Of a DNA stretch of 64,000 bases, positions 1 through 64,000 are shown piece after piece (the first letter of the stretch is position 1; each line of letters begins with the position of its first letter). The notes under the pieces were generated by a model. The model was not told the DNA's origin and did no database searches. It saw nothing but the letters and a program-made list of their open reading frames with translations. The DNA comes from an uncultured Gammaproteobacteria bacterium (GTDB lineage Bacteria; Pseudomonadota; Gammaproteobacteria; Steroidobacterales; Rariloculaceae). The position numbers and the translations under genes were made by a program. The stretch lies in assembly GCA_963786385.1 (NCBI GenBank), contig CAWAYS010000005.1, positions 467,331 to 531,330 of the forward strand, written 5' to 3'.

Positions 1-823
1 GGCACGTTGGTTTCGAGCTCGAGCATCGTCGGCATCTGGATCAGCGGCACGTCGATCTCCATGGATCGTTTGGCCGGCCGACGTCGGCATGAAGCCGTCG
101 TAGATGTGTCCCATCTCGGGCGTTCTGATAAACCATGTGCGCCGGTAGATAATTGATCAGCGTGCCGGAGCTCATCGAGCTGCCCGACATGACCATCTTG
201 CGGACCTTGAGCTTGCCGAGAGGCCCGTGATCACTTTTCACGAGTGCGCCGACCTGCGCGAGGATGTCGTTGGCCTGGCCGTCTTCGGTATGCGAGGTCT
301 TCGTAGCGCTCCGCGTTGAACGCGACGAACTGATCGGGAGACGTCGTCACGATTTCCACGGCCGCATGTGCCGGAGTCCATGACGTAAGGGCGCGGTAAA
401 TTCGAAGGCGTGAGCGGCGCCGCTCGAGTGCATCGATTCGGCGAGCACGAGGCCGCTGAACTTCTTGGGATCGTGGGGCTGCCGCACGACGACGCGCGTC
501 GTATAGGGCCGGCCATCGGCCGTGCCCGAGACGAAGTACTCGTGCGTGTCGTAACGAAAGTGTTTCGGGTCGAGTCCGGGGGCCTGGGACGGAGCGGAAT
601 CGAACATTGCTCCCGGCCCCTTGATCTGTGCCGACAGCGTCGGAAGCGCCACGACCGTCGGATGGTCCGGCAGCTCGAGCCGGGCCCGAAACCTGGGCGG
701 ACCGCCACGCCCCGGCGCCGGGCCGACAGGCGGTTGGGCCGCGACGATGCTTGCCAGGGCTATGAGACTGACCGCACCGAGCGTTGCGGCGAATTTCGGA
801 CCGACGAGCGCGAACGGCATCGA
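1..823 (-). CDS. Secreted alpha/beta-hydrolase-like protein. It runs off the window start (3' partial) and is split over at least three frames near 240 and 350.
   Basis: ORF 347..874 has an N-terminal signal peptide (MPFALVGPKFAATLGAVSLIALASIVAAQP) and a plausible globular domain. The reading continues in ORFs 231..1082 (tail) and 41..241 (KVRKMVMSGSSMSSG, a GxSxG-like nucleophile elbow) in other frames. Confidence 0.35.
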
Positions 824-925
824 ATTTTCCCCAAAGACAGCCGAGTCGGGGGAACATACGATAAACCCTGCCAAAAAAGAACCTGGCGCTCGCCGAGCCG
901 TTCTGCAGCGAGAGCTCAGGAGGGG

Positions 926-1126
926 TCACTTCGCGTTGCGTACGGCCTGCCTGAGACGGCTGCGTTCGACGATCGAGCGTCGCTCCGCCGGGTCGGCTTC
1001 GTTCCAGCCGACGATTTCCTCGAGCGACCGCCCGCAGCCGATGCAGATGTCGTCGTCGTCTAAGCAACAGGTTCGGACGCACGGTGACGGGACCTCGGTC
1101 GCCGGCGTGCGGCCGTGCCTAGCCAT
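926..1126 (-). CDS. DUF1289-family small putative Fe-S protein
   Basis: The 66-aa ORF contains SPCVRTCCLDDDDICIGCGRSLEEIVGWNEADPAERR. This matches the DUF1289 signature (SPCxxxCxLD…CxGCxRtxeEIxxW). Confidence 0.6.
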   Translation of the reverse strand: MARHGRTPATEVPSPCVRTCCLDDDDICIGCGRSLEEIVGWNEADPAERRSIVERSRLRQAVRNAK

Positions 1127-1188
1127 CGGCCCCAGTCTCCGATCGGAAAAGCCGTGTCAGCATCGCCGTGTGCCGAGCGCCTCCGCGC

Positions 1189-1989
1189 TCATTCGGTGGG
1201 GTCGGTGTCCAGGCGCGCTATCCAGCCCGCCGTTCGTGCATCGTGGGCGGGATATCGCGAGAGCACGAGCGGATCGTGGCCGGGAATCACGTGAGCATTC
1301 GAAGTTGCGAGCCGGCGCAACGTGTTGTAGCCCTCGAGCATGTCGCCCAAGTTGTAGAGCACCCGGAACGCGCGGCCGGTATCGATGTGCGCATAGAAGT
1401 GCGTGGCATCCGAAGCGAGAACGACGTGGCCGCGACGAGTTGCGACGCGAACGCATTGTAAGCCTTTGGTGTGGCCGCCGATCTTGTGCACGGTGATGCC
1501 GGGGGCGATCTCGTCCGCGCCGTCGTGAAACCGCACGCGTCCTGCGAAAACCCGATGCACCATGCGGGCGACGTCATCGGCTTCGAACGCATGATTGATT
1601 TGCTGGTGGCACATACATCGCCCCGTGACGTACTCCATCTCGGTGTCTTGAAGATGAAACGTCGCGTTGGGAAAGAGTGCGCCGTTGCCACAGTGGTCGT
1701 AGTGCATGTGCGTGACGATCACGTCGTGTACGTCGGTGTGCCGAATGCCGAGCGCCTCGAGCCCGTCCTCGACCGGATGCACGATCTTACGGTCACGCTT
1801 CTGGGCCATGGTTGCATCGAATCCCGTGTCGACAACGATCGTTCGACCCTCGCCGACGACGGCCCAAACGTAGTAGTCCAGAGGCATGTCGGAGTTTTCG
1901 TGCGGGTCGCCATCGATGAAATTGCCCCAGGCCTGGCGGTCGACTTGCGCGTATTTGATGGCGAAGACTTCGTACAACGGCGTGCTCAT
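1189..1989 (-). CDS. MBL-fold metallo-hydrolase (AHL-lactonase-like)
   Basis: HMHYDHCGN (HxHxDH) and downstream His/Asp ligands are present. The start MSTPLYEVFAIKY has a GGGAGAG RBS. The first 68 codons of ORF 1189..2193 do not look like coding sequence. Confidence 0.8.
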   Translation of the reverse strand: MSTPLYEVFAIKYAQVDRQAWGNFIDGDPHENSDMPLDYYVWAVVGEGRTIVVDTGFDATMAQKRDRKIVHPVEDGLEALGIRHTDVHDVIVTHMHYDHCGNGALFPNATFHLQDTEMEYVTGRCMCHQQINHAFEADDVARMVHRVFAGRVRFHDGADEIAPGITVHKIGGHTKGLQCVRVATRRGHVVLASDATHFYAHIDTGRAFRVLYNLGDMLEGYNTLRRLATSNAHVIPGHDPLVLSRYPAHDARTAGWIARLDTDPTE

Positions 1990-2147
1990 AGCGTCTAGCT
2001 CTCCCGGCCGGACGCGGTCGCCCGGTATTTCACTGTCAGGGGGCGATTGTACTCGTGAGATCTCCCCGGGTGTCGCGCAGGCGTCTACAATCGGTCCCGT
2101 TTCGTCCCGCCGTCCCTTTCTCCATCGACAAAGAGGAACGAATCCCA

Positions 2148-3052
2148 TGAACGAGCAAGAAATAGACAAGACGCCGGAAGCCGGCGCAGGCAACGATTTG
2201 TCCCGTCGCGACTTCGTCGCCTATTCGCTGGCCGCCGGTGTGGCCGCGGCGGCGGGTCGTGCGTCGGCCGAAGGTATGTCCGTGGTCGAGAAGGAAGTGT
2301 TGATCGAGACGCCGGACGGGACGTGCGACGCAGTGTTCATTTACCCCACGGCCGGCGCCCACGCCGGGGTGCTCGTCTGGACCGACGCCTTCGGTTTGCG
2401 ACCCTCGATGCGCGATATCGGCAAGCGAATCGCGGCGGAGGGCTACAGCGTGCTCGTTCCGAATCCGTTCTATCGGGCCGCGAAGGCGCCCGTCTTCGAC
2501 GACCCTTCGTCATTCGATTTCACCAACCAGGACGACCGTGCGAAGCTGCAGGGGCTCATGGGGCCGCTCAATGCGCCCAGGAATGCGGAGAGAGACGCTG
2601 CGGCCTACATCGCGTGGCTCGATACCCAACCGCAAGTCGACAAGAGCAAAAAGATCGGCACTCAGGGCTATTGCATGGGCGGGCCGCTCGTCGTGAAGAC
2701 GGCAGCCACGGTGCCCGAGCGCGTCGGCGCGGGTGCGTCTTTCCATGGCGGCGGTCTCGTGACCGATCAGCCGACGAGTCCGCATCTGCTCGCTTCGAAG
2801 ATCAAGGCGACCATGTACTTCGGCATTGCCGCGAACGACGACCAGCGCCAACCGGACGCAAAAGACAAGCTGCGCGAAGCGTTTGCAGGGGCTCACGTGC
2901 CGGCCGAGATCGAGGTCTATCACGGCTCCAATCACGGCTGGTGCGTGCCGGATATGCCGAAAGGCGCCGACGGCAAACCTATCTACAACAAGCCGGACGC
3001 TGAGCGCGCCTGGACCAAGCTCGAAGCCCTCTACAAAAGAGCGCTCGCCTAA
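2148..3052 (+). CDS. Dienelactone hydrolase family protein, Tat-secreted
   Basis: Tat motif SRRDFVAYSLAAGVAAAAG, a DLH-like fold with GYCMGG nucleophile, and an AAGAGGAA RBS before ATG at 2148. Confidence 0.8.
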
Positions 3053-3206
3053 CGCCCCCGAACCCGCGCGTGGCGGTCTCACGCCACGTCGAAGTGGCTG
3101 CGCGTTCGAGGCACCGCGTCGCGCCACGCGTGCCGGGACGCTCGCGCGCACGGATGCGCGCGGCGAGCCTACACGGACGTATTTACGATACTCCCGGTGA
3201 CGACGC

Positions 3207-4688
3207 CTATCGCACGATGAACGGGTTCGGCGTTTTCTGCCCGCTCGCGTCGATCCAGACGCTCTTCTCCTGAACGAACTCGCGAATCGCCAGCAACCCG
3301 CTTTCGCGTCCGAAGCCCGAGCGCTTGTAGCCGCCGAAAGGCGACAGCGGGCTCGAAACGCGATACGTGTTGATCCAAACGGTGCCGGCCTCGAGCTCGT
3401 GCGCCATCTTCAGACACCGGCCTATGTCCGCCGTCCAAACGCCGGCCGCTAGCCCGTACTGCGTGCCGTTGGCAATTTGCAGAGCTTCGTCGTCGCTGTC
3501 GAAAGTGAGTACGGAGAGCACTGGCCCGAAAACCTCCTCTTGGGCGATCCGCATGTCCGGAGTCACACCGGTGAACACGGTCGGCTCGACGAACCAACCG
3601 TCGCCGAGCTCGGGGCGCTGCGCGGGACCGCCTCCGAGCACGCATTTGGCGCCCTGGCTCTTGGCAAGGTCGATGTAGCCCAGCACCTTCGAGTATTGGG
3701 GCTGAGTCGTAATCGGGCCAACTTGTGTCGTCTCCTGCAGCGGGTCCCCCATGCGCGCCGTGCGAGCGAGCTCGAGAAACCTGGCGACGAATTCGTCGTG
3801 AATCGATTCGTGGATCAATGCACGCGAGCCCGCCACGCACGTCTGACCCGTGGCCGCAAAGATGCCCGACACGACGCCTTTCACGGCGTTGTCGAGATCG
3901 GCATCGGCAAACACGATGTTTGCGGACTTGCCGCCGAGCTCCATCGTCACGGGCTTCAGGCCGCGCGCGGCGGTTTGGTAGACCAGGGTGCCCGTGGCGT
4001 CGCCACCGGTGAAGCAGATCTTGGCGACGTCGGGATGGCCGACGAGGGCGTCGCCGATCTCGTTGCCGAAACCCGTCACGATATTCACGACGCCGGGCGG
4101 TAAGCCGGCTGCCTCGAAGATCGGTGCCATCTCGAGCGCCGACACCGACGAGTGCTCGGAGGGCTTCCAGACGAAGGTGTTGCCGGCGGCAAGCGCCGGC
4201 GCCATCTTCCATGCCGCAAGCATGAGCGGCGAGTTCCACGGCACGATGGCCGCCACGACGCCCAGCGGCTCCTCGAGCGTGAAGTTGAACATTCCGGGCC
4301 GGTCGATCGGGATCACGCGGCCTTCGAGCTTGTCGGCAAGGCCCGCATAGTAGCGGAACCATTCCGGCAGATAGCGCAGCTGTGCGCGCATCTCGAGGAT
4401 GAGCTTGCCGTTGTCGCGTGTCTCGATCGCGGCGAGCTCGTCCGCGCGGGCGGCGATCCCGTCGGCCAACATGTGAAGCAGCTTCCCGCGCGCGCTGGGG
4501 GTGAGTCCGCGCCATTCCGGGCTCTTGAGCGCACGGCGCGCGGCCGCGACGCCCCGCTCGACGTCTTCCGGTGTGCCACGGGGGATCAGTGCCCATGGTT
4601 TGCCCGTGTAGGGGTTCAGCGACTCGAACCACTCGCCGCGCGCGGCGTCGACTCGCTCGCCGCCGATCAGCATTTGATGTTTTTGCAC
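3207..4688 (-). CDS. NAD(P)+-dependent aldehyde dehydrogenase
   Basis: The 493-aa ORF has full ALDH motifs: GGKSANIVF, catalytic Cys in TGQTCVAGSR, and ELGGKS. Confidence 0.9.
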   Translation of the reverse strand: MQKHQMLIGGERVDAARGEWFESLNPYTGKPWALIPRGTPEDVERGVAAARRALKSPEWRGLTPSARGKLLHMLADGIAARADELAAIETRDNGKLILEMRAQLRYLPEWFRYYAGLADKLEGRVIPIDRPGMFNFTLEEPLGVVAAIVPWNSPLMLAAWKMAPALAAGNTFVWKPSEHSSVSALEMAPIFEAAGLPPGVVNIVTGFGNEIGDALVGHPDVAKICFTGGDATGTLVYQTAARGLKPVTMELGGKSANIVFADADLDNAVKGVVSGIFAATGQTCVAGSRALIHESIHDEFVARFLELARTARMGDPLQETTQVGPITTQPQYSKVLGYIDLAKSQGAKCVLGGGPAQRPELGDGWFVEPTVFTGVTPDMRIAQEEVFGPVLSVLTFDSDDEALQIANGTQYGLAAGVWTADIGRCLKMAHELEAGTVWINTYRVSSPLSPFGGYKRSGFGRESGLLAIREFVQEKSVWIDASGQKTPNPFIVR

Positions 4689-4724
4689 GGATGCTCCGAT
4701 GACGGTTGTGCCCGGTCGGTCGCG

Positions 4725-5108
4725 CTACTTGCCGCCGTCGAGATCGGCCAGCGCCTCTTTGGCGAGCCGGAAGGAGTCGACGGCGGCCGGCACGCCGGCA
4801 TAAATCGCGACCTGCAAAAGCGTCTCCCGAATCTCGTCTTTGGTCACGCCGTTGCGAATAGCGCCTTTGACGTGGGTCTTGAGCTCGTGGGGCCGGTTCA
4901 GGCAGCTCAGCATCGCGATGTTCAGGAGGCTGCGCGTCTTCTTCGGAAGGCCCTCACGGCCCCACACGGCACCCCAGCAGTATTCCGTCACGAGCTCCTG
5001 CAGCGGCATGTTGAAGTCGTCGGCCGTGGCAAACGCTTTGTCCACGAAGTCCGCGCCGATGACCGACTTTCTGATCGCGAGGCCCTTGTCGAAGAGTTCT
5101 TTGTTCAT
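4725..5108 (-). CDS. Carboxymuconolactone decarboxylase family protein
   Basis: The segment MNKELFDKGLAIRKSVIGADFVDKA…HVKGAIRNGVTKDEIRETLLQVAIYAGVPAA is typical CMD (PcaC/AhpD-like). The upstream part of ORF 4725..5363 is non-coding. Confidence 0.75.
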   Translation of the reverse strand: MNKELFDKGLAIRKSVIGADFVDKAFATADDFNMPLQELVTEYCWGAVWGREGLPKKTRSLLNIAMLSCLNRPHELKTHVKGAIRNGVTKDEIRETLLQVAIYAGVPAAVDSFRLAKEALADLDGGK

Positions 5109-5370
5109 GATCGTCCTTTGTTTGATTTGAGGGCGCGACGGGGTGCGCCGCGGCGGTGACAAGGTTACTGGCGAAACGTCCGTCATTCCATGTGCTCGAG
5201 CCGATCGGGCGCTCGGACGTGCGTGGTCGCCGGGGAGCAATTGGGTGTCGATGATTCTGGAAGCTGCACCACCAGCCGGGTTGGAGCGAGTGCGACCCCC
5301 GAACTTGGGCGCGAGCTGCAGCCGCCATCGAGCGGCGGCGCGGCTCGAGCGCCGCGCCGCCATCCAAGGG

Positions 5371-8033
5371 TCAGAAAGTGAAGCTCAGGCTGACGCCGAG
5401 CTCGCGGGAGCGGCCAACGATCGAGAAGTCGTAGCCCCAAATGTCGCGCGTGTCGAACCCGCCGTTTACGTACTGCTCGTCCGTGAGATTCTTGCCCCAG
5501 ATCTCGACGCTGTAGTTGCGAGCCGGCGGCTCGTAGACGAGTCGCGCGTTGAACAGTCCGTAAGCCGGCTCGAGCACGAGGTTGCCGTTCTCGTCGACGC
5601 GAGTGCGCTGGTATGCCGCATCCCGCGCATACTCGCCCATGTAGCCGTAGTTCCCGACGACGGTAATCTGACCTCCGTTCGCGCATCGGAATGTCGTACA
5701 TGACGCCGACCGTGCCGCTCGTGTCCGCTGCATAAGCAAACGGAGCGCCGGGGTAGTTGCCCGTAACGCCGTCGAAGAATCCGGCTTGGATGTAGTTCGT
5801 GTCGATGAGGCCGAGGCCGCCGTTGATGCGCAGTCGCAACGTCGGTGCCCACACGAGCTCGAACTCCCAGCCGTTGGCCGTGCCTTCGCCTTCGCCGGAC
5901 TGATATGGATAGGGTTGAGTGTTGCCATTCGGGTCGCGCGGCAACAGTGTCACGCGCATGTTCGTCCACAACGAGTCGAAGTACGTAGCGTTGAACCGCA
6001 GCTTGCCCCCGAGCAGATCCGAGCGCAGCCCTATCTCTTTGTTCTCGATGATCTCCGGCGGGTAGCTGCACTGGGTTTGTGTCGGGTTGATGCGTGGCCC
6101 GCAACCATCGGGAACGACCGAGCTTTCGCCGATCGTGATGATCGGGCTGCTTGCCGACGTGAACCCCTCGGCATACGTGACGTACGCCATGATGTTGTCG
6201 GTCGCTTGGTATTGCGCCGCGAACTTGTAGGTGTGGATCGTCGGCGTGTCGGGATCTACCGTGACGCGCGTGATCGCACTGTAGGCGAACGGGTCGCCCT
6301 GCGGGCGGATGCCGGGATCGGGCGTCCTGAACGCGTCGCTCGGCGTGTACAGATAGTCACCGCCCGACTTGTCGCTGAGGCGAGCGCCAACCGTAATATC
6401 GAGCTTGTTCGTGACGCTGAACGTCGCTTCGCCGAACCAGGCCTTATCGTCGTCGTAGCCGCTGCTCAGGGAATCGTCGCTGATGAAGCTGAAGTTCCAG
6501 TTGTATCGGCAGCGGTTGTACGGGAACGAGCCCACCGGGCCGGCCGAGCGTGCAGTCGGACGGCGTCAGCATGTTACCTCCCGACGGAACGCCGGGTATG
6601 GTCGTCCCGTTCAAGCCGAGCAGATAGGCCGTGTCGCGCACGTACTCGTTGTATTCGACGTTCACGGCGGGGTCGCCGGGGCCGGTATTCGGGATGGCAA
6701 ATTCCCACATGCCCCAGCGGTAGAACCGCTGCCTGAGATCCTCTTTGAGGCGATAGTAGCCGCCGAGCCAGCTGATGCGGTTGTCGAGCGCGGATCCGGA
6801 CAGATGAAACTCCATCGACTTGTTGTGCCGGAATTGCACGATGTCGTCCGTGGTGATGATGAACTCCGTGCCGTCGAAGTCGACGACCTGTCGTTGGTCT
6901 TGTTGCCAATCGGACAGGATTCCTTCGAAGTGCAGCTTGTCGTTGATGTCCCACTCGGCGGTCAACGTGCTGTACTTGAGATCCGCCATGATGCCGTCTT
7001 GCATCGAGTCGGATTTCGTCTGCCACTTGCCGACTTCGCCGGGCGCGAAGTAAATCCCTTCGAGGGTGCCGCCGGGCCAATTCGTCGTGTGCGTGGTCGG
7101 CGTGAATGCCGACGCGGGATTTCCCGTGTATCGCGCGCCAACTTGGCCATAGTCCGTAGGAGGAGTCGGCCACGCAGTGCCGTTGCAGCCGAACGTGTCG
7201 CCGGCATAGGCGGGGTTCGCCGCGCAAGCCGCGTCGGCGTCGGCCTGGTACGCCCCGAGCATCACGTTGTACGCCAACACCTTCGAGTTCAGGTAACGAG
7301 TCATGCGGTGAATCTTCGGGTCGGTGCCGCGCTTGCGCTCGTTGTTGTGAGTGAAGCGCAACGAGAAACGGTCGCTTGGCTCCCACAGCATGTCGGCGCG
7401 CAGGATCGAGTCGTCCTGAGAGCCGAAGTTCCACGGCACCGTGAGGCCCTCTATGAAGCCGTCGTTCTTATACGTTGCGGCGATGAATTTGGTCTTCACC
7501 GTATCCGTGATCGGCAAATCCACTGCAAGCGACGCATCGCGGCGGTTGAAATCGCCGACGTCGAGCTTCACGCGCGCGCCGAACTCGTCGGCAGGCTTCT
7601 TCGTCGTCATGTTGACTGCGCCGCCGTTCGTGTTGCGACCGAAGAGCGTGCCTTGCGGTCCGCGCAACACTTCGATGCGCTCCATTTCGGTGAAGTCCAT
7701 CTGCTGGAAGCCGAAGCCGTCCTGCCAGACGCCGTCGACATAGAGGCCGACGCCCGGAAGGCCGCGGATGTAGAAGTTTGCTTGCGCGCCGCCGGTGCCG
7801 GGATTGAGCACGACGTTCGGCACGTTGATGCCGAGGTCCCGCCCGTTCGTGATGCCGCCGAGCTCCAGCTGTTGCGCCGTGAACGCTTGAATCGACAGCG
7901 GTGTGTCTTGGAGATTGGTCTCACGACGCGTGGCCGTGACAATGATCTCCTCGAGCTGAGCGAACGCCGCTAATGGCGTGCAGCCCAACAGCGCCAGGAC
8001 GAGCGCCGCTGAGCGTAGCGTTTTCGTAGGCAT
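5371..8033 (-). pseudogene. TonB-dependent outer-membrane receptor with two frame changes (near 6535 and 5690)
   Basis: ORF 6444..8033 gives a signal peptide, TonB box (EEIIVTATRR) and plug domain. ORF 5183..6535 gives the barrel middle. ORF 5371..5928 gives the C-terminal barrel ending in the canonical terminal Phe (…GVSLSFTF). The three pieces are collinear but in different frames. Confidence 0.7.
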
Positions 8034-8375
8034 GTCATTTCCCCCTGTTTAAACGACTGAACTACACCTCCCGCTGGAAGAACGCCCATCCCTCCCTGGG
8101 CGGAACTCACTGCCAGCGACAGTTCTTTTGTGGGCCATTGGATCGGTTCCGGTAGTTCTTATCGGTCGTTGTTATTGGGGCCGCGAGGATGGCCGGAAAA
8201 GCAAGCAGGGAGCGACCAGCGCCGCTGAGCGCGAATACACGTGGCGGATGTATCGAGATACGCGAACGGAGTTCTCGCTCTGTCACTGCTCCACTCCCCC
8301 TTTGCAAGCAGGATCATCTCGAGAACCAGATTGTTGCCGATATCGCGCTGTGGGGCAACCGCTCGAGGTTGCGGT

Positions 8376-9900
8376 TCAGAACGTCGCGATGTGCTTCCGT
8401 GGGTGCGACAAGTCGCAGCCGTCTTGTTGCCGGCACAGCGCTTCGATCCGATCGGCCGTCTCCTGATACACCTCGACGGTCGAGCCGCGGCCATGCCCGC
8501 CCGCGCGGCCGAGCGCCGCATCGACAGGCGTCAGCCCTTGAGTGTCGGCAACGTCGATTCGTGCGCCGTGCGAGACGAGGTATTCGACCACGTCTGTCCA
8601 CCCCCAAAACGCGGCGCCGAACAGTGCGGTGCGGCCAATGCCGCGCGAGCCGCCGCTCGCGGCGCTCGTACGTGCATTTACGTTGGCGCCGGCGTCGAGC
8701 AGAACCTCGAGGGCCTCGATCGATTTCTGTTGGACGTTGTCGGTCAGATAGTGCGGGATGCCCGGTCCGTAGCCGCGCGGATCGCATTCCACCGAGCCGT
8801 AGCCGGCCGCCGCCATCGCGGGCGTGATCCCGCCTTCGTTCGGTAAGTCGAGGTTTGCGCCGTGCGCGATGAGCAGCCGCATGGCGCGGCGCGTCGAAGG
8901 TCTTTGCCGCGCGCAGCAGCGGCGTCGCACCCGTCGTCAGCATATTGTCGCAGCCGCGGTCGTCGCCGATATGCCGCCACGGTGCGTAGAGCTTGAGCTG
9001 CACGTTCGGATACGCGCCGGCGTCGAGCAGCATCTCGACGATCTCGAGGCTCGTGGTCTCGTCGGTCGAGGGGCGGTCGGGGCGGCCGCCGTGCGGCAAT
9101 GTGTCGAGATCGACGGCGGAATACAGCGGTGTGCGGCCCCACCAGTCCCACTTGTTCGGATTCGCGCCTGCCTCGATCAGGTACTTGGCGAGATCGAAGT
9201 GAAAATTGTCGATGGCGAGGAAGAGCGGGGTCACGTCCTTCGGATCGGACAGGTTCAGGTTCGCGCCGGCTTCGACGAGGGCCCGCGCGCATTCGACGCA
9301 GCCTTCGCGTGCCGCGAACATCAGCGGCGTCAGACCGCCGAAAGGCCGGTACATGCGGCGCGGCTCGGCCGTGACTTCGCGGGGCCAGCGTTGACGGCCG
9401 AGCGCGCGTCGACGTCGGCGCCGTGCGCGATCAGCAGCTTCACCATGGCCGGCTTGGCTCTGCGCGGCCGCCCACATGAGGGCCGTCTGCCCGCGCCACG
9501 CTTCGCGCGCATTGACGTCGGCGCCGCGATCGAGCAGCACTTTGGCGGCCTCGACGTGTTCGGCTGCGCGCGACGACCATGAGCGCCGTTTGCCCGTCGG
9601 CATTCGCGCGACTCGACATCGGCGCCGGCGTCGAGCAGAGCCTCGATCACGCGAGCGTCGCCGACGACCGCGGCCTCGGTCATCGGCGTCGATCCATACT
9701 CGTTGGCGCCTTCGCGTCGGCGCCGGCCGCGAGCAGCCGCGTGCACGAGCGCGAGCGTTGTCGTGGTAGACGGCCCAGTGCAGCGCGGTGGTGCCGTCGG
9801 GGCTGCGCGCGGATACGTCTGCGCCGTCTTCGATGGCCGCGAGCGCGCTCGTGGTGTCGTTCGATTGCGGCGCGCTTCGATCAAACCGGCGGCGCCGCGT
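8376..9900 (-). pseudogene. Ankyrin-repeat protein, fragmented over at least three frames
   Basis: Repeated ankyrin consensus appears in ORFs 8376..8930, 8314..9603 and 9330..10076: LLDAGANVNA, TPLMFAAREGCVECARALVEAGANLN, and VKLLIAHGADVDA. Confidence 0.55.
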
Positions 9901-9988
9901 GCCGTCCGGCGACGAGCAGTGCAGCAGCGCCGACAGATGCAGCGCCGGAATGCGTGCCGGGTTGCCGTCGGGCAGCGTGACACGTGCG

Positions 9989-11354
9989 TTAGACCTCCGT
10001 GAGCTCGCCCATGCTGTCGCCGACCGAATCGACGGGCACGCCGGCGCGGATCAGCAGCGTAAGCAGCAGGTCGCAAGCGGCGTATGGTCGGGGTAGCGCA
10101 AGTGCTGGTTGCCCTTGAGCGTGCCGCCGCCGATCGCCGAGCACGAGCGTCGGCAACGGAAAATTGTTGTGACGTTGCTGTTGCTCATGTTGCCGCCGTA
10201 GAGAAAGATCGAATTGTCGAGCATCGAGCCGCCGTCGCCGTCCGGCATCGTCGCCGAGCTTGCGTGAGGAAATCGGCGAAGACCTCGCTGTGATAGCGCT
10301 GCACGAGCGCGAGCTTCTCCATGGCGGCCTTGTTCTCGCCGTGATGGGAAAGCGGATGGAACGCTTCGGGCACGCCGATGTGGGCGTACGACTGGTTGCT
10401 GACCTCCGCGGCCATCATGAACGATGCGATGCGCGTCATGTTGGCTTGGAAGGCGGCCGCGATGAGATCGAACATGCAGCCGCAGAATGCTCGTCGAAGT
10501 TCGGCAGCGCGACCGGCACGTCGGGCAGGTCCGACGGCTTCGACAGATCGCGCTGGCCGAGCAATTCGATGCGCCGCTCGATCTCGCGGACGCTGTCGAG
10601 GTAGTCGTCGAAGATGGCGCGGTCGTGCGGGCCGAGCCGGCGCTTCAGCGCCGAGGCCTCGCTCGATGACCATGTCCAGCAAGCTCTGGTAATCGCGCGA
10701 GATGGCTCGCGCGCTCGCTCGGCGCTCGTGCCGCGGCCGAAGATCTTCTCGAACGCTTCGGCGCGGATCGAACTCCATCGGCAGCGGCGTCGTCGGCGTG
10801 CGGAACGAGATCGTGCTTGCCGTAGGCGCAGCCGTACGTGCCGTCGCAGGCGGCAGCTGCCGCCCTTCCTCTTCGGTCGCGACCTCGAGCGAGGGCAGAG
10901 GCGTTTCTTGGCCGATGTGCTGCGCCGCGATCTGATCGATCGTGACACCGCCGTAGCGGCGCGTGGCTCTGGCGCGGGTGCACGCAGCGACAGCCAGGTC
11001 GCCGGCAGTGATCGCGTGCACGGCGGAGCTTTCGGCCGGCTTGTTGCCGAGGCCGCTGACGACGGTCAGGTATTTTTTGTAGCGGCGCGAACGGCTCGAG
11101 GATGGGCTTGAGGTCGAAGTCGCGGCCCTCGATGTCCGGCGTCCAGCGGTTCATCTCCTTGCCGTAGCGCGTGTTGTTCATGATCGCGCCGTGCGGCAGG
11201 TAGAAGAATCCCATGCGCGGCTTCGGCGCGGCGGCCGTCTGCGCGAGCGCCGTCGCGGCCGGGCACCATCGCGTTCAGCAGCGGCAAGCCGATCGTCGCG
11301 CCGCCGGCGCGCAGCAGCGTGCGTCGTGGACAAGTGTTTCTTCGTGATGAACAT
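9989..11354 (-). pseudogene. DUF1552-family protein with a Tat signal and several frame changes
   Basis: The family N-terminus MFITKKHLS… starts at 11354. Collinear pieces follow in ORFs 10645..11214 (GFFYLPHGAIMNN…), 10185..11021 (…FMMAAEVSNQSYAHIGVPEAFHPLSHHG…), 10051..10248 (…NSIFLYGGNMSNSN…LRYPDHTPLA) and the last 25 codons (…LLLTLLIRAGVPVDSVGDSMGELTEV, stop at 9989). Confidence 0.6.
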
Positions 11355-13850
11355 GGTTCTCAGTCTCCTCGCTATCGGCGTCCGCGCGTCGTTGCCGTCG
11401 AGCGTTCGCCGGAGCGTGGCTCGATCGCCGGCACGGCGCGCATTCGGAACGGCCGCTCTGCGCACGACCGACGCACGATGCGACTCGAAACGGTAGTCGT
11501 GCCGTTGGCGCGTCCGCGCACGATCGCGCGCACGGTGGGCATGTCGTAGTACTCGAGGCTGCGGCCCGAGCGCGAAGGTCATCAGCTTCTCCGTCAACGG
11601 CTGCACGAACTGCTTCGGGCTTTGCAGTGAGCGCGCGCGCGCAGGTCGTCGGGGCCGTTGACGGGCTCGCCGTTGGCCAGCGTGCCCGTCGGATCGATCG
11701 GCAGCCGTTGTCGCGCTCGTTCGTGCGCCATTCGCCGATGGCGTCGAAGTTTTCGAGCGCCTGGCCGAGCGGATCGATCACGCCGTGGCAGTGGTTGCAC
11801 GACGGATTCGCGTCGGTGCAGCGCAAGCCGCTCGCGCACGGAGCGCGGCATGTCGACTCGCCACGGGTGCGAGATTCGTTTTCACGCTCGGCGGCGGCGG
11901 CGTCGGCGGCGTGCCGAGGATCTGCTCCATGATCCAGGCGCCGCGCAGCACGGGCGACGTGCGGTCAGGATACGACGTGACCATGAGCACGCTGCCTTTG
12001 CCGAACAGGCCCCAGCGGTTCGAGTCCGGTAGCTCGACGCGGCGGAACTGATCGCCGCGCACGCTCGCGATGCCGTAGTGGCGGGCGAGCCGCTCGTTGA
12101 CGAACGTGTGCTTGGCCGTCGAGCAGGTCGACACGCTGCGATCGGCGCGCAGGATGCTGTCGAGGAAGCAGCTCCATCTCGTCGCGGAACGCGCGCGCAG
12201 GTCTTCGTCGAAGTTCGGGTAGAGGCGCGGGTCCGGGTCGATCGCGTCGAGGCGTGCGCACGTCGAGCCACTGGAACGCGAAATTGGTGACGAGCGAGTG
12301 CGAGCGCGGATCGGCGAGCAGGCGGTCGACTTGCTGCTCGAGCACGTGCCGGTTCGTGCGAGCGCTTCTCGGCTCGGCGAGCTCAGCAGCGTCATCGTCG
12401 GGCCCTTCGCTCCAGAGGAAGAAGGACGAGCCGCCACGCGAGCTCGAGATCGCTGATCGGCATACGGTGCGCCGGGCGGCGAGATCTTGAGGCGGCTGCG
12501 CGGGCTCGGCGCGATAACAGGAACTTGGTGCTCGCGAGGATGGCCATGAGGCCCTTCTGGATGCCCGTCTCGAAGCCGCCTTCGCTGCGCCCGTCGGCAT
12601 AGAACCCGAGCAGCGGCTCGAGATCGTCGCGGTCGACCGGCCGCCGAAACGCGCGGCCGCGCGAGGTTCGACAGGATTTGCGTCGCGCACGGGAGCTCGT
12701 CGTCGGCCGAGCTCGGGCCGGCAGATGAAGATGTGCTCGCGGCTCTCCGTCGTGCCGCTGATGCCGGTCGGCATCGTAAGGGCCGATCACTTCCATGCCG
12801 TAAAGGCGCGGAATGTCGGGCACGCCTTCCCCGGGCACGAGCGACTCGAGCAGCGTAGTCGCACTCGGCGAAGCTGCGCGCCACGAACGTCGCGCCGACC
12901 TTGTGCCGGCCGGCCTTGACGGGCACGCGAATGTGCCGGAAGCGATCCTTGATGGCTTCGACGGCTTGAATCTGGCGCTGGTCGAGGGCCTTCGAGTCCT
13001 CGTCGCCGCCGATGTGATCCTCGAACACTCGCTCTCCGTCGATCGTGACGACGAGCTCGTGACGATATTCGAGCCAGCCATACGGATAGCCGCGTAGCTC
13101 GGACGCCCGGCATGGAGGAGACGTCAAGGTTGAACTCGTAGACTCGCCGTCGGCCGGGAAGTCGTGCTCGACGAGCATCCCGCCGCGCGTGCCGAGCGGC
13201 AGGCCGTCGACGTGCTCGGTGCGATTGCCGCGCTCCGAGCGGTAGTCCGCGCGCGCGGGTTCCGCGGCCGGGTTGCCGACGGCTTGAAGGCTGATGTCGC
13301 GGGCCGCCGCAATGTACTGATCGATATGCGTCGGTGTGACGCGCAGGACCTCGGCGACGTTGTCGAAGCCATCACTCGAGGTGTCGGCCGGCAGCATCGC
13401 GCGCGCGTCGATCTGCACGCCGAGCAAGTCGTCGACGGCCGTCGCGTACTCCGTGCGGTTGATGCGGTGCAACGGCACATTGCCGGGCTCCGGGCCCCGC
13501 TCGCGCGCGGCGGCGTCGAGATCGCGCTCGAGCGCCGCGACGAATTCCCACTTCGTGGCCGTATCGGGCCGCGGTTCCGACGGCGGCGGCATGAGATCGC
13601 CACGCAATTTGCGAACGACCTTTTCGAAAGTTGCCGGCTTCGCGGCCACGTCCTCGGGCTTCAGTCCCTGGAACGAGAGGTTGCCCGCGAATTCGGCGTC
13701 GTTGTGGCAGTCCTTGCAGTAGTGAAGGACGTCCCAGTGCCGGGCGACGACTTCGACGGGCGGCGGCTCGCCGCAACCGCCGGCCGCGGCGGCCGCCAGC
13801 ACGAGAGCCGATCGCAGGGCGATCGCGCGGGCGCTGCTACAACGAGCCAT
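11355..13850 (-). pseudogene. DUF1592/DUF1587/DUF1595/DUF1588/DUF1585 (PSD1-type cytochrome-domain) protein, frameshifted; the 3' end is uncertain
   Basis: The N-terminus has a CxxCH-like CKDCHND and DUF1587/1592 motifs (ORF 11778..13850). The DUF1595 and DUF1588 regions lie in ORFs 12392..13081 and 11965..12774. The DUF1585 [23 protein letters not shown] is in ORF 11275..11826 and the tail [11 protein letters not shown] in yet another frame. Confidence 0.55.
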
Positions 13851-14806
13851 TGAGTCTCCCTTGCCACCAAAGACCGTTGTAGATGTTCTCGATGAAGCGG
13901 GCTTTGTTGTTGCCCCAGGCCGCGTCGAACTCGTCCGTCACGCCTGCCGCGACCATCTCGGCGGCGCTGTGACCCTTGCGCATGAGGTTCTCCACGCGTT
14001 GGCGAACCGTCGTCAGCATGTCGAGCTGCTGCTCGAGGTAGCTGCGCCGTTGAGCCGTGCCCGTGCCCGGCACGATCAGCGTATTTGCATCCGCGAGCTC
14101 GAGCAGCTTCTTGGTCGAGTCGACGAGCCCGCCGATCCATCCGCCCGTCGCGTAGTCGAGTACCGGATATGCGCCGACCGCCATTGCGCCGCCGACGGCC
14201 AGCACGTTGCGCTCGCGCAAGTACGACGTAGATGTCCCCGTCCGTATGTGCCTCGCGCAAATAGCCGTACTCGATGCGCTCGTCGCCAATCTCGACTGCG
14301 ATCGGTTGCGGGTCGGACGAGTAAAAGGTCGTCGTCGGCAGCGCCGTGGCGGGACGGGGCGAGTAAGTGCGATCCTGCCAATCGACGTAGTACTCCGTGC
14401 TCATCCACAACCGCGTATTTTCGTGCGCGATGATCTTCGCGCGATTCTGACCCAGAACTTCGTTCGCGCCGGTGTGCGTGAGGTGCCAGTGCGTATTGAA
14501 CAGCAGCGCGACGGGCACCGTGCCGAGCATCGAGCGCACGAAGTTCACGAGCGTTGCCGCGTGCTCGGGCGCGCCGCTGTCGACCATGGCGGCGCCGCCG
14601 CCAAAGGGCAGCAGCAAGACGTTGCTGCCGGCGCCGACGATTTGCTGTACGCCGCCTCGCAACGGCACCGCGGAGATCGCGTCGCCGGCTGGAGGCTGCG
14701 CTGCGGCCGTGCCGGAGAGCGCGTCGAGGCCGAGCCCCACAACCGTTGCGGCGGCCGTGCCGAGCGTCGCCTCGAGAAACTCTCGACGTGCTCTATTCAA
14801 TCGCAT
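13837..14806 (-). CDS. Tat-secreted MBL-fold hydrolase with one frame change near 14230
   Basis: The N-terminal part (MRLNRARREFLEATLGTAAATVVG…NTHWHLTHTG) is in ORF 13661..14917 and the C-terminal part in ORF 13837..14289. Its stop lies 10 nt upstream of the DUF1592 start, so it appears to be the first gene of that operon. Confidence 0.55.
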
Positions 14807-14955
14807 GAAAATTCGTGCCTGCCGTGCAGGCAACGCCCCTTTCGGACCCCCGGCTGAATGCTGACTTTCGGTCAGCATTGTCGCCAATTCAACCCCCGGA
14901 GTGCTCGTTTCGTGCACCGAACCGGACGGTCTTGGCGCAGCGGGCCGGCGTCAAC

Positions 14956-16303
14956 TCACTGGGCGGAGGACGCTGTCGGGTGGGCTTCGGCCGTCTGCGT
15001 TGCGCTCTCGTGCATTTGCGCCGCGTGAGCGGGGCGCACGAGCAGGACGCACACGAAGCCGATCAACCCCGTCACCGCGATCAGCGCGGGGATCGGCCAG
15101 TAGGCACCGCCGGCGGCGCCCACGAAAGAAGCCGCGATTAGCGGCACGAACCCGGCGATGGCGCCGCCGAGCTGGTAGCCGAGGGAGGTGCCGCTGTAGC
15201 GGACGTTTGCGGGGAACATCTCCGAGTACAACGCGGCCGTCGGCGAGTACACCGCGTTGTGGCCGATGCAGATGGAAATGACCACCGCGAGCCACGCCAG
15301 CGCCGGGATCTGGGACGTGATCATGAAGTTGAGCGGGACCGCGAACGCGATGATGAATAGCGTGCCGAAGATGATTACGGGGCGCCGGCCCACCTTGTCC
15401 GAAAGCGCGCCCAGGGCCGGGATAGTAAACATCTGCAACGCACTCGCGGCCGTTACGCCGATCAGGTAGGTGTTCTCCGCTAGGCCGTATTGGCTCGTGG
15501 TGTAGGCGAGCGTGTAAACCGTCATGGCGTAGAACAGCACGCCATGAGCCAAGAACATTCCTGCGGCCAGCGCCACGTTGACGGCGTCGGAGCGCAGCAG
15601 CTCGAACCACCGGCACCTGCACCACTCGGTGGGTCTCCTTGATCTTGGCAAAGACCGGCGACTCCATGATCCGCAACCGGATGAACAGGCCCACGAACAC
15701 CAACACGACGCTGAACAGGAACGGCACCCGCCAGCCCCAGGACAGGAACTCTCCCTCGGGGAGTTGCTGTACCAGCAAAAACATGCCGGTGGACATCAAC
15801 CCGCCGACCGCACTGCCCATTTGCGCGAAGCTGCCGAAGAAGCCGCGCCGCCCGTGGCCCGAGTGTTCCGTGGCCATCAGCACCGCGCCGCCCCACTCGC
15901 CGCCGACCGCGAGGCCCTGCAGGAAGCGGAGCACGACGACCAGTATCGGCGCCCACACCCCGATGACCGCGTAGGTGGGCATCAAGCCTATTGCGAATGT
16001 GGCCAGACCCATCATTGTCAATGTGACGACCAGCGTCGTCTTGCGTCCGATGCGGTCGCCGAAGTGGCCGAACACCAGGCCGCCGACCGGCCGCGCCACG
16101 AATCCGACCGCGAACGAGGCGAACGCGGCGAGCGTGCCTGCCAACTCCGAGAACGTGGGGAAGAACAGCCGGCCGAATACCAGTGCCGACGCCGTCCCGA
16201 AAATGAAGAAGTCGTACCACTCGATGGAGGTCCCGATCATGCTGGCGAGTGCGACGCGCCGCACGGACTCTCGCGGGGCCGAATCGGTTCGTGTTGTTTG
16301 CAT
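14956..16303 (-). CDS. MFS transporter (metabolite:H+ symporter family) with one frame change near 15640
   Basis: The N-terminal six TM helices with the GRKTTLVVTL motif are in ORF 14951..16303. The C-terminal six TM helices (…SDKVGRRPVIIFG…) are in ORF 14956..15651. Confidence 0.6.
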
Positions 16304-16467
16304 TATTGAATCGTCGTCAGTCTATGGGTCGGCTGCTGCTGCGCCGCGACAGTGCGAACACTGGGCATGTCGTTGTTACGAACCATCACGGTAGGCATCG
16401 ATGTTGTCAAGAAACTATTCCCTGCGGGTTTGGAATGAGCGTGTCGCGTGCTGCGCGGCAGTCACGA

Positions 16468-17949
16468 TTAGGCGCGCGTGCGGCGCTTGGCGGCTTTCGT
16501 CTTGGGCTTCGCGGCGGGGTTGGCGCCGCGTGGGGACTTTCTCGGCTTTGCTGCGGGTTTGCGCTTCGGTGTTGCGGCAACGGCGCGGCTCAAGCGGCGG
16601 GCCTCCGCGCAACCCTCGAGTCCGTCGATCAGCACTTCGAGGCGGGCGGCGGCCGCGGCACCGAGCGCGGCCGTGCTCGCCGAGGCGAAGCGAGCGCGCA
16701 CGCCTCGTGCGTCCGTTGGCACGACGTCTGCGACGCGTTCGCGCAACGTGTCGCCCGCGCGCTTGCGTACGATGACTTCGGCTCCTTGATGGGCCGGAAA
16801 CGCTCGCGTGAGATCGTCGTCGACCTCGACGAACGTTCGTGCCGCGAGCTCGAGCACTTGCGGATTCGATTGCGGCACGTAGTTACTCTCATCGAAGTGG
16901 CCATGCACGAGCGCTGCGGCCACGTTGTAATGAATACTCATCTTCGCCTGCAGAATGTGCTCGAAAGGTCCGCATACGTCGCAGCCGGGATACAACGCTG
17001 CGGCCCGAGTCACGCGCACGGTGACGCGCTCGATGTCGTCGGCTCGCGCGTGCTCGCGCTGCACGATGCCGAGCGCTGCTTGCGCCGCCGACTGCGCGAA
17101 GTTGCACGCCGGCACGGGCTTGAAGAACACCGCGAGGATCTCGGGGTCGTCCGCGAACAGTTCCGGCACGGGCGGCTGCAAGCCCTTGCGGAATGCCGCG
17201 AGGAGTCCTGCTTCGCCGTCGATGGCGGTCGTCGAGGCATACGCGCCGTCGGCTGCGAGCAGCACGGCCGAGACCGCGCTGCGCGCGGCGAATCCCGTGT
17301 GAAAGAACATCTCACTGCCGCCCGTGGCGGCCCACTCGTTGTAGCCCGCGGCGGTGTTGGCGGCAAGCGCAAGCGCGGTCGTCGTTTGCTCGGCATCGAG
17401 CCCGAGTAGCTTGGCACCGGCCGCCGCCGCCGCGATGGGGCCGGTGATGCCCGTCGGACGAAAGATCCTGGAAACATCGACGTCGAGAATCATCCGGCCG
17501 ATCTTGCCGCCGACCTCGTAGCCCGCGATCGCGGCGGCAACGAGGTCCCGGCCCGACGCACGTGACTGAGAAGCGAGCGCAAGCAACGCCGGCACGATCA
17601 CTGTGCCGAGGTGGCTCACGCTGCCGACGTGCATGTCGTCACGTACGAGACCGTGGCCCAGCACACCGTTGGCGAATGCCGCATCGAGCACCGAGACCGT
17701 ATCGCCGGTGCCGATGATGGCGCTGCCGCGCTTGGCCCCGGTGGAGTTGCGCCGCGCCAGCGTGACGGCTTGTCGCCCCCAAGGCAGCTTGGGCGAAGAA
17801 AAGGCCGACGACAGCACGTCGAGAAAGCACAGCTTGGCTTTCGTGACCGTCTCGGGAGAACAATCGGCAAAGCCGAAGCCGGCGATCGCTCGACCCATGC
17901 GCGCTGCGATGGGCGCTCGAGCCTCGAGCCGTTGGACAGTGGCGGGCAT
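16468..17949 (-). CDS. MmgE/PrpD-family protein with a Lys/Ala/Pro-rich C-terminal tail
   Basis: Residues from MPATVQRLEARAPIAARMGRAIAGFGFAD… onward match the PrpD fold. The last ~40 aa (ATPKRKPAAKPRKSPRGANPAAKPKTKAAKRRTRA) are histone-H1-like. Confidence 0.7.
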   Translation of the reverse strand: MPATVQRLEARAPIAARMGRAIAGFGFADCSPETVTKAKLCFLDVLSSAFSSPKLPWGRQAVTLARRNSTGAKRGSAIIGTGDTVSVLDAAFANGVLGHGLVRDDMHVGSVSHLGTVIVPALLALASQSRASGRDLVAAAIAGYEVGGKIGRMILDVDVSRIFRPTGITGPIAAAAAGAKLLGLDAEQTTTALALAANTAAGYNEWAATGGSEMFFHTGFAARSAVSAVLLAADGAYASTTAIDGEAGLLAAFRKGLQPPVPELFADDPEILAVFFKPVPACNFAQSAAQAALGIVQREHARADDIERVTVRVTRAAALYPGCDVCGPFEHILQAKMSIHYNVAAALVHGHFDESNYVPQSNPQVLELAARTFVEVDDDLTRAFPAHQGAEVIVRKRAGDTLRERVADVVPTDARGVRARFASASTAALGAAAAARLEVLIDGLEGCAEARRLSRAVAATPKRKPAAKPRKSPRGANPAAKPKTKAAKRRTRA

Positions 17950-17969
17950 CGGACGTCTGCGCGCCGGGC

Positions 17970-18864
17970 TCAGCCGCGCATCTCGACGCCTGCCCATTCC
18001 TCGTAAACGCGTGCGATCGAGGTGAAGTCGGACTCCGCTCCGAAGCGCGCTTTGGTCACGCCGAGCATCTGAAACACGGCCGCGCCCACGATCATCGGCA
18101 CGCCCTGGGCATCCGCCTCCTGCAGGCACAGGCGCACATCTTTGTAAGAGAGGCCCGTGGCGAAGCCGAAGTCGAAGGTGCCCGGCAGCACCGAGCGCGG
18201 GAACTTGTCTTGCGTCGCGCTGTTGCGGCCGCTGCCCGAGTTGATGATCTCGCACATTTGGCGAGCGTCGAGACCCGCTTTGACGCCCATGGAGATCGCC
18301 TCCGACGACAGCACGATCACGGCCGCCGCGAGCAAGTTGTTCGCGAGCTTCATGATTTGTGCGAGCCCGGCGCCTTCGCCGACGTAGAACACCTTGCCGA
18401 AGTTCTCGAGCGCGGTCTCGAGCGAATCGAATACGTCGCGTTTGCCCGAGATCATGACCGCGAGCGTGCCGTCGCGTGCGCCCGCCATGCCGCCGCTGAC
18501 GGGCGTGTCCATGTAGACGATGTTGTGGTGCGCGAGCTCCGCTTGGACGACTCGCGCGACTTGGGGGCCCGTCGTCGAGCAATCCGCGATATGTTTCAAA
18601 CGCTTGGCGCCTATGAGCTCGCGGCACACTCGCTCGACGATGTCGGGTGTCGGCAGGCTCAGGAAGGCGGTTTCCGTCGCGTTCGCAACCTCGATCGGGG
18701 AGCCTGCGGCCTGCGCGCCGGCCTCGACCAGCTCCTTAACGGCTGCCGCCGAAGTGTCGTAGACCGTGAGGCTGTGCCCGGCCTTGAGCAACCGTCGCGC
18801 CATGTGCGCGCCCATTCGGCCTACGCCTATGAATCCAAAGTCCGTGGTCTTCACTTGAGTTTCT
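17970..18864 (-). CDS. NAD(P)-dependent oxidoreductase of the 3-hydroxyisobutyrate/6-phosphogluconate dehydrogenase family
   Basis: GFIGVGRMGAHMARRL Rossmann motif. A GTG start is assumed, with a GGAGAAA RBS. Confidence 0.7.
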
Positions 18865-18901
18865 CCATCAACATCGTCCGCGGCGCCACGCCGTGCGGAC
18901 T

Positions 18902-19306
18902 CTAAGAACGAAAGTTGAGCTCGATCGCGACACCGTTCGGATCGTATATGAACAGTTGCTTGAGGCCGATGTCGTCGAGCGAATTTTGGCTCCATTCGAC
19001 GCCGCGCGCCTCGAGCCGCGCGCGGATCTCGTCGTAGCCGCTCGCATTGAACGCGATGTGATCGACGGGGCCCGTGCCGGGTTGCTTGGTCGAGACCGGA
19101 ATACCGACCTCTTTGGTCCAGACCGCATAGGTCTGCCACTCCGCAATGTGGATGCAGGGCGTGTCGCCGACGTAGAGCCAATAGCCCGGAAAGTCCAGAT
19201 TGGGCCGAAACCCCACATTCATGCCGAGCACGTCGCAGTAGAAGTTCTTCGTGCTCTCGATGTCCTCGCTCAGGACGAGGTAGTGCTCCATTCGTAGCAG
19301 CGGCAT
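18902..19306 (-). CDS. VOC-family (glyoxalase/bleomycin-resistance/dioxygenase) protein
   Basis: Two beta-alpha-beta-beta-beta modules: HYLVLSEDIESTKNFYCDVLGM… and VDHIAFNASGYDE…. Confidence 0.7.
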   Translation of the reverse strand: MPLLRMEHYLVLSEDIESTKNFYCDVLGMNVGFRPNLDFPGYWLYVGDTPCIHIAEWQTYAVWTKEVGIPVSTKQPGTGPVDHIAFNASGYDEIRARLEARGVEWSQNSLDDIGLKQLFIYDPNGVAIELNFRS

Positions 19307-19352
19307 CTGCGCCCCCAAGAACGCGTGACGTGTCGGTCGGTTGGCTGCGAGT

Positions 19353-20411
19353 CTACAGTATCCGCCGCGATCGCGCGGCCGGAGCGATGAGATCCGCGTA
19401 GTGCGCTTCGGCGACGTCCCGATGCGAGCGCAGCCGGATCTTGAGGTAGTTCTCGCCGAAGCGCGCGTGCACGGGATCTGTCGGGTCGGTGTTTTGTCCG
19501 CCGTGTGCCGCGGCTGCGAGCTCGGGCGGTAGCACGATGGGCTCGAACGTGGCTTCGAGCTTGGGATGAAAAAAATAAGCGACCGAAATCCGTTCCCGGC
19601 CGGCCGGCGGGCTCACGACGCGATGCTTCGTTGCGCGAAGGTATCCCGCGGTCGCCGCTTGCAACATCTCCCCGAGGTTCATGACGTAGGTCCCGGGGTG
19701 CGGCGTCGCCTGCACGAGGCCGTGCTCCGTTTGCACCTCGAGCCCGCCGACGTCGTCTTGGAGCACGAACGAGACGAGGCCCGAATCATGATGCAAGCCG
19801 ACGCCTTGGTCGCTTGTCGTGGTCACCGGTTGGGCGGGGTAGCGCATGATCTTCAAGTGTGGATCGCTGCGCGGCAAGACGGTGTCATCGAAATGCTCGC
19901 GCGGTTGTCCGAGCCCAAGCGCGAGCGCGCGCAAGACCGCGAGACCTACCGAGTCCATAGCGTGCATCCATCGAAGCACGATGTCCTGCATCGTGGGCAT
20001 ACGGGCCGGCCACTGATTCGGGCCGCGTAACCTGAGCCACGGCGGATCCTCGGGCGCGACAGTTGCTTCCGGCTCCTCGGGCCCGACGTCGAGCTGATCA
20101 CGCCAGTCGCTGACGCCTTTCGTCCGCTCGCCGCCTAGCACGGTATAGCCGCGAAAATGCGGGGAGTTGACAATCGCGAGCGCTCGCCTCTCGTCCTCCG
20201 GTAGTGAGAAGAAATCGCGCGCGGCTCGCATGATTGCGGCGTCGAATTCGGGCGCGACGCCATGACCCGTCAAGTAACAGAAGCCCGGTCCGCGGCACGT
20301 CTCGCGCAGTGCGCGCACGAATTCGGTCGCCTCGCGGCTGTTGGGCGCGGTGCGAAACGCGGACATATCGAGGAGCGGCAACTCGAGCATCGTGTCGATT
20401 GTGACAGTCAT
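19353..20411 (-). CDS. 2OG-Fe(II) oxygenase (isopenicillin-N-synthase-like)
   Basis: The N-terminal DIOX_N region (ELPLLDMSAF) and an HxD…H facial triad region (HHDSGLVSFVLQDDVGGLEV…KHRVV) are present. Confidence 0.75.
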   Translation of the reverse strand: MTVTIDTMLELPLLDMSAFRTAPNSREATEFVRALRETCRGPGFCYLTGHGVAPEFDAAIMRAARDFFSLPEDERRALAIVNSPHFRGYTVLGGERTKGVSDWRDQLDVGPEEPEATVAPEDPPWLRLRGPNQWPARMPTMQDIVLRWMHAMDSVGLAVLRALALGLGQPREHFDDTVLPRSDPHLKIMRYPAQPVTTTSDQGVGLHHDSGLVSFVLQDDVGGLEVQTEHGLVQATPHPGTYVMNLGEMLQAATAGYLRATKHRVVSPPAGRERISVAYFFHPKLEATFEPIVLPPELAAAAHGGQNTDPTDPVHARFGENYLKIRLRSHRDVAEAHYADLIAPAARSRRIL

Positions 20412-20521
20412 GCTCCGAGGACCCAAGCCTCCCGATCGGGCCGAGTGTGAACCGCGTCGGGGGCAAGTCCGTGGGGGCGTTCTTATACTCCGCTCGATGA
20501 TCGCTCCGAGGGGGCTGGATT

Positions 20522-21148
20522 ATGTTTCCTATCCGCATCTTGGCTGTGTTGACGGTGGCATGCACACTGGCTGGCTGCGCCGGCATGAGCGAGCAGGCTT
20601 GTCTGAGCTCCGATTGGAAGACGGTCGGCTTTCAGGACGGCACGCTGGGTCGGCCCGTCGGCACGATCGGCAGTTACAGCAAAGCGTGCGCCGAGCACGG
20701 CGTGACGCCGAGCCTCGACGCCTATCGCGCGGGTCACGCGGAAGGGGTGGCGGTCTACTGTCGCGCCGGCAACGGTTTCGACGTCGGGCACAGCGGTGCC
20801 GCGTATCAAGGCGTCTGTCCGTCGAGCATGGAGCAAGCGTTCGTCGACGAGTACAACGCCGGGCGGCAGCTATACGAGCTGGAATCCGCAGTGCGCAGCA
20901 TCGATAACCGGGTCGCGAGCAACCTGGGCGCCCAGGAGCGCATCAAGAAGGAGCTGACGGTCATTGCCGCGCAAATGATCAGTCCCGACACCTCAGCCGA
21001 GCAGCGGATCGTGCTCGTCTCGCGCACGGCGGAGCTCGGCAAACGCTACGGTGAGCTCAGCGCCGAAAACGATGCACTGAAGCAAGAGCGAGTCGATCAT
21101 GCCGCGCAGCTCGCCGATTACCAACAGTCGCTAGCTGCCCGCTTGTAG
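20522..21148 (+). CDS. Lipoprotein with a coiled-coil C-terminus (DUF2799-like)
   Basis: A lipobox (LAGCAG) follows the signal peptide. The C-terminal half is heptad-rich. Confidence 0.6.
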   Translation: MFPIRILAVLTVACTLAGCAGMSEQACLSSDWKTVGFQDGTLGRPVGTIGSYSKACAEHGVTPSLDAYRAGHAEGVAVYCRAGNGFDVGHSGAAYQGVCPSSMEQAFVDEYNAGRQLYELESAVRSIDNRVASNLGAQERIKKELTVIAAQMISPDTSAEQRIVLVSRTAELGKRYGELSAENDALKQERVDHAAQLADYQQSLAARL

Positions 21149-21246
21149 GGACGGCACGCCCGTTCGAGGTGCTGCAGCCTTTTGGCCTTCTGAAGTCGCC
21201 GCGCATCTGCCGTGACGAACACGCATCGATCTCGCGCGTGACCCTC

Positions 21247-22300
21247 CTAACTTTTGACGCACAGCAGCGGATCGAGGGTCCGATCGCGCCACGACTTCAC
21301 GATCTCGTTCACGGCCTCGCGTTCGATCAGGAACGAGTCGTGGCCGTGAGCGGCTTCGAGGATCGCTAGCTCGGCGTTCGGGAGACTCGATGCGAGCTCA
21401 CGCTGCTCGTCGAGCGGATAGAGCAGATCGGAATCGATCCCGATAACCAGCGTCGGCGCCATAACGCCGGCGAGAACGTCATGGTATTCGCCGCGACCGC
21501 GCGCGACGTCATGCGTATCCATAGCGTGCATCAGCGCGAGGTAACAATTCGCATCGAACCGCTCGACGAGCTTGTCGCCTTGATGTTTCAAGTACGAGAT
21601 CATGTCGAACGGTGCGCCGCTCTCGCTCGGCCGTCGGCCGAAGCGCTCCTGGAACGACCCGAAAGACCGATACGTGATCATCGCGATCATGCGCGCGAGA
21701 CCGAGCCCGAGCCGCGGCCCTTCGTGGGGCGCGTAGTGGCCGCCCTTCCAGCGCGGATCGCTTTCGATCGCGTGCCGCTGGGCCCAGCTCCACGCGATGC
21801 ACCAAGCTGAATGTCGTCCGCCGACGGCGATCGGAACGAGCCCGCGCACGAAGCCGCCCTGAAACGCCCACTCGAGCACTTGCATGCCCCCCATCGAGCC
21901 GCCGATCGCGAAACGCACGCGCTTGACGCCGAGCGCTTCGAGCAGCCTTCGATGCAATGCGACGGTGTCGCGAATCGTCGTCGGAGGGAAGTCGGGGCCA
22001 TACGGGCTCGCCCGTGTCCGGGTCGACCGTGACGGGCGCCACGGTGCCGTAAGGCGAGCCGATCACGTTTGCGCAGACGATGAAGTCGCGCTCCGGATCG
22101 AGCGCGCGTCCAGGCCCAAAGAGCTCGCTCCACCACTCACGCGCGTTGCTGTCGCCCGTCAGGGCATGGCAGACCACGACTGCGTTGTCGCCGGCCTCGT
22201 TCAACTTGCCCCACGTATGGAAGGCTGCCGGCACGTCGCGCAGCGTAACGCCGGATTCGAGCGCGTGCGACGTCGAACCTCATGACCTCTAAGCTCATGC
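21247..22300 (-). CDS. metX: Homoserine O-acetyltransferase, with a frame change near 21950–22000 and a disrupted N-terminus
   Basis: ORF 21509..22234 carries FHTWGKLNEAGDNAVVVCHALTGD…PVW. ORF 21247..21957 carries the catalytic Ser (GGSMGGMQVLEWA), Asp and His regions. The first ~25 codons lie in yet another frame. Confidence 0.6.
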
Positions 22301-22346
22301 CCGCTCTCTTGAGCGCCCGACCCAGACCGCCATCGCGACGACCGCG

Positions 22347-23630
<1,284 letters not shown>

Positions 23631-23814
23631 GATAGTCTCCGCGTTTTCTTGTTGGTACGGAGCTGCTTAGCTTGGTGAACAAGCAACGCAAAAGCAAACA
23701 GGCTGCGGCCCAGAGGGCCCATGCCTTCGGCTTGGGGGAAGGCTATGAGCGGCCCTCCGCCTTTTTTTTTGTCGAAGCCCGGCTCGCATTTCGACGTCCC
23801 GGAGGCCGGGTCGG

Positions 23815-24819
23815 TCAGCGGCGGACATATTTTTTTACGGTCTTCGACCAAACTTCCGCGCCGTAGATGTCGCCGGCGGCATCAGCGGCCAGGCCGTGTG
23901 CGCCCGTTTCCTGGTCGCGCGACGGATCGAATTCGGGATCGGGAATGAAAGCGACCACCGCGCCGTCGCGTGCACTGCCGACGCGAATACCGCGTTGCCA
24001 GCCCGGGTGCCGTGCGGCGTTCGATTGATTGTCCGACACGTAGAGCGTGTCGTCGGCCGCGATATACAGGCCGCTCGGTCGCCCGAACTGGGTCCACGCG
24101 TCGAGGAATCGGCCGTCTTGGTCGAAGATCTGAATCCGATTGTTGTCCCGGTCGGCCACGAACAGGCGACCGCGAGAGTCGATCGCGATCGCGTGGGGCA
24201 CGAGAAATTGACCCGGAGCCGAGCCCGTGCCGCCCCATTCGCGAATGTATTTGCCGTCGCTCGTGAATTCGACGACGCGGTTGTTGGAGGCCGTTTCGTG
24301 CCCGTCCGTGACGAAGACGTCGCCGTTCGGCGCGACGACCACGTCCGTCGGACCGTTGAAGTGATCGGGCCCCGACCCGGCAACGCCGGCTTCGCCGAGC
24401 TCGAGCAACACTTTGCCGTCGGGGTCGAACTTGATTACCTGATGGCCACGGCCGCTCCCGGCGCGCGCGTCCGTGACCCAGACGTTGCCGTCCGGGTCCA
24501 CGTAGATGCCATGTGGCCAAGCGAAGAGTCCGGCACCGAAGCTTCTCAACCACCGGCCGTCGGGACCGTAGAGCAGAATCGGATCGACGTCGGTGTGCTC
24601 GGCGCAGCTGTTGGCACCGCAGCGCTCGGCGATCCAAAGATTGCCGTTCGGATCCGGGGCCACCATGCTGGCCGACCCGAGCGTCCTGCCGGGTGGCGGC
24701 GTGAGCCAGTGATCGATTGTGCGGTACGGATTCGGCTGTGCAGCCGCGATTCCGAGGTAGCCGAGAGTGGCGGCCGTCACAGCGAGGCGTTGCAAGGACG
24801 GAAGCTTGATCGCGTACAT
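23815..24819 (-). CDS. Secreted NHL-repeat beta-propeller protein
   Basis: A signal peptide and repeated xGxxxFxxPxGIAVDxxGNIYVAD-like units (WPHGIYVDPDGNVWVTD, PTDVVVAPNGDVFVTD, PHAIAIDSRGRLFVAD). Confidence 0.75.
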   Translation of the reverse strand: MYAIKLPSLQRLAVTAATLGYLGIAAAQPNPYRTIDHWLTPPPGRTLGSASMVAPDPNGNLWIAERCGANSCAEHTDVDPILLYGPDGRWLRSFGAGLFAWPHGIYVDPDGNVWVTDARAGSGRGHQVIKFDPDGKVLLELGEAGVAGSGPDHFNGPTDVVVAPNGDVFVTDGHETASNNRVVEFTSDGKYIREWGGTGSAPGQFLVPHAIAIDSRGRLFVADRDNNRIQIFDQDGRFLDAWTQFGRPSGLYIAADDTLYVSDNQSNAARHPGWQRGIRVGSARDGAVVAFIPDPEFDPSRDQETGAHGLAADAAGDIYGAEVWSKTVKKYVRR

Positions 24820-24965
24820 TCGTGCAGTCTGCTTGACGCGCTCGCTTCATGGCAATCGCCGCGCGCGACCGCGCTGCTTTCCGGCAGTACATTTACGTAT
24901 TACGCCTGCTGGCGTTTGCGGTTTCCAATTGGCATCAGGGGAAGACGTGCCATCAGGAGGCCTGC

Positions 24966-25220
24966 ATGCAAAAGTCGTTTTGGATCTGCGCGGCGGTCGT
25001 GTGGGCCACGAACGCATCGGCCGACGACGTCGCGGAGTCTTGCCGCGCGTGTCACCGCGATGCGCTGAGTCTGGCGTCGTGGAGCGCCGAGGCGCTCGTG
25101 CGGCGAATCGAGGACATCCGCGCGGGTCGCGTCGACCACATGGTGCCGATGCCCGATCTTTCGGACGAACGACTACGGGCGCTTGCCGCGGAGCTCGCAG
25201 GCCGCGCCGGTCCGGGCTAA
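24966..25220 (+). CDS. Small secreted mono-heme c-type cytochrome-like protein
   Basis: An AGGAGG RBS, a signal peptide (MQKSFWICAAVVWATNASA) and a single CRACH heme-binding motif; 84 aa. Confidence 0.5.
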   Translation: MQKSFWICAAVVWATNASADDVAESCRACHRDALSLASWSAEALVRRIEDIRAGRVDHMVPMPDLSDERLRALAAELAGRAGPG

Positions 25221-26986
25221 AGCGGCCAGAAATAGGGCAGCAGAACGGTTGCGACGACCACGATCGCAATCTCGAGCGGTAACCCGAGCCTCCAGTAGTC
25301 GCCGAACCGATACCCACCCGGGCCCATGACCAGGAGGTTGTTCTGGTGCCCGATCGGCGTCAGGAAGGCGCACGATGCGCCGATGGCGACCGCCATCAGA
25401 AACGGATCGGAGTCGACGCCGAGATCCGCTGCCACCGTCGCTGCGATCGGCGCCATGATGACGGCCGTCGCCGCGTTGTTGATGACGTCGGAGACGAACA
25501 TCGTCACGAGCAGCACGAGCGCGAGCGCCAGGTACACCGGCTGATCTGCGACCACGGCCACGACGCCGCTCGCGATGACCTCCGTGAGCCCGGTTGACTG
25601 CAGCGACTGACCGACCGGCAACAACGCGGCGAGGACCACGATGGCCGCGCCGTCGAGCGATTGATAGACGCTGCGAGCGCGCACGACACGCGTCAGCAAC
25701 AGCAGCACGGCGCCTGCAGTCAAAGCCACCGCCGGCGGGGCGATGCCGAAAGCGATGGCAGCGAGCGCAGCGACGAAGGCCGTGACGGCCGTGGCCGTCG
25801 CGCGCCGATCGTGTATGACCAAGTGACGATCGCCGAGTGGTAATGCGTCGAATGCGGTCGTGGCGTCGGCCAAGTCCCGGCGCGTGCCTTGTAGCAGCAA
25901 GACGTCGCCGGGTCTGAAACGAAATGCCTTGAGTGTGCCGAAGTGGCGTAAGCCCTGGCGCGACACGCCGAGCACGTTGACGTGGTAGCGCGAGCGCAAC
26001 CGCAACTCTTCGGGGGTGGATTCGACAGGCGGCGACGCGGGCCGCAGCACGATTTCCGCGAGCGCCGTGTCCGAGAGCTTCAGCACGTCGCCGGGCTTGG
26101 GGGGCGCGCCGAGCGATACGTTGGCCCAGCCTTGGAGGTTCGCGAGCGCCTCCGGTGCGCCCTCGACGACGAGCACGTCGCCGGCCGCGAGCCGCAGCCA
26201 GGCGCTGAACCCGGGCGTCCAGTGCTCCTTACGCACGACACCGAGCAGCTCGACATCGCGTTTCTCGAGGCGCTTGGCTGCCTCGGCCGCGGCTTCGCCG
26301 ACCAGCTCCGAGTCGTCCGGTAGGTGCAACTCGGCGACATATTCGTCGACGCCTTCGAAAGCTTGGATCGGTGCGCGGCTGCGCGGGATCAGGCGCCAGC
26401 CAATCAGCGTTAGGAATGCGAGCCCGACCAACGCGACCGCGACGCCCACGGGCGAGAAGTCGAACAGGGAGAAGGGCCGGCCCGCCGAATCGGCCCGGAA
26501 CGACGAGACGATGATGTTCGGCGGCGTGCCGATCAAAGTCGTCATGCCGCCGAGCATGGTCGCGAACGACATCGGCATGAGAATGCGACTCGGCGACAAG
26601 TTGTGCTTGCGCGCGGCCGCGATCGCAACGGGCATGAGCATGGCCAGCGCGCCGACGTTGTTGATGAACGCCGACAGCACTGCGCCGAGCGCACAAAAGA
26701 GCGCCACCTGTATCGGGATCGATGCGCGGTCGATCTTCACGAGTCGAGCCAATGCGCCGACCACGCCCGTGGTTTCGAGTGCCCGGCTGAAGATCAGCAC
26801 GGCCGCCACCGTGACGACGGCCGGGTGTCCGAAACCCAAGAACGCGTCCGCGGCCGGCACCAGACCTGCGGCTACCGCCAGCACGAGCACGGTGAGTGCT
26901 ACGACGTCGTGCCGCCAACGCCCCCAAGCGAACAAGCCGACGGCGAGCGCGAGCAAGGCGGCGGCGAGTGTCTGCGTCTCCGACAT
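25217..26986 (-). CDS. SLC13/DASS-family anion transporter with two internal TrkA-C domains
   Basis: The 589-aa protein has N- and C-terminal permease halves (…GTPPNIIV…, …TPIGHQNNLLV…) around a soluble TrkA-C region. Confidence 0.8.
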   Translation of the reverse strand: MSETQTLAAALLALAVGLFAWGRWRHDVVALTVLVLAVAAGLVPAADAFLGFGHPAVVTVAAVLIFSRALETTGVVGALARLVKIDRASIPIQVALFCALGAVLSAFINNVGALAMLMPVAIAAARKHNLSPSRILMPMSFATMLGGMTTLIGTPPNIIVSSFRADSAGRPFSLFDFSPVGVAVALVGLAFLTLIGWRLIPRSRAPIQAFEGVDEYVAELHLPDDSELVGEAAAEAAKRLEKRDVELLGVVRKEHWTPGFSAWLRLAAGDVLVVEGAPEALANLQGWANVSLGAPPKPGDVLKLSDTALAEIVLRPASPPVESTPEELRLRSRYHVNVLGVSRQGLRHFGTLKAFRFRPGDVLLLQGTRRDLADATTAFDALPLGDRHLVIHDRRATATAVTAFVAALAAIAFGIAPPAVALTAGAVLLLLTRVVRARSVYQSLDGAAIVVLAALLPVGQSLQSTGLTEVIASGVVAVVADQPVYLALALVLLVTMFVSDVINNAATAVIMAPIAATVAADLGVDSDPFLMAVAIGASCAFLTPIGHQNNLLVMGPGGYRFGDYWRLGLPLEIAIVVVATVLLPYFWPL

Positions 26987-27031
26987 TGGCTATCGGGGCC
27001 GAGTCCTGGAGTCGCTCGGCGCGACGCGGAC

Positions 27032-28672
27032 TCAGGAGTTGCCGGCTGCCGCGGCCCGCAGCTTCGCGACCGCCATACGCTCCTCGCCGAACGGGTCGTT
27101 CACGAGCTCGGACTCGTCGTTGAAGACCATCGTCGCGCGCGTTTTGAGATCGAAGGCCGGCCATTTCGGCAAGCCGTCGTGGCTTGGGTTGCCCGTGCGC
27201 GCGAACGCGGCGAATGCGGCACTCATCTTGTCGGCCAGCGCGTAGCGGTCTTGACGCGCGCCCGTCATCGATGCGGCGACCTCGACGTTATTGAAGGCGA
27301 ACGGAATGTCGAGGGTGTGATAAGCCCTGAGCTTGCCCTCGTGAACAGGCGATTGCCAACGGAAGTAGTACATGTAGGCGGGTGCCTTGCCTTGCTCGGC
27401 TTTGCGCTCGGCTTCGGCAACGACGCCGGGTCGAAACGTCGCATCGGACGCGATGATTTGGTAGAGCTCGACGTTACTCGCCTTCGGTCGATTGTGCCTG
27501 TAGAGATCGATGAGGTCGCGTGCGCCAGTATCGTCGCTGTGCGTGACTTGCTTCACTCGTGTGAGAAGGTCCGCGGCCTCGATCTCGTCTAGTGGAGTGG
27601 TCGGGAAGAAGTTGACCTCGTGCTCCGTCGTGCTCGCCATGAGCGGCACCGTGGCCGAGACTTCTGTCGCCTTCGGGTAGAACGGATCAGCGGGCAAAGT
27701 GCGGCCGTCGACCACTGGCGAGAGCGCCAGTCCGCGCGTGTCGTTGGCGACGTCGCGCACCCGCTCCATCGGTAGACGCTGCATCTCGTCGACCGACTTC
27801 ACGCCGAGTGCCTTCATGAACTTTTCCGCACTCTCGCTGGCTCGGTCCTTCGGCGTGCCGCGCACGAGCGCACCGCTCATGCAGGCCGCGCGGTGAAAGA
27901 GGCCTTTGGCCGGCGGCATCCCGAGCAGAGCGCCCACCTTGCCGCCACCGCCCGATTGACCGAAAATCGTCACGTTGTCGGGGTTGCCGCCGAAGTTCGC
28001 GATGTTGTCGCGCACCCACTCTAGCGCCGCGACGATATCGAGCATGCCGAGATTGCTCGACTCGGCGTACTTCCCGCCGCCGATCTGCGCGAGATACAGA
28101 TACCCGAAGACGTTGAGTCGATGTGTGACGGGTACGACCACCACGTCTTGACTGCGCGCGAGCCGCGCACCGTCATACAGGAGCCAGTTGCCCGATCCAC
28201 TCGAATAGCCGCCGCCGTGGAGCCACACCATGACGGGTCGATTGCCGCGCCCGAGCCCGGGCGTGAACACGTTCAGATCGAGGCAGTTCTCGCTCATCGT
28301 CTCGCGCCGATCGAGCGCGTAGACCTCCGAAATGGGGCCCGTAAAATCTTGCGGCGAGCGATCGCCCACCTTGGTCGCCTCGCGCACACCTGTCCAGGAA
28401 GCAGGTTTCTTCGCGGGCATGAAGCGATTCGCGCCGGCCGTCGACGCGCCGTAAGGGACGCCGTAGAACGCGTTGACGTTGCCGTCGAGCACGACGCCTT
28501 GAATTCGACCGGCCGTCGTTTCCACCGCGCGACTCGCGCGCGCCAGTCGGGCGTCCTGCGCGAAAGCGCGACCGTAGGTGCCGCTCGCGAGCACGCCCGC
28601 TGCTGCCACGCTCGAGGCGAGGAATGAACGGCGATCGATGCTCGAGCGCGTTGTGCGGCTGTTCCTGCTCAT
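27032..28672 (-). CDS. Type-B carboxylesterase/lipase, Tat-secreted
   Basis: Tat motif SIDRRSFLASSVAAAG, the oxyanion-hole HGGG, the GQSGGG nucleophile elbow, and E/H triad residues. Confidence 0.8.
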   Translation of the reverse strand: MSRNSRTTRSSIDRRSFLASSVAAAGVLASGTYGRAFAQDARLARASRAVETTAGRIQGVVLDGNVNAFYGVPYGASTAGANRFMPAKKPASWTGVREATKVGDRSPQDFTGPISEVYALDRRETMSENCLDLNVFTPGLGRGNRPVMVWLHGGGYSSGSGNWLLYDGARLARSQDVVVVPVTHRLNVFGYLYLAQIGGGKYAESSNLGMLDIVAALEWVRDNIANFGGNPDNVTIFGQSGGGGKVGALLGMPPAKGLFHRAACMSGALVRGTPKDRASESAEKFMKALGVKSVDEMQRLPMERVRDVANDTRGLALSPVVDGRTLPADPFYPKATEVSATVPLMASTTEHEVNFFPTTPLDEIEAADLLTRVKQVTHSDDTGARDLIDLYRHNRPKASNVELYQIIASDATFRPGVVAEAERKAEQGKAPAYMYYFRWQSPVHEGKLRAYHTLDIPFAFNNVEVAASMTGARQDRYALADKMSAAFAAFARTGNPSHDGLPKWPAFDLKTRATMVFNDESELVNDPFGEERMAVAKLRAAAAGNS

Positions 28673-28890
28673 GAGTATTCTCCTTTGGCGTCGGGGCGCG
28701 GCCTGCGTGTCGCGGATCGTTGGAATCGTAGGCACAACGCATCGTCGGCACAACAACCGGACGCGTCTGGTGAACGTGTGAATCCGCGGCCGTGCGGCGT
28801 ACACTCTTTGCCGTCCGTGCGTCGCCGTACGGACCGGTTCGGCGCACGAGTCCGTCGGCCGTTCTCATGCGTCCGAAGGGGGGCACTTGG

Positions 28891-29982
28891 ATGATGAAGA
28901 CGACGAGACGCAGCTTTCTCGGCTCGGCAGTGACGGCCGGCATCGTGCTGTGCGGGTGTGGCTTGGCCGCCGCTCAGTCGGGAGGGCGTACGCGGCGCGG
29001 CCCAGTCATGATCAACGGACGCCGCGTCAAAACCGTCGACATGCACGCGCATCTGCTCGTGCCCGAAGTGTGGCCGCTCATCGAGAAGTATCCGCAGGCC
29101 GAATCGGACATCGGTGCGTTTCTGCGATCGCCGATGGCTGCCCGGCTCACGAGCGTCGAGACGCGGCTCGCCGAGATGGAGCGCCAAGGCATCGACATCC
29201 AAGTGTTGAGCCTGCACTTTCAACATCAGCACGACTGGGCCGACCGCGAGCTCGCGAGCGCGATCGCGAAGCTGCTCAACGAGAAGATGGCCGAGCAGGT
29301 AGCGGCTCATCCGGACCGATTCATCGGCCTCGGTGCCGTGTCGTTGCAGCACCCGGACCTTGCCGCCGAGCAGCTCACGCACGCGATGCGCGACCTCGGC
29401 TTGCGAGGCGTCATGATGACGACTCTGATCGGCGACGAAGAGATCTCGGCTGAACGCTTCGATCCTTTTTGGAACAGAGCCGAGGAGCTCGGCGCCGTCG
29501 TGTTCGTCCATCCGGAAGGGTTTTCCGGCGCCGACAAGCGTTTTGCGGGCGCGGGTCAACTCGGCAATACGATCGGCATGCCGCTCGATACGAGCGTCGC
29601 GCTATCGCACATGATCTTCAGCGGTTTTCTCGATCGGCACCGGCGCGCGAAGATCGTGCTGTCGCATGGCGGCGGCTTCTTGCCATCGTATATCGGCCGC
29701 GCTGACAACTGCTATGCACGCAGTCCCGGCTGTAGAGGGATCGACAAAGCGCCGAGCGAGTACTTGAAGGATCTGTACTACGACACGCTCGTTTACTCGC
29801 CCGAGAACCTGCGCTACTTGATCGACGAAGTCGGTGCACAGCGGCTCGTGCTCGGCACGGACTATCCCTTTCCGATCGCGAGCCAAGATCCCGTCGGCGA
29901 CGCGTTGGCCGTGAAAGGGTTGAGCGATGACGAGCTCGAGGCGATCTTGAGCGGCACGGCGTTGAAGCTGCTCGACGTTTGA
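28891..29982 (+). CDS. Amidohydrolase-2 family (ACMSD-like) metal-dependent hydrolase/decarboxylase, Tat-secreted
   Basis: Tat motif TRRSFLGSAVTAG, the HAHLL metal-binding start, and a conserved DYPFP C-terminal motif. Confidence 0.75.
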   Translation: MMKTTRRSFLGSAVTAGIVLCGCGLAAAQSGGRTRRGPVMINGRRVKTVDMHAHLLVPEVWPLIEKYPQAESDIGAFLRSPMAARLTSVETRLAEMERQGIDIQVLSLHFQHQHDWADRELASAIAKLLNEKMAEQVAAHPDRFIGLGAVSLQHPDLAAEQLTHAMRDLGLRGVMMTTLIGDEEISAERFDPFWNRAEELGAVVFVHPEGFSGADKRFAGAGQLGNTIGMPLDTSVALSHMIFSGFLDRHRRAKIVLSHGGGFLPSYIGRADNCYARSPGCRGIDKAPSEYLKDLYYDTLVYSPENLRYLIDEVGAQRLVLGTDYPFPIASQDPVGDALAVKGLSDDELEAILSGTALKLLDV

Positions 29983-30009
29983 TCCGCGCCACTCCAGGTC
30001 GGCGCTAAG

Positions 30010-30621
30010 TCAAAGCGGAGCGCCGAGACCCGTCCGCTTTCGTGCGCCACGCGCTTTGCGGCTGCCCCGCACGTGCTTGGAGGGTCGGCGGGACAGCTCA
30101 ATCGAGCCCGGCCGCGACGACGCACGGTGGTGGAAGACCGTGATGGCTGCGAGCTCGAAGCCGGTATGCAGTCGGCCGTCCGCGGCGAGGCCTAAGACGT
30201 CGGCGTAGCTGAACCATTCGATCGCAAGGATCTCGTCGGGGTCGAACCAATCGACGGCGCCTCCGACCTTGCTGCCGAAAACGCGGTGCACCTCGTCCCG
30301 ATGCGGCCAATCGCCGAGCTCGACGAGGTAAGGCAGGCGGACACGCAGCTCCTCGAGAATCTCGCGGCGCACACCAACCCTCGGGTCCTCGAGCGACGTG
30401 AGGCGGCCGCCGAGCAGACCCCACTTGCCGCGGTTCCGCGGGCGGCGCGTGTTGTGTTGGGCGAGTAGATACCGTTGCTCGAAAGCCAGGACGCAGCGAA
30501 CGCGGTCGACGAGGTGGCCGCGCGGCAACGGCGTAGGAAGCACCGCCGTCGGCGGCGCGTCTTCGGGGCGGCCGGACAGGCCGGGAGGCATTTCCCTAGG
30601 TCCTTTGGTGCTCAAAATCAC
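30010..30621 (-). CDS. NUDIX hydrolase
   Basis: Nudix box GKWGLLGGRLTSLEDPRVGVRREILEELRV. Confidence 0.7.
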   Translation of the reverse strand: MILSTKGPREMPPGLSGRPEDAPPTAVLPTPLPRGHLVDRVRCVLAFEQRYLLAQHNTRRPRNRGKWGLLGGRLTSLEDPRVGVRREILEELRVRLPYLVELGDWPHRDEVHRVFGSKVGGAVDWFDPDEILAIEWFSYADVLGLAADGRLHTGFELAAITVFHHRASSRPGSIELSRRPSKHVRGSRKARGARKRTGLGAPL

Positions 30622-30698
30622 TCAAGTTCAGGAGGTTACACGCCTAACTTTACACTCTTATGACGATGTACCGCAAAAGCCCTTCAACAACCTCGGGT

Positions 30699-31490
30699 TT
30701 AATCGGTGCCTTTGAGGTTGGCGACCGGGTAGAGGCGGTGGGCGACTCGGGCGATGCGTTCGTCTTCGAGCACGCCGAGCACGGCGTCGAGATCCTTGTA
30801 GACGTGCCCGCACTCGTCGAGGGGCGTTCTTGCCGTGTTGCCGACGATTCCGCGGATCTCCACGCCGCCGAGCGTTCGCGTAATCAACCGCATCTCGTCG
30901 TCGATTGCGTCGTGAATGCCTGCGAGCTCTCGCTTGGCTTGCCCGCGCGCCATGACGCGGCCGTCGCCGTGATCGACGAGCAACCCGACCGAAGCGCCCG
31001 GTAACGGATACAACATGGCAGCCCCCTGCAGCATGGAGCCCGGGACGAGGCAGGGTGCCGGTCGGTTCCCCGACCGTTCCGGCGAGACCGGGATGACCGG
31101 CCGGGAACGCGCGCGTCGCGCCCTTGCGGTGCACGAACCCGCGTTGCGTTCGTCCGTCGGGCAGGACGAGCGTCTCTTCCTGCACCAAGTTGTGCGAGAT
31201 TTCGTAGAACACTCGCCGCGCACGAAAAACACGTCCTCGAGCGCACGCTGTACGCCTTCGACGATGACATGCCGGTTGGCGACGGCGTAGTTGGCGGCCG
31301 AGTTGTGGTGTGCCCAGTATTCCGTCCTAGCGGCTCGTCGGCGTGCAGCCAAGACGCTTCACGCCGATTCGTCGGTTTGCGCGAGCAGCGGGGCCGAGAG
31401 ATAGGCGTGCACGTCGACGCGCATGTCGCCGGCACGCGGCAGCACGTAGTGGTTGTCGCTTTGCCGCACTAAGCGCGCTTGGAAAGACAT
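30699..31490 (-). pseudogene. rtcB: rtcB (RNA-splicing ligase) remnant: N-terminal 43 aa, an in-frame TGA, then only the C-terminal ~200 aa with a further frame change
   Basis: The segment MSFQARLVRQSDNHYVLPRAGDMRVDVHAYL matches the RtcB N-terminus. After the stop at 31359 the same frame continues with TEYWAHHNSAANYAVANRHV (equivalent to residue ~285 of archaeal RtcB). ORF 30658..31212 carries FYEISHNLVQEETLVLPDGRTQRGFVHRKGATRAFPAGHPG. The C-terminus is …GHVYKDLDAVLGVLEDERIARVAHRLYPVANLKG. The ~240-aa central region is absent. Confidence 0.6.
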
Positions 31491-31492
31491 CG

Positions 31493-32509
31493 TCAAAGCC
31501 GAATCCGCACGAAGTCGCTCAACACGCCGCCTGGCTCCCCCTGCACGGAGATATTGCCGACCTTGTCGGTTATCTTCTCCAACGCATCGAGCTCTCGGAG
31601 ACGCACCGCAATCGGGTTGTGCTCCAACGCGATGTGCCTCACGCCCACGTCTCGGATCTCGAGGCCGATCCCCGCGAGCTTCGCGCGAACGTACTCCAAG
31701 ACCGCAAGGTCGACGGCGCCCTGGTCGCCGTGCAGCGCGTCGAGCGTGCGGGTGCCCGCCGCGGCGCGCAGACCGAACTGAATCTCCTTGCGCAACAAAG
31801 CCAACGGATCCTCGACTGCCGTGACGGCCTTGCGCGCATCGACGAAGCGGTAGCTCGCGTTCAAGCTGACGCGCAGGGGGATCTTGTCCTTGGTCAAGAC
31901 CTCCTGCCCGACGATCTCGAGCGTTTTGACGCGCAGATCGACTACATCCACGGTCGGGCCGCGAGTGAACTTCCACAGCACGTGCAGCCCGGGCGCGAGC
32001 TCGTCCGCAATCTGACCGTCGACGTACAGTAAGCCGATGTGCCCCTCGGGCACTTCACGAACGAGCGCGGCATGCTCGAATGCCGAGTTGTGGCGTGTGC
32101 CGATCTCGCCCACGATGATCCTCGCCAAGCGCGGTGCGACGACCGGGTCGATCGTGATGTCGATCAATTCGGCCGTCACGCGCACGACGCCTTTCCAAAA
32201 GAGCGCGCGGCGACCGGGGCCGACGACCGTCGCCGGCCGGCCGTTCTCGCAGATCACGGCGAGCTGGCTCGGGCCCGTCTCGACCTTGACGAACATCGCG
32301 TCGATTTCCTCGGGATACCAGCGAATGAGGAAATCGAGCAGCCGGTGCTCGAATGCCGGTCGCGACAAGTCGTAGCGCTCTACCTCGACGCGCTTGCGCG
32401 GATCGAAGAAGCGATACGTGCTCGGCGCGAGAAAGCGCTCGAAGTCGCCGTTCTTGAACAGCAGTCCACGCTCGTGCTTACGCACCGTGAACTCACGCAG
32501 AAACAGCAT
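31493..32509 (-). CDS. Slipin-family SPFH/band-7 domain protein
   Basis: ATG at MLFLREFTVRKHERGLLFKNG. The C-terminal SPFH domain is GHIGLLYVDGQIADELAPGLHVLWKF…. The stop abuts the rtcB remnant start (TGAATG). Confidence 0.75.
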   Translation of the reverse strand: MLFLREFTVRKHERGLLFKNGDFERFLAPSTYRFFDPRKRVEVERYDLSRPAFEHRLLDFLIRWYPEEIDAMFVKVETGPSQLAVICENGRPATVVGPGRRALFWKGVVRVTAELIDITIDPVVAPRLARIIVGEIGTRHNSAFEHAALVREVPEGHIGLLYVDGQIADELAPGLHVLWKFTRGPTVDVVDLRVKTLEIVGQEVLTKDKIPLRVSLNASYRFVDARKAVTAVEDPLALLRKEIQFGLRAAAGTRTLDALHGDQGAVDLAVLEYVRAKLAGIGLEIRDVGVRHIALEHNPIAVRLRELDALEKITDKVGNISVQGEPGGVLSDFVRIRL

Positions 32510-32642
32510 CGTTCCTCTCCTTTGTCGGACCTCGACACGCCGGCGACCGAAGACGCCGGTATCCAAAGGCGCCGTGAAGCGCCCAAGCCCGCCGCCCTGG
32601 TGGGAGGGCGGCCGATGTTCACGCGGATCACTCGAAAAAACG

Positions 32643-32714
32643 TGCACCGGGAAGCGTTCGAAGCTTCGGCCTCCCAATTTCGATCGGGCGCTCTAACGAC
32701 TGAGCTACCGGTGC
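32643..32714 (-). tRNA. tRNA-like element, possibly a pseudo-tRNA, with a 6-nt anticodon loop
   Basis: The minus-strand fold has a GCACCGG/CCGGTGC acceptor stem, a TA-GCTC-AGTCGTTA-GAGC D-arm, a GAAGC-TTCGAAC-GCTTC T-arm and a 5-nt variable loop. The anticodon stem is CCCGA/TTGGG but the loop is only UCGAAA (6 nt), so the anticodon is ambiguous (GAA/Phe-like or CGA). No CCA is encoded. Confidence 0.55.
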
Positions 32715-32859
32715 ACTAACTCCATGGTCAGGGGAAGACCACGGCCGCAGCGGGCAGCACACGAGCCCGTCGCCGGGCGCATCGCGGTGCCGACGGGGGG
32801 AGGATCGGCACGCGCTCTCGTGTACCGCCCGCAATCGAGTTACCCGCGTTGTCAAAGAG

Positions 32860-32894
32860 CAAAAAAAAGCCCCGGTGGAACACTTCCACCGGGG
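32860..32894 (-). terminator. Rho-independent terminator, strong on the minus strand
   Basis: On the minus RNA, GCCCCGGUGGAAGUGUUCCACCGGGGC (a 12-bp stem) is followed by U8. On the plus strand it is preceded by A8, so it is only weakly bidirectional. Confidence 0.7.
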
Positions 32895-33437
32895 CTTCTG
32901 TACCCTGGTCGGAAGGCTTCCTACACGTGCCCTCCGACCGAAAAATCAATCGAAAGGCTAGTCCTTCGCACCCCCGCCGTATCGCTGCACGAGCTTCCGG
33001 TCGAGCCATTCACGGCTGCTTCCGAAGGAGACGGCGCACGACGTTTTGCCACAAACGGCAGAGATGGCGCGTTCACGCGGCGAAAGGTCGACGGCAACGA
33101 TGTGTGTGTGCGAATTCATGTGCGCGCGAAATTTACGCCTGCGCGTTCCGCATGTCAAAGCACTTTTCGTGATATCGGCCGAGCGGCACTTTTCCAGAAG
33201 TGGAACGGCATCCGCGTCGGATCGAGCGATGCGTGGCGGACTTTCGGATCGCTGCCGAGCTCGGGCGCGTTACGGTCCGCTGACCGACCCCCGGTGCGTC
33301 ACTGCATTCGGCATCTCGACTCGGTACCATAGCCGGACGTTCATCTCCGTTCGTACGAGCGAGAACGATCATATGAAAGATGCGGATGTCAGGACGATTG
33401 GCCGGCTCGCCGAACGTGTCGGCGCAAACAAAGTCCC

Positions 33438-35789
33438 ATGACCGACGGCAACGAGACAGCGACCGATCCCGTCTGTGGCATGAGCGTGAATCCGGCCACG
33501 GCGCTCGGGTATGCGCACGCGGGCCGAAACTATCACTTCTGTTGCGCGGGCTGTCGCGACAAGTTCGCCGCCGATCCGGAAAAGTACCTCGCGAGCGATG
33601 TCGGCAGTCACGGTGCGCAACGCAAAGGCGAGATACGTGGCACGTCGTCGGCAACGGATGCTTCGGGCGCCACGGTATGGACGTGTCCCATGCACCCGGA
33701 CGTCCGCCGTCCGAAGCCAGGGCCATGTCCGCTTTGCGGAATGGCGCTCGAGCCCGAATCGCCGCTCGCCGAGGAAGGCGACAGCGAAGAGCTCGTCGAC
33801 ATGCGTCGTCGATTCTGGATCGCAGCCGTGCTCACCGTGCCGTTGCTGTGGGCAATGCTCGGCGGGTGGCTGCCGGCCGTCGATCCGATGCGACTCTTCG
33901 GCCACAGGGCCGTGGCCTGGGCACAGCTCGTGGTCGCGACACCCGTCGTGCTGTGGGCCGGCGCGCCGTTTTTCGTGCGTGGCTGGCAGTCGGTCGTCAA
34001 TCGCAGCCTGAACATGTTCTCGCTCATTGCTTTGGGGACCGGCGCAGCTTGGGGGTTCTCGGTGTTCTCTACGCTTCTTCCGCAAGCTTTGCCCGCGTCG
34101 TTTCTCGGCCCTACGGGCGAAGCGCCGGTGTACTTCGAGGCGGCGGCCGTCATCGTCACGCTCGTGCTGCTCGGCCAAGTGCTAGAGCTGCGTGCACGTG
34201 CACAGACGTCGGGTGCGATTCGTGCACTGCTGAAGCTCGCACCGAAAATTGCGCACCGCATCGACGAGAACGGCGAGGAGCACGATGTGCCGCTCGAAGA
34301 CGTGGAAATCGGCGATTACTTGCGCGTGCGTCCTGGCGAGAACATTCCCGTGGACGGCGTCGTCCTCGACGGCTCGAGCCACGTCGACGAGTCGATGCTC
34401 ACGGGCGAGCCCGATCCCGTGCGCAAGACGGAGGACGCGGCGCTGTCCGCCGGCACGACGAACGGCAGCGGCACGCTGCTCATGCAGGCCGAGCACGTGG
34501 GCGGCGAAACGTTGCTGTCGCAAATCGTGCAAATGGTCGCACAAGCGCAGCGGTCTCGAGCGCCCGTGCAGAGCCTTGCGGATCGCGTGTCCGCGTGGTT
34601 CGTGCCGACGGTCGTCGGCACTGCCGTGCTCGCGGCCGTGATCTGGGCTGCCCTGGGGCCGCCGCCGCAATTCGCCTATGCGCTGCTCGTCGGCGTGTCC
34701 GTGCTCATCGTCGCATGCCCATGCGCGCTGGGACTCGCGACGCCGATGTCGATCATGGTCGGTGTCGGCCGCGGCGCGACCGAGGGCGTGCTCATCAAGG
34801 ACGCGGCGGCGCTCGAGCGGCTGGAGAAGGTCACGACGCTCGTCGTCGACAAGACGGGGACGCTCACGGAAGGCAAGCCGAGCTTGCAGCGTGCCGTGGC
34901 GGCCGGCGAGTTCGAAGAGAGCGAGCTGCTCAAGCTCGCTGCGGCCGTCGAAGCGCCGAGCGAGCACCCGCTGGCGCGCGCGATCGTCGTCGGCGCCAAG
35001 GACCGCGGCATCGATTTGCCCGCGGGCACTGGCGCATTCGAATCGAATGCCGGCTTGGGCGTGTGGGGCGAGGTCGATGGCCGGCAAGTCGTCGTCGGCA
35101 ATGCCAAGCTCATGGACGAGCGAGGCGTCGACGTGACGGAGCTCGCCGAGACGGCAGCGCAAGAGAGCGGTCGCGGCGCGACGGCCGTCTACGTCGCAGT
35201 CGATGGCCGCGCCGCCGGTATTTTGATCGTTGCCGACGCGATCAAAAAGACCACGCCCGAGGCGATCGAAGCGCTCCGGCAAGCCGGTGTCAGGATCATC
35301 ATGCTTACAGGCGACGACGAGCGCACGGCACGGGCCGTCGGCAACGAGCTCGGCGTCGACGAAGTCGTCGCCGGCGTCTTGCCGAAGGACAAGGCGGGCG
35401 TCGTCGAGCGTCTGCAAAGGGAGGGTCACGTCGTCGCGATGGCCGGCGACGGTGTCAACGACGCGCCTGCGCTCGCTCGCGCCGACGTCGGCATCGCGAT
35501 GGGCACGGGCACCGACGTCGCGATGCAGTCCGCCGGCATCACGCTGGTCAAAGGCGATCTACGCGGCATCGTGCGCGCCTTGCGGCTGTCGCGGCGCACG
35601 ATGCGCAACATTCGCCAGAACCTGCTGTTCGCCTTCGGTTACAACTCGCTCGGTGTGCCGATCGCCGCCGGCGTGCTCTATCCCGTGTTCGGTTTGCTGC
35701 TGTCGCCGGCGATCGCGAGCTTCGCGATGAGTCTGTCGTCGGTGTCCGTCATCGCCAATGCGCTGAGGCTGCGGACCGTGAAGCTCTGA
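33438..35789 (+). CDS. Heavy-metal (Cu+/Ag+-type) translocating P1B-type ATPase with an N-terminal YHS/TRASH domain
   Basis: The N-terminus (DPVCGMSV…HFCCAGCRDKF), the CPC transmembrane metal site, DKTGTLT phosphorylation, and GDGVNDAPAL hinge are present. 783 aa and intact. Confidence 0.9.
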   Translation: MTDGNETATDPVCGMSVNPATALGYAHAGRNYHFCCAGCRDKFAADPEKYLASDVGSHGAQRKGEIRGTSSATDASGATVWTCPMHPDVRRPKPGPCPLCGMALEPESPLAEEGDSEELVDMRRRFWIAAVLTVPLLWAMLGGWLPAVDPMRLFGHRAVAWAQLVVATPVVLWAGAPFFVRGWQSVVNRSLNMFSLIALGTGAAWGFSVFSTLLPQALPASFLGPTGEAPVYFEAAAVIVTLVLLGQVLELRARAQTSGAIRALLKLAPKIAHRIDENGEEHDVPLEDVEIGDYLRVRPGENIPVDGVVLDGSSHVDESMLTGEPDPVRKTEDAALSAGTTNGSGTLLMQAEHVGGETLLSQIVQMVAQAQRSRAPVQSLADRVSAWFVPTVVGTAVLAAVIWAALGPPPQFAYALLVGVSVLIVACPCALGLATPMSIMVGVGRGATEGVLIKDAAALERLEKVTTLVVDKTGTLTEGKPSLQRAVAAGEFEESELLKLAAAVEAPSEHPLARAIVVGAKDRGIDLPAGTGAFESNAGLGVWGEVDGRQVVVGNAKLMDERGVDVTELAETAAQESGRGATAVYVAVDGRAAGILIVADAIKKTTPEAIEALRQAGVRIIMLTGDDERTARAVGNELGVDEVVAGVLPKDKAGVVERLQREGHVVAMAGDGVNDAPALARADVGIAMGTGTDVAMQSAGITLVKGDLRGIVRALRLSRRTMRNIRQNLLFAFGYNSLGVPIAAGVLYPVFGLLLSPAIASFAMSLSSVSVIANALRLRTVKL

Positions 35790-35863
35790 AGAAACGTGCG
35801 GACGTCATGCGATCCGCGGTCGTGCGGACGGGGCATCGCAACGTGCGAGCACGAGTCTCGCGA

Positions 35864-36517
35864 CTAGTGGACCGGCCTTCTGTGTCGGTCGGCCCAGGCG
35901 GCCCAGGCGATCAGCAGCCAGCCGACGAAAGAGAACCAGGCGAGCCCGCGCGCGCTCGGCGGCGGCGGTGACCAAGGGCCCGACGCCCAAATCACGGTCG
36001 GCACGAGCAGAAACGACCACAGGCCGATCGAGCCGATTTTGTTTTTCGCGCGAGTGCCGCTCACGTATACGGCAATGCCGACGATGTACAGCGCGCCTTC
36101 GACGAGCAGCGTCCCCGGCACCGAGTTCCACAGCCCGAGACCGATGCGCGGCGACGCGCCGGGCCACAGCGGCAGGTCCGGCACGTGCACGACGGTGTCC
36201 AAGAACCAGTGGCTTACGACGACGGCGCCGACGAGCACCACTGCGCCACGCGTGACCCCGCGTGAAGCCGCCAAACCCGCGGCGACGAGGCCCCATGCAC
36301 ATGCCATGACCAAGCTGTGCGACCAAGGGTACGAGTCGAACACGAGCGCGTTGAATGCCGTCGCGCCCGGCACGATGCTCACGTGCTCGACGCCGGCGAG
36401 CAGCAAGACGGGCCACACGAGGTCCAGGCCGAAAGCGGCCGCGACCAGCCAGCCCAGCGAAATCTTCGGCACGCGGCGCTTGGCCGCGAGCGCTACGGCC
36501 GTGTGTCCGACGAACAT
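35864..36517 (-). CDS. Membrane-bound metal-dependent hydrolase (YdjM/DUF457 family)
   Basis: MFVGHTAVALAAK… with multiple TM helices and conserved His residues. Confidence 0.55.
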   Translation of the reverse strand: MFVGHTAVALAAKRRVPKISLGWLVAAAFGLDLVWPVLLLAGVEHVSIVPGATAFNALVFDSYPWSHSLVMACAWGLVAAGLAASRGVTRGAVVLVGAVVVSHWFLDTVVHVPDLPLWPGASPRIGLGLWNSVPGTLLVEGALYIVGIAVYVSGTRAKNKIGSIGLWSFLLVPTVIWASGPWSPPPPSARGLAWFSFVGWLLIAWAAWADRHRRPVH

Positions 36518-36557
36518 CGCGTGCTACGGTGGCCGCGGCGTTGCATCACGTCGTCGG

Positions 36558-37589
36558 TCATTGCGGCTTCGGCGGCAGCGACGCGAGATAGGCCGAGAGG
36601 TTCAAGATGTCCTCGGCCGTGAGGTTCGCGACGACGGGGCCCATGAGCGGCGCCCAAACGCCGTGTCGCGTGCCCTGCTTGAAGTCGATGAGCTGGCGCG
36701 CGATATAGCTCGGCGAGCGGCCGCGCAGCGGTGGAACCAGCGCGAGGCCCGCGAGGTTCGAACCGTGGCAGACCGTGCAAGGCGTCGTCTTGCCTGCGCC
36801 CGTGTTGGCGAGCATCTCGCCGTTCGCGACGGCGCCTTTGGGCACATAGGCCGTGAACCCCGAGTGCGGATTGCGCAGTTTTTCGGTGTAGCCCGCATTA
36901 TTCGGAGTCTCGACGATGCGTTTGCCAAGCGGCTCCGTGCCGGCCTCGGCGCCTTCGAGCTTCAGATACATGCCGCCTTGGACGCGCGTTTTCGGCACGG
37001 TATCCGTCTCCACGACCTCGATCCACGGCGACCAGTCGAGCGCGCCGAAATACTCGGCGGCCTGTTGGATCTCCTCTTCGGTCATCGCGTGCGCGAACGC
37101 GGCCATCATCGGCGTGTTCGGCTTGAGCGGCTGGGCGCTCAGACGCAAGCCGTTCTTGAAGTCGTGCAGCTGCTGCACGAAGTAGCCGACTTGCAATCCC
37201 GCGACGCCGGCGTTTTCGGGACGACCTTTGCCGTTCGGGTAATGACAAAGCGAGCAGGCCATGACGCCGGCCGATTCGCGTCCGAAAGCCACGATCTTTG
37301 GCATCGCGGGATGCTCGGCCGGGAACCAGTCGGCCGGCCCTTGGCGGTTGCGAATCTGGTCGAGGGTGAACGAGCGGTCCGAGCCCGGCAGCGTGAACTT
37401 CGTGCCGTCGTCGGCCGTCGGTGCCGGCGCGGGCCCGGGCGGGCTGATCGCATACGCCCAGGCCAGCTCTTCGACGAGCTCGGCGGCCGCGACGTGGGTG
37501 GCGAGCGTCGAGGCTGCGGCGAGGCTCAACAGCACGGACGACGCACGCGCCATGCGGCCAGCGGCCGCCGAAATGCCGGCGAGATTCAT
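36558..37589 (-). CDS. Periplasmic diheme c-type cytochrome
   Basis: A signal peptide starts at MNLAGISAAAGRMA…. Two CxxCH motifs are present (CSLCH and CTVCH). Confidence 0.75.
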   Translation of the reverse strand: MNLAGISAAAGRMARASSVLLSLAAASTLATHVAAAELVEELAWAYAISPPGPAPAPTADDGTKFTLPGSDRSFTLDQIRNRQGPADWFPAEHPAMPKIVAFGRESAGVMACSLCHYPNGKGRPENAGVAGLQVGYFVQQLHDFKNGLRLSAQPLKPNTPMMAAFAHAMTEEEIQQAAEYFGALDWSPWIEVVETDTVPKTRVQGGMYLKLEGAEAGTEPLGKRIVETPNNAGYTEKLRNPHSGFTAYVPKGAVANGEMLANTGAGKTTPCTVCHGSNLAGLALVPPLRGRSPSYIARQLIDFKQGTRHGVWAPLMGPVVANLTAEDILNLSAYLASLPPKPQ

Positions 37590-37746
37590 CGAGCCCCCCC
37601 ATGATTCTTGTTGTTCGACGACGCCTGCCAATATACCCCGAAACGAGCGCGCGACGACGATTCTCCAAGCAGTCCGTAGGGGTTGAATCCGAAGGCGGCG
37701 ATTGGCGCACAATGGCGTATCGAAAACCACAACGAAGGAGACGCGG

Positions 37747-38325
37747 ATGGCACTGAAGCTTGAGCTCGAGCTCGGCGACGACGATCTCGCCTACTACCGA
37801 GGGGTCATGGACGCGACTTGGGAGCGCAATCAGGCGCGTAACGACCAGGATCTGCTGCGCAGCGCTCGTCGACTGCTGCAAGAGCAACAGAAGGGCAAGA
37901 TTCCGGGCTATGTCCGCAAGCGTCTCGACGATCTCGGTGCGTTGATTTCGATGCTCGAAGACCCCGAGTGGCCGCTCGAGGACAAGGACCGCCGCCGCAT
38001 CTTGGCGGCCACGAGCTACTTCGCCGACCCCGTCGACATGATCCCGGACAAGATCCCGGGGCTAGGCTTTCTCGACGACGCGATCATGGCCGAGCTCGTG
38101 ATCGGCGAGCTCCAGCACGACCTCGAGGGCTATCGGGAATTCTGCGAGTATCGGGAAAAAGAGCAGCAGCTGCACGGCGAGGAGGGCGAGCACGTGAGCC
38201 GCGAGGAATGGCTGGCTGCCAAGCGCCGGCAGATCTTTCTGCGCATTCAGCGCCGCCAGCAAGAACGCCGCCGCCACTGGTCGACCGAAGGTCCGACGGA
38301 TCCGATACTGCGCTACGAGTACTAG
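37747..38325 (+). CDS. DUF1232 (YkvA-like) domain protein
   Basis: The DUF1232 core is PVDMIPDKIPGLGFLDDAIMAELV. There is a GAAGGAG RBS. Confidence 0.65.
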   Translation: MALKLELELGDDDLAYYRGVMDATWERNQARNDQDLLRSARRLLQEQQKGKIPGYVRKRLDDLGALISMLEDPEWPLEDKDRRRILAATSYFADPVDMIPDKIPGLGFLDDAIMAELVIGELQHDLEGYREFCEYREKEQQLHGEEGEHVSREEWLAAKRRQIFLRIQRRQQERRRHWSTEGPTDPILRYEY

Positions 38326-38424
38326 GCAGGATCGCGCGGCAGTCACCGCACGATCATTCGCTCGGTGCTCTCAACGGCGAGCGAAGTCGACGCCCGTCAA
38401 CCTCTTCGCGCATTCCTACGCGGG

Positions 38425-38820
38425 CTAGAGCGGTCCTGCCTCGTCGGGTTGCGGGCATTTGTCGAGAAAGTCGTTGAGCTCGTCCCGGTTGTCCATCGAC
38501 ACGAACCGCGCGAGGTGCTTTGCGATGTACGCCTTGACGGCTTCCTCGGCGTGCAGTTGGCTCGCACCCGTGTCTTGCCGGTAACGACGGACGGCGGCGG
38601 CGCGATAGTCATCCGACTGTTGCCGTATCATGTCGCGCATCTCGGGCTTTCGGCTCGGATCGGTGAGGCGGTCTTGCCAGTTGGCACGATAGGCGGCGGC
38701 GCAGTCCGCGTAGTCGCTCCAAGCGTCTGCAGCCGCGACCGCGAAGGTCGATAGTGCGAGCGTCGTCGTGATGGCCGCGATCGAGACGAGCACTTTGATC
38801 ACGGGGATGTTTCCGGTGGC
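38425..38820 (-). CDS. Small secreted hypothetical protein
   Basis: A signal peptide (MATGNIPVIKVLVSIAAITTTLALSTFAVAAA) followed by a helical domain. Confidence 0.45.
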   Translation of the reverse strand, partial: ATGNIPVIKVLVSIAAITTTLALSTFAVAAADAWSDYADCAAAYRANWQDRLTDPSRKPEMRDMIRQQSDDYRAAAVRRYRQDTGASQLHAEEAVKAYIAKHLARFVSMDNRDELNDFLDKCPQPDEAGPL

Positions 38821-38859
38821 CATCAAACGGATGATTCGAGCCTGGCACAATATACCGCC

Positions 38860-38883
38860 GCAATCTGAAAGCCACCTGAAAGG
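38860..38883 (+). promoter_or_regulatory. Putative response-regulator operator: CTGAAA direct repeats 11 bp apart (GCAATCTGAAAGCCACCTGAAAGG)
   Basis: A near-identical copy lies upstream of the RND pump at 43563..43586. Both sit ~100–115 bp upstream of plus-strand starts. Confidence 0.55.
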
Positions 38884-38994
38884 ATGCCTGGCCAACAGTC
38901 ACGGGCCCGGAGTCATGCGCATCGTTCATGTTTGACCAACGGGTCGCGACGGTCGAAAGTATCCGGGTCGGATTGGGATGGAAGCTCGAAGGTA

Positions 38995-39675
38995 ATGCGC
39001 GTTCTGATCGTCGAGGACGAGCCGCAGATGGCTGAGCAACTTCGCCGAGGCCTTGAGCAGGAAGGCTATTCGTCTCTCGTCGCCCTCGATGGTCAGCAAG
39101 CGCTCGATCTGGCTCGAACCTTCGATCACGATCTCATGATTCTCGATCGAATGCTGCCGAAGGTGGACGGCCGTGACGTGGCGCGACGATTGCGGGCCGC
39201 AGGTGTCAGGACTCCGATACTGATGCTGACAGCGCGGGATTCGTCAACTGATGTCGTCGAAGGTCTCGATGGGGGTGCCGACGACTACCTGACTAAACCT
39301 TTTGCCTTCGAGGTGCTGCTGGCGCGTTTACGCGCGCTCGCGCGGCGAGTCCCTGTCACACAATCAATTGTCCTGCGCGTTGCCGATCTCGAGCTCGATC
39401 CTGCGCGGCACACGGTAACGCGTCTTGGTATCGAGATAGGACTCAGTGTGAGGGAGTTCCGGTTGCTTCATTTCTTGGTTCGTCGCGCCAACCAAATCGT
39501 CCCGAGAGAGACGTTGATGGAAGCCGTTTGGGGATACGAAAGCAGTGTCGAGAGCAATACACTGGATGCGTTCATTCACCTCCTTCGCACGAAGATCGAC
39601 GCTCCGCCGTACGACAAGCTCATCCACACAGTCCGCGGGATGGGGTACTGCGTCAGGGCGCCGGAGTTGAAATGA
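38995..39675 (+). CDS. OmpR-family response regulator (CusR/CopR-like)
   Basis: A receiver domain (MRVLIVEDE…D52 region) and a winged-helix output domain. Its stop overlaps the kinase start. Confidence 0.85.
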   Translation: MRVLIVEDEPQMAEQLRRGLEQEGYSSLVALDGQQALDLARTFDHDLMILDRMLPKVDGRDVARRLRAAGVRTPILMLTARDSSTDVVEGLDGGADDYLTKPFAFEVLLARLRALARRVPVTQSIVLRVADLELDPARHTVTRLGIEIGLSVREFRLLHFLVRRANQIVPRETLMEAVWGYESSVESNTLDAFIHLLRTKIDAPPYDKLIHTVRGMGYCVRAPELK

Positions 39676-41099
39676 ACCTGCATTCGATCGGCGTTCGTCT
39701 TACTGCGTGGTACGCGACGGTGCTTGCCGTGTCGATACTGTTCCTCGGCGGTGCGATGTGGCTCGCGGTTGAGCGAAGCCTCTACCACTCGGTCGATGAA
39801 TCGCTCCGCGACCGCGCCGAGGGGATAAGAATCTTCGTTGAAGATCATAAGAGCAGGCTTTCTTTGGACGAAGTCAAGGAGGAATTTCGCGCGCATGGGG
39901 ACCTGTTCCAAGTGATCGATGACCGTGGAAACGCAGTGCATCAGGCGGTGGCCCTGCGCGGCCAGGCTGCGCCGACTATCGACAAGCTCGGCGCAGAGCC
40001 ACGTTTCGAGAACGCGGTGATCAACGGAGTTCTGATGCGGTTCTTGTCGACGAGCATCGACGTTGACGGGCACCCTTACACGGTGCAAGTGGCTGCGCCG
40101 CTACGCGAGCTGCAGCGCGGCCTCCGCGATGCGCTTTGGCTGTTGTTGCCGCTTTTTCCCCTTGTGCTTCTGCTCGCCGCCGGAGGGGGCTACTGGCTGA
40201 GCCGCCGAGCTCTGGCGCCCGTTGACCAGATCACGGAGACGGCCCGGTCGATCACCGCCGACAACCTAGCCGACAGGCTCGCCGTGCCGGCGACCGGCGA
40301 CGAGCTCCAACGGTTGTCGGAAACGCTCAACGACATGATCGCGCGGCTCGAATCGGCGTTCCGAAGGATCTCGCGGTTCACGGCCGATGCCTCGCACGAG
40401 CTCCGCACGCCTTTGGCCGTGATGCGAACGACTGCAGAGGTCGCGCTCCGTTCGGACCGACCGAAAGACGTGCACCGCGAAGCGCTCGAGCACATCGTTG
40501 CGGAAACTCAGCGCACCTCGCAGCTCGTCGACAACATGTTGCTGATCGCGAATGCCGATTGCGGGCATGAACGGCTGAACATGGCACGCGTCGATCTGGT
40601 CGCGTCGGTTGGCGAGGCCTGCGCCGAGGCGGCCGTTCTGGCGCGGGAAAAAGGTGTGCGATTCGATGTGCGACTACCGGTCGGTCCCGTATGGGTCAAA
40701 GGCGACGCCAATGCCCTGCGGCGACTCTTCTTGATCTTGATCGACAATGCAGTCAAGTACACGCCACCGGGTGGGACGTGTGACGTGTATTTCGCGCAGC
40801 GTGAAGGCGCAGCCATCGGCGTCGTTAGGGACACGGGCATCGGTATCGCAAGTGACGATCTGCCGCATATCTTCGACCGTTTCTACAGAGTCGATCGAGC
40901 CCGTTCCCGTCGGCAAGGCGGCACTGGGCTCGGGCTCGCGATCGGCCGGTGGATTGTCACGTCGCACAACGGATCGATCGACGTCAAGAGCGCGGTCGAC
41001 CGCGGAACGGCGTTCGAGGTCCGATTGCCGCTCGTGGACGGCGCGACCCGGCGCGAGCGAGGTTACGGCGACGATCTCGCTACCGAAGCTGCGAGCTGA
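39672..41099 (+). CDS. Sensor histidine kinase (CusS/CopS-like)
   Basis: Two TM helices around a periplasmic domain, a HAMP domain, an H-box (ASHELRTPL), and N/G1/G2 boxes (DNAVKYTPPGG, GTGLGLAI). Confidence 0.85.
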   Translation: MNLHSIGVRLTAWYATVLAVSILFLGGAMWLAVERSLYHSVDESLRDRAEGIRIFVEDHKSRLSLDEVKEEFRAHGDLFQVIDDRGNAVHQAVALRGQAAPTIDKLGAEPRFENAVINGVLMRFLSTSIDVDGHPYTVQVAAPLRELQRGLRDALWLLLPLFPLVLLLAAGGGYWLSRRALAPVDQITETARSITADNLADRLAVPATGDELQRLSETLNDMIARLESAFRRISRFTADASHELRTPLAVMRTTAEVALRSDRPKDVHREALEHIVAETQRTSQLVDNMLLIANADCGHERLNMARVDLVASVGEACAEAAVLAREKGVRFDVRLPVGPVWVKGDANALRRLFLILIDNAVKYTPPGGTCDVYFAQREGAAIGVVRDTGIGIASDDLPHIFDRFYRVDRARSRRQGGTGLGLAIGRWIVTSHNGSIDVKSAVDRGTAFEVRLPLVDGATRRERGYGDDLATEAAS

Positions 41100-42441
41100 G
41101 AGAGTTGCCGATTGCTGTGTGCAGGCGAATCTGCGCCAGGGAGTAGTTCACGCGCGCCTCGAGGCGTGCCACCTCCGCGGCCGCGAGCATTTGCATCGCT
41201 TGTAGCACTTCGAGCGGCAGTCCTTGGTGATCATAGATGCGCGCGCGGTTCAGCGTGTAGGCCTTCTGCGCGCGTTCGACCGTGACGTCCGTGAGCGTGA
41301 GCTGTTGCTTGAAGCTTCGGACGCGGGCGTAGTCCTCTCGCACTTCGGCAGCGATGCTGTCGCGGAGCTTGTCGCGCTCGAGCCCGATCCTTTGCAGCTG
41401 CGCGCGTTTCTCGTTGGCGCGAGCTCGATGGCCGAGCCCGAAGCTGTCGAACTGCCAGTAGAGCGTCAGCGCCAAGTCCGAGCGATCGTCCGTGTTGTCG
41501 ATCGCCGATCCCGGGCCGCCGCCGAACCGTTGCTTGCCGTAGTCGAGTGCCACGTCCGGGACGAAGAGTTTGTAGTGCTCGGCGCTCAAGTCGGCTTGCG
41601 CGGCCGCGACGAGCGCGTTGTACTGCTCGGCCTCGGGTCGAGAAGTGACGGCGCGCGAGATGAGCTGGCCGACGTCCTCGTTGTCCGAGAAGATCTCGAG
41701 CGGCGGAATCTCGCTCTCCATGGGCTCGAGCACGACGCTCGGATCCAAGTGCAAGAGCCGACTGAGCTCTGCGGCAGCCGTCTCGTTTCGTTCTTGCGTT
41801 GCGACGCGGCGCTGCTGCCAGAGCAGTGGCTGCACGGCGGCCATTTGCGCGTCGGACTCGAGGCCTTCACCGGCCTCGGCGTAGTTGGCCGTCAGAGTCG
41901 CAAGGTCCGTCGCACGCTCGAGCGCGCGTTGCACGATGGCGCTTTCGGCGCGCGACTCCAGTAGCCGCAGGTAGGCGGTGGCGACGTCAACGAAGACTCG
42001 ATGACGGTTGGCATTCGATGCAGCCGCGGCCGCAGCGCGGTTCTGCTTGGCTACCAGCGGCGCGAAAACGGCGTCGGTGATGTCGACCTTGAGCTCCGTG
42101 CTCACACCGCTCCCGCGTGCGGCGCGGTCTGCGTCGAGGACTTGGCCGCTGGTCTCCTGAATGTTGCCGGTGTGACGGGCATAGTCGGCGCCGACTCGGA
42201 TTGCGGGGACGGCCAGCGTTTGCGCCTCGGCAACCTTGGCGGACGCTTCGGCGATGCGTGCGACGTAGATCGCGACGTCGAGGTTACGTTCGTCGGCGAG
42301 CCGCAACGCGGTCGGCAGATCGATCGGCAAGACATTGTTGTCGGCGGCTTGAGCACGAATCTGGCCCGCGAGGGCGACCGTTAGCAGCGGCACGAGCGCC
42401 GTGCAGCGGACATTGGCTCGGCGGGGAGGGGCTTGACTCAT
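41080..42441 (-). CDS. TolC-family outer-membrane efflux protein
   Basis: A 453-aa ORF with a signal peptide and two-repeat OEP architecture. Confidence 0.8.
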   Translation of the reverse strand: MSQAPPRRANVRCTALVPLLTVALAGQIRAQAADNNVLPIDLPTALRLADERNLDVAIYVARIAEASAKVAEAQTLAVPAIRVGADYARHTGNIQETSGQVLDADRAARGSGVSTELKVDITDAVFAPLVAKQNRAAAAAASNANRHRVFVDVATAYLRLLESRAESAIVQRALERATDLATLTANYAEAGEGLESDAQMAAVQPLLWQQRRVATQERNETAAAELSRLLHLDPSVVLEPMESEIPPLEIFSDNEDVGQLISRAVTSRPEAEQYNALVAAAQADLSAEHYKLFVPDVALDYGKQRFGGGPGSAIDNTDDRSDLALTLYWQFDSFGLGHRARANEKRAQLQRIGLERDKLRDSIAAEVREDYARVRSFKQQLTLTDVTVERAQKAYTLNRARIYDHQGLPLEVLQAMQMLAAAEVARLEARVNYSLAQIRLHTAIGNSLSSQLR

Positions 42442-43514
42442 TGCGGCGGCTGGCGTGTGAGCACGCGAACCGAAGAGCCGTCCGCGAGCGCCTCGACGCT
42501 GCCGCTGACGACACGCTCGCTACCACTGAGACCGCCGACGACCTCGGTCCAGCCCGCGTCGTTGAGGCCGATCTGCACGGGGCTGCGTTGCACAGTGTCG
42601 CTCGTGCCGACGATGTAGACGAACGAGCCGCCGTCGTCGAATCGAATTGCCGAGGACGGCAGCGCGAGCGTCTTCTGGCGCTTCTCTAGCACGATACGCG
42701 TTTGGCCGTAATAACCGGGGCGGATTCGCCCGTCGGCATTCGGCAGATCGATCTCGACGAGCATCGTCCGCGTGCTCGGGTCGAGTGCTTCCGCGGCTCT
42801 CGCGACTTGACCGACGGAGATCCGGCCCGGGAGCGCATCGAACGCCACTGTCGCTGGATCGCCGACATCGACCCAGGCCGATTCGCGCTCCGGCACGTAC
42901 GTCTTCACGCGAATGACGTTGACCGCTGCGACGCGCATTAGCGGCTCGTTGCCACCTTTCGGCGAGCTTGCCTCGTATACCATGTCGCCAGGATCGATAG
43001 CACGCGATGTGACGATTCCGTCGAATGGCGCCTCGATCGTGGCGTAAGCCATCTGCGCTTCGATCTCGGCTTGCTTCGCGCGCGCCGCGTCGACTCGGCC
43101 CTTGGCTTCCGTGAGCGTCTTCTGCGTGACCGAGTTGCGTTCGGCGAGCATTGCGATGCGGTGGTATTCAGAGTCGAGCGAGGTCACTTCGGCCGCGGCC
43201 CCGTTGCGCGCTTGAATGAGCTCCGGAACCGTGATTCGCGCCAGCACCTGGCCTTTCTTCACGCGCGCGCCGATGTCGACGTCGAGCTCGCTCACGTATC
43301 CGGACACCTTGGCGCCTAGGTCTGCTTCGTAGAATGCCTCGGCCGTGCCGGGCTGGGTCGAGACGAGGTCGAAGTCGCGACGCTCGGGCTCTACGACATT
43401 CACCGAAGCTTGCTGTCCGATCCCCTGCGCGCTCCAAAGCACGGCGACAAGCGAAACGCCGCAAGCCGCAAGCGATCGGAAAGGGAGGTCCGAGATTCGA
43501 GTGTCTTTCGGCAT
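42438..43514 (-). CDS. RND efflux periplasmic adaptor (membrane fusion protein)
   Basis: HlyD/biotin-lipoyl-like and beta-barrel regions are present. The stop overlaps the TolC-like start by 4 nt. Confidence 0.8.
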
Positions 43515-43562
43515 GAGTGCTCGCTCGAAGTTCTTGGCGGTGCGGCGAGGAAGTTTACCTGC

Positions 43563-43626
43563 GCAATCTGAAAACCATCTGAAATCTTGGGTGTCGGCAG
43601 GCGAATGCCTTTCAGATAGTTTTCAG
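43563..43626 (+). promoter_or_regulatory. Divergent regulatory region: a second CTGAAA-N5-CTGAAA operator copy plus inverted TTTCAG half-sites
   Basis: GCAATCTGAAAACCATCTGAAATC lies at 43563..43586, and TTTCAGatagtTTTCAG at 43610..43626. The region sits between the adaptor start (43514, minus) and the RND start (43687, plus). Confidence 0.5.
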
Positions 43627-43686
43627 TTCCATTTGCTAGGCTCGCAGCGGATCGAATCTGTTAGAAAAACACCGGCGGGCCGCACG

Positions 43687-46600
43687 ATGAACCTCGTTCA
43701 ATCTGCCTTGCGTCGTCCTTTTAGCTTGATCGTGTTGGTCGCTGCCGTTGTGCTCGGCGCCATGCTCGCTTTGAGCCGTATGCCGCGCGACATTTTCCCG
43801 ACGCTCGGAATTCCGACCATCTATGTGGCGCAGCCTTACGGCGGTATGGATCCCGCACAGATGGAAGGCTTTCTCACGTACTACTACGAATATCACTTTC
43901 TCTATATCACGGGGATCGAGCACGTCGAATCGAAGTCCATCCAGGGCGCTTCGATCATGAAGCTTCAGTTCTATCCGAACACCGACATGAGCCAGGCGAT
44001 GGCGGAGACTGTTCAGTACGTGAACCGGGCACGGGCTTTTATGCCGCCCGGCACGGTGCCGCCGTTTGTCATGCGCTTTGACGCAGGCAGCGTGCCCGTC
44101 GGCACGCTCGTCTTCTCAAGCGAGACGCGGTCCGTCGCCGAGATGCAGGACGCTGCGCTCAACCTCGTACGGCCATTGTTCGCGACGTTGCCGGGCGTTT
44201 CCGCACCGCCGCCCTTCGGTGGTGCAGCGCGCAGCATCGTCGTGAATCTGAATCCCGAACGGCTGCGCGCATACAACATGGCCCCAGACGAGGTCGTCGC
44301 GGCGATCAGTCGCGCCAATTTGATTAGTCCATCAGGGAACATGGCCGTTGCCGGGAAGTATCCGATGGTGCCACTGAATTCGGTGGTCAAGAACATCAAG
44401 GATCTCGAAACAGTCCCGATCAGGGCAGGCACTTACCCGACCGTGTTTCTGCGTGACGTCGGCACTGTCGTCGACGGCTCCGACATCGTGACGAGCTCTG
44501 CCCTCGTGAATGGCCGGCGGACCGTCTACATTCCGGTGACGAAGCGCTCCGACGCCTCGACGCTCGACGTCGTCCAGGCCGTCAAGGAGAATCTACCCCG
44601 CTTTCAGAGTGTCTTGCCTGAGGACGTCAAGGTCAGTTATGAGTTCGATCAGTCGCCGTATGTCACCCGGGCGATTTCGGGGTTGACGCTCGAGGGGGCG
44701 CTCGGTGCCGTGCTCACGGGCATCATGGTGTTGCTGTTTCTCGCGGATTGGCGCAGCGCAGTGATCGTCGTCGTCAGCATTCCGCTTGCGCTCACGGGCG
44801 CCGTGCTCGCGCTTTGGGTCACGGGTCAGACAGTGAACATCATGACTCTTGGCGGACTCGCGCTCGCGATCGGCATTCTGGTCGACATGTCGACGGTCGT
44901 CATCGAGAACATCCATGTGCATTTGGCGCGGGGTCGGCGTGTGGCACGGGCCGTCGTCGATTCGGGGAGCGAGGTCGCCATGCCGCTCTTGATCGCAATG
45001 CTGTGTGTGCTCGCGGTGTTCGTCCCATCGTTCTTCATGGTCGGTGCCGCGCGGGCGATGTTCTTGCCGCTCTCGCTCGCGGTCGGTTTCGCAATGGTGG
45101 GCTCCTATTTGCTTTCGAGCACGCTGGTTCCGATTCTCTCGGTTTGGTTCCTGCGTGGTCACGAGACGGCGGCCGTGAACCAGCGTGGTGCCGAGACGAG
45201 GTTTGCGAGTCTTCAGCGCGCGTATGCGGGGCTCGCGGCGCGCATCGTGAGTGTGCGCTGGCTCGTCGTGGGCGTTTACGTCGCAGCTGCGGCGGCCGTG
45301 ATCGTGCTGATCGGCGGTCGGCTCGGCACCGAGATCTATCCGAACGTCGAAGCCGGGCAGCTACAGGTCAGGCTCCGCGCACCCACGGGCACACGCGTCG
45401 ACGGGACCGAGGCCGTCGCGCTCAAGGCGCTCGACATCATTCGCAATGAAGCAGGGCCCGACAACGTCGCGATTACGATGGGGTTCCTTGGGGTGCACGG
45501 CTCAAGTTACCCGATTAATTTCATCTACATGTGGAACGGCGGCTCGGAGGAGGGGGTGCTTCAGGTCCAACTCAAGCACGGGTCGGGCGTCGATACGGGC
45601 GCGCTCAAGGAACGGCTGCGCGCCCGCTTCGCGCAAGAGTTGCCGGACGTGAGCTTTTCGTTCGAGCCGAGCGACATTGTGAGTCAGGTCATGAGCCTCG
45701 GCTCTGCGACGCCGATCGAGGTGGCGGTGAGCGGCCCGGACTTGAGCGCCAGCCGCGAATTCGCAGCGAAGATCCGAGACCGCCTCCGAGGCATTTCTGC
45801 GTTGCGCGATGTTCAATTCGGCCAAGCGCTCGACTACCCGACGCTCGACGTGCACGTCGACCGCGAGCGCGCAGGGCTCATGGGCATCGGAATGGCCGAG
45901 ATTTCCCGGTCGCTCGTGTCCGCGACCTCTTCGAGTCGTTTCGTGGTGCCGAACTACTGGGCGGATCCGAGGACCGGCGTTGCATACCAAATCCAAGTCG
46001 AGATCCCGCACGAAGACATGCACTCGCCGGAGGACCTCGAGAACGTGCCGGTGGCTTACCGCGGTGACCGACCGATCCTGCTGCGCAACGTTGCGAAAGT
46101 CACGGCGGGTACGACGCCCGGTCAATACGCGCGCTATAACATGCAGCGGCTCGTCACGATCACGGCCAACCTCGCAGGCGAGGACTTGGGTAGCGTCGCA
46201 GACCAGGTGCGCGCCGCGATCGCGGCAGCCGGCGCGCCGCCTCCACGCTCGAGCGTCGCGCTGCGCGGTCAGGTCGTGCCGATGCAGCAGCTCCTCGACG
46301 GCCTCCAGACGGGGCTGCTCTTGGCCGTTGCCATAGTGTTTCTGCTCCTTATCGCGAACTTTCAATCCATCAAGCTCGCGGTCATCGTTGCCTCGACCAC
46401 GCCTGCGGCAGTCGCCGGCGTCGTAGCGGCGCTTTGGATTACCGGCACGACACTGAACATTCAGTCCTACATGGGCGCGATCATGGCGGTCGGCGTGGCC
46501 GTCGCCAATGCTATTCTGCTCGTGACTTTCGCCGAACGCGCGCGCATGAACGGGGCCGAGGCGCGAGTCGCCGCCGTGGACGGTGCGGTAAGTCGCCTGC

Positions 46601-46860
46601 GACCCATCCTCATGACGAGCCTCGCAATGATCGCAGGCATGCTGCCCATCGCGATCGGCTTCGGCGAGGGCAGCGAGCAGACGGCGCCGCTGGGCCGGGC
46701 GGTGGTCGGCGGGCTCGCGGCAGCCACGTTCGCTACGCTGCTGGTACTCCCGGCCGTGTTCGCGATCGTTCAGGCTCGCGCGAACCGGCGATCCGTCTCG
46801 CTTGATCCCGACGACGTCGCGGGATCTCACTTCACCGCCGTGTCGCGCGAAGCCACGTGA
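43687..46860 (+). CDS. RND heavy-metal efflux pump (CusA/CzcA-like, HME family)
   Basis: 1057 aa from [29 protein letters not shown]; 12 TM helices with two large periplasmic loops. Confidence 0.85.
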
Positions 46861-47309
46861 TCGCGCGTCGCGGCCTTATGGCCGTTTTTGCTCTAGCGCC
46901 CCTCGTGTCGTATGGCCAACAGCCTGCCAGCGTCGAGCTTTATGTCGAGTCGGACGGCGACTTTTTGGCTTTCAAGCCGACAGAGCTGACGTGTCCCGCA
47001 GGGGCGCACGTCGAGCTCACCTTTCATCACGCGGGCAGTCGAGTACAGCAGATGCACGACTGGGTGCTGTTGGAGCCGGGTACGGCCGACGACTTCATGA
47101 AGGCCGTGCTTCGTGCCGGTGAGGCGAACCACTGGCTGCCGCGCAACGACACACGCGTGGTGGTCGCTACGCCCCAGATCGCGCCAGGCGAATCCGTGAC
47201 CGTCGAGTTCAGAGCGCCACGAGTCGGCGACTATCCCTTCGTTTGCACCTTTGCCGGTCATGGCGACGTGATGCGCGGCGTGTTGCATGTGATCCGGTCG
47301 GATCGTTGA
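46857..47309 (+). CDS. Periplasmic cupredoxin (type-1 copper) protein, translationally coupled to the RND gene
   Basis: A GTG start sits inside the RND stop (GTGA). A signal peptide is followed by H…C-x4-H-x3-M ligands ([14 protein letters not shown]). Confidence 0.6.
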
Positions 47310-47341
47310 TTCGTTTGCAGTAACCAGAATGAGGTGATCCC

Positions 47342-47779
47342 ATGGGTTCGTTGCGTAAGCTCGCTTCTTCGGTCGGTGCATTCGTGCTCGTCGTCGCGTT
47401 CGCGCTGCCCATCTTTGGTCAGGGGCAACCCACATCGCCCGACGACGTCAAGACTGGGCTGCGGATTCTGAACCAGGTCGTGGGCCACACGGGCCGACTC
47501 ATCGCTTCGAAGAACTACGACACGGTCCCGCGCGAGCATCACGAGATCGTCGAGGGAGCGCAGATCCTTAGGGACGCGCTGGCGAAGGAGCCTGAAGAAA
47601 TGCAGACAAAGGTCGACGCATTGCTCGACAAAGTCGTGGCCGCGTCGAGCGCCCTTGCCGAGCCGAGCAAGATGCACGACGACGCAAAGCTCGTGGCCAT
47701 GCACGCTGCGCTTGCCGACGCGGTCCACGACGTGCTCGATCTATTTCCCCGGAGCCTACAGCCGACACCGCGGAATTGA
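47342..47779 (+). CDS. His-rich periplasmic helical protein; possible metal chaperone
   Basis: A GAGGTGA RBS and a signal peptide. His clusters (PREHHEIVE, MHDDAKLVAMHAALADAVHDV). Confidence 0.5.
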   Translation: MGSLRKLASSVGAFVLVVAFALPIFGQGQPTSPDDVKTGLRILNQVVGHTGRLIASKNYDTVPREHHEIVEGAQILRDALAKEPEEMQTKVDALLDKVVAASSALAEPSKMHDDAKLVAMHAALADAVHDVLDLFPRSLQPTPRN

Positions 47780-47782
47780 GCG

Positions 47783-50008
47783 CTAGACAGGCGGGAACGA
47801 CAGTCTGAATTCCGCCCCTGGCTCGCGGTTGCGCAAGTCGACTCGTCCCCCCATGGCGGTCGCAAGCTGATGGACGAGTGCCAAGCCGATCCCGGTCCCC
47901 ACGGTTTCACGCGTGAGCTCGTCGGCGGGGCGGTAAAAGAGCTCGAAGATCTTCTTCATTTGGTTCTTCGGCACGCCGGGGCCGAAGTCCCGTACCGTAA
48001 AGAGAATGTTCCCGTTGCCTTCGCGGCGGCTGACGATCTCGATGTCCTTGCGCTGTGAGTTGGCCGAAAACTTCAGCGCATTGTCGACGAGGTTGATGAA
48101 AATCTGCGCGAAGCAGTCTGAATCGACGACGAGCTCCGTCCCCGCGGGCGTGTCATCGGTGACGGACAGCGCGAAGCCTGCACGCTCGATTTGACTGGCG
48201 ACCTTCGATTTCACGAGGTCCACGACCTGCGTGACCGTGACGCGCTTTGGATCGATCCGCTGCGTATTACGCGTCAAGCGCGCGAGCTGGAGAACGTTCT
48301 CGATGAGTCGAGACAGCCGCTCGCTCTCGCCGTGGATATACTCGTAGTAGGTCTTCTTCTTTTCTTCGTCTGCCCAACCGGCTTTGAGCATCTCGCCGTA
48401 CATCCGAATCGACGTGAGCGGCGTCTTTAGCTCGTGGCTCACGGCCGAGACGAAGTCTTGCTGTTGCTTGGTCAGCCGGATCTGGCCGATCGCAAACCGA
48501 TAGATCAGTAGGAACCCGCCGCAAAGCACGCCTGCGAGGATCACGCTCATCCAGGCCAGCAGCGCCGTGCCCGGTGCACGTGGCAGTTGCTGCACGTCGA
48601 ACACGAGCTCTAGATCGCCGAAAGGCGGCGACAATCGCGCTCGATGCAGCAAGCGGCCCGCGAGCTCGCGTGATGAGCCGGCATAGCCATTTGTCCCGGC
48701 GGCGTCCGTGAAACCCAGTCGCTCGCCGCGGTAGGTCACTGCGAGGTCGGTCGTGCGCGCGAGGCTGCTCGCACGATAGCTCCTGCCGATCGCTCGATCG
48801 ACGAACTGCCCGCTGTCGATGAGAGCGCCTTGAATGTAACGACGGCCGTCGCGCCACACGTTGCGGAAGAGGACGAGATGCCCGGTGTCGAGGAACCCGA
48901 GCTCGAGCGGATCGATCTCGCTTTCGAACGTGCGCACGCGAAATTCGCGTTTGGCCGTGCCGCGCGTTGCGGGTTCACGGCTCGGCTCGGGCACCGCGCT
49001 GCGCTCTGTCCGCTTCTGGCGGGCGGGGAGCGTGACTTCGGGGCCGGTCTCTGCGGCGCCGTTCTTGCGACTCGGTTCGACCGGCGCGGCCGCCGGTGTC
49101 GGTTCGGCGTCGCCCCCGAATGCCTGCGTATCGGCGCGGCGCGCAACGCGCGCCGGCGCGGTCGGTGCATCGGCTGTAAGGCGATCGAATGCTTCCTGAG
49201 CTTCCTGGGCGATTGCCGCGCGCGTGGCCGGTGCGGCGGCCGGAGCGGGAGTCTCCGGTACCGGTTCGGCGCCTACCGCCGCAAGCTCTCTGGGTTCGGA
49301 CGTGACGGCCGTGGACAGCCCTGTCGCTGTGGGCGTCACCTTCTCCAACTGAGCGCGCGGGCTGGTTTCGTCGAGCGATGTCGCGGCTGGGGGGGCGGCA
49401 ATGGAGTCCGCTGCTGCGCCGCCGTTGGCCGCTATGTCCGTCGCGACGGTGCGCGAATGCGGCACAGCGCTGGGCGCGCTCGCCCGCGCCACGCCTTCGT
49501 CCGTCGAGGTACGAGGAACGAGCCGATTCTCGGCGAGCACGTTGCCGATCTCATTGGCCAGCGCGCGCCTCGCGGCAGCCTCGTCGGGTGTCACGCCATA
49601 GTCGCCCGGGTCCACGCCTTCCTCCGGCAAGAGCGGTGTCGTGAGCCGGCCTTCGGGGTCCACTTGAAAGTAGCCGAGCACGCCCGGTATCGCGCTCGAA
49701 ACCGGGAATGTCGAGAGCGGCGAGCGCTGCACGAAGCCGGTGGCGGCCGAGCCTTCGACGACGAGAAACGAGTAATCACCGAAAGAGCGTGCCTGCTCGG
49801 CCGCAATGGCCGTTCGGAGCTCGACGTCGACGCGGCCGGTCAGCTCTTCGGCCAGCCCCTGGGCGTTTCGAAACGACTCCCACTTGAGTTGGCTGAACGC
49901 CTGGGCGATGAGCACGACGGACGGCACTGCGAGCGCCAAGAAGAATACGATGAGCAGCCATCGCACGCGGCGCTCGTCGAGGCGTCGGAACGGTGTCGCC
50001 CGTGCCAC
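47783..50008 (-). CDS. Sensor histidine kinase with a very long Ala/Pro-rich extracytoplasmic/linker region
   Basis: An N-terminal TM helix, ~400 aa of low-complexity A/P/T/E-rich sequence, a second TM helix, an H-box (VSHELKTPLTSI) and an HATPase domain (DNALKF…GTGIGLAL). Confidence 0.8.
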   Translation of the reverse strand: MARATPFRRLDERRVRWLLIVFFLALAVPSVVLIAQAFSQLKWESFRNAQGLAEELTGRVDVELRTAIAAEQARSFGDYSFLVVEGSAATGFVQRSPLSTFPVSSAIPGVLGYFQVDPEGRLTTPLLPEEGVDPGDYGVTPDEAAARRALANEIGNVLAENRLVPRTSTDEGVARASAPSAVPHSRTVATDIAANGGAAADSIAAPPAATSLDETSPRAQLEKVTPTATGLSTAVTSEPRELAAVGAEPVPETPAPAAAPATRAAIAQEAQEAFDRLTADAPTAPARVARRADTQAFGGDAEPTPAAAPVEPSRKNGAAETGPEVTLPARQKRTERSAVPEPSREPATRGTAKREFRVRTFESEIDPLELGFLDTGHLVLFRNVWRDGRRYIQGALIDSGQFVDRAIGRSYRASSLARTTDLAVTYRGERLGFTDAAGTNGYAGSSRELAGRLLHRARLSPPFGDLELVFDVQQLPRAPGTALLAWMSVILAGVLCGGFLLIYRFAIGQIRLTKQQQDFVSAVSHELKTPLTSIRMYGEMLKAGWADEEKKKTYYEYIHGESERLSRLIENVLQLARLTRNTQRIDPKRVTVTQVVDLVKSKVASQIERAGFALSVTDDTPAGTELVVDSDCFAQIFINLVDNALKFSANSQRKDIEIVSRREGNGNILFTVRDFGPGVPKNQMKKIFELFYRPADELTRETVGTGIGLALVHQLATAMGGRVDLRNREPGAEFRLSFPPV

Positions 50009-50009
50009 G

Positions 50010-50714
50010 TCAGCCCCCGCTCAGCAGTCGGTAACCGGCGCCGCGCACGGTGATCAGATGGCGCGGCTCCTTCGCGTCGGACTCGATTTTCCGCCTGAGC
50101 TTTGCGATGTGGATGTCCACCGTCCGCGTTTCGATATCCGCGGTTCGATCGTAGCCCCAAACACGCGTTAACAGCTCTCCCCGCGAGACGGGGCGATCGC
50201 CATTCGCGTGCAGGAATTGGAGAATCTCGATCTCGCGGCGCGTGAAAATCAACGCCGTGGGTCCCCTGCGGCCGGATAGATTGCGGGTATCGATCTCGAC
50301 GTCGTTGCCGAGACGGATCTGCGCAGCGAGCTCGGCGCCGGCGCGCGAGCGCCTCAGCACGGCCTTGACTCGCAGCACGAGCTGCGCGATCGAGAAAGGC
50401 TTGGCGATGTAGTCGTCGGCGCCGAGCGAGAGGCCGTTGACGATGTCATCGTCGCTCGTTCTCGCTGTCAGCATGATGATCGGCTGGTCGCGATCGATCT
50501 TCCTGACTTCGTCGCAGATGGAGAAACCGTCTCGTCCGGGCAGCATGACGTCGAGTAGCAGCAGCGCGTATCGGCCGGTCAACGCCTTTTCGAGTCCCTC
50601 CCGCCCGTCGGCGACCGCGTCGACGCCGTAGCCGTGATAGACGAGGACATCGGTGAGGCCCTCGCGGATCGCAGCCTCGTCTTCGACGACCAGGATTTTC
50701 GGTTTCGCGTCCAT
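50010..50714 (-). CDS. OmpR-family response regulator
   Basis: MDAKPKILVVEDE… receiver domain with a winged-helix C-terminus. Adjacent to the kinase above. Confidence 0.85.
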   Translation of the reverse strand: MDAKPKILVVEDEAAIREGLTDVLVYHGYGVDAVADGREGLEKALTGRYALLLLDVMLPGRDGFSICDEVRKIDRDQPIIMLTARTSDDDIVNGLSLGADDYIAKPFSIAQLVLRVKAVLRRSRAGAELAAQIRLGNDVEIDTRNLSGRRGPTALIFTRREIEILQFLHANGDRPVSRGELLTRVWGYDRTADIETRTVDIHIAKLRRKIESDAKEPRHLITVRGAGYRLLSGG

Positions 50715-50725
50715 CCGTGGGTGAA

Positions 50726-50770
50726 GGCTAGCAGCTTGGTCCGTCGATGCATGTAAATCCTTTGTAAATC
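50726..50770 (+). promoter_or_regulatory. Conserved promoter/operator block: GGCTAGCAGCTT-N15-GTAAATCCTTTGTAAATC
   Basis: Direct GTAAATC repeats are 11 bp apart, 111 bp upstream of the FMN-reductase start. The block is duplicated at 53200..53242. Confidence 0.55.
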
Positions 50771-50880
50771 GAGCACTGACGCACACCGGGTCTCGGTCTC
50801 GCGTTAGACTGCGCCCCGACAGCGACCCCGGCGCGGCCGGGAATGTGGTACGCGGCCGAAAAAGACAAGGGGACGGTCCG

Positions 50881-51462
50881 ATGAGTAAGTTGAATATCAA
50901 AATCATTGTCGGCAGCACTCGCGCGAATCGATTCGGCGAGAAGCCGGCGGAGTGGATTTACGACCTCGCGAGCGCGCGGCCGGACCTCGACGTCGAGCTT
51001 CTCGATCTACGCGAGCATCCGCTGCCGTTTTTCGAGGAGCCGCTGCCGCCTGGGTTCGCTCAGGACAACTACGACAACCCGGCCATCATTGCATGGCGCA
51101 CGAAGGTCAGAGAGGCGGACGGATTCATCGTCTGCACGCCGGAGTACAACCACGGCTATCCCGCGGTTCTCAAGAACGCGCTCGACACGGTCTACCACGC
51201 GTGGCAGCGCAAGGCGATGGCGTTCGTGAGCTGGGGCGGGGCGGGCGGCACGCGCGGCGTCGAGCAGCTGCGGCTGGTTGCCGTCGAGCTCGACATGGTG
51301 CCGCTGCGCTTCGCAGTGCACATTCAGAATCCGTGGCTCATCAAAGAGATCGGGCAGATCGACACGGAGCAAAATCGGCAAAGCGCTGCGGCGTTGCTCG
51401 ACAACTTGGCGTGGTGGGCCAGCGCGTTGAAGGTCGCCCGGTCAGAGGAGGGCGCGGGCTGA
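50881..51462 (+). CDS. NAD(P)H-dependent FMN reductase (ArsH/ChrR-like)
   Basis: A flavodoxin-like fold with the GSTRANRFGEKPAEW motif. Confidence 0.75.
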   Translation: MSKLNIKIIVGSTRANRFGEKPAEWIYDLASARPDLDVELLDLREHPLPFFEEPLPPGFAQDNYDNPAIIAWRTKVREADGFIVCTPEYNHGYPAVLKNALDTVYHAWQRKAMAFVSWGGAGGTRGVEQLRLVAVELDMVPLRFAVHIQNPWLIKEIGQIDTEQNRQSAAALLDNLAWWASALKVARSEEGAG

Positions 51463-51529
51463 ACCGGCTCGACGTGCGGTGTGCGTGCGTCGCTGCGCAC
51501 GCCGAGCCGCGAGCGGGGCGAATACGCGA

Positions 51530-52234
51530 CTAATCGCGCGCCGCGAACTTCCCCCACAACTCGAACGACGAGACGGCGATCCATCCGCCCGCCGGCGGCG
51601 GTGGCTGCTTCTCGACCGATGCGCCGTCGATTGGCCATTCGCCGCTGCCCGGAATCACATCGAATAGACCGACGCCTCGGACGCGCGTCAGATCCGGCGT
51701 GACCCATGTGGCGCCGAGCGTCACGCCTCGCGTTGGATCGAGCTTGAGCCAGCGGCAATCGCCGAACGATATCTCGTACTCGTGAAAATCGGCCGTCGAG
51801 CCTTCCGCTTGGTCGCCGACGAGCACCGTTGCGTCGTCGAGCACGATGACGGGCCGCACGCGGTGGAAGCCCGATACTATCGTAGTGAACTTGATGTTCG
51901 CGCGGCCGCTTAGGTCGAAGTCTCGAGTCGTGTCGTGCAACGCGAAGCCGCACGGTCCCTTGCACAGACCGAAGAACAGCCGCGGCAGCTCGGGGCCTTT
52001 GCCCGTGGCGACGATGATGTTTGGTCCGTCACCGAGCAGCTGCAAGTCGAGATTCGGCGTCGCGACACTGCTCTGGGTGAGTCCCGAACGCAAGTCGTTG
52101 CGCAGTTGCATGCCGAAGAGTCTTTGCGGAGGCGATGGCTGAGAGACGGCCGGTCCGGCGATCGAGGCCAAGCAAGTCGCTGCCGCGAGCGCGCGAAGCG
52201 AGTTCGTTATCCGGTTTGCTGTCGAGAAGAGCAT
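51530..52234 (-). CDS. Secreted hypothetical protein
   Basis: A signal peptide (…LRALAAATCLASIAGPAVS) and no recognisable domain. Confidence 0.45.
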   Translation of the reverse strand: MLFSTANRITNSLRALAAATCLASIAGPAVSQPSPPQRLFGMQLRNDLRSGLTQSSVATPNLDLQLLGDGPNIIVATGKGPELPRLFFGLCKGPCGFALHDTTRDFDLSGRANIKFTTIVSGFHRVRPVIVLDDATVLVGDQAEGSTADFHEYEISFGDCRWLKLDPTRGVTLGATWVTPDLTRVRGVGLFDVIPGSGEWPIDGASVEKQPPPPAGGWIAVSSFELWGKFAARD

Positions 52235-52262
52235 TTCGTCCCTATACGAGCCCGGGATCTCG

Positions 52263-53138
52263 TCAAGTGGGCTGCCGGCGTTGCGGCGGGGGCAACCTGG
52301 CGCGAAAGGCCGCCACCTTGGCTTTGCTCTCTTCGTCGTACGGCACGTAAGTAACGAGACGCAGGGTGGGTCGACCTTCAGGCACGTACGAGGAGTGCTC
52401 GAAGCTTATGCCGCCGAGCTGCGGGTAACGCGCTACGCCCTCGACGCGCGTCATCACGTCTTGGGATTGCCATAGACGCCTAAAGGCATCGCAACGCACC
52501 GACAATTCCGCGATCAACGACTCGAAGTCGAAATTCTCCGCCGCTTGGCTGTAGTCGACGCGGAACTTGGACAATACTCGTTTAACCATCGCTTCGTACG
52601 CATCCGGCTCCGTCTTATACGTGCCGTCCTCGATCAGCACGAGCCGTAGTAGATTTCGCCGCGCCTCCGGCAGTGCGTCGTAATCGCGAAAGATCCTGGT
52701 GAGATCGTTCCACGCGATGACGTCCCAACGAGCGGTCATGACCAACGCCGGCACGCCGAGCGCATCGAGCGTGCCGAGAAGTGTCTCCCCGACCTCCGGG
52801 CTGGCTTCCGGGACGGGAGGAGCTGCCCGTCCTTGCGTCAGCGCGAACAGGTATTCGCGCTCGTCGGGCGACATACGTAGCGTGGCGCTCAGTCGCTCGA
52901 GAAGATCCGTAGACACTTGGATCGTGCGCCCTTGCTCGAGCCACGTGTACCACGTGACGCTGACGCGGGCGAGTGCGGCCACATCCTCGCGACGCAGTCC
53001 CGGTGTGCGCCGTCGGCCGGTGTCCGGAAGTCCGACTTGAGTCGGTGAAATGCGCGCCCGGCAACTCTTGAGAAAACTACTCAGCTGTCGGCGCTGCGCG
53101 TCGACCTTTTGCACGGAAATTTCTGGTTCTTGCATCAT
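52263..53138 (-). CDS. XRE-family HTH regulator with an MmyB-like ligand-binding domain
   Basis: The HTH is LSSFLKSCRARISPTQVGLPDTGRRRTPGLRREDVAALARVSVTWYTWLEQGR. It is divergent from the pspA-like operon. Confidence 0.7.
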   Translation of the reverse strand: MMQEPEISVQKVDAQRRQLSSFLKSCRARISPTQVGLPDTGRRRTPGLRREDVAALARVSVTWYTWLEQGRTIQVSTDLLERLSATLRMSPDEREYLFALTQGRAAPPVPEASPEVGETLLGTLDALGVPALVMTARWDVIAWNDLTRIFRDYDALPEARRNLLRLVLIEDGTYKTEPDAYEAMVKRVLSKFRVDYSQAAENFDFESLIAELSVRCDAFRRLWQSQDVMTRVEGVARYPQLGGISFEHSSYVPEGRPTLRLVTYVPYDEESKAKVAAFRARLPPPQRRQPT

Positions 53139-53199
53139 CTCGGTACCGCCGGGAAAAATTCCGCCATTACGCGTCGCGCGTCCAGCGCCGGCCCGACAA

Positions 53200-53242
53200 G
53201 GCTAGCAGCTTCCGCGCCCGAGACGTAAATCTTTTGTAAATC
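53200..53242 (+). promoter_or_regulatory. Second copy of the promoter/operator block: GGCTAGCAGCTT-N13-GTAAATCTTTTGTAAATC
   Basis: It lies 104 bp upstream of the pspA-like start, in the same orientation and at the same spacing as the copy at 50726..50770. Confidence 0.55.
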
Positions 53243-53345
53243 TCGGTGTGAAAGTTTTGCGTCTCGCTGTCTTCAGGCTGCTTCGAGTGCTGGCTAATGT
53301 GTCTCCCGAGTTGTTTTCGAGCAATGCGCTCGAGGAGGAGACGAG

Positions 53346-53885
53346 ATGGCGCTCATCAACCGTATGTCGAGACTGTTCGCTGCCGACGTTCACGCCGTGC
53401 TCGACCGCATCGAAGAACCGGATGTTCTACTTCGGCAGTCGATTCGCGAGATGGAGGACGAGCTGGCACGGTCGGAGCAGCACGCACGCCGACTCGAGCA
53501 CCAGCGCGCCACGCTTGCGGATCGGCTGCGCAAAGTCGAAGCCGCTCTCGTGGAGCTCGGCGAGCAGCTCGACGTGTGCTTCGCGGCGGGCAACGAAGAG
53601 CTCGCGCGCCGGCTGATCAAGCGCAGGCTCGAGACGCAGCGGCTCGGCAAGCACATCGCCGAGCGGCGCGCCGCGGCCGATACGGCGCTCGTCGAGCGCC
53701 GCGAGAAGCTCGATGAGCAACGCGAGCACCTCGACGTGCTGAGGCAAAAGGCCGAGTTGCTCGCCGAGACGGCGCGCAGCGGGAACTCGGGCATCGACGA
53801 GTGCGCCAACGGGGAGTTTGTGGTCGGCGACGACGAGGTCGAAGTGGCGTTTCTGAGGGAACGGCACAGGAGATCGAAGTCATGA
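53346..53885 (+). CDS. PspA/IM30-family protein (short form)
   Basis: MALINRMSRLFAADVHAVLDRIEEPDVLLRQSIREMEDEL… is a coiled-coil throughout. There is a GGAGGAG RBS. Confidence 0.75.
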   Translation: MALINRMSRLFAADVHAVLDRIEEPDVLLRQSIREMEDELARSEQHARRLEHQRATLADRLRKVEAALVELGEQLDVCFAAGNEELARRLIKRRLETQRLGKHIAERRAAADTALVERREKLDEQREHLDVLRQKAELLAETARSGNSGIDECANGEFVVGDDEVEVAFLRERHRRSKS

Positions 53886-54457
53886 GGCGCCATCGCGAAC
53901 GTGTGTCTTTCGTCTCTGGTCTGCTCGTGGCACTGGGGCTGAGCCTGAGCGGAGGGGCCGTGCTGGCCGTGCTTGCGCCGTTGGTCGGTGCCGAGGTTGG
54001 CGTCAAAGTCGTCACGGCCGTGCTCGGCCTCGCCTACGTGTCGTACACGATCGGCCGAAGCCGTGAGCGAGTGGGTCGCGTGACCACGCTAGTCGTTTGG
54101 CTCTCGGCGGCCTTGGCGGTGTGGTTGGCCGGCACGACGCTCGTGCCTTATGTGCTCGTGCACCTCGGGCTCGTCTGGCTCGTGCGGTCGCTGTATCGCT
54201 ATTCGGGCGTGCTGCCCGCGCTCGTCGACGCCGGGTTGATCGCTCTCGGCACGGCGTTTGCGGCGTGGGCCGCCGCGCGCTCGGAAAGCACGGCGTTGGC
54301 TTTGTGGTGCTTCTTCCTCGTCCAAGCCTTTCACGTAGCGATTCCCGCGACGCTTTCGCGTCGTGGCGCCGGCTCGGTTGCCGACGACGAAGACGGCTTC
54401 GATCGCGCACGCCGCGCGGCCGAGGCCGCCTTGCGCCGTTTGGCCGAGAGTCGGTGA
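53882..54457 (+). CDS. Four-TM membrane protein of unknown function, translationally coupled to pspA-like (ATGA overlap)
   Basis: Hydrophobic helices (LLVALGLSLSGGAVLAVLAPLV, VVTAVLGLAYVSY, TLVVWLSAALAVWLAG, LVHLGLVWLV…). Confidence 0.55.
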   Translation: MRRHRERVSFVSGLLVALGLSLSGGAVLAVLAPLVGAEVGVKVVTAVLGLAYVSYTIGRSRERVGRVTTLVVWLSAALAVWLAGTTLVPYVLVHLGLVWLVRSLYRYSGVLPALVDAGLIALGTAFAAWAAARSESTALALWCFFLVQAFHVAIPATLSRRGAGSVADDEDGFDRARRAAEAALRRLAESR

Positions 54458-54482
54458 CACAACACAACCAAGGAGCTTGATC

Positions 54483-55676
54483 ATGAAGGCGAAGATACTA
54501 TTGACGGGTCTCGTGTTGGCAACGGTGGCCGCCGTTGCGCTTTATCCCTCCCTGCGCGGTGCTGCGAAGGGCGTGGAACCGCCGCGGCAAAGTCTGCCGG
54601 TTCCCGCTCGGACCGCGCGCGTCGACGCCGTCTTCGTGCTCGACACGACGGGCAGCATGAGCGGCCTCATCGCAGCCGCGAAAGAGAAGATTTGGTCGAT
54701 CGCGAGCACGCTGGCGCAGGCGCAGCGGGCCCCCGAGATCAGGATCGGTCTCGTCGCGTATCGCGATCGCGGCGATGCGTACGTCACGAAAGTGGTCGAT
54801 CTGAGCGCCGATCTGGATTCCATGTACGCAACGCTCATGGATTTCTCGGCCGACGGCGGCGGCGATACGCCCGAGAGCGTCAACGAGGCGCTCTACGACG
54901 CCGTGACGCAAATGTCCTGGAGCAAGGACTCACAAGCCTACAAAGTCGTCTTTCTGGTCGGAGATGCACCGCCGCACATGGATTATCAGGACGATCGTAA
55001 GTTCCCGGACGTGATGGCCGCGGCCGCCGCCGAGGGCATCGTCGTGAACACGATTCAGTGCGGCAACATGCACGACACGATTGCGCCGTGGCGGCAGATA
55101 GCCGCGCTCGGCGGCGGCCGGTACTTCACCGTGGCGCAGTCCGGCAGCGCCGTGGCGGTGGCGACGCCTTACGATCAGGAGATCGCGGAGCTCTCTGCGA
55201 AGCTCGATGCAACACGTTTGTTCTACGGCTCTGCGGAGGACCGGGTGGCACTGTCGCAGAAGATGGAGGCCACCCAAAAGCTGCACCGCGCTGCGTCGCC
55301 GGCAGCGCTGGCGCGCCGAGGCGTGTTCAATGCGAGCGCGAGCGGCGAGGCGAATCTTGCGGGCGACAAAGATCTCGTCCGCGACGTCGAGTCGGGTCGT
55401 GTCGACTTGACCGCGCTGCCGGAGGCCGAATTACCCGCGCCGCTGGCGAGCCTAACGGCCGACGAGCGCCAGCAGGTCGTAGACGAGACCGCGGCGCGTC
55501 GCAACGATCTGCGCGGTCGCATCGGCGAGCTCGCCAAAAAACGTGACGACTTCATCGCGGAGGAGGTGGAGAAGAACGGTGGTGCGGCCGATTCTCTCGA
55601 TCGCCAGATCTACGACGCGGCGCGGGCACAAGCGGCTCCCAAAGGTCTGAAGTACGACGGCGGACCGAAGTACTGA
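54483..55676 (+). CDS. Membrane-anchored vWA (von Willebrand factor A) domain protein with a coiled-coil C-terminus
   Basis: An N-terminal TM/signal helix, a MIDAS motif DAVFVLDTTGSMSG…, and a C-terminal Ala/Glu/Arg-rich helical region. Confidence 0.75.
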   Translation: MKAKILLTGLVLATVAAVALYPSLRGAAKGVEPPRQSLPVPARTARVDAVFVLDTTGSMSGLIAAAKEKIWSIASTLAQAQRAPEIRIGLVAYRDRGDAYVTKVVDLSADLDSMYATLMDFSADGGGDTPESVNEALYDAVTQMSWSKDSQAYKVVFLVGDAPPHMDYQDDRKFPDVMAAAAAEGIVVNTIQCGNMHDTIAPWRQIAALGGGRYFTVAQSGSAVAVATPYDQEIAELSAKLDATRLFYGSAEDRVALSQKMEATQKLHRAASPAALARRGVFNASASGEANLAGDKDLVRDVESGRVDLTALPEAELPAPLASLTADERQQVVDETAARRNDLRGRIGELAKKRDDFIAEEVEKNGGAADSLDRQIYDAARAQAAPKGLKYDGGPKY

Positions 55677-55787
55677 CATTCGGGCTCGGAACCGGCGCGG
55701 CCGGCACGGCGACCTCATCCGGTCGCGGCCGGTCGCGCTCGATGTGCGAATCTCGCGGGCGGACCGAGTCGTCGCGTACGCCCGAGG

Positions 55788-56423
55788 TCACGACACGGAA
55801 ATTGCGCCGCGGATGCCCGTGATGATCATCTGCACGCCGATGACGGCAAGGATGAGGCCCATGAGTCGCGTTACGACCTTGATTGCGTTTTGCCCGAGAA
55901 ACTTGATGAGCGGTTCGCTGCCGAGGAAGGCAACGCAAGTCAGCGCGCAGACGGCGGCGAGTGCGCCGAGGACGCGGGCCATTTCCGGCCACGTTGCGCC
56001 GGCTGCAAAGTTGATGGCTGTCGTAATCGTGCCGGGGCCGGCCAGGATCGGTAACGCGAGCGGGCTCACGGCAATGCCGAGGGCGGCGTCTCGACTGCGC
56101 TCGTTGTCCTCGCTGGTCGGCGTGTGGATGCTCGATTCCTTGCCTTGTACCAGGTGGTAGCCGACGAGGCTCACGATGATGCCGCCCGCAATCCGAAAGG
56201 CCGGCAACGTGATGCCGAATACGTTGAAAATCGCCTGGCCGAAAAGCGCGAACGCGGCCGCGATCGCGAAGGCGAGCAGCGTGGCGCGCAACGCCACGGC
56301 GCGTCGCATCGCGGCATCGAGGCCGTCCGTCACTGACACGAACAGTGGTGCGTTGGCGATCGGATTCATGATCGCGAAGAACGCCATGAGCACGGTGCCG
56401 AAGTGAACTGATGCGTGATTCAT
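55788..56423 (-). CDS. MarC-family (UPF0056) integral membrane protein
   Basis: Six TM helices with typical MarC N-terminal motifs. Confidence 0.7.
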   Translation of the reverse strand: MNHASVHFGTVLMAFFAIMNPIANAPLFVSVTDGLDAAMRRAVALRATLLAFAIAAAFALFGQAIFNVFGITLPAFRIAGGIIVSLVGYHLVQGKESSIHTPTSEDNERSRDAALGIAVSPLALPILAGPGTITTAINFAAGATWPEMARVLGALAAVCALTCVAFLGSEPLIKFLGQNAIKVVTRLMGLILAVIGVQMIITGIRGAISVS

Positions 56424-56424
56424 T

Positions 56425-56910
56425 TCATAACACGAGCTGCCAATAGCCAACGTCGACCCAACGTCCGAGCTTCCAGCCGACCTCCTTGAAGAGGCCGACG
56501 AGCTCGAAGCCGAGCTTCTCGTGCAAAGCCACGCTCGCTGGGTTCGGCAGCGCTATTCCGCCCACGAGGCAATGCGCCCGGCCAGCCGCGCGCAGCTCGC
56601 CGAGCAACGAATCGTACAGCTCGGTCCCGAGGCCCCTTCCCATGCACTCGGGCGCGAGGTAGATCGTGGTCTCGAGCGTAAGCCGGTAGGCCGACCGCGG
56701 CTGCCAAGTGTTCGCGTAGGCGTAACCTGCGACGCCGTCGAGCTCCGCCACGAGCCACGGGAATCCGTTGTTTCGAACATCCGAAATGCGGCTGCTCATC
56801 TGGGCTGCCGCGAGAGTTTCTTCCTCGAATGTAACGACCGTGTGCTCGATGAAATGGTTGTAGATCGCAACGATTTGCGAGGCGTCGTCCGGCGTGGCTG
56901 AGCGAATCAT
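56425..56910 (-). CDS. GNAT-family N-acetyltransferase
   Basis: Acetyl-CoA-binding motifs (RGLGTELYDSLL). Confidence 0.7.
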   Translation of the reverse strand: MIRSATPDDASQIVAIYNHFIEHTVVTFEEETLAAAQMSSRISDVRNNGFPWLVAELDGVAGYAYANTWQPRSAYRLTLETTIYLAPECMGRGLGTELYDSLLGELRAAGRAHCLVGGIALPNPASVALHEKLGFELVGLFKEVGWKLGRWVDVGYWQLVL

Positions 56911-56968
56911 CGGGCTAGATTCTGCGGCCGTCGCGCCGTCATGTCGACGCCCGAGTTCGAGTGATGGG

Positions 56969-57874
56969 TTACGTGGGGCGCGACAAGCAGAAGCTCGTCG
57001 CGTGCATCCAGCATTCGCGGCGCGGCGCATGCGCATCACGCCGGAGAATTTCGACGGATGTGTGACCTCCACCGCGATACGCCTGCTGCAACAGTTTCTC
57101 GGTTTGCGCGAGCCGCGCGCCTTCACAATGGAAAATCGCCACGGGCGAGATGAAGCGAGCCGTGTACTCGTCCCCGTGCCGAGTGACGAGGAGCATGTAG
57201 CCGGCGCCGACTCGAGCGTACAGGCCGGCGGCCGCCGATGCGCTGACGCCGGGCAACGGATCTGCCGAGAGCGGTACGGTTAGCGGTACGAGCAGCCGTC
57301 CGCCGTCCGTGAGCTGGTCTAGCCATTCCGCACGTATTTCGGTCGCTCCGGCGTTGACGAAGATTGCGTCGAACGGCCCGCCGGAAAGCAGACTGCCGTC
57401 TGCGAGCACGGCGTCGGCGTTGTCGTAGGGCGCGAGATTTTCGACTGCGCGCCGCGCAAGCTCGGGATCGATCTCCATGCCGACGGCGGTGCCGCCGGGA
57501 AGCACGGCGTGAGCGGCAACGGCCGTGTAGTAGCCGACGCCGCAACCGATGTGTAGGAAACGCTCACCGGGGCACAGGTCGAGGCTATCGAGGAACCGCA
57601 GCAGGGCCGTCGGCTCACCGTTGTTGAGGCCGCGCTGCGCATCGAGCGCAACGAGCACGGTGTCGTAGAGATGGCGCGGGTCCGCATCGGGGGTCGGACG
57701 GTAGCCACGCACCATCGCTGCGGGGTTCAGGATCATCCAGGGCCCGGGGCCGACGAAGCGCTCGCGCGCTACGCGTGTGAGTCCCTGAACCAACCCCGTG
57801 GAGCGCAGCCCGGCCTCACTGCGAATCCGCTGGGCGAATTCCATGCGCACTCGCTCGATACCGCTCTCATGCAT
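56969..57874 (-). CDS. Protein-L-isoaspartate O-methyltransferase-family SAM methyltransferase with a C-terminal extension
   Basis: SAM motif I (LHIGCGVGYYTAV) and a post-I acidic residue. ~300 aa. Confidence 0.6.
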   Translation of the reverse strand: MHESGIERVRMEFAQRIRSEAGLRSTGLVQGLTRVARERFVGPGPWMILNPAAMVRGYRPTPDADPRHLYDTVLVALDAQRGLNNGEPTALLRFLDSLDLCPGERFLHIGCGVGYYTAVAAHAVLPGGTAVGMEIDPELARRAVENLAPYDNADAVLADGSLLSGGPFDAIFVNAGATEIRAEWLDQLTDGGRLLVPLTVPLSADPLPGVSASAAAGLYARVGAGYMLLVTRHGDEYTARFISPVAIFHCEGARLAQTEKLLQQAYRGGGHTSVEILRRDAHAPRRECWMHATSFCLSRPT

Positions 57875-58078
57875 TGGAAAGTCTCCCTGGCAGAGGCAAT
57901 CCGTCTTCGAATCGTTGTGGCCGCAGCGATTCGAGCCCGCTGGGCTCGACAGGAATTAAGCACTGCTAGCTAAATGTACTACTGCCGTTGCCGCTAGGCA
58001 AAGGCTCCGGCCGTGCCGGGCCTGGTCATCGTCGCAGCGCCGTGTCTCGTCGACGCGGGGCGCGAGACAGTGTGTGTT

Positions 58079-59047
58079 TCACCATGCGGGGGGCGGAGAT
58101 CCGCCTTCACTGGCCTTGTCGAGCTTGGCCACCGACGCCTCGTCGAGCACGATGTCGGCAACCCCGGCCAGCTCTTCGAGCTGCTCGACGCTCGTCGCGC
58201 TCGCGATCGGAGCGGTGACGCGATGCGCGCGCAACCAAGCCAAGGATATCTGCGCGGGTGTTGCCGAGCGCACCTCCGCGACTTCGTCGAGCGCCGCGAG
58301 GATTCGATATCCTCGCTCGTTGAGCATCGTTTTCACGCGGTATGCACGCGGTCGGCCTTCGAGATCTTGTTCCGACCGATATTTGCCCGTCAGAAAGCCG
58401 CTGGCGAGCCCGAAGTAGCTGATCACGCCGACGTCGTGCTCCTCGCACACCTCGGCCAGCGAGCCCTCGAATGAAACTCTGTCGTAGAGATTGTACCAAG
58501 GCTGGAGCGACTCGAAGCGCGGCAGATCGTTTGCGGCGCTCACGTCGAGGGCCTCGGCGAGTCTTGCCGCCTCGTAGTTCGACGCGCCGATTGCGCGCAC
58601 CTTGCCCGCGTCAATGAGCTCGCCGAAAGCGGCCAGGGTTTCTTCGAGCGGGGTTTTCTTATCGTCGATGTGTGCCTGGTACAGATCGATATAGTCGGTC
58701 TTGAGTCGCTTGAGCGACCGATCTACGGACTTGAACATGTATTCCCGAGAGAGACCGATCTCGTCCGGCCCCATCTCCATGCCGAATTTCGTCGCGATGA
58801 CGACGTCGTCGCGTCGGCCGCGCTTTTGAAGCCAGTTGCCGATCACGCTTTCCGATTCGCCACCCTGGTGACCCGGAATCCACTTCGAGTAGACATCCGC
58901 GGTATCGATGAGATTGAATCCGGCTGCGACGAACGCATCGAGCACGTCGCTGGACTTGTTTTCGTCGGTCGTCCAGCCGAAGACATTGCCGCCGAGCGCC
59001 AGCGGGGCCACCTGGAGTTCGGATCTGCCGAGCTGTTGTTTGATCAT
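58079..59047 (-). CDS. Aldo/keto reductase
   Basis: MIKQQLGRSELQVAPLALGGNVFG… with catalytic tetrad regions; 322 aa. Confidence 0.8.
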   Translation of the reverse strand: MIKQQLGRSELQVAPLALGGNVFGWTTDENKSSDVLDAFVAAGFNLIDTADVYSKWIPGHQGGESESVIGNWLQKRGRRDDVVIATKFGMEMGPDEIGLSREYMFKSVDRSLKRLKTDYIDLYQAHIDDKKTPLEETLAAFGELIDAGKVRAIGASNYEAARLAEALDVSAANDLPRFESLQPWYNLYDRVSFEGSLAEVCEEHDVGVISYFGLASGFLTGKYRSEQDLEGRPRAYRVKTMLNERGYRILAALDEVAEVRSATPAQISLAWLRAHRVTAPIASATSVEQLEELAGVADIVLDEASVAKLDKASEGGSPPPAW

Positions 59048-59115
59048 GTTGTCGTTCCCGATTTGAATTCTTGGAGGATTCTTCGCAACGCGGCCCGACG
59101 CTCGTCGTGAGTGGC

Positions 59116-60195
59116 TCAGAACTTGCCGATTCTCTCGCGCAGGGTACGAAAGCGCTGTTCTTCGAGCACCGGGTTGGCCACCACGTTCGCTTTGATGATC
59201 ATGAGGTTGAAGAACCCTTCGTCGGGTTCGTGCCGTTCGATCTTCTTTATCGCCCGGTCGAGCCAGCGGTAGGCCTGGGCCTCGTCGCCGGTCGCCAAAT
59301 AGCCGAGAGGCCACGAGCCGGCGCCGACGACGCCGCTGGATTCTTGGGTTTCGAGCTGGGCGAAAAGCCGGCGCGCATCGTTACGGCGGCCGGCCCGGAA
59401 ATAGCCGTGCGCGACGCTCGAGATTGCCGCGGGCGTGGGCGACGAACCGAACAGATTCTCCGCCGTTTCGAGCTCTCTGCCTGCTTCATCGTCGTGGTCG
59501 AGGCGAATCTGCATGAACGCGTCATATATGTGGCAGATCGTGACCTTCGGGTTCTTCGAGACGCATTGCTCGAGTGCCGCACTCGCCGGTTCCGGGTGGC
59601 CGGCATACGCTTGCGCGAGACCGAGGTCGCGATAGGAGCTGGCACGCGTGGGATAGAGCTCGATTTCGCGCTGCGCCGTCGCGATCGCTTCGTCGAAGTG
59701 CCCCGTGAACATGTTGAACCATATCCAGTTCGTGAGCGTCGTCGGGTCTTTCGGTGCGAGCTCATAGGCGCGTTTGTACGCCGCTTCGGCGTCGCTCCAG
59801 CGCCAGAACTGACGGTGAGCGAGACCGAGCGCCGTGTAGGCCTCCGCGAGCGACGGCTGCAGGGCGATGGCCTTGTTGGCATTGGCTATGGCCTTGCGAT
59901 CGAGATCTTGTGCAAGGGAGAGATCCGTGCTCTGTGCGATGGTCGCCGCGATCGCTTGCGCATAGTTATCGGCCTTGAGCGCATAAGCAGCCGCAAACTT
60001 CGGATCCGCGGCGATGGCTTGATCGAGCAAGTCCTGCAACGCGTCGCGGTCCGGCAGCGCCGCACGTGCTCGCTCGTAGAGTGCTTGCGCTTCGGCCGAG
60101 GGCGTGTGCGCGGGCTGCGGGACAGCCTGGCGAGGTGCTGCCGATAGGCAGAGCACCCCCAGCAACACGACCGAGATAGACTTTGACGCCATCAT
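59116..60195 (-). CDS. Secreted TPR-repeat protein
   Basis: A signal peptide and multiple TPR-like units (AAYALKADNYA, AEAYTALGLAH, WSDAEAAYKRAYEL). Confidence 0.7.
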   Translation of the reverse strand: MMASKSISVVLLGVLCLSAAPRQAVPQPAHTPSAEAQALYERARAALPDRDALQDLLDQAIAADPKFAAAYALKADNYAQAIAATIAQSTDLSLAQDLDRKAIANANKAIALQPSLAEAYTALGLAHRQFWRWSDAEAAYKRAYELAPKDPTTLTNWIWFNMFTGHFDEAIATAQREIELYPTRASSYRDLGLAQAYAGHPEPASAALEQCVSKNPKVTICHIYDAFMQIRLDHDDEAGRELETAENLFGSSPTPAAISSVAHGYFRAGRRNDARRLFAQLETQESSGVVGAGSWPLGYLATGDEAQAYRWLDRAIKKIERHEPDEGFFNLMIIKANVVANPVLEEQRFRTLRERIGKF

Positions 60196-60304
60196 TCCCC
60201 CGAACGCCGAGCAGTCACCTTAACGAAACCCGTGGCGCGCATCCACAGTCGCGACACGCGGGGTCGGAAAAGGGCCGACACGCACTTAGCGGGAAGGCGC
60301 TCCA

Positions 60305-61096
60305 CTAAGTACCGGTGACCCTCGCGTTGCGGTTGCGGTCGCCGAGTATCTCGCGCCGACGGTGCCAAAGCGCTGCCGCAAGACCCGACAGCAGCAGCCA
60401 CGATGCGGCGCCGCCACCGCCGTGCCCGTGCACGACGCCGCCTCCGGCGCCATCACGGACCGTATCCTCGAGCGGCAACAGCGAGAACGCGGAGGACTCG
60501 TTCGGACCGAACTCGTCGACGAGCTCGCCCGTGTCGGCGTCATAAAGGTCGATGAGGACGTCATATAGGCCGGTCGAGTACCCGGACACGAGTGCCGTCT
60601 CGACTTCGTAGTCGTCGTCGGGTGAGCTGCCCCACACGGCAAAGTCGTCGGTCGTATAAAGAAGCTCCCAAGCGTTGCCGTCGGCGCTCACATAGATTTC
60701 CGCGTAGAGCCACGACGTTGTGTAGACCGTATCGGCGTCGAATCGCACGCGCAGATAGCTGTAGTAGCCATCGCCGTCGTAATCATCGAACACCGCGGTG
60801 CTGGCGTCGTAAACCCACGAGTCGCCGAAGCTCACCGTGGCCGCCGCGGCACCGCTCGGTAATGCGCCCGGCGCACGAGGCTTCGTCGAGATTTCAGCCG
60901 ATGACCGAGTCGCTTCCTTGAACGACAGCGGATCTCTGAGCTCGTCGGGCGCGTGCTCCCCCGCGTAGCCGGCCGAGGCGCGCGTGACGCGCTCGGTGCC
61001 GTCGGTAGACGTTGCCGCGTCTGCGGCTCCGGCCAGCGTCGCTGTCGAGGCGAGTAATCCTGCGAACGTCAGTGTGCGAATGGATCCGATGATCAT
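60305..61096 (-). CDS. Secreted Asp/Tyr-rich beta protein with a C-terminal Gly-run + TM + Arg-cluster sorting-signal-like tail
   Basis: A signal peptide. The C-terminus is VHGHGGGGAASWLLLSGLAAALWHRRRE, resembling GlyGly-CTERM/PEP-CTERM-type anchors. Confidence 0.55.
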   Translation of the reverse strand: MIIGSIRTLTFAGLLASTATLAGAADAATSTDGTERVTRASAGYAGEHAPDELRDPLSFKEATRSSAEISTKPRAPGALPSGAAAATVSFGDSWVYDASTAVFDDYDGDGYYSYLRVRFDADTVYTTSWLYAEIYVSADGNAWELLYTTDDFAVWGSSPDDDYEVETALVSGYSTGLYDVLIDLYDADTGELVDEFGPNESSAFSLLPLEDTVRDGAGGGVVHGHGGGGAASWLLLSGLAAALWHRRREILGDRNRNARVTGT

Positions 61097-61269
61097 GGCT
61101 GCCTCCGAGCACTCGTCTAACCGTGACGATCACGATTAAAGCGTGCGGAGGCTGAACAGGAGCTGAGGAGGTCCGCTATGCGGAAGGGCCGTCGCGGGGG
61201 CAGGGGCGTTCGCGCAATCCGCCGGCCCGCAGGCCGGCGGATGCGAGAATCAATTGAGACTAGCGATCA

Positions 61270-61644
61270 TCAGTGATGGCGACGGCGCGAATGCTCATCG
61301 TCGGCGGCCTTGCCGTCGGCCGCGCCCGCTTCGCCGCCTTCCATTGCCGTGTTGAAGAGCTTCATGACGGCCTCGACTTCGGCGACCGCCGCGTTGTTGC
61401 GTGCCACGAGCACGCTTTTCGTGAGCTTCGGTGCGTTGTCACCGCCGGCGGCCGTGAGCTCTTGCTGCACGCATGCGGTGTAAACCTTCATCTGATCGAA
61501 ATACGCCTGCATCGATTCGCGTACGGTTTGCTCCTGGCTCTTCACATCCTTGGGGATGTCGACGAGCGTTGGCATCTCGCACGCGAGGGCCGTCGCGGAG
61601 ACTCCAGTAAGTAGGCCTGCTGCGAGAATGACACTGACTTTCAT
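61270..61644 (-). CDS. Small periplasmic hypothetical protein
   Basis: A signal peptide (MKVSVILAAGLLTGVSATALA) and a 100-aa helical domain. Confidence 0.5.
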   Translation of the reverse strand: MKVSVILAAGLLTGVSATALACEMPTLVDIPKDVKSQEQTVRESMQAYFDQMKVYTACVQQELTAAGGDNAPKLTKSVLVARNNAAVAEVEAVMKLFNTAMEGGEAGAADGKAADDEHSRRRHH

Positions 61645-61802
61645 GATGGGCTCCTTGACGTTTCCCCTCCGGTGAAGCGAGGCGGTAGTCTACACCATTG
61701 CGACGGCCGGCCTCAGTCGCCAGAACGCCGCGCGTGGGTCTGCGCTTGCGCCCACGCGTACCTGCTCCGAGGTTCGTCGTCGCGTCGACAGGAGAACGTC
61801 AC

Positions 61803-62387
61803 GTGGCTTACCTGATTCTAGGTCTCGCGCTTTTCATCGGCATTCACTCCGTATCGGTCGTGAGTCGGGCTTGGCGCGACCGAGTGGTCGCTCGCCTGGG
61901 GGCCGGCCCATGGCGCGGCCTTTATTCGCTCATTGCGCTTGCGGGACTCGTGCTCATCGTGCACGGCTACGGTGTCGCTCGGATCATGCCCATCGTCGTC
62001 TACGTGCCGCCTCTATCGCTGCGCGGGATCATGGTGCCGCTCATGGCCTTCGTTTTCCCGCTGTTCTTCGCCGCCTACCTGCCGGGGATCATCAGCACCG
62101 TGACGAAGCATCCGATGCTCGTGGCCGTGAAGCTCTGGGCGACTTTGCATTTGCTCGTGAACGGCTCATTGGCGGACATCCTGCTCTTTGGGTCGCTGCT
62201 GGCCTGGGCCGTGGTGGTGCGGATCTCGATCAAGAAACATCCGCGGCCGCCGATTCGGACGGCGCCGCCGGCGAAGTGGAACGACGCCATTGCCGCCGTG
62301 GCGGGCTTCGCCGTCTACGCAGCGCTCGTGATGGGCGGTCATCAGTGGCTCATCGGCGTTCCGGCGCTATTGCCGCGGTTCCACTGA
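61803..62387 (+). CDS. NnrU-family membrane protein
   Basis: A GTG start with an AGGAGAA RBS; AYLILGLALFIGIHSV… and 5–6 TM helices. Confidence 0.6.
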   Translation: MAYLILGLALFIGIHSVSVVSRAWRDRVVARLGAGPWRGLYSLIALAGLVLIVHGYGVARIMPIVVYVPPLSLRGIMVPLMAFVFPLFFAAYLPGIISTVTKHPMLVAVKLWATLHLLVNGSLADILLFGSLLAWAVVVRISIKKHPRPPIRTAPPAKWNDAIAAVAGFAVYAALVMGGHQWLIGVPALLPRFH

Positions 62388-62416
62388 CGTGCCCGGCCAG
62401 CCGCTCGCGAAAATCC

Positions 62417-62932
62417 TCAGTCGATGCTATCGAACCAGCGGGTAACTGATTGACTCGACTGCGAATGTATTCCGAAACGCTTGGCGCAACGCCATTTCAC
62501 CGGTTCATTCCTAGCCGAAGTTCGGAGAAAGACTCTATAACTCATTGATCTTGCTGGATCAGGGGAATCAACTGATCGAGTCGAGCGATGCATCGGCACG
62601 CGGTTCCGTCGCGCGGCGCCCCGAGCAACACCGGGGCGATACCGGCCCGTCGAGCGCGAAGATTTGGCGGAGCCGGTCGGCCAGGGGCCAGACCCGGCCG
62701 TCCACCCGCTCGGTGTCGAACCGACGCGCGGCGGGGCGGCGGCCGCTGAGTCGATGGGTTCGGACAAGGTGCCGGCTCGTGCCCGGTGCTCGTCGATGCA
62801 TGCCGCCGCGGCGGCAATCGACCGGTCGAGGATGGGTAGGAACTGGGCGGAGCGATAGTAGGAAACCAGGGTATTACCGAGGTCGAACAGGACCGCCTCG
62901 ATGGGTTTAGAGCTCTCGCTCCATCCTGACAT
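62417..62932 (-). pseudogene. HAD-superfamily hydrolase, frameshifted after ~80 codons
   Basis: HAD motif I (AVLFDLGNTLV). The rest of ORF 62417..63298 downstream is non-coding-like. Confidence 0.4.
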
Positions 62933-63326
62933 GTTCGATTCCTGCTTCGTAGAAGGGCGCCCCGGCCGCGCGATAGTCCAACTGCGCGTAGAAGGGCGCG
63001 GCGGCGACTTGAGCGTGGCACCAGACGTGCTCGAGGTGGTGGGCTCGAGCGATCGCATGCAACTCCTCCATGAGTGCGCTACCGACGCCGCGCCGCCGCG
63101 CGCCAGCAAGCACGGCCAGCCGGCCGATCTTGCCGCCCTGTTGCAGATCGATGCGCGCGGTGCCGACCGGTTCGCGGTCGTCGTAGGCAAGCAGATGCAC
63201 GCAGTGCGGGTCCCGGTCGTCCATTTCGATCGCGGCCGGAACACGCTGCTCGTCGACAAAAACGGCGAAACGCACGGCGCGAATCGCGAGCTCGTCACGA
63301 GCGAAATCGGCTCGGCGAATCTGCAT
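62907..63326 (-). CDS. GNAT-family N-acetyltransferase
   Basis: MQIRRADFARDELAIRAVRFAVFVDEQ…RRRGVGSALMEEL. Confidence 0.7.
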   Translation of the reverse strand: MQIRRADFARDELAIRAVRFAVFVDEQRVPAAIEMDDRDPHCVHLLAYDDREPVGTARIDLQQGGKIGRLAVLAGARRRGVGSALMEELHAIARAHHLEHVWCHAQVAAAPFYAQLDYRAAGAPFYEAGIEHVRMEREL

Positions 63327-63355
63327 TCCGCGACTCCTCGCGGCTTGCGGTGCGC

Positions 63356-63670
63356 TCAGCAGCAGGAGCAGCCGTGCTTGAGACCGTGCCCCTCTGCCAA
63401 GACGCGCCCCAAGTCGTCGGCAAGCGTGAGCCTCAGAGACCGTCCGTCTTCCAGGTGCAGCACGAGAGGCAGCCCGACGAGCTCGGCCGGACGGGGTAGG
63501 GTGCCGAGCTCGATCATGCCCTCGATACGGTGGCGCCCCGGAATGGGCAGGCCCGACGGCAACATCGCTTGGAACCGATTGACGCGGTATGGGATCGAGT
63601 CGAAAGCCAGGTCGTTCACCACGACGCGACCAATGCCCGAGCATTCTTCCACGAGGTTCATGAGCTGCAT
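63356..63670 (-). CDS. Hypothetical protein ending in CSCC
   Basis: A 104-aa ORF with coding-like GC3 content, 30 nt upstream of the GNAT gene. Confidence 0.35.
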   Translation of the reverse strand: MQLMNLVEECSGIGRVVVNDLAFDSIPYRVNRFQAMLPSGLPIPGRHRIEGMIELGTLPRPAELVGLPLVLHLEDGRSLRLTLADDLGRVLAEGHGLKHGCSCC

Positions 63671-63793
63671 GTTAGCTCGATTTCGCGTCCGGCTGAACTC
63701 GTGTCACGCGCGGTGGAATCGTTCACTGTCCTGGGGCGTTGCTATAAGCTGGCGAGCAACGAACGCGAGCCCCAGGGAGGCGGCCCCTTGCGT

Positions 63794-64000
63794 TGGCAAG
63801 ATCTAAGACGCAGCAGTAATGTTCGCGACGCCCGCGGCGCGGGCGGCTATGGATCGCGACGCGGATTGCCCATGCCCGGCGGACGTGCCGGCGGTGGCTT
63901 AGCGGTCGTCGCCGTGCTCGTTCTCGTGTACTTCGTCGGTGGGCCCGATGCGCTCCAATCGCTGTTGGGCGGCAGCGGCGGCGGACCGGCCGGCGGCTCG
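63794..64000 (+). CDS. YpfJ-family putative zinc metalloprotease, N-terminal fragment; continues past the window end
   Basis: A TTG start after a GGGAGG RBS. The sequence (M)RWQDLRRSSNVRDARGAGG…GGGLAVVAVLVLVYFVGG matches the family N-terminus (MRWxGRRxSxNVEDRRG…Gly-rich…TM). Confidence 0.5.

Follow-up and report, generated by a model that had tools for sequence, protein, structure and literature searches.

Overall organization and boundaries of the locus

In a preliminary description, the region 33438-47779 of the window (the whole 64-kb stretch of DNA analysed) was read as a copper/silver resistance island with a split cus-type efflux system and its own operator motif. Is this locus a Cus system in another arrangement, or a regulon of a different kind? 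The genes and the repeated motif proved to be real; the Cus reading was not supported. The stretch 38425-47779, comprising the genes for smallP, a response regulator, a sensor kinase, an outer-membrane channel, an adaptor, an RND pump, a cupredoxin and Hel145, looks like a compact sensor-regulator regulon, an uncharacterised variant of bacterial copper/envelope defence and not a rearranged cus operon.

Upstream of this module, a gene on the plus strand (33438-35789) encodes a P1B ATPase of the CopA type for Cu(I), whose N-terminus combines a YHS domain (residues 9-51) and an HMBD (80-107); the CPC and DKTGT motifs are present. As described before, it has no HMA domain; its TIGR01511 score was 600 (cut-off 397). 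The diheme cytochrome c (two CxxCH motifs) and the DUF1232 protein were likewise confirmed, and the 'YdjM-like' hydrolase was a weak match (20.7 bits versus a cut-off of 29). In a relative without the block 38824-47782 (L097, which lacks the module), the genes for CopA, YdjM, cytochrome c and smallP follow one another in the backbone, with HK2 beyond smallP. Because they are backbone genes in a relative without the module, we placed CopA, YdjM and cytochrome c outside the unit. The DUF1232 gene also lies outside that block and is absent from the relative without it. With these backbone genes included, a flat GC content and no flanking repeats found, the designation as an island was not confirmed.

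No support for efflux genes of the Cus type

Gene calls and domains confirmed that the channel and adaptor genes on the minus strand face a plus-strand RND pump gene. The TolC-family channel (41080-42441; OEP, 72.6 bits) is the second gene of the adaptor-channel operon and overlaps the adaptor gene by 4 bp (ATGA). The RND periplasmic adaptor (42438-43514; TIGR01730, HlyD_D23) scored 212 with TIGR01730, above the cut-off of 94.9, but its mature N-terminus contains no methionines, unlike that of CusB.

The inner-membrane pump (43687-46860, plus strand; ACR_tran, 638 bits) had been called CusA-like. It remained below the family cut-offs, both for its best family model, the multidrug RND model NF033617 (521 versus 1250), and for the CusA/CzcA model TIGR00914 (405 versus 701), and matched ZneA, MdtB and CusA in the PDB about equally (275, 262 and 258 bits). 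At the positions of the CusA methionine triad, M573 is replaced with R and M623 with E, and the residue at M672 (V or M) depends on the alignment; E939 is replaced with A and K984 with I, and most CusA methionine pairs are missing. TM4 reads VDMS, with a single Asp as in CusA where multidrug pumps have Asp-Asp, and the Lys of TM10 is replaced with Ala. CusF is missing. The Cus identity of the efflux system was not supported, given the lack of these CusA residues, the adaptor without CusB methionines and the missing CusF. Judged from its residues, the pump is no methionine-relay Cu(I) pump of the Cus kind; it belongs to an orphan clade that is neither Cus/Czc-type nor typical multidrug type. 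Its closest relatives in the genome collection, those of L001, L007 and L033, are 77-89% identical to it. Most relatives (from Verrucomicrobiota, Planctomycetota and others) show no CopA, cupredoxin or Hel145 within the fetched flanks; because their flanks lack these copper-associated genes, the substrate of the pump may not be copper.

A two-component system and its presumed operator box

The response regulator (38995-39675, plus strand; Response_reg and Trans_reg_C) is of the OmpR/PhoB family, and the start codon of the downstream kinase gene (39672-41099; 2CSK_N, HAMP, HisKA and HATPase_c) overlaps its stop codon (ATGA). For both proteins the heavy-metal two-component models were the top match, yet each fell below the family cut-off: the regulator scored 218.8 bits with TIGR01387 (cut-off 279.2), its best NCBIfam model, and the kinase 282.9 with TIGR01386 (cut-off 292.55). 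The regulator is 44% identical to CusR, compared with 71-80% to the regulators of box-bearing loci; the kinase is 30% identical to CusS. In the periplasmic domain of the kinase (about 120 amino acids), no Met/His cluster of the CusS/CopS type was found, and the sole aligned His is not conserved. The two-component system described earlier was confirmed as an OmpR-type regulator with a HAMP/HisKA/HATPase kinase.

The CTGAAA direct repeats noted earlier are found at 38860-38881 (GCAATCTGAAAGCCACCTGAAA) and 43563-43584 (GCAATCTGAAAACCATCTGAAA), and in inverted form at 43610-43626. The 64 kb contain exactly three copies of CTGAAA-N5-CTGAAA (0.05 expected), a count reached in none of 100 shuffles, and a scan of the window with a 13-site PWM revealed no further site above 12 bits and no box near CopA. 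Read on the transcribed strand, the box is TTTCAG-N5-TTTCAG-N10-TAnnnT, a pho-box-like geometry. This full pattern is present in all 15 sites of seven loci with an orthologous two-component system (the window, L001, L007, L033, L081, L083 and L095); the hexamers, their spacing and the -10 position are conserved, whereas the spacer sequences diverge. Of the 80 RND-homologue loci, just the three whose regulators are orthologous (L001, L007 and L033; 73-77% identical to that of the window) contained the exact box. Box and regulator vary together: where the two-component system is unrelated, as in L085 and L090 (regulator 44-47% and kinase 22-23% identical), the box is absent. The repeats are a conserved operator-like element; they are also unlike the CusR box of E. 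coli, and no palindrome of the CusR type was found in the window. Our literature search turned up no regulator described as using the TTTCAG box. The adjoining OmpR/PhoB-family regulator is presumed to be the box-binding activator.

Three promoters carry this arrangement. On the minus strand, the box of smallP (TTTCAGgtggcTTTCAG, 38881 down to 38865) is followed after a 10-bp spacer by the -10-like TATATT (38854 down to 38849; promoter 38849-38881), an arrangement repeated in L081 (1941-) and L095 (8447-). Also on the minus strand, the adaptor-channel promoter (43552-43584) consists of TTTCAGatggtTTTCAG (43584 down to 43568), a 10-bp spacer and TAAACT (43557 down to 43552), and is conserved in L001, L007, L033 and L081. 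The plus-strand promoter of pump-cupredoxin-Hel145 (43610-43642) consists of TTTCAGatagtTTTCAG (43610-43626), a 10-bp spacer and TAGGCT (43637-43642), and is conserved in the same four loci. In L083, the lone equivalent box lies ahead of a colinear operon, inside the 78-bp gap between the kinase and adaptor genes; the two boxes of L095 are directed at smallP and at the cupredoxin gene, respectively. The orientation of the box in these two loci is unambiguous. As -10 elements, the hexamers (TAGGCT, TAAACT) are weak; a generic sigma-70 scan did not call them.

Because TAnnnT lies exactly 10 bp downstream on the TTTCAG strand, the boxes are assigned to the proximal genes, and most likely drive smallP, adaptor-channel and pump-cupredoxin-Hel145. 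The earlier proposal that the motif serves the regulator operon about 100 bp away is therefore not favoured: the boxes do not appear to drive that operon, and in four of six related loci with an orthologous regulator no box lies upstream of the regulator gene. In the window and L081, the smallP box also stands upstream of the divergent regulator gene, at a distance of 114-119 bp, and some autoregulation through it may occur.

The gene directly adjoining the first box, smallP (38425-38823, minus strand), was overlooked in the preliminary description and is a predicted member of the regulon. It encodes a 132-amino-acid, Sec-secreted three-helix protein whose AF2 model (pLDDT 81) is all-helical, with no fold match in the PDB. 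The family comprises 16 clusters, every one annotated 'hypothetical', with C41, C123, W49 and the M-x-x-M pair M62/M65 invariant. A separate box precedes smallP in the window, L081 and L095, whereas in L001 the gene is part of the pump operon.

The cupredoxin and Hel145 form a separate cassette

The azurin/auracyanin-like type-1 cupredoxin gene (46857-47309, plus strand; Cupredoxin_1, Copper-bind) is coupled to the pump gene, as previously noted, through an overlap with its stop codon (GTGA, 46857-46860). The start is probably GTG 46857, giving a twin-arginine signal: the SRRxF motif of homologues aligns with ARRGL of the GTG-initiated protein, which is probably Tat-exported. Residues H60, C123, H128 and M132, the type-1 ligands, are invariant, and this buried His/Cys/His/Met site of the azurin type has the make-up of a redox centre rather than of a transfer site.

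Hel145 (47342-47779, plus strand) begins 32 bp after the cupredoxin gene, with the ribosome-binding site AGGTGA in the gap. It is a Sec-secreted four-helix bundle of 145 amino acids with no Pfam match; its AF2 model (pLDDT 85, four helices) gave only weak fold matches in the PDB (PsbQ/CyanoQ and cytochrome c'). Its earlier designation as a His-rich periplasmic protein was correct as to secretion and position but overstated as to histidines: there are seven, one of them invariant in the close family and gone in distant members.

The two genes were side by side in 9/9 contexts examined and are naturally fused in P0129 and P0146; Hel145 is thus the predicted obligate partner of the cupredoxin. 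The neighbours of the pair vary: non-orthologous RND pumps (22-34% identical to that of the window), true CusCBA, a CueR-CopA operon, or no pump at all. In L093, the neighbours of the pair are an HMBD ATPase, a CusB fused to CusF and a true CusA (64% identical, with the Met triad intact); in L094, it directly follows a merR - YHS/HMBD-ATPase operon bearing a CueR-type operator; in L089, it lies beside cytochrome b5 and ferric-reductase genes. It is missing from L001, L007 and L033, the three closest pump loci in the genome collection. The pair travels as a cassette of its own. Rather than behaving as a stray electron carrier, the cupredoxin turns up repeatedly with efflux and copper loci; however, its presence beside unrelated pumps or none and its absence from the closest pump loci argue against the role of CusF that had been suggested for it, and the pair is probably not a CusF-like chaperone for the window pump.

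Interpretation of the locus

We consider it reasonably probable, as an explanation of the whole, that 38425-47779 is a self-contained two-component regulon with its own box and three promoters. The kinase would phosphorylate the regulator, which would bind as a tandem dimer to the two TTTCAG hexamers, spaced 11 bp apart; lying exactly 10 bp upstream of TAnnnT, the hexamers would replace the -35 element in a class II, pho-box-like activation. One promoter would serve smallP, another the adaptor and channel, and the third the RND pump followed by the translationally coupled type-1 copper protein and its four-helix partner, so that the divergent intergenic region, with a box at either side, would unite the split pump layout. 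The signal and purpose would most likely be periplasmic copper or copper-linked envelope stress; from its context, a copper role of the module is plausible. The cupredoxin and Hel145 may be an independent periplasmic copper-handling or redox cassette, recruited by different copper-export loci. Counting against this reading are a sensor domain devoid of CusS/CopS-type ligands, two-component scores under the heavy-metal cut-offs, a pump lacking the CusA metal-relay residues, pump relatives whose flanks mostly show no copper-associated genes, and weak -10 hexamers.

The original proposal now seems improbable: cus-type Cu(I)/Ag(I) efflux in a new arrangement, with the cupredoxin in place of CusF as the periplasmic chaperone that feeds the pump, and with CTGAAA repeats about 100 bp upstream that activate the regulator operon and the pump. 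It is consistent with the CopA-type ATPase next door, the heavy-metal top matches of the two-component proteins, the coupling of cupredoxin and pump genes, and the cupredoxin-fold Cu(I) chaperone CupA of S. pneumoniae (PMC9470648). However, the pump and adaptor lack the residues of CusA and CusB, the cassette and pump are distributed independently, the ligand set of the cupredoxin is closed, and the -10 spacing points the boxes away from the regulator operon. Less easily dismissed, though still unlikely, is a non-metal envelope or redox stress regulon, in which the pump would export an organic or amphiphilic toxicant, the cupredoxin-Hel145 couple would transfer electrons, e.g., to a periplasmic detoxifying reaction, and the copper neighbours would be coincidental. 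The multidrug model of the pump, which is as close to MdtB as to CusA/ZneA, the sensor domain with no recognisable metal site, the electron carriers auracyanin and azurin as closest solved relatives of the cupredoxin, and the redox genes in L089 and L095 (ApbE/FMN_bind in the latter, beside the regulon) agree with it; the recurrence of the cassette by true CusCBA, HMBD/YHS copper ATPases and a CueR-type operator, the heavy-metal models and the CusA-like single Asp in TM4 do not.

It is very improbable that the motif is bound by another factor (e.g., HK2/RR2, the second two-component system nearby) or is a shared remnant of a promoter that was copied along with the genes. Between the promoters of smallP and the adaptor, 29 nt do correspond at 86% identity, a possible duplication, and in L097 smallP directly follows an HK2/RR2-type system, with no box. 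Yet the box occurs only where the orthologous regulator adjoins (7/7 loci) and not where another system stands in its place, a system of the HK2/RR2 type was not detected near L001, L007 and L033, and the hexamers, with their spacing and the -10 position, are conserved amid diverged spacers.

Comparison with known systems

Like E. coli CusRS-CusCFBA, the regulon of the window places a two-component system by a tripartite RND pump and encodes a small periplasmic protein alongside the pump. It differs in a pump without the Met triad and E939/K984 relay, an adaptor without CusB methionines, the lack of CusF, a pump gene divergent from those for adaptor and channel, and a TTTCAG direct repeat in place of the CusR palindrome.

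Class II promoters of the PhoB/CiaR type have a pair of direct-repeat hexamers (11-bp periodicity) that ends 10 bp before the -10 element and replaces the -35 element. All 15 sites of the window type fit this geometry; the hexamer here is TTTCAG, and binding by the regulator is predicted.

The CopRS regulon of P. aeruginosa (pcoAB, ptrA, PA2807, queF) is under copper-sensing two-component control and includes, besides a periplasmic protein resembling cupredoxin/azurin, other small periplasmic proteins whose role is unclear (PMC7763554, PMC9470648). PA2807, its cupredoxin-like protein, is a precedent for such proteins in copper regulons (PMC7763554), and is likened to the window cupredoxin by description; that regulon, however, has no RND pump and no four-helix partner, and its operator differs. 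CopI of Rubrivivax gelatinosus, a cupredoxin-like copper-tolerance protein and another precedent, is also a single-domain periplasmic cupredoxin with a His/Cys/His/Met centre, but it depends on an internal His/Met-rich segment that is conserved, and a His-rich site lies at its N-terminus (PMC13308877). The window cupredoxin has neither and always comes with a separate, sometimes fused, helical protein. Its best matches of solved structure are auracyanin A (3.6e-19) and azurins, with which it shares the four type-1 ligands; compared to these, it scores below the azurin equivalog cut-off (63 versus 105 bits), carries a probable twin-arginine instead of a Sec signal, and has its gene in efflux and copper loci, not in respiratory loci.

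Three boxes mark three promoters of one regulon

The direct repeat CTGAAA-N5-CTGAAA is present in exactly three copies in the 64-kb window, at 38865 (plus strand), 43568 (plus) and 43610 (minus), where 0.05 copies would be expected, and none of 100 shuffles attained three; the motif pointed out in the preliminary description is real. We fetched 80 loci around pump homologues and surveyed them for this box. Just three, L001, L007 and L033, contained the exact motif; the other 77 did not. These three loci show the same divergent layout as the window and carry an orthologous two-component system (response regulator 73-77%, histidine kinase 60-72% identical), and their motif copies form an inverted pair in the intergenic region between adaptor and pump, one copy in L001 having one mismatch. 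In loci reached via the cupredoxin, three boxes were found in L081/L082 (as in the window), one in L083 and two in L095.

Aligned on the TTTCAG strand, 15 of 15 sites consisted of TTTCAG-N5-TTTCAG, exactly 10 bp and TAnnnT, a -10-like hexamer that is mostly TAGACT or TAGGCT and reads TATATT at the smallP promoter of the window. Pho boxes and CiaR boxes are direct repeats with 11-bp periodicity positioned 10 bp upstream of the -10 element, replacing the -35; the box in the window has the same geometry.

Two loci fixed the orientation of the box. In L083, the sole box lies in the 78 bp that separate the end of the kinase gene from the first gene of a colinear operon, which encodes adaptor, pump, channel, phosphatase, cupredoxin, a 153-aa protein and a 141-aa protein. 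Of the two boxes in L095, one is directed at smallP and one at the cupredoxin gene. On this basis, the three boxes in the window serve the promoters of smallP (-10 at 38849-38854, minus strand), of the adaptor-channel operon (-10 at 43552-43557, minus) and of the operon comprising the pump, cupredoxin and Hel145 genes (-10 at 43637-43642, plus). The first of these promoters belongs to a gene for a 132-aa secreted protein (smallP, 38425-38823, minus) that adjoins the first motif copy; the second, to the genes for an RND adaptor (42438-43514, minus) and a TolC-family outer-membrane channel (41080-42441, minus); the third, to those for the RND pump (43687-46860, plus), a cupredoxin (46857-47309, plus) and a 145-aa secreted protein (Hel145, 47342-47779, plus). 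It had been proposed that the boxes act on genes at a distance of about 100 bp, the regulator operon among them. This is not the best reading, as the orientation is the reverse, and it is further disfavoured because no box lies upstream of the regulator gene in L001, L007, L033 or L083.

With a position weight matrix built from 13 sites, no further site above 12 bits was found in the window. The window contains no CusR palindrome, and a generic scan for sigma-70 promoters and terminators gave counts not above those of shuffled sequences. A literature search for a regulator box of TTTCAG direct repeats returned nothing relevant. There is good support for one regulon of three promoters and defined operator geometry, for coordinated control of the split pump, and for smallP and the cupredoxin-Hel145 pair (hereafter, the cassette) as co-regulated periplasmic outputs.

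The box accompanies the adjacent response regulator

The OmpR-type response regulator (38995-39675, plus) and the sensor kinase (39672-41099, plus) are encoded between smallP and the channel gene. The box was present in 7 of 7 loci whose adjacent regulator is 71-80% identical to that of the window. It was absent from L085 and L090, in which the cupredoxin pair and an RND pump lie beside an unrelated system (regulator 44-47%, kinase 22-23% identical), and from loci with a different two-component system or none adjacent. The regulator has Response_reg and Trans_reg_C domains (Pfam); its receiver and winged-helix domains, together with tandem hexamers of 11-bp periodicity that overlap the -35 position, conform to what is expected of OmpR/PhoB-family proteins acting at direct repeats. 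From the co-occurrence of box and regulator we infer that the regulator binds the box and activates transcription from it.

The cupredoxin and Hel145 form a portable cassette

Residues H60, C123, H128 and M132 of the cupredoxin were invariant in 10 sequences. Its best structural relatives are auracyanin A (3.6e-19) and azurins, with which the ligands align; it scored 28.6 against a cut-off of 21.2 with PF00127 (Copper-bind) and did not reach the azurin equivalog TIGR02695 (63.3 vs 105.1). By ligand set and Copper-bind match, the protein is a type-1 (blue) copper cupredoxin of the azurin/auracyanin group. Its homologues start with an SRRxF twin-arginine motif, which aligns with ARRGL in the form initiated at GTG 46857, and this start overlaps the stop codon of the pump gene. 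The database call P0001 (143 aa, from ATG 46878) has thus probably lost part of a Tat signal. Export by Tat is unusual for an azurin-like protein, since azurins as a rule use the Sec route. Between H60 and C123 there are only one Met and one non-conserved His, and the N-terminus is not His-rich. The tolerance cupredoxins of the CopI type possess a conserved internal His/Met-rich segment and an N-terminal His-rich site (PMC13308877); in these defining segments, as described there, the cupredoxin of the window is not CopI-like. A tblastn search of plasmids with the cupredoxin recovered only ordinary azurins of about 30% identity.

Hel145 had no Pfam match and was modelled by AF2 as a four-helix bundle (pLDDT 85), with only weak fold matches to PsbQ/CyanoQ and cytochrome c'. 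A cytochrome b562/c'-like or PsbQ-like identity was considered and rejected: Foldseek gave no match at E <= 1e-3, and CxxCH is missing. Only one His is invariant in the close Hel145 family, and distant and fused members have Asp-Met in its place; the GHTGR motif of the close family becomes A-D-M-Q-R or D-D-M-A-R in P0129, P0146 and other distant members. Given the lack of a fold match, of CxxCH and of a His retained throughout, no ligand model is justified for Hel145.

In a word-indexed search, the cupredoxin family comprised 49 clusters and Hel145 44; when 1.84 billion representatives were searched in full with a profile, 86 relatives of Hel145 were found. The two genes were adjacent in every context examined, and a profile search identified two natural fusions, P0129 (286 aa) and P0146 (275 aa), with the cupredoxin N-terminal and the Hel145-like domain C-terminal. 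The cassette follows this pump in the window and L081/L082, and stands at the end of the colinear efflux operon in L083 (pump 34% identical to that of the window). In L085-L087 and L090, its genes converge with an RND operon, the pump of which is 27% identical, and a two-component system, both unrelated to those of the window; in L089 there is no pump. In L093, it lies beside a true CusC-CusB(CusF-fused)-CusA system and an HMBD ATPase, and in L094 immediately behind merR and the gene for a YHS/HMBD ATPase, before another RND operon (pump 22% identical). In L095, where a pump is again missing, it has a box to itself and adjoins the orthologous two-component system. A textbook CueR-type dyad, CTTGACCTTACCACTATGGCAAGGTTCAAGAT, is located upstream of the merR-ATPase operon of L094 (5170-5210); upstream of copA in the window, no CueR-type operator beyond chance was detected. 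The cassette is absent from L001, L007 and L033, the closest pump loci in the genome collection (pumps 77-89% identical).

The linkage to copper export is real, and what is linked is a portable cassette, not a pump-specific chaperone. The CusF-like chaperone role earlier suggested for the cupredoxin does not fit a pair that occurs with other pumps or with none and is missing from L001, L007 and L033.

The neighbourhoods contain other genes worth recording. Between pump and kinase in L033 (13199-14207) are genes for a DoxX-like membrane protein and a 191-aa secreted protein with a C-terminal CIACH haem motif; the latter is class II cytochrome c-like and occupies the position of the cassette. 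Downstream of the orthologous regulator-kinase operon of L095 (11581-14391, minus strand) are genes for a DUF4405 membrane protein, ApbE, FMN_bind and DUF6662, which have the look of a periplasmic flavin/redox module and may share the regulon there.

smallP is a core output

The smallP family consists of 16 clusters, all annotated as 'hypothetical', in which C41, C123, M62, M65 and W49 are invariant. AF2 gave a three-helix model (pLDDT 81) with no structural neighbour. A separate box serves smallP in the window, in L081 and in L095, and in L001 the gene lies directly downstream of the pump, positions that mark it as a core output of the regulon. Its divergent, box-driven position beside two-component genes suggested a feedback modulator like CpxP, Spy or ZraP; this candidate was rejected, as there was no Pfam match and no structural match (best E = 3), and only the analogy in layout remains.

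Backbone genes and the limits of the module

An island extending over 33438-47779 had been proposed. Pfam/NCBIfam scans upheld most of its gene list, which had missed smallP. The CopA-type P1B ATPase (33438-35789, plus) has YHS at residues 9-51, HMBD at 80-107 and no HMA domain; with CPC at 427 (TM6), DKTGT at 471 and a TIGR01511 score of 600.3 (cut-off 397), it qualifies as a P1B-1 copper ATPase (CopA). It is followed by genes for a YdjM-like membrane protein (35864-36517, minus; a weak call, 20.7 bits where the cut-off is 29), for a diheme cytochrome c in which CxxCH occurs twice (36558-37730, minus) and for a DUF1232 protein (37702-38325, plus). An 863-aa shadow ORF (33380-35971, plus) overlaps copA, and similar long ORFs occur in other frames elsewhere; these are artefacts of the 64% GC content, not genes for annotation.

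In L097 (1-10709), a related, syntenic metagenome contig, the genes for the MmyB-like regulator, a 229-aa protein, the second two-component system (RR2 and HK2), smallP, cytochrome c, YdjM and CopA are contiguous, with identities to the window of 82% (MmyB-like), 68% (229-aa protein), 88% (RR2), 68% (HK2), 57% (smallP), 78% (cytochrome c), 76% (YdjM-like) and 92% (CopA C-terminus). L097 contains neither the regulator-to-Hel145 module nor the DUF1232 gene. The block 38824-47782, which covers the regulator through Hel145 plus the smallP promoter, is thus an insertion/deletion unit relative to L097, and by this comparison CopA, YdjM and cytochrome c are backbone genes, which the island coordinates had lumped with the module. 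No terminal repeats or target duplication were found flanking 38.8-47.8 kb (the top repeat is the operator itself), and no mobility genes or GC shift were seen at the block; an 'island' is therefore unproven. A plasmid DNA search with the whole segment matched only the ATPase gene (about 72% identity), with no mobile-element context.

The second two-component system (47783-50918, minus strand) is convergent with Hel145 in the window; HK2 (741 aa) has a large N-terminal region without a Pfam match, and RR2 is OmpR-type. The gene for the MmyB-like HTH regulator (52263-53138, minus) comes after it. In L097, the HK2/RR2 system is followed directly by smallP and cytochrome c. An SPFH/Band 7 gene (31493-32677, minus) is also found in the surroundings of the module, and L081 (11558-17797) has genes for NfeD, a BON-domain protein, an MscS-type channel, DUF1232 and a diheme cytochrome c around it. 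These surrounding genes in the window and L081 probably reflect lineage synteny and not a functional link.

Signal and pump type

That copper is the signal of the regulon is suggested by the family affinity of the two-component system, by the copper neighbourhoods of the cassette and by precedents such as PA2807, a cupredoxin-like member of the CopRS regulon (PMC7763554). The heavy-metal two-component models were the top matches for both proteins, though both scored below cut-off: the kinase narrowly so with TIGR01386 (282.9 vs 292.55), the regulator with TIGR01387 (218.8 vs 279.2). The main rival is a regulon responding to non-metal envelope or redox stress. It is compatible with a kinase whose periplasmic domain lacks the Met/His cluster region of CusS and in which the His aligned to H42 of CusS varies, being Arg in the L083 orthologue; neither the His/Phe interface site nor the internal Met/His site of CusS/CopS-type copper sensors could be recognized in the sequence. 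Copper as the signal, which we infer, agrees better with the recurrence of the cassette beside copper exporters.

The model in which the module is a Cus system with the cupredoxin replacing CusF is the least supported. With TIGR00914 (CusA/CzcA), the pump scored 405.3 bits, below the cut-off of 701.45; the score with the multidrug model NF033617 was higher (521.5), yet under its own cut-off of 1250. Solved relatives were nearly equal (ZneA 275, MdtB 262 and CusA 258 bits), and identity to CusA, AcrB, MdtB and MdtC was 22-25%. MAFFT alignments to CusA of E. coli covered its periplasmic three-methionine copper site: R and E stand for M573 and M623, and either V or M for M672, depending on the alignment; Met occupied only 2 of 8 Met-pair positions. 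Of the transmembrane relay of CusA, D405 is kept, E939 is replaced by Ala and K984 by Ile. The RND protein of L093 (64% identity to CusA), used as a positive control, retains the three Met and the relay residues; the CusB there is CusF-fused. The mature N-terminus of the adaptor has no Met, compared with the methionine copper site of CusB, and no ORF scanned in the segment matched CusF_Ec. By these residues and scores, the pump is not of the Cus type (CusA, HME4), and the reading of the system as Cus is not supported. Nor does the pump have the relay of HAE1 multidrug pumps (AcrB/MdtBC): the positions of AcrB D407, D408 and K940 are D, M and A, leaving a single Asp in TM4 (VDMS) and Ala for the TM10 Lys, with R971 and T978 conserved.

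The clade of this pump is widespread (Verrucomicrobiota, Planctomycetota, Binatia, Acidobacteriota, Bradyrhizobium and others), and its members mostly have the genes ordered pump, adaptor, channel. A small gammaproteobacterial group has derived the divergent layout, with a box on each half. Aligned members of the clade have a single TM4 Asp and Ala for the TM10 Lys, a proton-relay make-up unlike those of AcrB and CusA.

Discussion

A two-component regulon from an uncultured lineage is now defined in operator, promoters and outputs precisely enough for EMSA and reporter tests. It also calls for caution in annotation: the pump lies by CopA and a heavy-metal-like sensor and could be mistaken for CusA, yet is without the metal-site residues of CusA, a warning for surveys of metal-resistance genes in metagenomes.

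The cassette is rare and unannotated, and its fusions and repeated neighbourhood both suggest that it takes part in copper homeostasis in the periplasm. We hypothesize copper redox or buffering, with Hel145 supplying in trans what CopI has in cis. Tentatively, and with more doubt than confidence, we suggest that the Tat-exported cupredoxin and its four-helix partner constitute an undescribed two-part periplasmic copper-handling device, independently recruited by different copper-export regulons. In such a 'split CopI', capture of Cu(I) would fall to Hel145, and its oxidation or buffering to the type-1 centre; the recruiting regulons would be true CusCBA, CueR-CopA and the TTTCAG-box two-component system with the orphan RND pump, to which smallP would add a third component in the periplasm. 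What PA2807, CopI and other cupredoxin-like proteins do in copper homeostasis is still being worked out.

The operator, pump clade, cassette and smallP correspond to no named family in Pfam/NCBIfam and appear nowhere in the literature searched. Compared with known systems, the OmpR-family regulon, the RND tripartite pump and the type-1 cupredoxin are parts of known kinds; the novelty lies in the operator sequence, in the orphan pump clade and its atypical relay, in the cassette of a Tat-exported cupredoxin and a four-helix protein, including its fusions, and in smallP.
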